Assembly (NCBI GenBank): GCA_028710695.1
Contig: JAQTTP010000005.1
Span: 30,001-62,000, forward strand
Length of the DNA: 32,000 nt
Direction: 5' to 3'
Origin: Candidatus Iainarchaeum sp.
Lineage (GTDB): Archaea > Iainarchaeota > Iainarchaeia > Iainarchaeales > 0-14-0-20-30-16
The position numbers and the translations under genes are program-made. The first letter of the stretch is position 1; each line of letters opens with the position of its first letter. The notes beneath the pieces were generated by a model. It did not search any database. It saw only the letters and a list, made by a program, of their open reading frames with translations, and was not told the origin of the DNA. Below are positions 1 to 32,000 of the stretch, one piece after another.

Positions 1-1862
1 GTTGAACAGGCACCATTTACACAAGTCTTTCCATCTTTAGAACAATCTTTTTCTAAATAAACAGAACCCTCTTGACAATCCACACTATCATATGAGCCCT
101 CTTTACAATTATATCCCGCATTACAACTAAATTCATACAAAGTACCCATTGGCAAACAAAGGGGGTTATCTTGATTATCAATATCTGAATCACATTGCCC
201 ACCATTTTGAACAAGCCCACAATGATCTTCAAACTTTTTAGATTCTGATCCTACATTTGTCTCCCCCAATACAGACAAGTCACATATCAAATCAAGGGTT
301 ATTTCCCCACTGGAGAATTTGTTTGTATTTTCCCCGTCCAGATCACTACAATTTACCTCAGTATCACAATCTTCATCTTCATTAATGCATTTTCCATCAT
401 AACAGGCACAATCTTTAGTCCAAGAAGTCAATATTGGAGTATCAGATTGGCAAGAATAATCCTTTAACTTTTTACTATAAAGAACTTCCTCTTCATCATC
501 ATTAACACACACTGATTTAACTTCGTGTTCTATTCCATCCACGTCCCAATACTTTACAACATCACCAAGATCTTTACAATCAAATCCAATGTAATCTTTT
601 TCAACACAGGCACCATTTTCACAAGCCATGTTTAACATATAACAAGGAATTTCCAAAGACTTTGATTCATATCCGCTTTGGGTTTTATCACATGTTTGTT
701 CATATAGGATAACACCGCCCACAGAACAGAAATCCTCTAATTCATATTCATATCCACCCGAATTAAGGCCAATAATTTTTGAACTTTCCAAATAGGCCTT
801 ACCACCAAGATAAGCATCTAAGTCAGTACAAGTAACTTCACAAACAGAGCCATTATTCAAATAAGTATCTCCCGAATATATATTTGAACTTTCAAATACA
901 TTTTCTTCATCTTTTTCAGCAATTACATTTTCTGTATCAAGAACAATAGATACATCATAAACTTCCTTTAGCCCAACCCCAAACTGAGCTAAATCTAACT
1001 TTTTTGGATCCTCTAAAGTAACACATCCAGATCCGTATCCGCCATACTTTCCTTGCAGATAAGTAAGCTTTCTTTCAACATCATTTATTTTTATTAAGAT
1101 ATTAAAATCATCTAATACAGGCATATTGCCCACATTACAAATATCAAAAGTTAAGGAGTTAATACATTTTTCCTGATGTGGCACAAGATGTATTTTTTGA
1201 ACAACCAAGTCTGGTGCTTTTTCTATTTTACAAGTCTGGCTACAACCATCTCCTGATTTTACACCGCCATCATCGCATTGCTCACCATCATCTACAACCC
1301 CATTTCCGCAGAGCCCTGGAATACAAGTGCCTTTATAACAAATATAACTATCTCCGTAGTCTTTACAGTCTTTTGAAATATATGTCGGCCAATATTCAAG
1401 AAATACGTATTTTTTTTCTACGCCATCTTCAATTATTTTTTTACAATTAGCTTCATAAAGAACAGAACTACTTTTACAATAATCCGCTATTACTTTACAG
1501 CCCTTTTTTGCAGTAGTTAACCCATTGTCATAATAATTAAAGTCTTTAAGAGCATAACCAAAGGCCTTGTCTTTGCTCAAATAGCTTGTGCCATTATCTT
1601 TACAGGCAAAGGAAACATTATTTTCCTCTGCTTTTTCTTGAAGATATGTACAAAAAGAATCATCTGCAACAGTTACATCAGAAACTATTCTACTTATTGC
1701 AATTGGATTAGTTACTTTTGTGAGGTCTTTCATCTTATTGTGATCTATAACTGGAATAAAAATATAGCTTTGTTTTACAGTAAAAGAACTTAAAAATCCG
1801 AAGGCAAATATTCCTACAACTACAAGCAAAATAAGCAAGAACCCAAAATAGCCTTTATGCAA
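1..1862 (-). CDS. Cysteine-rich secreted/surface protein, 3' end cut by the window edge (N-terminal TM anchor, Cys-rich modules, CARDB-like domain)
   Basis: An uninterrupted minus-strand frame runs from TTG at 1862 (alternative ATG at 1733) off position 1, so it has no stop and is absent from the ORF track. My translation starts LHKGYFGFLLILLVVVGIFAFGFL (TM helix). It contains CGNGVVDDGEQCDDGGVKSGDGCSQTC (myxo-type Cys-rich repeat) and a CARDB-like stretch (APDLVVQKI..CNVGNMPV..VLDTENVIAEKDEENV). Several modules end in C.(N/D)G.C. The + ORF 1178..1450 is antisense to it. Confidence 0.7.
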   Translation of the reverse strand, partial: MHKGYFGFLLILLVVVGIFAFGFLSSFTVKQSYIFIPVIDHNKMKDLTKVTNPIAISRIVSDVTVADDSFCTYLQEKAEENNVSFACKDNGTSYLSKDKAFGYALKDFNYYDNGLTTAKKGCKVIADYCKSSSVLYEANCKKIIEDGVEKKYVFLEYWPTYISKDCKDYGDSYICYKGTCIPGLCGNGVVDDGEQCDDGGVKSGDGCSQTCKIEKAPDLVVQKIHLVPHQEKCINSLTFDICNVGNMPVLDDFNILIKINDVERKLTYLQGKYGGYGSGCVTLEDPKKLDLAQFGVGLKEVYDVSIVLDTENVIAEKDEENVFESSNIYSGDTYLNNGSVCEVTCTDLDAYLGGKAYLESSKIIGLNSGGYEYELEDFCSVGGVILYEQTCDKTQSGYESKSLEIPCYMLNMACENGACVEKDYIGFDCKDLGDVVKYWDVDGIEHEVKSVCVNDDEEEVLYSKKLKDYSCQSDTPILTSWTKDCACYDGKCINEDEDCDTEVNCSDLDGENTNKFSSGEITLDLICDLSVLGETNVGSESKKFEDHCGLVQNGGQCDSDIDNQDNPLCLPMGTLYEFSCNAGYNCKEGSYDSVDCQEGSVYLEKDCSKDGKTCVNGACS

Positions 1863-1892
1863 AAATAATCCCTCGTATAATATGAGGGAATA

Positions 1893-3731
1893 CTATATAT
1901 ATTTCTTTACTTCGGCCCTTATAAACTCACTAAGCTCTTTCATCTCTGGCTTCTTACCGGTTTGCTTTACAATCTCTTGGATTATTGGGCCCATCATTGG
2001 ATTCAACGCAGACTCCTTTCTCTGCTTTATGAAATCTTTGTTCTTTTCCAGGTATCTTTTTATAATCTCTTTTACTCCTGCACTTAGCCCTTGTCTCTCA
2101 AACTTTTCCAAGATTTCTTTTGGGCTCAGGCCTTGCATCTGTGCTTCCAACAGAAGTTTAAAATCATTCTTATGTACCTTTCCATCCTTCTGGGCATCTA
2201 AGATCCAAACAACCTCTCCAATGCTCTCTTTATCAAGCAACAAAGTCAATTCAGCCAAAGATAGAATATCATAAAGCCCAATATAACTCTCAAACTCTCT
2301 TGCATGATTACTCTGTGCTACCTGCTCAGAAAGCTGTTTATTTAATCCCATCGAGATATATAGTTTAACTCTTTCAGAATACCACCTAGGCAATTCCTTA
2401 ACTTTTTTCTTCAACTCTTGTGCGCTTATTTGAATAAAAGGGATATCTGTTTCTGGATACATCCTTGCTGCCCCTGGCAAAGGCCTCATATACTTTGTAG
2501 TACCATCTTCATTTGGAGCCCTTGTCTCTTCTGGAACCCCTTTCTTAAGCATCTCAAGCCTTTCAACTATTCCCTTAAAACAAGCTTCGGCCTTTTCCCT
2601 ACTAGCCACAATCACAAAGATAAATCCATCTTTCTCTTTACAGCCCAGTTCTTTTCTTATCTTTCCAACTTCAGATTCAGTAATCCCATAATTTGGAAGC
2701 TCATCACAATGTATTAAGCCACCAACCCCGCACTTAACTTTAATAAAATCAGAAAGATCAGTTGCAAGCCTTTTATTTGGTTGTAGTTCAGTACCAAGTA
2801 GGCCTTTAGAACCTGTAACTTTGGAGCCTACAATTACTTGTCCTTTACTTAGTGCAGTCTTTATCATTTTGCTTTCTGACTTTGCTAATAAAGTTGTAAG
2901 ATCTTTAAGCTCTATTTTAGGTATTGATATTTTCTTGCCTATTTCTAGGATCTTCTCTTGTCTAATAACCTCATTCCTGACATAAACATCGATCAAATCT
3001 AGTTCCTGAACTCCTTTTATCTCAATTCTTGCTCCGCCTTTAATTGAGATGTTAATATCCTGCCTTATAGTTCCTAAACCCCTCTTTGCAAACCCCGTAA
3101 TTCTAAACAACTCACCAATTTTCATTGCCACTTCTTTTGCCTCTTCTGGGCTTTTTATATCTGGGGCAGTAGTGAACTCTATCAAAGGGATTCCAAGCCT
3201 ATCAAGGCCATACCTAACAAAGCCTTCGCCTTGCTCAATAATTTTACAAGCATCTTCCTCTAAGCAAATTGATTCTACACCAATTTTCTTTCCATTAACT
3301 TCCAAGATTCCATCCTTTGCTACTTGCATTGTTCTCTGAAACCCCGTTGTGTTGGATCCATTTATTACCATCTTTCGCATTATGTAGACAATATCAAAAA
3401 TAGTGGCATTTGTTTTCAATGCAACCTCAAGCACAGCCTTCAAAGCCACCTTATTAAGTTCGTGTGGTGGTTCCTCATCTAACTCCACCAAACAAGCATA
3501 ATCTTTGTGGAACTCGTAAATATACTCTAAATTCTTATTAAATTCCTGCAATGCCGCCTTATCAAATTCCCCTTTTTCAGAAGCAACAGGCCTAAGCTTT
3601 CTAGTAATCGAGTATTCATAAGGTCCATCATTAATATTTGAAGGACAAGAGCAGAAAAGCTTTCCCACATCAAGCTGCTGATGGCATTCAAGCCCCACTT
3701 TCAAGCCAAGTTTAGAATAATCCAAATCCAT
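1893..3731 (-). CDS. gatE: Glutamyl-tRNA(Gln) amidotransferase subunit E (archaea-specific)
   Basis: 612 aa. The N-terminus MDLDYSKLGLKVGLECHQQLD and the overall length and architecture are typical of GatE. ATG at 3731, TAG at 1893. Confidence 0.93.
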   Translation of the reverse strand: MDLDYSKLGLKVGLECHQQLDVGKLFCSCPSNINDGPYEYSITRKLRPVASEKGEFDKAALQEFNKNLEYIYEFHKDYACLVELDEEPPHELNKVALKAVLEVALKTNATIFDIVYIMRKMVINGSNTTGFQRTMQVAKDGILEVNGKKIGVESICLEEDACKIIEQGEGFVRYGLDRLGIPLIEFTTAPDIKSPEEAKEVAMKIGELFRITGFAKRGLGTIRQDINISIKGGARIEIKGVQELDLIDVYVRNEVIRQEKILEIGKKISIPKIELKDLTTLLAKSESKMIKTALSKGQVIVGSKVTGSKGLLGTELQPNKRLATDLSDFIKVKCGVGGLIHCDELPNYGITESEVGKIRKELGCKEKDGFIFVIVASREKAEACFKGIVERLEMLKKGVPEETRAPNEDGTTKYMRPLPGAARMYPETDIPFIQISAQELKKKVKELPRWYSERVKLYISMGLNKQLSEQVAQSNHAREFESYIGLYDILSLAELTLLLDKESIGEVVWILDAQKDGKVHKNDFKLLLEAQMQGLSPKEILEKFERQGLSAGVKEIIKRYLEKNKDFIKQRKESALNPMMGPIIQEIVKQTGKKPEMKELSEFIRAEVKKYI

Positions 3732-3797
3732 GAAGATCCCATTTAAAATAAATATATAACAGAAGAGCAGATTTTTTTATATTTGTATGTCAAAAAC

Positions 3798-4865
3798 TTA
3801 AAACAGGGACTTAATTATTTTTTCTCCTGTTTTTCCGTCACCAAAAGGATTTTTCCAGGGTTTTATTTTCTTGTTGTAATTATTATACCCACTAATAAAT
3901 TTAGTATAATCTGATCCCACAAGTTTTGCAGCACCAACATCTAATGCCTGGGGCCTTTCGGTGTTCTCCCTTAATACCAAACAAGGCACGCCAAGAATAC
4001 ATGTTTCCTCTTGTATCCCCCCAGAATCAGTAAGAATGATTTTTGCATTTTTCATTAAAGCAAGGCCATCTAAATAACTTACCGGATCCACAAAAACTAT
4101 TCCCTTTCCAGGTTTTAAGTTATACTTCTCAAGATTACTTTTTGTTCTTGGGTGTATAGGAAAAAGGACATTCAACCCAGTATCTTTACAAAATTGTTCT
4201 AAGTTCGCAATTTGTTTACTTAGCGCCTCTTTTGTATCCACATTCGAAGGTCTATGCATAGTTAGATAAACATATTTTCCCTTTGTTAGGCCATATTTCT
4301 TTAATGTTTTTTTCTCATTTACAAGTTTAATATTTTGCAATACTGCATCAACAACAGAATTACCAGTTACAAAAACTTTATTCTTTTCAATTCCTTCTTT
4401 ATAACAAATTTTTGCTTCAAGATCAGTTGGACAAAATAAGTAATCAGAAATATGGTCTGCCATAATTCTATTTATTTCTTCAGGCATGCCCCAATCATAG
4501 CTCCTTAGCCCTGCCTCCACATGTCCAACTTTAATATGTAATTTAGACGCCGCCAATGCTCCTGCCAGGACAGTGTTGGTATCACCTTGAACTAATACCA
4601 CATCTGGTTTTTCTTTCAGCAATACTTCTTCAATTTTTTCAAGCATTTTTCCAGTTTGTTTTCCATGTGTCCCGCTTCCAACATTTAAGTTATATTTTGC
4701 AGACTTTAAATTCAACTCTTTGAAAAATACTTTATCCATATTTTCTGAGTAGTGCTGATTTGTATGTATTACAAAATAATCTATATTTTTATCTTCACAA
4801 GCCCTAATAAGGGGGGCCATTTTTATTATCTCCGGCCGAGTTCCAAGTATAAAACAAATCTGCAT
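3798..4865 (-). CDS. wecB: UDP-N-acetylglucosamine 2-epimerase (WecB/WbpI-like, non-hydrolysing)
   Basis: MQICFILGTRPEIIKMAPLI, HTNQHY, GDTNTVLAGALAA, HVEAGLRS and DSGGIQEE are family hallmarks. I moved the start from the track's TTG (4922) to ATG 4865, which has AGGTGA 7 nt upstream and removes the overlap with the upstream gene. Confidence 0.9.
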   Translation of the reverse strand: MQICFILGTRPEIIKMAPLIRACEDKNIDYFVIHTNQHYSENMDKVFFKELNLKSAKYNLNVGSGTHGKQTGKMLEKIEEVLLKEKPDVVLVQGDTNTVLAGALAASKLHIKVGHVEAGLRSYDWGMPEEINRIMADHISDYLFCPTDLEAKICYKEGIEKNKVFVTGNSVVDAVLQNIKLVNEKKTLKKYGLTKGKYVYLTMHRPSNVDTKEALSKQIANLEQFCKDTGLNVLFPIHPRTKSNLEKYNLKPGKGIVFVDPVSYLDGLALMKNAKIILTDSGGIQEETCILGVPCLVLRENTERPQALDVGAAKLVGSDYTKFISGYNNYNKKIKPWKNPFGDGKTGEKIIKSLF

Positions 4866-4876
4866 GTCTATTTCAC

Positions 4877-6094
4877 CTACAAAACATAATAAAAAGGGTG
4901 TGTTTTCAAGCCAGTTAAACAATTTCTGGTATCAAATACGATTGTCTGATCTTTTATTTTTTCTTTAGTAATCTGTTCTACAAAATTAGAGTGATTTGTA
5001 GTTAAAATAATAATCTCTGCCCAAGCAAGGCCTTCTTTTAAATTATTAAAATCACTTTTATCCAACAAATAAGGGTCATATACTTTTACTTCTGCTTTAC
5101 GCTCTTTTAATAATTGAATTATTTTATAAGCAGGGCTTTCTCTATCATCATCAACATTAGCTTTATAAGCCAACCCCAGAACCAATATTTTCGCGCCATT
5201 ATAATGTAAATTATTTTCATTTAAAACGCTTTGAAGTTTGTCTACAACAAAATAGGGAGCAGCATCATTAATTTCTCTTGCAAGAGGTACAATTTTACTC
5301 GTCTTTGTTGCTTCAGTTAAAAACCAAGGGTCTATAGCAATGCAATGTCCGCCAACACCCGGGCCAGGATACAAAATATTTACTCGAGGGTGCTTATTAG
5401 CCAAATCAATAACTTCCCAAACGTTTATTCCCAAATCATTACAAATTTTTGCAAGTTCATTTGCATAAGCAATGTTTATGTCTCTAAATGTATTTTCTGT
5501 TAACTTACAAACCTCCGCAATAGTGATGTCAGTTAAAAAAATCTTGCCTTTTACAAATGACGAATATATTTCTTTTGCCCTTAGAGCAGAGGCACTATCT
5601 AATCCGCCAATAATTCTGTCATTATTTACAAGTTCATAAAGAGTATTTCCTGGGATTGCTCGCTCCGGACAATGAACTAAGCCATATTTTTTTCCAGTTT
5701 TGTCCAAAATCGGTTTGATTATTTTCTTACAGCAATGAGGGGATATTGTTGATTCAATTATTATCAAATTATCATGATCTAAAACTTTAGAAATTGTGTT
5801 AACTGCATTAAGAACGAATGTCAAATCTATGTGGTGGTTTTTTTCAGGAGTAGGAACAGAAACAATAAAAACATCTGATTTTTCAAGCTCAGTTGTGGGG
5901 ATAAAATTTCGTGTTTTTTTACTTTCTTCAAACAGATTAGCTAAGCCGAGTTCACCAAAGGGCAATTTTCCTTGATTTAATAATTTTATCTTCTTTTTGT
6001 TAATATCATAGCCAGTTACTTTATGCCCGGCCTTTGCCAACAGCAAAGCAAATGGCAAGCCCATATAGCCTAAACCAATTATTGTTATATTCAT
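4877..6094 (-). CDS. wecC: UDP-N-acetyl-hexosamine 6-dehydrogenase (WecC/WbpA family nucleotide-sugar dehydrogenase)
   Basis: Rossmann motif MNITIIGLGYMGLPFALLLA, catalytic region GGHCI, 405 aa, AGGTGG SD upstream. It is paired with the 2-epimerase. Confidence 0.85.
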   Translation of the reverse strand: MNITIIGLGYMGLPFALLLAKAGHKVTGYDINKKKIKLLNQGKLPFGELGLANLFEESKKTRNFIPTTELEKSDVFIVSVPTPEKNHHIDLTFVLNAVNTISKVLDHDNLIIIESTISPHCCKKIIKPILDKTGKKYGLVHCPERAIPGNTLYELVNNDRIIGGLDSASALRAKEIYSSFVKGKIFLTDITIAEVCKLTENTFRDINIAYANELAKICNDLGINVWEVIDLANKHPRVNILYPGPGVGGHCIAIDPWFLTEATKTSKIVPLAREINDAAPYFVVDKLQSVLNENNLHYNGAKILVLGLAYKANVDDDRESPAYKIIQLLKERKAEVKVYDPYLLDKSDFNNLKEGLAWAEIIILTTNHSNFVEQITKEKIKDQTIVFDTRNCLTGLKTHPFYYVL

Positions 6095-6104
6095 AATAAA
6101 CCAC

Positions 6105-7607
6105 CTAAATATTATTGACTTCTATTTTTATTTTTTTGTTCATTTTCCCCTTAAAATAATCCAAAATTAATCTCCAGATCCTATGTTCTTTTTCTATTCT
6201 CCACAATATTGGCAAATACCATGTTGTAAACAATACTGCTTGAATAATCTTTACTATATAATAGTTAATAAATCCATATAACCAAAAGTGAGCAAGGAAC
6301 CATAACAAACCATATCCCACCAACCCATAAAAAAATGGAAATAAATAGTTAAAAACTTCCTTTAAGGCCAATATTTTTGAACCAAGTAGCTCTTTATATC
6401 CAAAATAATTTACAGTCAGGCCATAAAAAAATATAGATAACATAGTAGTATATGCAATAAATACTGGCCTTAGTTCAAAAAACAAGACTAGGCAGTTTAA
6501 CAAAACAATTAGGATGATGAATATTGTACTAACTTTTATTAAAAAGAGCTCCTTATTTTTCCCAATATAATAATTTGTTATAAGAACCGGGAAGAATAAC
6601 ATAGAAAAAACAAGTATGTTAATATATTCTGTGCTTAATCCATACTCAGGCAAGATAAATATTATAAAAGGTAATAAAAAAAGAACTAAAAATGCAATAA
6701 AATAAGAAAAACAGGCAATTATTTTTGTTGGAGCAATTATTAATTTTTTTAATAAATCTAATTTTGATAAATTTTGATAGATTTGTGGTACAAATGGAAC
6801 CAATAGAGTGTTTATAAACAAGTATATTATACTCCCAAAAAATAAACCAACTGCATAATATCCTAACTCCAAGCCACCATAACCAAATAATATGAAGACT
6901 CTATCAATTCCAAAAAATATCAGGTACATAAGGCTTAACAAAAAAACCCAGAACCCACCACGAATTAACAGAATAAAACCCTTAACATTAAAAACAAGTT
7001 TTAAGTTAGATTTAACAAAGAAGTATTGATAGAGCAATACAATAATTAAACCTAACAGGGTACCAAAAAAGAACCCCGGAACCCCAAATAATTCAACGAA
7101 AGCAACAACAAACAGGATTACCACAATACCCTGCAGAATATTTGTTTTAAAGATTGTTTTGAAATCACTCTTAGATTGTAAAATAACACCAAAAAAGCTA
7201 CAGTACAGATAAATAGGTATTAAGAATCCAAGAATCAAAACAGATAATCTAGTTGAAAGGGAATAAGACAAAACAAAAAAGGCAATAATACCCGCAACCA
7301 TTGAGAGCAAAGATACTAAAAATAAAAATGTAAATGTAAGGTTTGTAAAATAATCTCTTTTTTTCAAATTAGAAAATTCGTATGTCTGCCTTTTTTTTGA
7401 AAAGTTTTTTAGAGAACCAAGGTGAATATTACTTCCATAATCCAAAATCATTTGCAAGGCATTTTTTACCCCAAAAAGCCCAGGGCCCAATAAATTTGCA
7501 ACTACTATACCTTGTATTATACCAAAAAAATTAAGAAAAAGCGTTGAAAACAAAACTTTAGAAGAGTTTAAAATAAATCCCTTTTTTGTTAACTTTTCTT
7601 CAGTCAT
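6105..7607 (-). CDS. Polysaccharide/oligosaccharide flippase (Wzx-like, MOP superfamily)
   Basis: 500 aa and highly hydrophobic, with at least 12 predicted TM segments. The N-terminal pattern (SKVLFSTLFLNFFGIIQGIVVANLLGPGLFG) is typical of polysaccharide biosynthesis/flippase proteins, and the gene sits in a glycan cluster. Confidence 0.7.
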   Translation of the reverse strand: MTEEKLTKKGFILNSSKVLFSTLFLNFFGIIQGIVVANLLGPGLFGVKNALQMILDYGSNIHLGSLKNFSKKRQTYEFSNLKKRDYFTNLTFTFLFLVSLLSMVAGIIAFFVLSYSLSTRLSVLILGFLIPIYLYCSFFGVILQSKSDFKTIFKTNILQGIVVILFVVAFVELFGVPGFFFGTLLGLIIVLLYQYFFVKSNLKLVFNVKGFILLIRGGFWVFLLSLMYLIFFGIDRVFILFGYGGLELGYYAVGLFFGSIIYLFINTLLVPFVPQIYQNLSKLDLLKKLIIAPTKIIACFSYFIAFLVLFLLPFIIFILPEYGLSTEYINILVFSMLFFPVLITNYYIGKNKELFLIKVSTIFIILIVLLNCLVLFFELRPVFIAYTTMLSIFFYGLTVNYFGYKELLGSKILALKEVFNYLFPFFYGLVGYGLLWFLAHFWLYGFINYYIVKIIQAVLFTTWYLPILWRIEKEHRIWRLILDYFKGKMNKKIKIEVNNI

Positions 7608-7677
7608 AGATAATTCCTACTAATTAAAGGACTCACAGTATTTTAAATTTAAGCGTTTTTTAAGTTAGTCAAAGTAG

Positions 7678-7884
7678 CTAAATCTTTATATTGTGCCTAA
7701 ACCTAGCCTCTGCCGCTTTTTTCAGTGGCCAAACATCAGCAATTAACATATCAGGAATAGTTTTGTCAAGTACAGGAAAAGCCAGCTCACAGGATTCACA
7801 AATAAGGAATAAGCCGCGTTCTTTCACATCGTTTTTACATTTAGGGCAAGCAATAATTTTGAGAAGTTTTTTTGGCACAGCCAT
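7678..7884 (-). CDS. Trm112-like zinc-ribbon protein (UPF0434 family)
   Basis: 68 aa. LLKIIACPKCKNDV...LICESCELAFPVLDKTIPDML matches the Trm112/YcaR pattern (LL.IL.CP.CKG.L..C..C...YPI.DGIP.LL). Confidence 0.7.
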   Translation of the reverse strand: MAVPKKLLKIIACPKCKNDVKERGLFLICESCELAFPVLDKTIPDMLIADVWPLKKAAEARFRHNIKI

Positions 7885-7893
7885 AAAATCACT

Positions 7894-8583
7894 TTATTTT
7901 TTTTGCACCTTTAATATTATTGTTGACCTAAAACGCCCAAGTAAAGGGCCCATAAAATTTAAAGGAGTACTCTCAGCATACCTGTGTGTAACATACTTAA
8001 AACCAGATCTATCTAATAAACGACATAAGGTAAATATATCCCACGAATAAATATGGTCTAAATGGGTCCCAGTATTACGGGACTCAGAACTTATTGCTTT
8101 TAATCTTTTTTTGCCACGAAAAATTTGTCTTACTATTGAAAAAAGTGATACTGCGTTAGGGGTAGAAATAACTAAGACACCTTTTTTATTTAATTGTGAT
8201 TTAAAAGTATCTAAAAATGCCACTGGATTTGGCACATGTTCTATGACTTCTAAAAAAAGAACACAGTCAAAATCTTTTTTGTTTATTGATATCTTGCCTT
8301 TAGGAATAACTTCAAAAGAAAGATTTGGCAAATTAAATGTATTTTTTGCAATTTTTATGGCATCTGGATTAATATCTATTCCTATAACTTTTGAATTATG
8401 ATTTTTTTTTGCAATTAATGCAGAGGTAATTCCAACACCACAGCCGAAATCAAGAATTTTATTACCTTCAACTAATTCAAGAGTATTTAAAATTCTAGAT
8501 CCAGGAGATAAAAATAATTTTTTAACATGGGCCACCGCATCATTTAGTTCCCATTCTTTTCCATCCCAATTCACTTTAACCAT
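7894..8583 (-). CDS. Class I SAM-dependent methyltransferase
   Basis: Motif I ILDFGCGVGITS, motif II-III VIGIDINPDAI and VLFLEVIEHVPNP. 229 aa. Confidence 0.85.
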   Translation of the reverse strand: MVKVNWDGKEWELNDAVAHVKKLFLSPGSRILNTLELVEGNKILDFGCGVGITSALIAKKNHNSKVIGIDINPDAIKIAKNTFNLPNLSFEVIPKGKISINKKDFDCVLFLEVIEHVPNPVAFLDTFKSQLNKKGVLVISTPNAVSLFSIVRQIFRGKKRLKAISSESRNTGTHLDHIYSWDIFTLCRLLDRSGFKYVTHRYAESTPLNFMGPLLGRFRSTIILKVQKK

Positions 8584-8605
8584 TTAAATCATCCTTTTTG
8601 ATATA

Positions 8606-9805
8606 TTATTTTATCACAGACTTTTTTATATGTGTTGCTATATCAATCATATTCTCTTCACTTAATCCGGGCCTATTTGGTAAAGATACTGAACATTTCC
8701 AAATATTATTTGTAACAGTTAAATCGGTTGTACGATAATTAGTATATGGTTCGCGTAAATGCAATGGCAAATAAACCCATTCTGTTTCTATTCCTTTAGA
8801 AGCCAAAGCATTAACAAATTTAATTAAATCCGTAGACCGATTAGGAGCTTTTGATTGTTTTGCTTTTTTCAAACTAACTACAAATTTCAAAAATGCATGA
8901 TCTTTTGAGAATTCTGGCAGAGTAAGTTCATCGATATTACTAAGTCCATCCAAAAGAATTTTTGCATTCCTCTGCCTCAATTTTACCATTTTATCTAGCT
9001 TTTTAAATTGTTCAATTGTAATGCCGGAAGAAACATTTGGGATATTAAATACATCAAATGAAAAACTATTTTTTAATAACTTACGTTTTAGTCCATCTTT
9101 TATTGCAAAATAAGGTAAAGTATACTTACGGTATTTACCCCGAAATAAGGCCGCCATAGAATCAGAAAGCACATTTGCATATGTTTTATTTTTCAATTCA
9201 AAAGAATACTTTTTTTTACTTAAAAGCACACCACCATAAATTGATTCTACCGGTTTTCCAAGAGCAAAACTAAATATTCCAAAATCCCCATTAGTACCGG
9301 CCCCATCTAAACCCAAATACTGAGCAGCATCATCTATAACAAAAATGTTTTTTTCTTTACAAAAAGTTTTTATCTCCTTCCAATGCGGAGACTTACCAAA
9401 TAATCCAGGGACAATAACAGCAATTGTATTTGAAGTATAATTATTTCTAATACCATCAATAGAAATATTAAAATCAATACCAACATCAATAAACACAGGA
9501 ATATAACCCGCTTGAACAATTGGCTGGACTACACCACTACAATTAAAAGAAGAAATTAAAACTTCCTTACGCCCATCTTTAGGAATCTGACCTAAAGCTA
9601 GTTGAATCGCGGACCTACCGAGATTTGTTGGATAAGAATACAAATTGGTTTTATTATTTAACATTTTCACCAGTTTTTCAGAATGTGACCCCTCAACAAG
9701 AGAATTTTCAAAAAAACAATTTTTTAAAATACCAGTTTCATTAGTATCCCAATATGGTACTAAATAAGGTATTTTATAAAATTTGCTTAATACTTTATTT
9801 AGCAT
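8606..9805 (-). CDS. DegT/DnrJ/EryC1/StrS-family PLP-dependent sugar aminotransferase (divergent)
   Basis: LGRSAIQLAL, VLISSFNCSGVVQPIVQAGYIPVFIDV, FVIDDAAQYLG, and GDFGIFSFALGKPV (PLP lysine context). Start moved from TTG 9832 to ATG 9805, which has GAGGTAA upstream. Confidence 0.7.
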   Translation of the reverse strand: MLNKVLSKFYKIPYLVPYWDTNETGILKNCFFENSLVEGSHSEKLVKMLNNKTNLYSYPTNLGRSAIQLALGQIPKDGRKEVLISSFNCSGVVQPIVQAGYIPVFIDVGIDFNISIDGIRNNYTSNTIAVIVPGLFGKSPHWKEIKTFCKEKNIFVIDDAAQYLGLDGAGTNGDFGIFSFALGKPVESIYGGVLLSKKKYSFELKNKTYANVLSDSMAALFRGKYRKYTLPYFAIKDGLKRKLLKNSFSFDVFNIPNVSSGITIEQFKKLDKMVKLRQRNAKILLDGLSNIDELTLPEFSKDHAFLKFVVSLKKAKQSKAPNRSTDLIKFVNALASKGIETEWVYLPLHLREPYTNYRTTDLTVTNNIWKCSVSLPNRPGLSEENMIDIATHIKKSVIK

Positions 9806-9809
9806 ACAA

Positions 9810-10517
9810 TTACCTCTTTTTACAAACAACAAACCGCCTGAAAGAAAAGTATTTCAAAATAGGCATACTTGAAATTAATTCATCCACCATTTTATTACAA
9901 ATTATTAAGTCTAAACCTTTTTTAAGAATATTTATTCCTACACGAGGAATAATTTCAAAAGTTCTCTCTTCTACAATATCAAAACCACAAACATTTAGTG
10001 TATGTTTTAATTTTTTATTAGATACAAAAAATTGAGGCACCTTAAATCTTTTTTTTGAGTACAAGGCATTAAGGCTATGAGAAATACCACAGTCCAATAT
10101 TAACAAACCCCCCTTTTTTAAAACCCTATTTAATTCTTTTATCACACTATCAAAGGCCTCAATATAATAACAAGTAGAAAAACAAGTAACCATATCAAAA
10201 TAATTATTTTTAAAAGACAAATTAAGCAGGTTTCCTTGAACTAAGGTTATATTTTTTAGATTCTGTTTTTCAATAGATTTCGCAAATTCGGAAAGCATTT
10301 CTTGAGAAAAGTCAACTGCAATGATTTTTTCTGCTTTATTAGACATAGGCACAGTATATATTCCATTACCACAACCTGCGTCAAAAACTATTGATTCACT
10401 AGTAATATATTTATTTATAAGTTCTAAACGGATTTTATACAATCCGGAAGCAGCTTTCATAGTTTTTGCCATATTGGCATAGTATTTTTTAACTTTATTT
10501 TCGTAATTCTTTTTCAT
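9810..10517 (-). CDS. Class I SAM-dependent methyltransferase
   Basis: VFDAGCGNGIYTVPM (motif I), IIAVDFSQEML, FDMVTCFSTCYYI, and LKKGGLLIL. Confidence 0.85.
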   Translation of the reverse strand: MKKNYENKVKKYYANMAKTMKAASGLYKIRLELINKYITSESIVFDAGCGNGIYTVPMSNKAEKIIAVDFSQEMLSEFAKSIEKQNLKNITLVQGNLLNLSFKNNYFDMVTCFSTCYYIEAFDSVIKELNRVLKKGGLLILDCGISHSLNALYSKKRFKVPQFFVSNKKLKHTLNVCGFDIVEERTFEIIPRVGINILKKGLDLIICNKMVDELISSMPILKYFSFRRFVVCKKR

Positions 10518-11035
10518 TTAAAAAACCGCCAGTACAGTTTAGCAAGTATCTTGGTAATTCTCCCGCCAGTTAAACTTTTTTTTGGGTTAGGAAAACTATT
10601 CATAAGTTCTTTAGGATTCCACTTAAATTTCCAATCGGCGGGCCCTGCTAAATCCAAGCCCAAATTTCCTTCTTCAATACTTAACTTTAAAGAATTATAT
10701 ATTAAATAAGAAAACGCATAATATGGACTTTCAGAGTCTATAGATACTCCTTGTATAACCAAATAACCATCTTTAAATTTATAAAGCGCAAAAGAGCAAC
10801 AATATTTATTATTTATAGTATAAATTCCAAAATATCTTCTTTTAAACGGTAACTTAAAGGGGGGCATTAAAAGTCCTTTTCTTTTTCTATACTGCCTTAA
10901 GTTTTTTTTATGCTCATCAAAAATTATCTCTTTAAAGATCAATCCTTCACGAGTACCACGATTAATTTCATGCCTAATATCTTTTGGCAAATTATTTAAA
11001 TTCAACCAATCTTTTTCTAAAACTAATGTTTTCAT
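10514..11035 (-). CDS. Hypothetical protein, possible FemAB/GNAT-fold (Acetyltransf_6-like) domain
   Basis: 173 aa. IRHEINRGTREGL and YYAFSYLIYNSLKLSIEEGNLGLDLAGPADWKFKWNP resemble the C-terminal FemAB-like GNAT signature (..a.e.G...fDfgG...yK..f). GGTGA SD upstream, and a 4-nt overlap with the upstream gene. Confidence 0.4.
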   Translation of the reverse strand: MKTLVLEKDWLNLNNLPKDIRHEINRGTREGLIFKEIIFDEHKKNLRQYRKRKGLLMPPFKLPFKRRYFGIYTINNKYCCSFALYKFKDGYLVIQGVSIDSESPYYAFSYLIYNSLKLSIEEGNLGLDLAGPADWKFKWNPKELMNSFPNPKKSLTGGRITKILAKLYWRFFK

Positions 11036-11070
11036 TCCATCACCAATTATGGGGGGTAACCAATTTATTT

Positions 11071-11826
11071 TTAATATCTTGATTTTTTAAGTACAAAAAA
11101 CAAGGAATCTGAATTTCCTTGAAAAATCTTTCCCAACATATATAGGCAGTTATAAGTTATTTTAAAGTGCGACAATGCAGCATGTACCTTTGTATGTGGC
11201 ACTATAAACCCTATACCTTTATCTTCAACAACTTTAAATCCTGCTGTTTTTGCCAATTGATAAAATGATTTTTTTGTATAAAAGTGAACGTGGTCTGTAT
11301 TTTTTAAGATTTTAGGCTGTACTATATTATTCCTGAATTTACATATAAGATTTCCTTCATTTGGTACACCAACTATTAAGATGCCTTCTTTTTTCAATAA
11401 TTTGTTCATAGATTGCAAAAGACCCACATCGTCAGGGATGTGCTCCAACATGTGATGAAGAAGGATTACATCAAAAGACTCTTTTTGAAAACCCGGGTTA
11501 AAAGCATCTCTGTGAAAAAAATCAACATTTTTTACAAGTTTCTTTGCCCTCTTTACTCTTATTGGGTTATAATCAATTCCGGTTATAATGGCATTATTAA
11601 TTTTTAATAAATGCTTTGTCATTGCACCGTCGCCACAGCCAATATCAAGTATTTTTATTTTCGACAACCCTTTACAAAATCTGTTTATAATACTTAATAA
11701 ATATTCAACTCTCTTCTCATGATGATGTTTATAATGCCCTTTTTCAAGATATGCGGTTTGATCACCAACATACCATTCATTAGAGTCAAGTATTTTTTTT
11801 GTCACAATAGTTTTAGTTTTAGCCAT
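11071..11826 (-). CDS. Class I SAM-dependent methyltransferase
   Basis: ILDIGCGDGAMTKHL, ITGIDYNPIRV, FDVILLHHMLEHIPDD and LKKEGILIVGVPN. GGTGAT SD upstream. Confidence 0.85.
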   Translation of the reverse strand: MAKTKTIVTKKILDSNEWYVGDQTAYLEKGHYKHHHEKRVEYLLSIINRFCKGLSKIKILDIGCGDGAMTKHLLKINNAIITGIDYNPIRVKRAKKLVKNVDFFHRDAFNPGFQKESFDVILLHHMLEHIPDDVGLLQSMNKLLKKEGILIVGVPNEGNLICKFRNNIVQPKILKNTDHVHFYTKKSFYQLAKTAGFKVVEDKGIGFIVPHTKVHAALSHFKITYNCLYMLGKIFQGNSDSLFFVLKKSRY

Positions 11827-11837
11827 AAAATCACCAA

Positions 11838-12914
11838 TTATATATTCTTTTTTATGAGTTCAATCTCATAATTTAATATTACATTCATATTATATTTTTT
11901 AGTTACAAAAAGTCGCGCATTATTACCACTAGTTTTCCAATTTTCTTTATCCAAAATAAAAAATATGTTTTTTGCCATAGCTTCACTATTTTTTGGTAAA
12001 CTTAAAAAAGCAGTTTTTCCCACAATTGTGTTATTATGAAACGGCTCAAGATCAGTAGCAATAATTGGCAAGCCGCAAGCTTGAGCTTCTATTATCGGAA
12101 TAGCAAAACCCTCATGTAATGTGGCAGTAATGAAAAATTTGGCTTTATTATAATAATCTGGAAGTTTATTATGTGGTATTGGCCCAAGATAAATCAATCC
12201 TTTTTTTCTAGGAATTTCAATTGGCCCCGCACCGATAATTGCTAATTTAAATAACGGAAATTTTTGTCTAACTATGTCAAAGGTTTTTACAAGATATTCT
12301 ATCCCTTTTCGCGGTATTAACGATCCAACATAAATTGCATCATACTCTTTGGTTATTTTTTGTGGCTTAAAGAGCTTACAATCAACAAAATTCGGCACCA
12401 AATACATATTTTTCCACTTTAGCTCATCGATATACATTTTGTCAATCACAAAAGTCAAACTTACGGCATACTTTGTTATAAACTCACAGAATCTAAATAA
12501 AATCTTGTGGAAGACACCATAGTTATAAGTTTTTGCAAGACCCCTATAAGTACCATGTATTGAACAGACAAAAGGGATTCTTCTAATCTTTGAGACCAGA
12601 CCTAACAATGCAGATTTAACAAAAGTAGAACCTTCAAGTGCTCTGGTAAAATTTATTTTATATTTTTTACACAATTTAAAAGTGTAGTAAGCTTGTTTTA
12701 AGAGGCTAATTAGTTTAATTTTTGAAGCGGCCACATTAATTATTTTTATATTTGGATATGAAAAAGTTACAGATCCCTTATCCACATTTAAAATATAAAC
12801 GGGCCCTAAATTATCAGCATAATATCTAAATCTGTCCATAAATTGGTCTAGATTTCCTTGTTTTACATATATACTTAGAGGGTCATTTGGTAATACTAAA
12901 CAATTATATTTCAT
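11838..12914 (-). CDS. Glycosyltransferase, GT-B fold (GT4-like)
   Basis: C-terminal EGFAIPIIEAQACGLPIIATD (E.7E-type GT4 motif). Start moved from TTG 12926 to ATG 12914, which has GGTGA upstream and an ATGA overlap with the deacetylase stop. Confidence 0.85.
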   Translation of the reverse strand: MKYNCLVLPNDPLSIYVKQGNLDQFMDRFRYYADNLGPVYILNVDKGSVTFSYPNIKIINVAASKIKLISLLKQAYYTFKLCKKYKINFTRALEGSTFVKSALLGLVSKIRRIPFVCSIHGTYRGLAKTYNYGVFHKILFRFCEFITKYAVSLTFVIDKMYIDELKWKNMYLVPNFVDCKLFKPQKITKEYDAIYVGSLIPRKGIEYLVKTFDIVRQKFPLFKLAIIGAGPIEIPRKKGLIYLGPIPHNKLPDYYNKAKFFITATLHEGFAIPIIEAQACGLPIIATDLEPFHNNTIVGKTAFLSLPKNSEAMAKNIFFILDKENWKTSGNNARLFVTKKYNMNVILNYEIELIKKNI

Positions 12915-13789
12915 TTCTTCACCCAAGATTTTGCAACTTCTTCACAAGTTTTAACTTTAATTTTATTCTCACACAAAAACTCTAAACTATCCTCAAAGCT
13001 TTTACAATTTGCTACGTCTGCAGGATCAAAATAAAAGGTTCCTACTGCATTGTGCTTTTTTATTATTTTGACGGCTTTCTTGAAAACATCCACAAAATCT
13101 CCTGATTTTGCATGCGCAGGAGGATTTGAACGAAAACAATGCCAACTGTCAAAGAGAGGAAAGTAATGTTCTGGACAAACCATAAGGGGTAATTCTAAAA
13201 CAGAGTAATTTTGATTACTAGACTCTAAAAAATTTGTTTTTGACGGATAATATGGCAAACCATATGATTTTGTTCTAGTTAACATCGTTGAACTTGAATA
13301 TAAATATCCCAATTCTTCTAATAAAGGGTATACAAACTGTCCATGCAAATTACCTAAATGAGGGGTTCTAAATCCAACAGGCTTGTAATCAAAATACTTT
13401 TTGCATAATTCTTCAAATTTCACTATTTCTCTATTTTGTTCTTTTTGAGTTATTTTATTAAAAAAATTATTGTTGAATACGGAATTAGGATGTGAATAAG
13501 TATGATTTATTATTTCGTGACCATCATCAAGAATTTTTCGATGAATTCGCGGATATTTTTCAATCCATTTACCTATGCAGGCAAAAGAACTTTTTATGTT
13601 ATAGGAATTAAGCAATTCTAACAAATTAGGTAAGACACCCATATCTGGGGGCATATCACAATCAAAACTTATACTAAAAATGCTTTCTTTTAATTTGCTT
13701 TGATTTTTTGAAAAATAATTGTTAAGCATAATAGGAGATATTGGTTTAATGACTTTACGAGCAAATTTTCTCAAAAGATTTATCTGCAT
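12911..13789 (-). CDS. Polysaccharide deacetylase (CE4/NodB-like)
   Basis: SFDCDMPPD (the D.D metal/catalytic motif position) and GHEIINHTYSHPN (H-S/T-x-x-H). Confidence 0.75.
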   Translation of the reverse strand: MQINLLRKFARKVIKPISPIMLNNYFSKNQSKLKESIFSISFDCDMPPDMGVLPNLLELLNSYNIKSSFACIGKWIEKYPRIHRKILDDGHEIINHTYSHPNSVFNNNFFNKITQKEQNREIVKFEELCKKYFDYKPVGFRTPHLGNLHGQFVYPLLEELGYLYSSSTMLTRTKSYGLPYYPSKTNFLESSNQNYSVLELPLMVCPEHYFPLFDSWHCFRSNPPAHAKSGDFVDVFKKAVKIIKKHNAVGTFYFDPADVANCKSFEDSLEFLCENKIKVKTCEEVAKSWVKK

Positions 13790-13863
13790 AATATCACAAT
13801 CTCAAACATTTACTATATATAAATATAATGTATATATTATTTATATCTTATTGGTGAGATTCC

Positions 13864-15042
13864 ATGGCTTTAAAAGAAGGATTTAAAACTAATTTGGTAC
13901 AGGTTCACCCCGGAATTGTTTACATTTGTGTTTATGGGGCATATAATCCTGAACAGCCACGCATATCAAAACTCGCGGCATCATTAGTTAAATCAAATTA
14001 TAAAATAAAATGGGTTGTTTGTTCAGGCAAAGGAGAAAACATTATCGAAACAAAAGCAAAATCAAAGATCGATTATCTAATTAAAGCCACTAAATATTTA
14101 AGAAAAACTCTTAAACCACAAGATCTTGTTCTTTGTTATGTACATATTGGTGGAATAGTCGGCTTTTTTTCAACGCTTGGCAAAAAAACAAAATTTATTT
14201 ATGATTATCCAGACCCATGGGTTGGATGGTATTACTATAAAACAAAAAATGATAACTTAAATTGGAAGATTGGCAGAATATTATTTTTCTGGTTAGAAAA
14301 ATTGTTGTACAAAAGCGCAGCATATGTTACCACTGCGAGCTTTTCACAATTAGAGTTTTTGCAAAAACAACATGGCAAAAAAGAAAATTCTGCAGTAATA
14401 TTAAATTGCCCAGATATTAATATATTTAATAAAAACAATAAAGACGGGGGATTAATTACTAAATTAGGATTAAATAACAAAACTATTTTAATATATTTGG
14501 GGACCATATTAGAAGAATATGGCTGTGATATTTTATTAGATGCATTTTCAGAAATTTATAAAAAAGATCCAAACACACAGTTATTATTTTTAGGAAAAGC
14601 AAAATCACCACAATTTCAAAAAGAATTAGAAAAAAAAGTTTTAAGTTATAAAATAACTAAGGCCGTTACATTTTTACCACCTGTGTCAAAAATACAAGTT
14701 CCGCAATATTTGAATATTGCAAAAATTGGTTTTGTTCCGTTTAAAAATAGGTTTTATAATAATGTTGGCAGCCCAAACAAACTTTTCGAATATCTGGCTT
14801 GCGGAGTTGTACCTATTGTTTCGGATATGACTGAATTTAAACACTATATTATCGACAAAAAAAATGGTTTTTTAGTTCAACCAGAAAATGTTAAAGAATT
14901 AGTCAATAAAACTATCGAAATATTAAACAAAGATTCTGTGAAGGAAATTGTGCACCTAAATGAGAAGTTGGTAAAGGAAAAATATAACTGGGATTTACAA
15001 GAAAAACAATTTTTAAAGATAATAAAAAAAGTAAGCAAATAA
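13864..15042 (+). CDS. Glycosyltransferase, GT-B fold (GT4/GT1-like)
   Basis: The only plus-strand gene. GSPNKLFEYLACGVVPIVSDMTEF is the C-terminal nucleotide-sugar-binding motif. GGTGAGATTCC precedes the ATG. Confidence 0.8.
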   Translation: MALKEGFKTNLVQVHPGIVYICVYGAYNPEQPRISKLAASLVKSNYKIKWVVCSGKGENIIETKAKSKIDYLIKATKYLRKTLKPQDLVLCYVHIGGIVGFFSTLGKKTKFIYDYPDPWVGWYYYKTKNDNLNWKIGRILFFWLEKLLYKSAAYVTTASFSQLEFLQKQHGKKENSAVILNCPDINIFNKNNKDGGLITKLGLNNKTILIYLGTILEEYGCDILLDAFSEIYKKDPNTQLLFLGKAKSPQFQKELEKKVLSYKITKAVTFLPPVSKIQVPQYLNIAKIGFVPFKNRFYNNVGSPNKLFEYLACGVVPIVSDMTEFKHYIIDKKNGFLVQPENVKELVNKTIEILNKDSVKEIVHLNEKLVKEKYNWDLQEKQFLKIIKKVSK

Positions 15043-15050
15043 AAAACAGC

Positions 15051-16181
15051 TTATTTCTTGCCCAATTTAGAAATACCAGATTTTAAAATTAGATTGTATT
15101 CTTTTATGAAATCTTTTATAACTATATTCCAATCAAAATCTTTTGCTTTTATTTTTGCAGATACTGCTAATTTTTCACAACTCTTAAAATTGTTACAGAC
15201 ATAAACCATTTTTTTATACAAATCATCACTGTTACCCATTTTAACTTTTAAACCGGTTTTTTCATTTTCTACATAGGGTAAACTAGTTATTATTATTTTT
15301 CCTGCAGCCATTGCTTCTAATAATGCAACTGGTTGCCCAGTTTCAAAGGATGGCAGAACAAATACATCATTGTTCATTAAAAAGGAGGGCATATCTTTAA
15401 CCCACCCAAAAAAGGCCACATTTTTAGTTTTATTAACAACAACAAACTTTTCTAATTCGCTTTTCAATAAACCATCGCCGCCAATATTTAATTTAACATT
15501 ATATTCTTTTGATAATTTGGTATATGCTTCAAAAAGAATTCTAAGCCCTTTTACTTCTTCAAGCCTACCCATAAAAACAAACCTAATTTCTTTCCACGTT
15601 TTATTAGTTTTATTAAAATCACCTAAATCTATAGCATTAGTCATAAGCTTATTATTTAATTTTGGATATTTTTGCAGCATTTCAGTCCTAGAAATTGGAC
15701 TTACAAATAAAACTTTGGACGCCCTTTTTATGGCGAAATCATTTAAAAAATATAAAAACTTTTTTATTGGAAAAAACCAACCTCTCGGCAACCCATGTGG
15801 AGTATAGACTAAGGGGACATTAAATTTATTTTTTAACAAAGCACCAAAAAAGCCACCTACTTGTCCATGCGCATGAATAAGATCTATTTTTTCTGCCTTT
15901 ATTATTTCTTTAGCCTTAAAATATGCTAAAAAGTTAAATGATAGGTTTCTTAAAAAAGTATTATTAATAAATGGAACACGCCAAACTTTTATTTTTCCTG
16001 TTGTTTCATACTTACTTTGATTAGGAAATAGTCGAGTAATTATAAATATATTCTGGTTATTTTTTGCAAGAAATCTACTAAGTTTATCAACATGAATTTC
16101 TATTCCGCCAGATGGTTTTTTCTCAAAACCAGCTCCAGAATGAAAAGGCCATTCTTTTGATCCAATTAAAAGTATTCGCAT
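15051..16181 (-). CDS. Glycosyltransferase, GT-B fold (GT4-like)
   Basis: FETGQPVALLEAMAAGKIIITS, FMGRLEEVKG, and N-terminal GGIEIHVDKLSRFLA. Confidence 0.85.
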   Translation of the reverse strand: MRILLIGSKEWPFHSGAGFEKKPSGGIEIHVDKLSRFLAKNNQNIFIITRLFPNQSKYETTGKIKVWRVPFINNTFLRNLSFNFLAYFKAKEIIKAEKIDLIHAHGQVGGFFGALLKNKFNVPLVYTPHGLPRGWFFPIKKFLYFLNDFAIKRASKVLFVSPISRTEMLQKYPKLNNKLMTNAIDLGDFNKTNKTWKEIRFVFMGRLEEVKGLRILFEAYTKLSKEYNVKLNIGGDGLLKSELEKFVVVNKTKNVAFFGWVKDMPSFLMNNDVFVLPSFETGQPVALLEAMAAGKIIITSLPYVENEKTGLKVKMGNSDDLYKKMVYVCNNFKSCEKLAVSAKIKAKDFDWNIVIKDFIKEYNLILKSGISKLGKK

Positions 16182-17291
16182 TTATTCACCCAACCTTTTT
16201 ATAGTACTAACAACTTTAATTAAATCTTCTTTCTTTAATAAAGGATGAACCGGCAGACTTACAACTTCTTTTGCAAGTTTTTCTGAAACGGGGAAATCTC
16301 CTTCTTTATAACCCAATTTTTGGAATTGAGGATGTAAATGTAATGGTTTAGGATAATAAATTCCAGGGAATATTTCTTGTTCTTTTAATTTTGCAACAAA
16401 GGTATCCCTATTCATTGGAAATTCACTAGTTATTCTAATTGTAAACTGATGCCAACAAGGCTCATGGCCTTCCTCAACAACAGGCAATATTAGCCCCTTT
16501 ATACCCTTCAAATTTTTCAACAGGTATTTTGCATTTTTTTGCCTCTTCTGTGTAAATTTGTCCAACCTATCTAACTGAACTAAAGCAATACTTGCTAAAA
16601 CATCAGTTAATCTATAATTATACCCTAAATCTACATATGCATAATCACCAGATTGTTGCATCCCATGCTGTCTAAATCTTTTTGCCCGTTCCATAACCTC
16701 TTCCGAATTTGTTGTTAACAACCCACCTTCTCCAGACATCATATTCTTAGTCGCATATAAACTAAATGCGCCTGCATTACCTAAATTACCTGCAAATTTG
16801 TCTTTGTATTTAGCATTATGTGATTGACAAGCATCTTCCAAAACTACAAGATTATGTTTCTTTGCAATTGCATTAATTAAATCCATATCACAACACAAGC
16901 CATAAAGATGTATTGGCAAAATTGCTTTTGTTTTTGAAGTTATTTTTTCTTCTATTTTTGTAGGGTCAATGTTAAATGTTTTCTCGTCAACATCTACAAA
17001 AATTGGTTTAGCACCAAGCATAATTGCAGGATTTGCGCTAGCAACAAATGTAAATGGCGTTGTGATTACTTCATCGCCTGATCCTATTCCCAAGCCATAA
17101 AGCCCAGCATGTAAAGCAGCAGTTCCAGAATTTAAAGCCACACAATATTTTGTGCCTACTTTTTCAGCAAATCTTTTTTCCAACTCTGCAACTTTTGGGC
17201 CTTGTGCAAGCATTCCTGATTTTAATACTTCCATTACTGCTTTTCTTTCTTTTACATCCAAATATGGTTTTGAAACCGTTATTTTACTCAT
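16182..17291 (-). CDS. DegT-family aminotransferase, WbpE-like (UDP-2-acetamido-2-deoxy-3-oxo-glucuronate aminotransferase type)
   Basis: LNSGTAALHAGL, DEVITTPFTFVASAN, VLEDACQSHNAKY and FSLYATKNMMSGEGG (PLP Lys). It is contiguous with the WbpD- and WbpB-like genes. Confidence 0.85.
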   Translation of the reverse strand: MSKITVSKPYLDVKERKAVMEVLKSGMLAQGPKVAELEKRFAEKVGTKYCVALNSGTAALHAGLYGLGIGSGDEVITTPFTFVASANPAIMLGAKPIFVDVDEKTFNIDPTKIEEKITSKTKAILPIHLYGLCCDMDLINAIAKKHNLVVLEDACQSHNAKYKDKFAGNLGNAGAFSLYATKNMMSGEGGLLTTNSEEVMERAKRFRQHGMQQSGDYAYVDLGYNYRLTDVLASIALVQLDRLDKFTQKRQKNAKYLLKNLKGIKGLILPVVEEGHEPCWHQFTIRITSEFPMNRDTFVAKLKEQEIFPGIYYPKPLHLHPQFQKLGYKEGDFPVSEKLAKEVVSLPVHPLLKKEDLIKVVSTIKRLGE

Positions 17292-17304
17292 ATATTATCA
17301 CTCA

Positions 17305-17799
17305 CTATTTACCAATTGGAAAACCATTTTTTCCTACTTTCTTAACTACTTTTGCGGGATTTCCAACAACCAAAGAGTATGGGGGTACATCTTTTGTTAC
17401 TACTGCGCCAGCACCAATAACACTATATTCTCCTAAAGTTATGCCACAAACAATTACTGCGCCAGCACCAATTGACACCCCGTCTTTAACTTCTGTTTTT
17501 GTTAATTTATCATCATTCCAGATCTCTGCCCGAGGATACAAATCATTTGTAAAAGTAGCATTTGGGCCGACAAAAACATTATTCCCAATTGTAACTCCAT
17601 GATAAACATTTACATTGTTTTGGAATTTACAGCCATTTCCTATTTTAACCCCAGAATCAACGTACACACAATGTCCAAAAATACAATTCTCACCAATTTC
17701 TGTGTTTTTACATATATGAACAAAATGCCATATTTTTGTTCCTTTTCCTATTTTTGCGCCATCATCACATACTGCAGTAGGATGTATAAAATAATCCAT
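17305..17799 (-). CDS. Left-handed beta-helix (hexapeptide) N-acetyltransferase, WbpD/WlbB-like
   Basis: FIHPTAVCDDGAKIGKGTKIWHFVHICKNTEIGENCIFGHCVYV plus further hexapeptide repeats. Start moved from GTG 17808 to ATG 17799 (GTGAT-4nt-ATG). Confidence 0.85.
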   Translation of the reverse strand: MDYFIHPTAVCDDGAKIGKGTKIWHFVHICKNTEIGENCIFGHCVYVDSGVKIGNGCKFQNNVNVYHGVTIGNNVFVGPNATFTNDLYPRAEIWNDDKLTKTEVKDGVSIGAGAVIVCGITLGEYSVIGAGAVVTKDVPPYSLVVGNPAKVVKKVGKNGFPIGK

Positions 17800-17804
17800 A
17801 AACA

Positions 17805-18794
17805 TCACTTAAAATTCTTTTTCAAACTCTCCAAAAGTATTATCCCATTCAAAGCATCATCTATGCTAACATATGGTTCTTCTGTGCCCGCAATACAACT
17901 TAAAAAGTTTTCAATTTCCATTAAAAGCGGTTCTTTCTTTTCAACAAGTATTTTTCTTTCTTCACCAACAGTAACGCCAGTTAATATTTGCTGATATTCT
18001 ATATTCTCTTTATGTTTCCCATTTTCATAAAAGGTAATTTCCTGGGTAATATAATCTAGGCTCAACAGCCCTTTTTTTCCGCAAATATATAATTTTCTTA
18101 TTTTTGTGGGAGATAAAATATCTGTAGATAAATTTATTACAATATTTTCTTTTGTCTTCATTAAAACTCTTATAATATCTGGATCTTTTTTATTTATGAA
18201 ATTGTGTGTTTGTAAACAAGCATAACTTACACAATCACCCATTTTACCAAGTAAGTAATTTATTATTTCTAAATCGTGTATTCCTAAGTCTGTTAGAACA
18301 TCTACATCTACTACACCTGGTGGATATGGCCCTTGCCTCAAGATATTAATATAAAAAATTTTTCCTAACTCCCCCCTAAAAACAAGATCTATTACTTTTC
18401 TTACTGCTGGATTATATCTTTCAATCTGACCAACAACACAAGTAACTCCTGCTTTTTTAATAATATCTTTAATTTCTTCAGCTTCTTTAACAGATGGTGC
18501 TGCCGGTTTTTCTAGTAAAATATTAATTTTCTTTTGAGCCACCTTTTCCACTATTGCCTTATGCAACATAGTAGGAACACATATTGACACCCCATCTAAC
18601 TGTTCGTTATTCAACATTTCATCCAAATCATAATACGCCTTACATTTGTATTTTTCCGAGAACTCATCACATTTTTTCTTATTAGAATCACATATTGCAA
18701 CTAGTTCAACATCTGGCCTTTCAAAATAAATTCTTGCATGGTTTTTTCCCATATTTCCAACACCAATTACTGCAATTTTTGGCACATTACTCAT
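17805..18794 (-). CDS. Gfo/Idh/MocA NAD-dependent oxidoreductase, WbpB-like
   Basis: KIAVIGVGNMGKNHARIY Rossmann motif and ILLEKPAAPS. AGGTGAT SD 4 nt before the ATG. First gene of the minus-strand glycan operon. Confidence 0.85.
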   Translation of the reverse strand: MSNVPKIAVIGVGNMGKNHARIYFERPDVELVAICDSNKKKCDEFSEKYKCKAYYDLDEMLNNEQLDGVSICVPTMLHKAIVEKVAQKKINILLEKPAAPSVKEAEEIKDIIKKAGVTCVVGQIERYNPAVRKVIDLVFRGELGKIFYINILRQGPYPPGVVDVDVLTDLGIHDLEIINYLLGKMGDCVSYACLQTHNFINKKDPDIIRVLMKTKENIVINLSTDILSPTKIRKLYICGKKGLLSLDYITQEITFYENGKHKENIEYQQILTGVTVGEERKILVEKKEPLLMEIENFLSCIAGTEEPYVSIDDALNGIILLESLKKNFK

Positions 18795-18907
18795 AAAATC
18801 ACCTACGTCAATTAAAAATATTAAAAAAATAGAAAGTGCTAAATCTTTGTTCGTGTAAAAAGCTCTCCGCTAAAAGACAGCCAATTAATATAACTAATAA
18901 CCATTTT

Positions 18908-18927
18908 GTTTATAAAGGTTACTTTTT
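18908..18927 (-). promoter_or_regulatory. Putative BRE/TATA promoter (minus-strand reading AAAAAGTAACCTTTATAAAC) for the wbpB-like operon
   Basis: The 20-nt string gtttataaaggttacttttt is identical to 24901..24920, and its core tttataaaggtt recurs at 29999..30010. It lies ~115 nt upstream of ATG 18794 and directly after the GTPase stop codon. Confidence 0.5.
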
Positions 18928-20116
18928 ATCTCCCACTCACAATCTCAATAACATCTCTATTCTTCAATTTGTGTTCCTTTCCAACCATCATTTTGGTCTT
19001 AACAAGAATCGCCTTTATGAACTTATTTCCCAAATCAGAGTGAATATGGAATGCAAAATCCAAAGCAGTTGATTCTGGAGGCAATAAAAAACAATCCGGA
19101 AGCACATTTCCATCTTTATCCGCCAACTTGTTTACCCCACCGGGGAATATTGCCATATAGTTCAAAAGATTGAATACAGACTTATCCATGATCTCTTGAA
19201 CTCCGGTAAATCCATATTTGCCAAGGATATTAGTTTTTATAAAATTTAAAGCTTTTGTCTGCTTCTCGCTAAGCTTTGATTCATCTTTAATTTCAAAGCC
19301 ATTGGCCCCAGGCAGATAATCTATAAGCCCAGCTTTGTCCGCTTCCTTCAAAGCAAGTTCGCTCTCAGCAGAAACAGGAACTATAAGTAACTCAGGATAT
19401 TTCTCCTTTATTCTCTTAATATTGTTCTCCGCAGTAGGCAAGTCAACCTTATTTGCAGCAATAACTATTGGCTTTGATAGCTTTCTAAGATTTTTTACAA
19501 ATGTTTTTTTCTGATCTATATTCCATTCAAGCATCTGTTTAGGATAATTCTTTATTACTGCCTCAACATGGTAACGCTTTATACTTAGCCCAGAAACCAT
19601 CTCTGCCAATGCATCTTCTATTTTCATTTTCTTAGCTGCCTGGGTCTTTCCGGATTTATCCCAATTAGCTTCTAAGATTCCAAAAATCCACATATCAAGC
19701 TCAAATTCTAAGAATTCAATGTCTTTTAGAGGATCATAGCTTCCCATTGCCACAGGCTCTCCTTTCTCATTTACAGAGCCTGCAATGTCAACTACATGGA
19801 TCAAAGCATCAGCCTTTCTCAAATCATCTAAGAATTTGTTCCCTAAACCCTTACCCTCGTGAGCACCAGGTACAAGGCCAGCAACATCAACAACTTCTAC
19901 TGGCACAAACCTTATGCCCTTTTTACAATATCCTACTCTTGGGTTACATTGTACCCCAAGTTCTTTATCCACACATTCAACCCTTACAAATCCAACTCCT
20001 TTATTCGGTTCAATAGTTGTAAAAGGGTAGTTTGCTGCCTCAGCCTTTGCCATGGTTAAGGCCTTAAAAAAAGTACTTTTTCCTACGTTTGGTTTTCCTA
20101 CAATACCTACAAGCAT
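18926..20116 (-). CDS. Obg-superfamily GTPase, YchF/Ygr210-like archaeal type with C-terminal TGS-like domain
   Basis: G1 GKPNVGKST, G3 DVAGLV, G4 NKVD, C-terminal KNRDVIEIV. Start moved from TTG 20140 to ATG 20116 (MLVGIVGKPNVGKS). Confidence 0.85.
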   Translation of the reverse strand: MLVGIVGKPNVGKSTFFKALTMAKAEAANYPFTTIEPNKGVGFVRVECVDKELGVQCNPRVGYCKKGIRFVPVEVVDVAGLVPGAHEGKGLGNKFLDDLRKADALIHVVDIAGSVNEKGEPVAMGSYDPLKDIEFLEFELDMWIFGILEANWDKSGKTQAAKKMKIEDALAEMVSGLSIKRYHVEAVIKNYPKQMLEWNIDQKKTFVKNLRKLSKPIVIAANKVDLPTAENNIKRIKEKYPELLIVPVSAESELALKEADKAGLIDYLPGANGFEIKDESKLSEKQTKALNFIKTNILGKYGFTGVQEIMDKSVFNLLNYMAIFPGGVNKLADKDGNVLPDCFLLPPESTALDFAFHIHSDLGNKFIKAILVKTKMMVGKEHKLKNRDVIEIVSGR

Positions 20117-20194
20117 TAGTTTCACTCTCTTAGATTCCAATCCCTACTCTAGTTATATTATATAAAAATAGCAAAAATAATAAAAAGGAGGCTT

Positions 20195-20665
20195 TTATTC
20201 TTTTACAATTACACAAATTTCCCCAATAAAACAATCTTTATTTAGGATGTATTCCAGGATATATTCCTTACCAAGCCTATGTGCCTTACTAGCTTTAACT
20301 TTTACTTCACAAATAACTGCTTTATTCTTTATTAGTATTGGTTTTTTGGTAAATATTGTAAAACTCTTGCTTATAACTTCGCCAAGTTCTTCTTTTGTCT
20401 TTTTGTTTTTTAAACAAAAAAAGGCAACTAAGGACTGTGAGATAATAGACAATGCAGAATTAATATGTAAATTAATCCCAAAAGGATTATTCTTATCTTC
20501 AAAATATTTGGTAAAAATGGCCTTAGTTTTTATTGATTTCTTTGTCAGATCCAAAAAACACAGATTAAAATGTTCTTTTTTTACACCTTTAGATAGATAC
20601 AATGATTGTATATTTTCGTTTAATAAACTATTTTTTTTAGGTACACAAAAAACCATACTAATCAT
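20195..20665 (-). CDS. Hypothetical protein coupled to porB (possible hotdog-fold)
   Basis: 156 aa. Its ATG overlaps the porB TGA (ATGA at 20662-20665). A central hydrophobic helix (INSALSIISQSLVAFFCL) is followed by alternating beta-like segments. No motif I can name with confidence. Confidence 0.5.
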   Translation of the reverse strand: MISMVFCVPKKNSLLNENIQSLYLSKGVKKEHFNLCFLDLTKKSIKTKAIFTKYFEDKNNPFGINLHINSALSIISQSLVAFFCLKNKKTKEELGEVISKSFTIFTKKPILIKNKAVICEVKVKASKAHRLGKEYILEYILNKDCFIGEICVIVKE

Positions 20666-21597
20666 TTCTTTCCCAACACTTTGAATTCTTTATCCACTTC
20701 TTCCTGGACTTTTGCTATCAAGTTTTTCCTTAACTCTGGCTTGAACAAGTGGGCATAAAGCTTGTGTGATTTAAGATACTCTTCTACAGGCAGGGCCTTC
20801 TTTGGGTTATAATTTATCTTGTATTTTCCGCCCTCGATCTCATACAAAGGCCAAAAGTTCGTCTCTGTTGCAAGCCTAGCAACATCATAAGTCTTAGAAC
20901 TTGGGAACTTCCACCCATAATTACAAGGCATTAAAACGCTCAAGAATTTCGGGCCCTCATAGCTCAAGGCTTTCTTTATTTTATAAATAAAATCATCTAA
21001 ATATGCAGGATTTGCTTGTGCTGCATAAGGAATATTATGTGCAGCCACAATAGACATTATGTCCTTCCTCTTCTGTGCTTTTCCAGTACTCTCTAAGCCC
21101 GCAGGAGTAGTGGTTGTACTTGCTAAATAAGGTGTTGACCCACTTCTTTGCATTCCTGTATTAGAATAAGCAGCATTGTCATAAAGAACATATAAAATAT
21201 CATGCCCTCTTTCAAGCATTCCTGACAGGGCTTGTAATCCAATATCTACTGTCCCCCCATCACCTGCAAAAACAATGAACTTATACTTTTTCTTTAATTC
21301 TCCTCTCTTTTTCCTGGCAGCATATGCCCTTTCTACACCCGCAAGAGTAGAGGCAGAGTTTTCAAAAGCATTATGTATACAAGATACTCCAAAGCTTGTA
21401 TGGGGCCATATTGTGCTAGTAACTTCTAGGCATCCAGTAGCAATAGACACCACGGGCTCACAATCATCAGGCACATTTCCAAGCACAGTTCTAACTATTG
21501 TGGGTATGAAACATCCAGAACAGGTTCTATGCCCTGGCCCAAAACCTTCTTTCCCTTTTTCCCAAATCTTCTGCAATTCGTTGCCTTTTACATCCAT
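20662..21597 (-). CDS. porB: 2-oxoacid (pyruvate):ferredoxin oxidoreductase, beta subunit (TPP-binding)
   Basis: GHRTCSGCFIPTIVR, ATGCLEV, and FAGDGGTVDIGLQALSG (TPP motif GDG). Start moved from GTG 21606 to ATG 21597 (GTGAT-4nt-ATG). Confidence 0.9.
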   Translation of the reverse strand: MDVKGNELQKIWEKGKEGFGPGHRTCSGCFIPTIVRTVLGNVPDDCEPVVSIATGCLEVTSTIWPHTSFGVSCIHNAFENSASTLAGVERAYAARKKRGELKKKYKFIVFAGDGGTVDIGLQALSGMLERGHDILYVLYDNAAYSNTGMQRSGSTPYLASTTTTPAGLESTGKAQKRKDIMSIVAAHNIPYAAQANPAYLDDFIYKIKKALSYEGPKFLSVLMPCNYGWKFPSSKTYDVARLATETNFWPLYEIEGGKYKINYNPKKALPVEEYLKSHKLYAHLFKPELRKNLIAKVQEEVDKEFKVLGKK

Positions 21598-21612
21598 AAA
21601 AATCACTTTGCC

Positions 21613-22752
21613 TTAATTTTTTAGATCTTTCCTCAGCCCATAGAACTGGAACTTCTTTTGCTTCCCTTTCAAGAATTTGCCCACTAGATCTTTGGCTTCT
21701 TCTAGCCCAAAGTCTCTTCCGCCAATTCCATAAACAACATTATAGAACTCTCTTCCCATACCTTGGAACTCTAAACCCATTGGCCCAAACTCTGCGCCAT
21801 GGCTTATTGCCCTATCCAAAACAATTATCTTTTTGCCTTTAAGCTCTGCCCTTAACTCATTATAAGGAAACGGCCTATAAACTCTTGGTCTCAAGCACCC
21901 AACTTTTTTTCCTTTTTTTCTCAATTCTTGGCAAGTCAACTCTATTGCTTGATAAGAAGAGCCCATTGTTACAAAGACAGTATTTGCATCTTTTAACCCG
22001 TAAGACTCATATAAGCCATAATTTCTTTTTGAAAATTTCTCAAATCCTTTTTGAATTCCAAGTATTGATTTTGATGAGTTTGCAAGATCTCTCCACTGCC
22101 TTTCTCTTACTTCTATATTAGAATCAGTTAAAGAAACATTTCCAAAAGTTATTTTTGAATCAAGCATGTTCGGCCACTTTGGTTTCTTTCCCACAAAATT
22201 CACAGCCTGTTTGGTGGACAAAGTATCAATCACCTGCTCTCCATGGGTAGTATAGAATCCATCCATCATTACCATTACTGGTATTTTTGTTTCCTCAGTA
22301 ATCTTCACAGCCATTAAAGTAGTGTCATAAACTTCCTGCACATCTTTACAATAAATTTGTATCCAGCCAGAATCTCTTGCCAAAAAACTATCGGAATAAT
22401 CACAATGCAGAAGAAGTGGAGCACCTATTCCTCTATTTCCCACAACCATAGTCATAGGCAGTCTCAATCCCGCAGCAATATAAATCACTTCAATCATATA
22501 TGCCAAACCTTGAGATGCGGTAGCAGTAAACACTCTTGCACCTGCAGCACTTGCTCCAATACAAGCAGACATTGCACTATGCTCCGATTCTGCAAGAATA
22601 TTTTCAGTAGTAACTTTTCCATCAGCAACATATTTTGAAAAGGTTTCAATGATCTGTGTTTGGGGGGTAATAGGATATGATGCACAAACATCAGGGTTTA
22701 TCTGCATCATTGCATATGATACAGCATAGTTTCCGTTTATCAGAGCCCTCAT
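21613..22752 (-). CDS. porA: 2-oxoacid (pyruvate):ferredoxin oxidoreductase, alpha subunit
   Basis: MRALINGNYAVSYAMMQINPDVCASYPITPQT and SEHSAMSACIGASAAGARVFTATASQGL. Start moved to ATG 22752, which has GAGGGTG upstream and lies 2 nt after the porD stop. Confidence 0.9.
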   Translation of the reverse strand: MRALINGNYAVSYAMMQINPDVCASYPITPQTQIIETFSKYVADGKVTTENILAESEHSAMSACIGASAAGARVFTATASQGLAYMIEVIYIAAGLRLPMTMVVGNRGIGAPLLLHCDYSDSFLARDSGWIQIYCKDVQEVYDTTLMAVKITEETKIPVMVMMDGFYTTHGEQVIDTLSTKQAVNFVGKKPKWPNMLDSKITFGNVSLTDSNIEVRERQWRDLANSSKSILGIQKGFEKFSKRNYGLYESYGLKDANTVFVTMGSSYQAIELTCQELRKKGKKVGCLRPRVYRPFPYNELRAELKGKKIIVLDRAISHGAEFGPMGLEFQGMGREFYNVVYGIGGRDFGLEEAKDLVGKFLKGKQKKFQFYGLRKDLKN

Positions 22753-22754
22753 CT

Positions 22755-23024
22755 TTACACCCTCTTCATTTCTATTACTTTCTTCAAATAATTTGCACAA
22801 ATTCCACAGCCCTTACAAAACTTATAATCTATGTGTGAATACTTTCCACCAACATAAACTATTGCTGCTTCCGGACAATATAATGCAATTTCAACATGTT
22901 TATTCATTTCCTCTTTGTCTTTAACAACAGGAATCTCTTTTCTCCAAGATCCAGTTTGATATTCTTCTGATTCACTTGCAAGTATTCTTGCACCCAAATC
23001 CACTTTCTTAATTTCTTTAACCAT
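22755..23024 (-). CDS. porD: 2-oxoacid:ferredoxin oxidoreductase, delta subunit (ferredoxin-like, apparently single-cluster)
   Basis: GSWRKEIPVV...YCPEAAI...IDYKFCKGCGICANYL. It sits between porG and porA. Start moved from GTG 23033 to ATG 23024. Confidence 0.85.
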   Translation of the reverse strand: MVKEIKKVDLGARILASESEEYQTGSWRKEIPVVKDKEEMNKHVEIALYCPEAAIVYVGGKYSHIDYKFCKGCGICANYLKKVIEMKRV

Positions 23025-23029
23025 AAAAA

Positions 23030-23566
23030 TCACTTAAATTGGGTATATGCCTCATTTAAAGCTTTAAGATTTCCGTCCAATAATTCTGGTTTCTTTGATA
23101 AGGTTTCTTTTACTGCTTTTTCTAAATTTGCAAATTTAACACAAGTTGTCATCTTCAAAAGAGCGCCAAGCATAACTACTCCAGGAAGGTCCTTTTTCAA
23201 GTATTTATTTGCAATTCCAGATGCATCGATGAATACACTATTTTTTATTTCTGGATTTATTTTTCCATTTATCAAAAGTTTTGCTTTCTTTTGGTTCAAA
23301 ATTAAATTCTTGGTGTCAAGTTGTGATAACAAAGAGCCATCCAAAACAACTACATAGTCTGCTTGCGTTATGGATGCTTGGTCTTTTATTTTTTCTTTAG
23401 AAATTTTTACAAAAGCCCTTACTGGTGCACCACTTCTTTCTGGGCCATACTCAGGAAATGCTTGCACTTCCAAGCCTTGTAAAAATGCTGCTTTTGCAAG
23501 TATTTCTGCAGCAGTTTTTACACCTTCTCCGCCACGACCCCAGAACACAAAACTAGTATAAGACAT
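23030..23566 (-). CDS. porG: 2-oxoacid:ferredoxin oxidoreductase, gamma subunit
   Basis: FWGRGGEGVKTAAEILAKAAFLQGLEVQAFPEYGPERSGAPVRAFVKIS. Confidence 0.9.
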   Translation of the reverse strand: MSYTSFVFWGRGGEGVKTAAEILAKAAFLQGLEVQAFPEYGPERSGAPVRAFVKISKEKIKDQASITQADYVVVLDGSLLSQLDTKNLILNQKKAKLLINGKINPEIKNSVFIDASGIANKYLKKDLPGVVMLGALLKMTTCVKFANLEKAVKETLSKKPELLDGNLKALNEAYTQFK

Positions 23567-23727
23567 AGTACCACTTATATAACTATAAACAAGGAATAAT
23601 AAAGAGATTAATGTTTAAATACCTTTCTGGATTTTGCAAATGGGGAAAATATCAGCAATAGTTAAGAACAGAATTAAATTCAAAAAGCATATTAATAGAA
23701 GAAAAATAATTTTGTGACTTTATTATG

Positions 23728-24375
23728 TCACTCTTTTCTGACAATTGTTATTGTCCAGCCTCTTTTACCATAACCCTTGTAATATTCTTCAACTTTAAAG
23801 AATTGCGATAGTAGATTAGTCATATTTAACCGATCTATCATCTGAACATACGGCTTAGTCTGATCTTTCTTTTGTTTTATTTTTTTATCATCATCATAAT
23901 CTGCAGTATTCGAGGAGTATACTAAACCATATCCACCTTTCTCTAAAATATCCGACATTTTTTCTACAACATATGGCGCCATTGAAGAATCAAACTGGTT
24001 CAAAAAAGATCCAGCTACCAAACCGTGGAATTTTTCTTCAGGTTCCCATTCTAAAAAACAGTTGTTGTAGAACTTTGCTTTAGGGCTATTTTGTTGAGCA
24101 TGTTTTATCATTTCTTTAGACACATCAACACAGGACACATTAAAGTCATACTTAAAATGTTCTGTAAGTATGAACGAGTTTAATCCAACTCCACATCCAA
24201 GGTCAGCAATTCTTGCACCAGTTCCAAAATTAGAGTGAACCTTTTCTGCAAATGGTTTTATCACTTTGTATTGATTGTCTACGAAATTTACCCACCTAGA
24301 GTTATAATCGTCGGCCAACAAATCGTAGTACTCCACCAATTGTTTTTGGCTTTTGTTAATTTGTTTTCCGCACAT
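23728..24375 (-). CDS. Class I SAM-dependent methyltransferase
   Basis: IADLGCGVGLNSFIL (motif I), VSCVDVSKEMI, and LEKGGYGLVY. Confidence 0.8.
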   Translation of the reverse strand: MCGKQINKSQKQLVEYYDLLADDYNSRWVNFVDNQYKVIKPFAEKVHSNFGTGARIADLGCGVGLNSFILTEHFKYDFNVSCVDVSKEMIKHAQQNSPKAKFYNNCFLEWEPEEKFHGLVAGSFLNQFDSSMAPYVVEKMSDILEKGGYGLVYSSNTADYDDDKKIKQKKDQTKPYVQMIDRLNMTNLLSQFFKVEEYYKGYGKRGWTITIVRKE

Positions 24376-24396
24376 GTTTATAATATAATTTCAATA

Positions 24397-24408
24397 TTTA
24401 TAAAGGGC
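24397..24408 (-). promoter_or_regulatory. Putative BRE/TATA (minus reading GCCCTTTATAAA) for the 23728..24375 methyltransferase, probably a leaderless mRNA
   Basis: The TATA centre is ~25 nt upstream of ATG 24375. Same CC-TTTATAAA core as the three other sites. Confidence 0.5.
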
Positions 24409-24477
24409 TTGGTTTTATGTATAGAAAGACCAAAAAAAAGCACACGGAAACAAATCGATTTTTGCAAGTAGATGTCA

Positions 24478-24522
24478 AACGGGAACAAACTTTCCCGTTA
24501 GAGTTGGCGCCATTTATGGCGC
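24478..24522. other. Two adjacent GC-rich perfect hairpins of unknown function
   Basis: aacgggaa-caaact-ttcccgtt (24478-24499, 8 bp) and gcgcca-ttta-tggcgc (24507-24522, 6 bp). Flanked by A8 at 24432-24439 (U8 on the minus strand) and by T7 runs at 24549-24555 and 24560-24566 (plus strand). Confidence 0.5.
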
Positions 24523-24652
24523 GGGTTATGGAAAATAAACAATTTGACTTTTTTTGTTCTTTTTTTATCCACCTTAGATTAATTAAAACTAGAATATCCC
24601 AAATCCTTTGGGTTTGTGGATATGCCCCCTTTTCTTTTTTGGTGAACTTATG

Positions 24653-24678
24653 CTTTTTTCTTTTGGAAAAGAAAAAAG
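24653..24678 (-). terminator. Perfect 12-bp A/T palindrome plus U-tracts, a terminator-like element after the candidate ncRNA
   Basis: cttttttctttt-gg-aaaagaaaaaag. On the minus strand it begins 8 nt after the ncRNA 3' stem and reads CUUUUUUCUUUU. Confidence 0.45.
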
Positions 24679-24686
24679 AATAGAGT

Positions 24687-24879
24687 GGCAGGTAAAACGG
24701 TATACACAAGAGCATCTGGGACTACGGATATATACTCCCGGAATTGACCGCGCAAAAGACAGCAGATAAAATCTGCCCCAACATACAGCAAAGCACATGG
24801 CATGAAGCCAGAACGCTTGTTTGCATATCCTCACTGCGCCGTTTGCAAATCTCACGAGGAGATTTAGAGGTTACCTACC
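24687..24879 (-). ncRNA. Candidate structured ncRNA of unknown family (~193 nt)
   Basis: A GC-enriched island in an AT-rich spacer. A 9-bp terminal stem pairs GGUAGGUAA (24879-24871) with UUACCUGCC (24695-24687). Four internal hairpins lie at 24846-24866, 24788-24824, 24761-24777 and 24718-24739. Three helix-closing pairs are G.U on the minus strand but A.C on the plus strand. A TATA sits ~26 nt upstream and oligo-U downstream. Confidence 0.55.
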
Positions 24880-24900
24880 GTATAAATATTATACAAACTG

Positions 24901-24920
24901 GTTTATAAAGGTTACTTTTT
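24901..24920 (-). promoter_or_regulatory. Putative BRE/TATA promoter of the candidate ncRNA
   Basis: gtttataaaggttacttttt is identical to 18908..18927. The TATA centre (about 24905) minus ~26 nt gives a start at about 24879, which is the first base of the terminal stem. Confidence 0.5.
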
Positions 24921-24955
24921 TTATGTAGAATTTGGGCAGAAAGAAGTCAGGAATC

Positions 24956-25002
24956 AAAAAAAGTTAAAAACTAAAAAGAAAAAGAATAACTTTTTAGTTA
25001 AC
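24956..25002 (-). terminator. rRNA-operon terminator-like hairpin followed by U7
   Basis: gttaa/ttaac and ctaaaaag/ctttttag arms (24963-25002), followed on the minus strand by U7 (A7 at 24956-24962). It lies ~100 nt downstream of the 23S 3' end. Confidence 0.4.
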
Positions 25003-25069
25003 ATAGGCAAGTAAAATGCTAAAGATTGCTAAAAGTTTTTAGCTAAGATTCTAAACTGAATCTCTATTT

Positions 25070-25104
25070 GTGTAGTCTATGATTTCGTGTGTAGTCTTTG
25101 ATTT
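25070..25104 (-). repeat. Tandem 16-nt direct repeat in the 23S 3' trailer
   Basis: gtgtagtctatgattt (25070-25085) and gtgtagtctttgattt (25089-25104) differ at 1 position, with period 19. The second copy abuts the 23S helix-1 3' strand. Confidence 0.6.
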
Positions 25105-28040
25105 TAAAGGTCCTCTTATGCTATTAGTACTGGTCAGCTGAATATCTCGCCGAAGCTCGATACTTACACTTCCAGCCTATCAACCCAGTCTTCTACTGGC
25201 GCATTAGTCTGTCCGAAGACAGAGTGACGATCTATTTTCAGGGGGGACTTCAAGCTTAGATGCTTTCAGCTTTTATTCCTTACGGCGTGGCTACCCAGCG
25301 CTGCCCTCCCGGACAACTGGTAGACTAGAGGCCGCGACCTTTTGTTCCTTTCGTACTAGAAAGATCTTCCCTTCAGATCATCAACAGTCCCAACAGATAG
25401 TAAACAAACTGGCTCGCACCGTTCTTAACCCAGCTCACGTACGGCTTTAATGAGTTAACCCCTCCACCCTTGGCTGCTTATGCACAGCCAGGATGCCATG
25501 AGCCGACAACGAGGTAGCAAACCGCGGGGTCGATATGTACTCTTGCCCGCGACAACCCAGTTACCCCCAGGGTAGCTTCACTATCAGACCAGACTGCCAC
25601 CAAAGCAGTACTGACGATCATTAAGCCCTTCTTTCGAATCTGCATTCCTTGTTTTGCAGAACACAGTCAAGCCTGCTTTTGCCCTTACACTCGACAGGAT
25701 GTTCCTAACACCCCTGAGCAGACCTTTGGGTTCCCCTGATACCTTTTCAGGGGAGTACCGCCCCAGCCAAACCACCAACTCTGCAGGTGTCCCCCTTTCG
25801 GGGTGAGTCTTAGAATTTCTAAAGGTTAGTGTCCCATTGACGTCTCCACAGTTCCTGACGAAACTGCTTCGAAGACTACTAACTACGCTGCACATCAAAA
25901 ATTCTAAAACAGCAACAGATTGTGGTAAAGTTCCGTGGGGACTTCACCTCCCATTGGGACGCCGTGGCATATTCACCACGCAGTGGGTTCGTCGAGTTAT
26001 AGTTAGGGACAGTGGGAATCTCGTTACTCCATTAATGCAAGTCGGCATTAAACCGACAAGGTATTACGCTACCTTAAGAGCCTCAGAGTTAGGCCCGCTC
26101 TTTACCAGCGCTTAGACCCCTTGAAAAGGGTTTTCACGTACTGGCAGTGAGCAGAAGTCGGCCCCTATACTAATCTTTTCAGACTCGCAGGGACCTACGT
26201 TTTTGATAAACAGTCGGACTCCCCTTGTTAGTGTCACCTACAGTTTACACAACTGCAGGCACCCCTTATACCAAAGATACGGGGCTATTTTGCCGAATTC
26301 CCTTAACTATATTCTCTCGATACGCCTTGGCCTTCTCAGCCAGGGGCACCTTTCCCGGTTCTCGGTACGATCTGATGGAATCCTTATGATCTTTCTTTTC
26401 ATGGTTACCAGGTGTGAAAAACAGCTTTCGCCCCATCACCTCTTAAAGCCCTTCTCGTCATTATAACTCTCCAGGCTTATATTAGGATTGGATATTCTGG
26501 GAAGAATACGTTTTCTAACCCAATAAGTCAAAAGATCATCTATTGTTACCAAGTTGTATCCATCAGGTACAGGAATATGAACCTGTTTCCCTTTCCCCCC
26601 ACTCGTGTTACGATGGGGGTTAGGATCGACTAACCCTTAGCTGATGATCAGTGCTAAGGAACCCTAGCCCTTTCAGCGGAGAGGGTTCTCACCTCTCATA
26701 GCTATTACTACCGCTAGGATCAATATTCCATATAGGTCCACAAGAACTCACGCCCTTGCTTCTGCCCTATAAGAAAACCTTCTTACAAGATATTACATAC
26801 AATGCAATCTGCATGGTATCGGTGGTCTGTTTTAGCCCCGTATATTTTTGGTGCCCTCACTCTCGGAAGGTGAGTTGTTACACACTCTTTAAATGATAGC
26901 TACTTCTGAGCTTACATTCCCTCTGTCTTAGAGTAAAGACGCCCTTTATTTGCACTTAACAGACACTTTGGGACCTTAACCACGCGCAGGGTTGTTTCCC
27001 TTTCGGACCGGAAGCTTACCCCCCGGATCCCAACTCCAACCTTCTTAGACAAATGGCGATTCGGAGTTTAACAAAAAAGCCGAGGATCTCTCCCCAATAC
27101 TTTTTGATCAGTGCTCTACCCACCATTTCGTCTCAGGTCAAGCTAACCTTAGAGCTATTTCAGAAGGAGCCTGCTATCACCAAATTCGCATAGATTATCG
27201 CTCCCACTCCCAGGTCACCTAAACAGTTAGTCTAGAACTAGAAACGGACCTCCACCCCTTTGTAAAAGGGTTTCATCCTGCCCAGGAGTAAATCATTTGG
27301 TTTCAGGTCTGGTATCTGTGACTAAAGACGGATTAGCATCCTTGTCCTCACTAAAAGTTGCGACAACTCGGTTTCCCTACGCCTACGAGGTTTAACCCCT
27401 TAAGCTTGCCACAGACACAAATTCCCTAGCCCGTGCTTCGTGACGAACGACGTAACACTGTACAGAGCGCTTCGTTACCTTAGGCGCTCTACCTTTTGTG
27501 CCGCGTCCACCTATTACCATTTGGTTTCAGGTGCTTTTAACTCCCTACCAAGGGTGCTTTTCAACTTTCCCTCACGGTACTCGTTCGCTATCGGTCTTGG
27601 AAGAATGTTTAAGATTGGGGGTTGGTAACCCCCGTATTCATACGCAAATGCCAATGCGTATTACTCTCGGTTACTATCGGATCTTTCTCTCTTATAACTA
27701 AGGGGCTATCACCCGCTATGGCGCTTCTTTCCAGAAGTCTTCGTCTTAAAGAGTTAAGACCCTAACTAGACCTCACCACATCTCCCACTAATTTCTTAGA
27801 GGGATTCAGTTTGTCTTCTGCCCTTTTCCTTCGCCAGTACTAGGGGCATCGCGATTGCTTTCTTTTCCTGCAGGTACTAAGATGCTTCAATTCCCTGCGT
27901 CTCCCCCCCTTTCGGGGTAATTCGGGTATCTCTGGTTCAATGGTTGCGTGCACCTCGCCAGAGCTTTTCGCAGCTTGCCACGCCCTTCTTCGGCTTCCAA
28001 GCCAAGTCATCCACCAAATGGTTCACTAGGACCCTTAACA
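25104..28040 (-). rRNA. rrl: 23S rRNA (~2.94 kb)
   Basis: Reverse complements of conserved blocks are present: gcttagatgctttcagc (25254-25270 = GCUGAAAGCAUCUAAGC), the SRL at 25347-25360, the PTC block at 25500-25570, and ccctcacggtactcgttcgctatcggtc (27569-27596). The ends form helix 1 (28028-28038 pairs with 25104-25114). End coordinates are good to a few nt. Confidence 0.93.
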
Positions 28041-28148
28041 CTTTACTTGCCTATGCTAACTATGTGTGATATAAATATCACGAGTTACGCCAGAACAAAA
28101 AAACTTGTTCTAACTACTCATAACTCTCGGAAAGTCCATATTTACATA

Positions 28149-28256
28149 TGGACTCAGCGGGAATTGAACCCGCAGCCTCGGCCTTACTCGCAGCCCCAGA
28201 ATAAATTCTGGAGTATTGATGCAAGGGCCGCGCTCTCCCAGTTGAGCTATGAGCCC
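28149..28256 (-). tRNA. tRNA-Ala(UGC): tRNA-Ala(UGC) with a 35-nt intron at the canonical 37/38 position; no encoded CCA
   Basis: The reverse complement reads GGGCUCA UA GCUC AACUGGGA GAGC G CGGCC CUUGCA [35-nt intron] A GGCCG AGGCU GCGGG UUCAAUU CCCGC UGAGUCC A. It has the G3:U70 alanine identity pair and occupies the standard archaeal 16S-23S spacer position. Confidence 0.9.
28185..28219 (-). other. tRNA-Ala intron (35 nt)
   Basis: UCAAUA CUCCAGAA UUUA UUCUGGGG C UGCG AGUA. It has an internal 8-bp hairpin, and UGCG can pair with anticodon nucleotides U34-A37, giving a relaxed bulge-helix-bulge arrangement. Confidence 0.7.
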
Positions 28257-28269
28257 GTAGACTGTTATT
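28257..28269 (-). other. 16S processing-stem strand (3' flank)
   Basis: gtagactgttatt is the perfect reverse complement of aataacagtctac at 29863-29875. It abuts the tRNA-Ala 5' end. Confidence 0.7.
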
Positions 28270-28289
28270 AAACAATTACGAAAATTCAG

Positions 28290-29771
28290 AAGGAGGTGAT
28301 CCGTCCGCAGGTTCCCCTACGGACACCTTGTTACAACTTAGCCCTCCTCACGAAACAAGAAATCGAACTACCATTGAAGTAGCCCTCATTCTAGCCTCAT
28401 TCGGGTGGCTTGATGGGCGGTGTGTGTAAGAAGCAGGGACACATTCACCGCGTGATAGTGACACGCGATTACTAGGGATTCCAGCTTCATGAGAATGAGT
28501 TACAATCCTCAATCCGAACCTAGACCGAGTTTCACGGATTACCTCCCCCTCTCGAGTTCGATACCCATTGTCTCGGCCAATGTATGCCGCGTGTTGCCCA
28601 GAAGATTCGGGTCATACAGACCTATCGTCGCCCACCCCTTCCTCTAGATTGCTCCAGCTGTCCTTTCATAGTGCGCCCTTCCGAAGAAAGACTAGCAAAA
28701 GAAAGCATGGGTCTCGCCCGTTGCCTAAGTTAATAGGACACCTCACGGCACGAGCTGACGATGGCCATACAGCACCTCTCAGCGTGTCAGGTAACCCCAT
28801 CAGAGTGACCATCATCCTGCTGTCGCCCCTGGTAAGTTTCTTTGGCGTTGTATCCGATTAAACCGCAGCATCCACCCCTTGTGGTGCTTCCCCGCCAATT
28901 CCTTTAAGTTTCAGCCTTGCGACTATACTCCTCAGGCAGCAGACTTAACGGCTTCCCTACGGCACCCCGCAAATCCAAGATTAACGGGACACCTAGTCTG
29001 CAACGTTTACAGCTAGGACTAACCGGGTATCTAATCCGGGTCGCTCCCCCAGCTTTCATCCCTCACCGTCAGGTCCGTTCTCGTAAGTCGCCTTCGCTAC
29101 TGGTGGTCCTCTATGGATTATCACATTTCACCGCTACCCATAAAATACCACTTACGTCTCCCGGCCTCTAGTCAAGTAGTATTCTCTGCAATTCAACAAG
29201 TTAAGCTTGTCAATTTCACAAAGAACACACTAAACAGGCTACGGATGTTCTAGGCCCAATATCCACGAGTACCACTTGTGGAGCACGTATTACCGCGGCG
29301 GCTGGCACGTGTCTTACCCTCCACTTATTCGCCAAGTTATTTACACTTGACAAAAGCTAGAAAACTAGCACTAGGAATCCCCCTATCGCGCTTTCGCGCA
29401 TTGTAGAATTTTCGCGCCTGCTGCACCCCGTAGGGCTAGGGGCCTTTTCTCAGTCCCCTTCTCCGGGCTCCCCCTTGCAGGGCCCGTACGGATCTCAGGC
29501 TTGGTGGGCCATTACCCCGCCAACAACCTAATCCGACGCAGACCCATCCTAAGGCGCCAGCAAGAAAAGGCTTGCTGACTTTAATAAAAAGAGCATCCCA
29601 GCTTCAATTTACTATGAGGTATTACTCTCAGTTTCCCGAGCTTAACCTCTCCTCAGGGTAGGTTGTCCACGTGTTACTGAGCCGTTCGCCGAAGGTATCC
29701 ATATACCTTCCAGACTTGCATGGCTTAGTCGAATTCCTATAGCAGTACTCTCCAGCGGGATCAGCTGGAAT
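28290..29771 (-). rRNA. rrs: 16S rRNA (~1.48 kb), archaeal type
   Basis: The 3' end is ...GGAUCACCUCCU (reverse complement of aggaggtgatcc at 28291). The 5' end is AUUCCAGCUGAUCCCGCUGGAG (29771 downward). The 515 region is GUGCCAGCCGCCGCGGUAA (archaeal). The anti-SD matches the GGTGAT motifs upstream of the genes. Confidence 0.95.
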
Positions 29772-29862
29772 CATATCGCAATATTAGTCTAAAAACATTC
29801 AGAAATTGGTTTAATTATACACACATTATATTTGGTTAAAAAACTTTCGTTGTGTTCTTACC

Positions 29863-29875
29863 AATAACAGTCTAC
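29863..29875 (-). other. 16S processing-stem strand (5' leader)
   Basis: A perfect 13-bp complement of 28257-28269, located 91 nt upstream of the mature 16S 5' end. Confidence 0.7.
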
Positions 29876-29980
29876 ATCCTACCTAAAATACCTTAGGTAA
29901 TCATGGGATGGTTCTCAAAAAATGAGAAAACCAACAAAAAAGCACAGCAAAAATCTTTTGCTATGAAGTTTTTATAAAAT

Positions 29981-30010
29981 ATAAAGGGACACAAAAGCTT
30001 TATAAAGGTT
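29981..30010 (-). promoter_or_regulatory. Putative tandem rRNA promoters (minus reading AACCTTTATAAA and CCCTTTATAT)
   Basis: tttataaaggtt at 29999-30010 has the same core as 18909 and 24902. A second tataaaggg lies at 29982-29990. The predicted starts leave a ~170-200 nt leader containing hairpins (29880-29897, 29946-29962) and the processing-stem strand. Confidence 0.5.
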
Positions 30011-30101
30011 TTCGGCTTATTCATTATGTAGATTGAAGTGTCAAGGCTAATTTTTAGTTCATTATTTTAGTCACAAAGTAAACAAATTAGTAAAGTTTTG
30101 T

Positions 30102-31148
30102 CTATTCCGCCACAACTCTATTTCTTCCTTGTTCTTTTGCCTTATACAATCTCTCATCCGCCAAAGACACCAAAAGGTCAGGACTTGCTTCCTCAGCTTC
30201 ATTAACACTAGCAACCCCTATACTTATAGTTACTTTACCTACCGAGAACTCAGAGTTATCTATTGCTGACCTAAGCCTCTCCCCAACAAGCTTTGCACCT
30301 TCTTTGTCACAGCTTAAGAGAACAATAAATTCTTCTCCACCCCAACGACAAAGGAAATCTTGGCCTCTTCCAGGTCTATTTCTTAAACTACTAAACAGAA
30401 TCTTTGCTAATTTTCTAAGAACTATATCCCCGTTAAGGTGGCCATAGGTGTCATTGATGTTCTTGAAATGGTCTATATCTATTATTAATAAGGAGAATAC
30501 TGCTTTGGTTTTTTTGTAATCTTCTAACTTGTCATTAAAGTTTATTTCAAAAGAACGTCTAATCGAAACTTTAGTCAAAGGGTCCAACTGTTTGTCTATT
30601 ACAGATGCAATAAACCGCCCAATAGATGCAAAATATATTGCAGAGATTAGAAGCATTGTCTTTATGTCTTCTCCATACTTTAATTTTTTTAGTAGAAGAT
30701 TCTTGCCTTTTATTATTACAATTCCAATAACAGAATCATTGAATACAAGAGGAACCAATAGAGTGCTTTTATCAAACACCGAGTTAATTAGAACTTTAGT
30801 ATATCTAAAATTATGTGGTACCATATTATAGGCATAAATTATATTCTTCTTGCCTTTTGGATAAAAATAGATTATTTCTTTGTCCTCAATTGATTTTAGA
30901 ATATAATAATTCTCAGGAGTTATCTGATTCAAATCCATTTCTTCCAAATGGCTTGTAGTCTTAGTTCTATTCGCCAAACATACAAGAGTATCTTTATCCA
31001 GCAAATAAACTCCAATATTTTCTACATCCTTCAGGGTATCCATTATTAATTCCGATACTCTGCTTAAGTTGGTTTCATATTTAGAACTCAAGAGTGTACT
31101 CAGGGTATAAAGTTCTTTTGCAAGGGCCCACCCCCAAATTTTTTGCAT
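30102..31148 (-). CDS. GAF-like sensor / GGDEF diguanylate cyclase
   Basis: DIDHFKNINDTYGHLNGD, RGQDFLCRWGGEEF (RxxD I-site plus GGEEF), ISIGVASV, and ADERLYKAKEQGRNRV. The N-terminal LVPLVFNDSVIGIVIIKG is GAF-like. Start moved from GTG 31157 to ATG 31148 (AGGTG-6nt-ATG). Confidence 0.88.
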   Translation of the reverse strand: MQKIWGWALAKELYTLSTLLSSKYETNLSRVSELIMDTLKDVENIGVYLLDKDTLVCLANRTKTTSHLEEMDLNQITPENYYILKSIEDKEIIYFYPKGKKNIIYAYNMVPHNFRYTKVLINSVFDKSTLLVPLVFNDSVIGIVIIKGKNLLLKKLKYGEDIKTMLLISAIYFASIGRFIASVIDKQLDPLTKVSIRRSFEINFNDKLEDYKKTKAVFSLLIIDIDHFKNINDTYGHLNGDIVLRKLAKILFSSLRNRPGRGQDFLCRWGGEEFIVLLSCDKEGAKLVGERLRSAIDNSEFSVGKVTISIGVASVNEAEEASPDLLVSLADERLYKAKEQGRNRVVAE

Positions 31149-31157
31149 TAATGACAC

Positions 31158-32000
31158 CTATAGGAAGAATGAAAAAATAAATAAAATTATTAGAACTAAA
31201 ACGTCTACATATAACATAGCACGATATAGTTTATATATTCTCCCCCCAAGTGTCGAAAATGATTTTGTAAAGATTAAAAATAATAACAAAAATAAGAAAG
31301 CACAGAATATTGTCAGATATGATCCAAATACAGTATCCAAAAACTCAATAACTGCTACAGAAAATAAAGACGGAATAGCAAGAACTATCAAAACTACAAG
31401 AGCAATCAATGCAACTTTTTTTATCTTCACTTTGTAATAATCTACAAAGGATGCAACTACAAGCTCGAACAAGGAAATTGCCGAAGTAAATGCTATCAAA
31501 AAAATCAGCAAGAAAAATATTGGACCCAAGAAAACTAGATCTTTAAAGGCCATAGTCAAAACATCAAAAACCAATCTTGGCCCAGAAGCCAGGTCCAAAC
31601 CATAACTAAACAAAAAGGAATAGATAATAATTCCAATCAAAACTGATATTAAAATACTAGAAAAAACTACGGCCCCAATTGTAAAGTTTAGGTTTTCTTT
31701 TTTTGAATAACTTGCATAAGTTAGCAGAATCCCAAATCCCAAAGACAAAGAGAACAGAGCATGTGCAAACGCAAGAACGATCGTCTTCAAAGATATTGCA
31801 GATGCATTAAAACTAAACATATATTTCACCGCAGTCCCAAAGCCTGGGCTTGCCACAGCAAAATATAATAAAACAAATAAAAATATCACAAACAGCACAG
31901 ATGAAATATAGTTAACTACATTAACCCCTTTCTTAAGTCCAAATCTTACTGCCAAATAAATTAAAAATACAGTAATAAAAAAAGCAGCAAACATCAACAC
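31158..32000 (-). CDS. Sodium-dependent transporter, NSS/SNF family; C-terminal part only, with the 5' end outside the window
   Basis: AFAHALFSLSLGFGILLTYASYSKKENL matches the NSS TM6 signature (G.AFFSLSLGFG...TY.SY). Multiple TM helices. The frame is open to the window edge and stops with TAG at 31158. Confidence 0.75.
   Translation of the reverse strand: MLMFAAFFITVFLIYLAVRFGLKKGVNVVNYISSVLFVIFLFVLLYFAVASPGFGTAVKYMFSFNASAISLKTIVLAFAHALFSLSLGFGILLTYASYSKKENLNFTIGAVVFSSILISVLIGIIIYSFLFSYGLDLASGPRLVFDVLTMAFKDLVFLGPIFFLLIFLIAFTSAISLFELVVASFVDYYKVKIKKVALIALVVLIVLAIPSLFSVAVIEFLDTVFGSYLTIFCAFLFLLLFLIFTKSFSTLGGRIYKLYRAMLYVDVLVLIILFIFSFFL

Follow-up and report, generated by a model that had tools for sequence, protein, structure and literature searches.

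A candidate double-pseudoknot RNA family beside a methyltransferase gene in Diapherotrites-like DPANN archaea

The locus and its transcription signals

The window, the 32,000-nucleotide stretch of DNA analysed here, carries an archaeal rRNA operon on its minus strand comprising the 16S rRNA, an intron-containing tRNA-Ala and the 23S rRNA (Table 1). The next gene on the same strand encodes a class I SAM-dependent methyltransferase and is separated from the 23S rRNA by a spacer of 729 nt. The element described here lies in this spacer on the minus strand, from 24879 to 24687, and the RNA gene (24879 to 24685) has the form GGUAGG...CCUGCC-AC. The organism would be placed among Diapherotrites-like DPANN archaea by its methyltransferase homologues, of which the sole named match was a Candidatus Diapherotrites MAG.

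The GC content in 100-nt windows was 0.46 to 0.48 within positions 24700 to 24850 compared to 0.23 to 0.36 in the flanks. The GC content of the RNA exceeded that of the 100 nt on both sides in all 12 tabulated sequences. The ORFs overlapping the element region were not conserved, and most of them require 217 nt which are missing in the closest relative. These 217 nt form an insertion private to the window, located upstream of the methyltransferase promoter in the stretch that separates it from the element. Screened as a potential repeat or mobile element, the insertion had no second copy in the window or in related loci. Better-than-shuffled folding is limited to the minus strand (z of -3.0 compared to -1.5). 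The minus-strand fold had an energy of -63.8 kcal/mol and a z of -3.04, with one of 200 dinucleotide shuffles equally good, and the plus-strand fold had a z of -1.47. A first-pass annotation of this DNA had described a GC-rich island in an AT-rich spacer with random-looking ORFs, assigned the element to the minus strand, closed it with a 9-bp terminal stem and proposed a shuffle control of the folding energy. Each of these points was borne out. The terminal stem, P1, has nine pairs of which one is U.G.

Table 1. Positions of the RNA gene, its parts and its neighbours in the window (all on the minus strand)
Feature	Position	Details
16S rRNA	29771-28291	archaeal rRNA operon
tRNA-Ala with intron	28256-28149	within rRNA operon
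23S rRNA	28038-25104	
BRE/TATA promoter string AAAAAGTAACCTTTATAAAC	24901..24920	exact second copy elsewhere in window
TATA box TTTATAAA	24909-24902	22 nt from its end to first base of P1
RNA gene (putative)	24685..24879	about 193-195 nt; minus-strand fold z, 11 distinct sequences, model R1
P1 5' strand GGUAGGUAA	24871..24879	pairs with 24695-24687
Peripheral hairpin A, AAAUCUC-CUCGU-GAGAUUU	24847..24865	window clade only
P-B 5' inner strand GCAG	24837-24834	alignment A4 columns 9-15 (with UGA)
Invariant junction strand UGA	24833-24831	alignment A4
Pseudoknot S3 5' strand GGAU	24827..24830	partner AUCC 24729-24726
P-C arm	24781..24824	base helix GCAA.../...AUGU and variable distal hairpin
Invariant U	24780	directly 5' of S1 strand
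Pseudoknot S1 5' strand GGGGC	24775..24779	partner GUCCC 24722-24718
Near-invariant junction strand RGAUUYUAU (AGAUUUUAU in window)	24766..24774	alignments A3, A4
P-B 3' strand CUGC(UGUC)	24758..24765	alignment
P-D outer helix around S2	24697..24751	GCGGU (24751-24747) with ACCGU (24701-24697)
S2 hairpin	24708..24739	GGGAGUAU (24739-24732) with AUGCUCUU (24715-24708)
P1 3' strand UUACCUGCC	24687..24695	pairs with 24879-24871
U-tract U6CU4	24667..24677	likely archaeal terminator; begins 7 nt past ...CCAC 3' end
Inverted repeat arms	24649-24664 / 24667-24682	16 nt, 94%; contain 12-bp perfect inverted repeat
Window-private insertion	24455-24671	217 nt
Methyltransferase TATA box	24406-24397	ATG 21 nt past its end
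Class I SAM-dependent methyltransferase gene	23728..24375	downstream neighbour in 11/11 sequences

The 20-nt BRE/TATA string occurs exactly twice in the window, ahead of the element and at 18908-18927 on the minus strand, compared to 0.01 copies expected. Its core CCTTTATAAA was found at four sites (0.42 expected), namely ahead of the element, the methyltransferase gene and the 16S gene, with the fourth at 18909-18918. In the relatives the TATA box (TTTATAWA; TTTAAATA in L038) ends 19 to 22 nt upstream of the 5' end of the RNA, and L012, L036 and L039 have an extra overlapping TATA-like box nearer to that end. The repeated string and a start site at the first base of the terminal stem had been pointed out in the first-pass annotation, and the same geometry is conserved across lineages. 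Transcription would start about 22 nt past what is a strong TATA/BRE promoter of the rRNA-operon type.

The transcript would probably end at the U-tract a few bases past P1, judging from its sequence. Intrinsic termination in archaea depends on oligo-U and does not need a hairpin. A run of at least five T was found 0 to 43 nt past the RNA 3' end in the tabulated sequences, in most lineages and not in every one, and the distance was 34 to 43 nt in several lineages. A perfect 12-bp palindrome had been listed alongside the U-tracts as a signal following the 3' end, and both are present. The U-tract recurs at variable distance, but half of the palindrome lies inside the window-only insertion and it is missing from the relatives, and so it is not regarded as part of the element.

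Relatives and the shared core

Relatives were gathered from contigs encoding methyltransferase homologues and from one DNA-pattern scan per public collection. Eleven distinct versions of the RNA were obtained (window, L001, L003, L004/5, L012, L015/16/25, L022, L036, L037, L038 and L039), representing perhaps eight to nine lineages of a single clade. The scan of GTDB species genomes gave one match, which was already in the set. The scan of JGI metagenomes gave 17 matches of which five were true, comprising two new loci and three duplicates of loci already in the set. Of the new loci, L022 is a new lineage and L025 is another copy of the L015/L016 lineage. No matches were found in viral contigs. 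A covariance model, R1, was built from the nested helices. It scored the window element at 90 bits as the only match in the window, found one site per true locus (65 to 119 bits) and detected none of the chance pattern matches. As far as found, the RNA family would so far be confined to a small group of Diapherotrites-like DPANN archaea. The public scans relied on exact sequence patterns and the narrow distribution may therefore reflect a limit of sensitivity.

The element is directly 5' of the methyltransferase gene and on the same strand in all 11 sequences. The 23S rRNA is the upstream neighbour in the window, L001 and L003, and a TrmB-family regulator or HEAT-repeat gene takes this place in L004, L012, L022 and L038. 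The initial description of the element as lying downstream of the rRNA operon therefore holds for the window's own clade but not for other lineages. As the upstream neighbour varies by clade, the link to the rRNA operon is incidental and the link to the methyltransferase gene is the conserved one.

The sequences share a core of about 120 nt with three nested helices and two pseudoknot helices. Given a plain MAFFT alignment of these cores from the 11 sequences, RNAalifold recovered P-B, P-C and S2 blind, and 19 of the 24 pairs showed compensatory change. P-C is nested in P-B and S2 forms a separate hairpin. Compensatory change was seen in eight of nine pairs of P-B, four of seven pairs of P-C (columns 22-28 with 67-73) and seven of eight pairs of S2 (columns 115-122 with 142-149). 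The closing pair of P-C is G.U in 10 of the 11 sequences and G-C in L038. The S2 3' strands of the window and L001 have two differences (G to A and C to U), both of which keep the pairing.

The pseudoknot helices S1 and S3 were spotted by eye in the compared sequences and cross the RNAalifold helices. They are set by fixed offsets from invariant anchors, so there was no tuning per sequence. S1 pairs the five bases from the last G of an invariant GYUG with the five bases after an invariant GKA in the S2 loop. S3 pairs the four bases directly after an invariant GUGA with the four bases directly before the GKA. The S1 pairings seen were GGGGC/GUCCC, GGAAC/GUUCC, GAAGC/GCUUC and GAGAC/GUCUC. Those of S3 were GGAU/AUCC in the window, GGGU/GCCC in L003 and CAAC/GUUG, CAGU/AUUG, CAAU/AUUG, CGAC/GUUG and CAGC/GUUG in other sequences. 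Both helices were 100% paired, with compensatory change in three of five pairs for S1 and four of four for S3.

Pairing was counted on the unedited MAFFT alignment over all six helices (33 pairs). A standard pair was present in 92.6% of cells, compared to 77.3% in shuffles and 36 to 49% on sliding by one to three columns. Both sides had changed in 25 of 33 pairs (13.5 in shuffles, 5 to 14 when slid) and the covariation score was 0.596 (0.289 and 0.09 to 0.15, respectively). None of 500 shuffles equalled any of five measures; the shuffle statistics are inflated by the relatedness of the sequences, which the slid controls retain. The homologue comparison proposed in the first-pass annotation thus yielded 11 distinct sequences with abundant compensatory changes.

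The order of parts across the family is P-B, UGA, S3, P-C, U, S1, RGAUUYUAU and P-B', followed by the S2 hairpin with a loop of the form A-N-(S3')-GKA-(S1')-AG. All of these parts are present at their expected offsets in the window element, and its 16-nt loop (AU-AUCC-GUA-GUCCC-AG) contains the 3' strands of S3 and S1. P-B, S3 and S1 come together at a three-way junction formed by the strands UGA, GKA and RGAUUYUAU, which vary little or not at all, and S3, S1, P-C and S2 join in a second junction. The core has two arms, one formed by P-B with its inner hairpin P-C and the other by S2 with its 16-nt loop. Within P-B, the two strands on either side of P-C pair with this loop, which passes up through S3 (4 bp) and back down through S1 (5-6 bp), and S3 stands beside S1 like the tines of a tuning fork.

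Two other pairings were considered and rejected. In the single-sequence fold GCAGAU and AUCUGC form a local hairpin, but its fourth pair is kept in only seven of 10 lineages, compared to 11 of 11 for the P-B alternative at that position, and its bases belong instead to the S1 5' strand, the invariant junction strand and the P-B 3' strand. The first-pass annotation had listed four internal hairpins. With two pseudoknots holding the core together, a list of hairpins taken from a single-sequence fold is partly wrong. A pairing of CAAC with an invariant GUUG upstream of S1 was discarded because the window has GGAU and L003 has GGGU at this place, and these bases pair with the loop of S2. The complement of the invariant GAUUUUAUC, sought as a possible target, was neither enriched nor present in the window rRNAs.

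The outer helices P1, hairpin A and P-D are based on two or three independent sequences. In L003 P1 reads GGUGGG/CCCACC, with A-U changed to G-C and U.G to U-A. Hairpin A has the counterpart AAAUCCUA/UAGGAUUU in L003 and is missing from the short forms L004, L037 and L038. P-D is specific to the window clade and weakly supported by two independent sequences, L003 having GCGGU/GCCGC. RNA length across the family ranged from about 141 to 302 nt. The short RNAs (141-145 nt) have only a closing helix around the core. The window clade adds hairpin A and P-D (195-206 nt), and L012, L015, L022, L036 and L039 add a 5' domain of approximately 165 nt with three covarying hairpins (286-302 nt).

A separate gene and its possible role

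The methyltransferase has 215 amino acids in the window, and the enzyme is of a plain 210-amino-acid Rossmann type. In the lineages checked its gene has a BRE and a TATA box that ends 19 to 21 nt ahead of the ATG, and this spacing equals that between the TATA box and 5' end of the RNA. No Shine-Dalgarno-like sequence was seen before the ATG in these lineages. A BRE and TATA box of its own at such a distance from the ATG is the arrangement of leaderless archaeal mRNAs. The gap between the RNA and the ATG was about 58 nt at its shortest and about 310 nt at its longest, and in the window it includes the 217-nt insertion. Because the methyltransferase gene has its own TATA box near the ATG and no Shine-Dalgarno sequence, the RNA is best read, on the strength of promoter prediction, as a separate gene and not a leader. 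Two protein searches for methyltransferase homologues gave nine and 17 matches, all within this clade. No named family was found above the cut-off in NCBIfam and matches to the PDB were weak, so the protein offers no functional lead.

The element is very probably a real structured RNA gene. The best explanation of the data is that it is neither a coding region nor the leader of the neighbouring gene. Folds of this complexity are usual for ribozymes, riboswitch aptamers and RNP cores. The complex fold, the invariant bases at a junction closed by pseudoknots and the variable periphery point to an RNA of the ligand-binding, catalytic or RNP-core type. From this architecture the RNA would, on balance, be a stable folded molecule acting in trans, in which the invariant junction forms a specific site, binding or active, for either a protein or a small ligand. 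The double-pseudoknot complexity together with the invariant junction also points to a function that has not been described. More speculatively, it may be the RNA subunit of a new DPANN-specific RNP with the adjacent methyltransferase, which would then be an RNA-dependent or RNA-targeted enzyme, or a new catalytic or ligand-binding class with its active site in the three-way junction that the double pseudoknot closes.

A dedicated partnership with the methyltransferase is compatible with a trans-acting RNA and more specific. The RNA might be a substrate of the enzyme, a guide or activator subunit, or part of one RNP with it, and this is possible though rather unlikely. The two genes adjoin and are co-oriented in 11 of 11 sequences although the outer neighbours differ by clade (in the window clade, genes for 23S and POR; in the other clade, a TrmB or HEAT-repeat gene and a 187-amino-acid gene plus Glycos_transf_4). 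The methyltransferase family is confined to the clade too, without a named family above the cut-off. The methyltransferase ORF of L039 contains two in-frame stops, and the RNA next to it lacks both an invariant G and the 3' tail, but L039 is represented by one contig and the rest of its RNA core is preserved. Chance may also keep two genes that lie 60 to 300 nt apart together over a small number of rearrangements. The methyltransferase of the TrmB clade adjoins an N-glycosylation cluster (Glycos_transf_4, STT3), a setting in which its substrate might be expected to be a glycan or small molecule, and the enzyme is generic with no recognisable RNA-binding domain.

Control of the methyltransferase gene in cis, by riboswitch-like control of termination at the U-tract or by transcriptional interference, is unlikely. 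The RNA is always upstream of and co-oriented with the gene, a U-tract follows the closing helix and a junction pocket with parallel helices recalls riboswitch aptamers. Constant proximity to a single gene family would be expected of a cis-regulator as well as of a dedicated partner RNA. In L012, L015, L036 and L037 the 3' tail UCUGCA could pair with a downstream UGCAGA that is followed by Us, but this alternative hairpin is missing in the window, L003, L004, L022 and L038, and archaeal termination at oligo-U has no need of it. The conserved promoter of the methyltransferase lies at a fixed leaderless distance from the ATG, and a read-through transcript, lacking a Shine-Dalgarno sequence, would be translated poorly. 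The length of the spacer varies, and a 217-nt insertion is accommodated in it.

A strongly diverged 5S, SRP or minimal RNase P RNA unrecognised by standard models is very improbable. The RNA of the window clade directly follows the 23S, where 5S often sits, and no 5S, SRP or RNase P gene was found in the window or in approximately 61 kb of related loci. The closing helix, multi-arm fold, conserved core and variable periphery are also like those of RNase P RNA. However, the 5S, SRP and RNase P models found nothing at E<=10 when only 176-206 nt were searched, or on a 300-nt form. The 5S model (RF00001) gave no match at the gathering score or at E<=10 on 761, 206 and 176 nt, and the loop C and helix III motifs CCGAAC, CCCAUC and GAAGUUAAGC were in none of the 11 RNAs. 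The archaeal SRP model (RF01857) gave no match and the helix 8 motif (GNAR with AGCA) was in one of 11, so that it is missing as a family-wide feature. Neither the archaeal nor the type T RNase P model (RF00373 and RF02357, respectively) matched. The full CR-I GNAANNUCNGNG and CR-V ACANAANNNNGNNUA, which form P4, were in none of the 11 RNAs, and the short GNAANNUC was in five of 11 without a complementary partner. Pseudoknots between arms are unlike an extended 5S, the strand order is unlike that of P4 and P6 of RNase P, most lineages have no linkage to rRNA genes and the length varies from 141 to 302 nt. Mapping by eye onto RNase P (P4/P6, CR-I, CR-IV, CR-V), the SRP Alu and S domains and 5S gave no fit.

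It is scarcely credible that the island has no functional RNA and is either an element conserved as DNA or the remnant of something decayed, with a structure that only appears so by chance: a single-sequence z of -3 is modest on its own, but compensatory change affects 25 of 33 pairs, including two long-range helices at fixed offsets, strand-specific G.U pairs are retained and promoter spacing is conserved.

Comparison with known RNA families

At the gathering score Rfam gave no match on the element in the window or in approximately 61 kb of 10 related loci, where the matches were to the 16S and 23S rRNAs, to tRNA-Ala and, within the 23S of one relative, to a group I intron. Searches at E<=10 with 761, 471, 206 and 176 nt returned chance-level unrelated matches and no candidate family, and that with 176 nt returned zero matches. 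The orphan status proposed from a reading by eye, with 5S, SRP, RNase P and guide RNAs set aside, was upheld by this Rfam check and by the missing motifs. The C box RUGAUGA was in none of the 11 sequences and the D box CUGA in two. The RNAs end in ...CAC and not in the ACA-NNN of H/ACA RNAs, and no snoRNA model came near threshold. No match at E<=10 was found to the self-cleaving ribozymes in Rfam (hammerhead, twister, pistol, hatchet, HDV-like), with the hammerhead motif CUGANGA in one of 11 sequences, and the riboswitch models in Rfam did not match the element. K-turn, loop E, UAA/GAN, hammerhead, HDV, twister, and SAM-II and SMK riboswitches were also tried by eye without a fit. The resemblances of GUAGUCCCAG to human 7SL and of CCAGAUGC..UUGU..ACCG to the SMK box are lineage-specific or too short to count. 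ACAGAA and GAAAGGUC in the long forms are likewise lineage-specific or too-short resemblances.

A literature search found no description of such an RNA, nor of any complex structured RNA class from DPANN organisms. With no Rfam match, the defining motifs missing family-wide and no description in the literature, the RNA is treated as a new family. The family and its fold appear to be new, the term covering family and fold and not function. To our knowledge very few complex structured RNA classes are present in archaea beyond rRNA, tRNA, RNase P, SRP and guide RNAs. In organisms with genomes as small as these, any gene that is kept probably matters. Its strict pairing with a lineage-specific methyltransferase gives a directly testable hypothesis, and the family shows that new RNAs of DPANN genomes can be discovered from GC islands that stand out in AT-rich spacers.

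The RNA resembles 5S rRNA in its position after the 23S in the window clade, its size class, a terminal helix joining the ends and a multi-arm junction. It differs in having no loop C or loop E sequences, its own predicted promoter and no rRNA linkage in most lineages. An extended two-arm 5S fold has no pairing between the arms, whereas those of the RNA are tied by S1 and S3 (9-10 bp). The archaeal SRP S domain likewise has a three-way junction with two side-by-side arms tied at their tips, and the long form of approximately 300 nt is of SRP size. In the S domain A-minor contacts tie the arms, whereas Watson-Crick pseudoknots do so here. RNase P RNA, in particular the minimal type T of Pyrobaculum (RF02357), is also a stable archaeal RNA of approximately 200 to 300 nt with a closing P1, long-range pseudoknots and a conserved core around which a whole peripheral domain is gained or lost by lineage. 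The present RNA has no P4-like pairing, its strands come in an order incompatible with P4 and P6, and its variable domain is at the 5' end, whereas that of RNase P is inserted mid-molecule.

Tuning-fork aptamers of the purine riboswitch type have a closing helix and two near-parallel helices tied at their far ends, with invariant nucleotides in three junction strands, one of them long, and a fold fixed by long-range loop pairing. The RNA shares these features. The THF-I riboswitch offers a further likeness, as the loop of one of its hairpins pairs with an internal loop in a different arm. The parallel helices here are pseudoknot helices from one 16-nt loop, compared to two kissing hairpins in the purine type. 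The RNA is also two to four times larger than these aptamers, has its own predicted promoter and terminator, and is followed by a gene with its own leaderless promoter. Promoter prediction thus places it outside the 5' UTR of the downstream mRNA, where a leader that regulates this mRNA would lie.

GC-rich islands in AT-rich intergenic regions have yielded orphan structured ncRNAs in the Breaker-lab GC-IGR work, with the bacterial raiA and OLE as examples (PMC6429828, PMC11109978). No similarity of the RNA to these orphans was found by sequence or model. It is like them in its GC island, covariation and complex fold, and differs from them in being archaeal (DPANN).

Structural variants of the RNA

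The long-form RNAs of five related contigs (L012, L015, L022, L036, L039) had an additional 5' domain with three covarying hairpins. The invariant 5' end of these RNAs, AACAGAA, was complementary to the sequence UUCUGUU, likewise invariant, which the second hairpin carries in its loop. This pairing may be a third pseudoknot. At the other end of the RNA, the 3' tail UCUGCA in L012, L015, L036 and L037 can pair with a downstream UGCAGA, which is followed by a U-tract. This pairing overlaps the RNA 3' end and forms a potential terminator-like hairpin. No such UCUGCA/UGCAGA hairpin was found in the window, L003, L004, L022 or L038.

The RNA of L039 had CAUAUG in place of the otherwise invariant CAGAUG and lacked the AUCUGCAC tail. 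The methyltransferase ORF of the same contig contained two in-frame stops (TGA and TAA) at positions which are G and E codons in L022. The RNA and the methyltransferase gene may have decayed together here, or the changes may be sequence errors, since L039 is a single metagenome contig.

Coordinates of features in the window and related contigs
Feature	Location	Strand	Remarks
Long-form 5' domain (~165 nt)	L012 9589-9755		Also L015, L022, L036, L039
Terminator-like hairpin over RNA 3' end	L012 about 9883-9925		Equivalents in L015, L036, L037
RNA and methyltransferase ORF	L039 732-865 and 1078-1710		Pair
217-nt insertion	Window 24455-24671		Between RNA and methyltransferase promoter; window only
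Two GC-rich hairpins	Window 24527-24508, 24502-24475	Minus	In 217-nt insertion
171-aa ORF	L003 442-957		Between 23S gene and RNA
tRNA-Ala with intron	Window 28149-28256	Minus	16S-23S spacer; Rfam tRNA model, 57 bits
Group I intron RF00028	L001 124-384		Inside 23S rRNA; 94.9 bits
Promoter core CCTTTATAAA	Window 18908-18927, 24397-24406, 24901-24920, 29999-30008	Minus
Methyltransferase promoter-region block	L004 about 9963-9990		Conserved; equivalents in L022, L035, L037, L039

Spacers and rRNA operon

The insertion sequence occurred once in the window, and L001/L002 had 16 nt at its site. The stretch may give rise to a further small transcript, or it may be the scar of an insertion. The interval from the 23S gene to the RNA was merely a 225-nt spacer in the window, where L003 encoded the 171-aa ORF, which had no Pfam matches. 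L001 was the closest relative of the window (methyltransferase 93% identical). The group I intron of its 23S rRNA was not present in the 23S rRNA of the window. The intron in the tRNA-Ala of the window was approximately 37 nt. ARAGORN called no tRNAs across the whole window, despite the match of this gene to the Rfam model.

Promoter sequences

L022 and L039 shared the methyltransferase promoter block ATGTATAACCAAAAGCTTTTTTAAG, from which the versions in L004, L035 and L037 departed by one to three changes. A TrmB-family gene lies upstream in the clade having this block. The L022 and L039 blocks contained the palindrome AAAAGCTTTT, judged from sequence to be a possible regulator binding site. 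In the window one core, CCTTTATAAA, lay ahead of the rRNA operon and of a glycosylation-type gene cluster as well as of the new RNA and the methyltransferase, making it a useful signature for finding promoters in this genome.

Follow-up and report, generated by a model that had tools for sequence, protein, structure and literature searches.

Among the enzymes described so far, Dcsbis (PA2771) of Pseudomonas aeruginosa and PleD of Caulobacter crescentus offer the closest comparisons for the archaeal GGDEF protein considered here. Dcsbis (PDB 4zmu, 4zmm) consists of a GAF domain, a linker helix and a GGDEF domain with an I-site, in the same order as the archaeal protein. Among structural matches to the full-length model of the archaeal protein it ranks first (4zmu, E 9e-18, 26% identity over 357 aligned columns), and the GGDEF domain of Dcsbis superposes on the archaeal one with a TM of about 0.88, normalized to target. 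In contrast to Dcsbis-type proteins, whose GAF domain Pfam recognizes, the archaeal cyclase has a sensor that escapes Pfam; it also differs from Dcsbis in its archaeal host, its operon with an NSS transporter and a sensor almost without sequence relatives outside DPANN. PleD (PDB 1w25, 2v0n), the reference diguanylate cyclase, is identical to the archaeal protein at 60 of 121 aligned residues, and its A-site, guanine-specificity, phosphate-binding and I-site residues are all conserved there at the matching positions. PleD receives its input through REC domains and is activated by phosphorylation, whereas the input domain of the archaeal cyclase is GAF-like; the I-site reads RAID in PleD and RGQD in the archaeal cyclase.

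Reviews and censuses regard c-di-GMP signaling as essentially absent from Archaea, and ask whether the GGDEF genes found in MAGs are real or contamination (PMC5847659, PMC10086821, PMC8646023). Earlier examples include Methanocella arvoryzae CAJ37382 and a REC plus degenerate GGDEF protein of Ca. Micrarchaeum acidiphilum, none of them functionally characterized (PMC5847659, PMC8646023); either their authenticity has been explicitly questioned or the domain is degenerate (PMC5847659, PMC10086821). The original prediction described archaeal GGDEF genes as rare and uncharacterized. The second half of this statement holds, but more than 300 BLAST matches are on record, many in Asgard and DPANN MAGs (PMC8646023). 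Two archaea have so far been assayed for c-di-GMP, with a negative result in both (PMC8646023). The present cyclase differs from these earlier archaeal examples: several independent assemblies place it 330 bp from an archaeal 16S gene, purifying selection acts on it, and all of its catalytic residues are intact.

The gene was found in a 32-kb stretch of DNA, called the window below. Its surroundings are as follows:

31158-32000, minus strand: 3' part (280 codons) of an NSS/SNF-family Na+-dependent transporter gene (Pfam SNF; NCBIfam Na_transp on the full-length copy at locus L091)
30102-31148, minus strand: GAF-like/GGDEF diguanylate cyclase, complete coding sequence (ORF; Pfam and TIGRFAM GGDEF matches; exact-sequence look-up)
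29772-30101, minus strand: spacer of 330 nt from the cyclase stop to 16S (sequence; collinear in other assemblies)
25104-29771, minus strand: archaeal rRNA operon, the taxonomic anchor (Rfam 16S 1357.6 bits, 23S 2564.2 bits; ARAGORN, introns allowed)
28291-29771, minus strand: archaeal 16S (Rfam)
28149-28256, minus strand: intron-containing tRNA, probably Ala(UGC) (ARAGORN, introns allowed)
25104-28038, minus strand: archaeal 23S (Rfam)
1893-3731: GatE

The archaeal 16S/23S genes, the intron-containing tRNA and GatE, which the original prediction had placed on the same contig, were thus all located. The cyclase ORF comprises 348 aa plus a stop and starts with ATG. An in-frame GTG at 31157, upstream of this ATG, directly adjoins the stop codon of the gene before it; the ATG is supported as the start because all five orthologues begin at the same MQK/MQN. 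The ATG is preceded, at a distance of 7 nt, by a Shine-Dalgarno-like element, AGGTG. By exact-sequence look-up the protein is identical to NCBI MDD4983842.1 (Ca. Iainarchaeum sp., on a 62,980-bp contig that also bears GatE); the existing database entry already describes it as a GGDEF protein from Ca. Iainarchaeum.

The C-terminal half carries the catalytic domain, with these landmarks:

30108-30584, minus strand: GGDEF catalytic domain, residues 189-347 (Pfam residues 191-347; PDB sequence and structural matches)
30426-30479, minus strand: DIDHFKNINDTYGHLNGD, residues 224-241, containing the Asp that binds metal and the guanine-specifying pair Asn232/Asp241 (PleD mapping)
30357-30368, minus strand: RGQD, residues 261-264, the RxxD of the primary I-site, which precedes GGEEF by five residues (maps to PleD R359/D362)
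30327-30341, minus strand: GGEEF A-site motif, residues 270-274 (read from the sequence; invariant in all three alignments)

The GGDEF HMM check proposed with the original prediction gave scores far above the cut-offs: PF00990 matches residues 191-347 at E=3.4e-40 (137.9 bits, cut-off 23.8), covering profile positions 3-161 of 161, and TIGR00254 matches at E=9.3e-44 (149.1 bits, cut-off 37.4). Solved diguanylate cyclases match the domain at 1e-26 to 1e-21 in a PDB sequence search, structural matches reach TM 0.8-0.9 (normalized to target), and the nearest solved relatives are active diguanylate cyclases. Alignment to the PDB chain sequence of PleD pairs D224/I225 with D327/I328, K229 with K332, and the guanine-specifying N232 and D241 with N335 and D344. 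The phosphate or transition-state residues R268, K338 and R342 correspond to R366, K442 and R446; GGEEF corresponds to PleD 368-372, and the metal-coordinating PleD residues D327, E370 and E371 are all matched. In the I-site, R261/D264 corresponds to R359/D362 and the secondary Arg, R291, to R390. This residue-level mapping bears out the claim of an intact catalytic site and I-site. The claimed spacing of the I-site is also right, with an RxxD five residues before GGEEF and FLCRW in between, but the PleD motif is RAID rather than the RSID that had been quoted.

Conservation follows the same pattern. The catalytic residues are invariant in the five orthologues and three distant DPANN relatives, and the metal-binding Asp of DIDHFKNINDTYGHLNGD, Asn232 and Asp241 do not vary in any of the DPANN relatives. 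GGEEF, Lys338/Arg342 and the metal-binding Asp all have the canonical residues, without variation, and no known diguanylate cyclase determinant is degenerate. The Hypr signature, Ser/Thr at the position of PleD D344, was not found at Asp241, which is invariant in all relatives; since the guanine-specifying Asn/Asp pair is present, the domain is not a Hypr variant, as had been predicted. To judge from its residues, the protein is apparently a fully functional c-di-GMP-making enzyme. The I-site is more variable: RxxD is kept in four of the five orthologues, the P0004 protein has KNLD, and the Micrarchaeia-like relatives P0131, P0132 and P0134 have no I-site. Because of this KxxD and these absences, feedback inhibition is not a family-wide constraint.

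The N-terminal half consists of two elements:

30675-31148, minus strand: divergent GAF-fold sensor, residues 1-158 (AlphaFold models; Foldseek; no Pfam match)
30588-30674, minus strand: linker (signaling) helix from GAF to GGDEF, residues 159-187 (DSSP on models: helix 159-187, 162-188)

In the sensor, a highly conserved N-terminal helix (residues 2-21) is followed by a helix, two strands, a helix and five strands. Sequence methods stay below significance: no Pfam GAF model (PF01590, PF13185, PF13492) matches residues 1-190 at E <= 0.1, hhalign against the N-domains of true GAF-GGDEF proteins gives a probability of 25% over 36 columns, which is not significant, and a PDB profile search yields fRMsr/GAF matches at sub-threshold values only (E 0.05-0.6). 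Structure prediction points to a GAF fold. The AlphaFold model that uses just the five orthologues has pLDDT 75.6 and pTM 0.77, and its top 50 Foldseek matches in the PDB are all GAF (best E 1.2e-5, TM 0.5-0.66, identity 11-16%). The GAF sensor of the original prediction is therefore upheld as a predicted fold (AlphaFold/Foldseek), but not by Pfam, and the profile comparison is weak. Structural neighbors of the sensor include Lcd1, a Leptospira GAF-GGDEF protein with a cAMP-binding GAF (5w10), and the fRMsr GAFs (1vhm, 3ksf, 4mn7), at Foldseek E 4e-5 to 9e-4. Lcd1 and the free methionine-R-sulfoxide reductase GAFs are precedents for binding of a nucleotide or a free amino acid derivative; at 11-16% identity, none of their ligand-contacting or catalytic residues could be matched in the sensor. 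The catalytic cysteines of fRMsr are not conserved, and Cys57 occurs in some orthologues only. The linker helix leads into the DxLT turn, D189-P-L-T192, of which D189, L191 and T192 are invariant in 47 GGDEF proteins. With its GAF-like domain, 29-residue linker helix and conserved N-terminal helix, the predicted monomer resembles dimeric GAF-GGDEF enzymes.

The sensor is almost private to DPANN. A profile search of 1.84 billion representatives returned four matches only (P0003, P0131, P0132, P0133), all of which carry GGDEF. Three lie outside the Iainarchaeal family, one named Micrarchaeia and two beside archaeal-type TIM genes; P0134 is named Candidatus Micrarchaeia archaeon, and P0131 and P0132 adjoin archaeal-type TIM genes (PRK04302). 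More distant versions of the sensor plus GGDEF arrangement therefore occur in Micrarchaeia-type DPANN archaea. In an NJ tree of 125 GGDEF domains, the Iainarchaeal clade has 98% bootstrap and its grouping with the Micrarchaeia-like proteins 0%, so it is the N-domain alone that argues for common ancestry of the DPANN architecture. The apparent nearest neighbors in the tree are 357-aa membrane GGDEF proteins of pig-gut bacteria, at about 47% identity; with 0% support and neighbors only this similar, no donor lineage can be named.

The gene upstream of the cyclase encodes the NSS/SNF transporter, a conserved operon partner that the original prediction did not mention. The full gene has 407 aa and extends past the window edge. 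A gap of 9 nt separates its stop codon from the cyclase ATG (5-9 nt across all lineages), which makes a shared operon probable; to judge from this spacing the two genes are probably co-transcribed, and they are probably translationally coupled. The transporter adjoins the cyclase in 11 of 11 archaeal loci versus 0 of 80 bacterial GGDEF loci. The bacterial set comes from a whole-protein contig scan (30-46% identity) that was dominated by the CRWGGEEF and LYKAKEQG patterns and so contains bacterial GGDEF loci only. Transporter divergence (91, 85 and 59% identity) parallels that of the cyclase, and within a genus- to family-level Iainarchaeota clade the SNF-GGDEF pair is vertically inherited.

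Partners of a c-di-GMP pathway were sought in the surrounding DNA. Of the 27 non-overlapped window ORFs with at least 90 aa, 26 were scanned with Pfam together with the transporter fragment; none showed an EAL, HD-GYP or PilZ domain, in agreement with the original prediction for the ORFs scanned, and precomputed Pfam annotation showed none in roughly 30 kb of flanks on related contigs. Rfam found no c-di-GMP riboswitch in the 32-kb window. With neither partner nor riboswitch in the DNA scanned, the c-di-GMP pathway has no visible sink or receiver there.

These features probably belong to a soluble diguanylate cyclase of Iainarchaeota with a GAF-like sensor, ligand-gated, product-inhibited and co-transcribed with a Na+-dependent transporter; we consider this reading likely as a whole. 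A small ligand would bind the divergent GAF-fold domain, and the signal would pass along the long linker helix, which would probably pair with the conserved N-terminal helix in a dimeric coiled coil. Two GGDEF domains would thereby be positioned so that two GTP could be condensed to c-di-GMP at the GGEEF half-sites. c-di-GMP bound at the RxxD I-site (R261/D264, with R291) would then feed back and inhibit synthesis. Since the cyclase appears to be co-transcribed with the transporter, it may report the availability of the transporter's substrate, possibly an amino acid; it is synteny that suggests both this functional link and the candidate ligand.

The gene might, alternatively, be bacterial, having been mis-joined or mis-binned onto the archaeal rRNA operon together with the transporter. 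rRNA operons are conserved repeats and frequent sites of assembler mis-joins, the homologues of both proteins outside the family are all bacterial (35-48% identity), and published doubts about archaeal GGDEF matches raise the same worry (PMC5847659, PMC10086821). The original prediction had likewise named a chimeric join as a risk. This explanation is nevertheless barely credible. The order NSS transporter, GGDEF, spacer and archaeal 16S is collinear in independent NCBI (GCA_964480435.1), ENA, JGI and Logan assemblies, so that different assemblers and projects gave the identical junction in four sequence-distinct lineages (16S 92-98% identical). DNA identity at the junction is 100, 88, 82 and 68% across assemblies, and the transporter-spacer-16S junction forms a single unbroken blastn alignment; the collinear junctions at 88, 82 and 68% identity refute the chimeric join. 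The cyclase diverges in step with 16S: 16S identities of 98.2, 93.9 and 92.4% go with protein identities of 87, 59 and 64%, within an orthologue range of 59-93%. The gene is under purifying selection (dN/dS 0.06-0.2, with dS saturated). In loci L001 and L002 the same contig carries, upstream, a family B DNA polymerase of archaeal type. A methyltransferase gene lies between the cyclase and 16S in L005 and L006, which makes the cyclase-16S linkage independent of a single join. Composition fits the host within about 1 SD, with GC of 34.2% versus 32.3 +/- 3.7% and GC3 of 30.1% versus 24.8 +/- 5.0% in 22 other genes, so the predicted sharing of the local AT-rich composition is confirmed; no bacterial protein exceeds 48% identity. 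The cyclase gene is not a mis-join but an authentic part of the chromosome of a tiny, uncultured DPANN archaeon (Candidatus Iainarchaeum sp., phylum Iainarchaeota), and the locus answers the question of archaeal GGDEF authenticity about as well as sequence data can.

A genuine and active enzyme could still be an orphan of bacterial origin, in which case c-di-GMP would not be an intracellular messenger: with no dedicated archaeal effectors, the product would act outward on bacterial neighbors or hosts, or have a non-signaling role. The genomes of DPANN archaea are reduced and the cells often live in association with partners, which fits this proposal, as do the bacterial affinity of the nearest GGDEF domains outside the clade and the lack of a phosphodiesterase or receptor domain in any DNA scanned. 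That lack is weak evidence, since the DNA inspected is about 3-6% of a roughly 1-Mb genome. Strong purifying selection, on the sensor half as well as on the catalytic one, across 6-8% 16S divergence, and the tightly conserved operon with the transporter also speak against an orphan, and so does the I-site kept in most members, whose retention would be pointless unless the level of product inside the cell mattered; we therefore rate it as unlikely. Less likely still, and in our view improbable, is a GGDEF domain that makes another cyclic dinucleotide (Hypr-like cGAMP or c-di-AMP), hydrolyses NTPs or regulates the transporter by nucleotide binding. Hypr GGDEFs and the YybT ATPase have such activities (PMC8646023, PMC10086821), it is unusual for a GGDEF gene to be paired with a transporter, and the known c-di-GMP partners are lacking in the DNA scanned; but Asp241 (= PleD D344) is not the Hypr Ser, Asn232 is present, and the remaining active-site residues are canonical and invariant, as described above. 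A bolder extension of the reading as a sensor-controlled diguanylate cyclase is tentative, and we hold it to be possible but doubtful: c-di-GMP might be a native second messenger of DPANN archaea (Iainarchaeota and Micrarchaeia-type), made by lineage-specific GAF-like/GGDEF cyclases, sensed by effectors unrelated to PilZ, EAL or HD-GYP and tied, in Iainarchaeota, to nutrient uptake via the NSS transporter. If true, c-di-GMP signaling would reach the third domain of life, and receptor types yet to be discovered would be implied.

The question of whether archaea use c-di-GMP could be tested cleanly on this cyclase. At 348 aa the protein is compact, and it is predicted to be soluble, so that a direct assay for c-di-GMP synthesis by an archaeal enzyme is practical. 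The NSS transporter and the DPANN-restricted sensor provide starting points for the input signal, and possibly for new classes of c-di-GMP effectors.

Two further scans concern the locus as a whole. A defence-system reading of the cyclase and transporter was rejected, as neither gene has a PADLOC match. A sigma-70 promoter scan was disregarded as not meaningful for an archaeon; from the pattern scans, a terminator-like hairpin plus T-run at 29965-29943, inside the cyclase-16S spacer, was alone kept.

The cyclase gene lies on the minus strand, immediately behind a transporter gene:

30102-31148, minus strand: cyclase reading frame, 348 codons, ATG start
31158 to beyond 32000, directly upstream of the cyclase: NSS/SNF-family Na+-dependent transporter gene (Pfam SNF)

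An in-frame GTG three codons 5' of the cyclase ATG directly adjoins the preceding gene's stop codon. The five orthologues all start at the same ATG (MQK or MQN), and an AGGTG 7 nt upstream of it is complementary to the local 16S rRNA 3' end (...GATCACCTCCT). A full-length Pfam GGDEF match covers residues 191-347 (E 3.4e-40, 137.9 bits; cut-off 23.8 bits), the TIGR00254 match is concordant (E 9.3e-44), and residues 1-190 match no Pfam family. By exact-sequence look-up the protein is NCBI MDD4983842.1, which shares a 62,980-bp contig with GatE MDD4983819.1 and whose source is placed in Archaea; Nanobdellati (DPANN); Iainarchaeota. GenBank already carries it with an automatic annotation, and the kind of enzyme is known.

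The catalytic domain was aligned to the PleD chain sequence taken from the PDB (60 of 121 aligned residues identical), and every residue known to matter in PleD and related structures has a counterpart in the cyclase.

Cyclase residues and their PleD counterparts
D224/I225: PleD D327/I328, metal binding
K229: PleD K332
N232, D241: PleD N335, D344, guanine recognition
R261-x-x-D264: PleD R359/D362, primary I-site, 5 residues before GGEEF
R268: PleD R366
G270-G-E-E-F274: PleD 368-372, A-site
R291: PleD R390, secondary I-site arginine
K338, R342: PleD K442, R446

Because these residues map to PleD counterparts, the original prediction read the catalytic site, the I-site and the guanine pair correctly; its sole slip was to give the PleD I-site as RSID, where the PDB chain has RAID. 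The Hypr variant, which carries Ser, is excluded because Asp241 occupies the D344 position. The nearest solved proteins by sequence are active diguanylate cyclases (3ign, GcbC, DgcB, DosC, WspR, DgcZ and PleD; E 1e-26 to 1e-21). By every sequence test, the protein belongs to the I-site-bearing GGDEF diguanylate cyclases, and it would work like them, with a mechanism that is probably conventional.

The N-terminal domain had been predicted to be a GAF sensor, a reading that holds for the predicted fold but not for the sequence. Its hhalign comparison with nine Pfam-verified GAF modules from genuine GAF-GGDEF proteins reaches a probability of only 25% over 36 columns, spanning the "S-x-L-x-x-P-L ... 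I-G-v-i" strand pair, and in a profile search of the PDB every match is below threshold, to fRMsr-type GAF proteins (E 0.05-0.6). The full-length AlphaFold model (pLDDT 83) has as its best PDB match Dcsbis, a Pseudomonas cyclase with the same GAF-GGDEF architecture (357 columns aligned). To keep GAF sequences from biasing the alignment, residues 1-190 were also modelled with only the five orthologues as input (pLDDT 75.6, pTM 0.77), and the secondary structure is as in the full-length model. GAF domains make up all 50 of the 50 best Foldseek PDB matches to this second model (best E 1.2e-5, TM 0.5-0.66), including phytochrome GAFs, fRMsr, the PtsP GAF, NifA-like GAFs and the Lcd1 cAMP-GAF. We conclude from these models that the domain is a predicted, highly divergent GAF-fold sensor, and that a putative linker helix of 29 residues (159-187) connects it to the DxLT with which the GGDEF domain begins. 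Among orthologues, conservation of the N-domain peaks in its first helix (residues 1-28), which has low confidence in both models; packing of this helix in a dimer interface would fit.

The authenticity of GGDEF genes in archaea has been debated. A 2018 census recorded one archaeal GGDEF (Methanocella) and degenerate REC-GGDEF proteins in Micrarchaeum, and asked if these could be contaminants (PMC5847659). A 2021 study listed >300 archaeal BLAST hits, many in Asgard and DPANN, and did not find c-di-GMP in Haloferax or Sulfolobus (PMC8646023); a 2022 essay held that GGDEF proteins on archaeal contigs still need confirmation (PMC10086821). For the present gene, a bacterial source might be suspected from the matches beyond its four orthologue clusters (93, 87, 64 and 59% identity): these cover only the GGDEF domain, at 40-48% identity, most lack a source name, and those with a named source are all bacterial. 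The surroundings are archaeal, as originally described. An archaeal 16S, an intron-containing tRNA and an archaeal 23S follow directly downstream, and the window also encodes GatE, a large glycosylation cluster, an Obg-like GTPase and pyruvate:ferredoxin oxidoreductase subunits.

The orthologues lie on contigs of independent assemblies (NCBI, ENA, JGI, Logan), and all those long enough keep the order NSS transporter, GGDEF, archaeal 16S, with a family B DNA polymerase upstream in L001 and L002. One blastn alignment spans transporter, cyclase, spacer and 16S at 100% (contig L091), 88% (L092, L094), 82% (L008, L009) and 68% (L001-L004, L099) identity. The orthologue lineage P0003 has a class I SAM methyltransferase gene between cyclase and 16S (L005 5848-6564; L006 1646-2380); a methyltransferase gene also occurs 3' of the 23S in the window (23728-24375). 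Divergence of the cyclase (87, 59 and 64% identity) keeps pace with that of the 16S (98.2, 93.9 and 92.4% identity to the window), dN/dS is 0.06-0.2 in both halves of the cyclase (dS saturated), and the predicted local AT-rich composition is borne out (GC 34.2%, GC3 30.1%, versus 32.3 +/- 3.7% and 24.8 +/- 5.0% in 22 other window genes). The collinear junctions, the 16S tracking, dN/dS and composition effectively exclude a chimeric join or bacterial contamination. On sequence grounds, authenticity as an archaeal gene is well established, and inheritance has been vertical over a divergence of about genus to family level.

The transporter and the cyclase form a conserved, lineage-specific unit. 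This follows from the short gap between them (in each lineage 5-9 nt separate the transporter stop codon from the cyclase start), from their adjacency in 11 of 11 archaeal loci reaching that far versus none of 80 bacterial GGDEF loci (10-kb flanks), from parallel divergence, and from a terminator-like hairpin with T-run after the cyclase at 29965-29943. Transporter identity runs through 91, 85 and 59% and then falls to about 35%, where the few named matches are Bacteroidota NSS transporters; a full 407-aa copy matches NCBIfam Na_transp. Characterised prokaryotic NSS transporters carry amino acids, and free amino acid derivatives or nucleotides are ligands of some GAF domains. The most economical hypothesis would be that the sensor responds to how much of the transporter's solute is present inside the cell.

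An exhaustive N-domain profile search of 1.84 billion cluster representatives returned four proteins only: P0003, which represents the family itself, and three distant relatives (E 3e-7 to 6e-4). All three distant relatives share the N-domain plus GGDEF architecture, and one distant-relative cluster has a named DPANN member (Candidatus Micrarchaeia archaeon); the family appears restricted to DPANN archaea. Across seven aligned proteins the catalytic residues are all invariant, and the RxxD I-site occurs in the Iainarchaeal branch only. In a neighbour-joining tree of 125 GGDEF domains the Iainarchaeal clade has 98% bootstrap support and a grouping with the Micrarchaeia-like sequences 0%; nominally closest are membrane GGDEF proteins of pig-gut bacteria, about 47% identical. 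The ultimate origin is presumably bacterial. The distant relatives P0131 and P0132 divergently adjoin a 216-217-aa triosephosphate isomerase (L100 421-1074 and L101 551-1201; best match NCBIfam PRK04302, which we take to be the short archaeal form), a second, different conserved neighbourhood for the family.

A literature search found no paper characterising an archaeal GGDEF enzyme of this kind. Its unusual features are the archaeal host, a sensor domain that is orphan-like, and the operon with a transporter. The original observation is upheld and its interpretation supported. The gene, which comes with a conserved genomic partner, is of interest more because its small soluble product allows a direct test of whether archaea use c-di-GMP than for its mechanism.

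No EAL, HD-GYP, PilZ or c-di-GMP riboswitch was found in the window, in agreement with the first reading for the three protein domains, nor in an extra 5 kb past the window start or the related-locus flanks, an absence that says little because the search spanned a small percentage of a DPANN genome. Neither cyclase nor transporter matched known defence-system models. Exopolysaccharide synthesis is a classic c-di-GMP output in bacteria. A 15-kb surface glycan synthesis cluster occupies window 3798-18794, with UDP-GlcNAc 2-epimerase, UDP-sugar dehydrogenase, a flippase-like Polysacc_synt protein, two DegT aminotransferases, three SAM methyltransferases, three or four GT4 glycosyltransferases, polysaccharide deacetylase, hexapeptide acyltransferase and GFO/IDH oxidoreductase. 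Very large ORFs of 758 aa and 1115 aa, the 1115-aa one with Cys-rich DUF4215 repeats, adjoin GatE (window 3-1892, minus strand, and L104 4636-10243), and the window ORF runs off the window start; these are probably surface or adhesin-like proteins.

The rRNA operon offers several further observations. The 16S-tRNA-23S operon (25104-29771) is accompanied by no 5S rRNA gene in the 32-kb window. Its spacer tRNA (28149-28256, minus strand; 108 nt, 35-nt intron) is not called by default ARAGORN and is called Thr(agt) with introns allowed. It reads ...CCCTTGCAT..., and because the anticodon position holds TGC and a G3.U70 pair is present in the acceptor stem, it is most likely tRNA-Ala(UGC), its intron sitting directly 3' of the anticodon. 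In the orthologue lineage P0004, which has KNLD in place of RxxD, the corresponding tRNA extends over 177 nt, which implies that its intron is longer. The 23S of that lineage (L001 13259-16923; L002 12011-15151) is about 730 nt longer (3665 versus 2935 nt in the window) and holds a 166-aa LAGLIDADG homing-endonuclease ORF, which argues for an rRNA intron absent from the window 23S. Between the close relatives L092 (7972-12674) and the window (20195-24715), genes past the 23S are wholly different though cyclase-to-16S is 88% identical: SNase, PRPP synthase and a radical SAM protein in the former, methyltransferase and pyruvate:ferredoxin oxidoreductase subunits in the latter. This difference places a rearrangement breakpoint at the rRNA operon.
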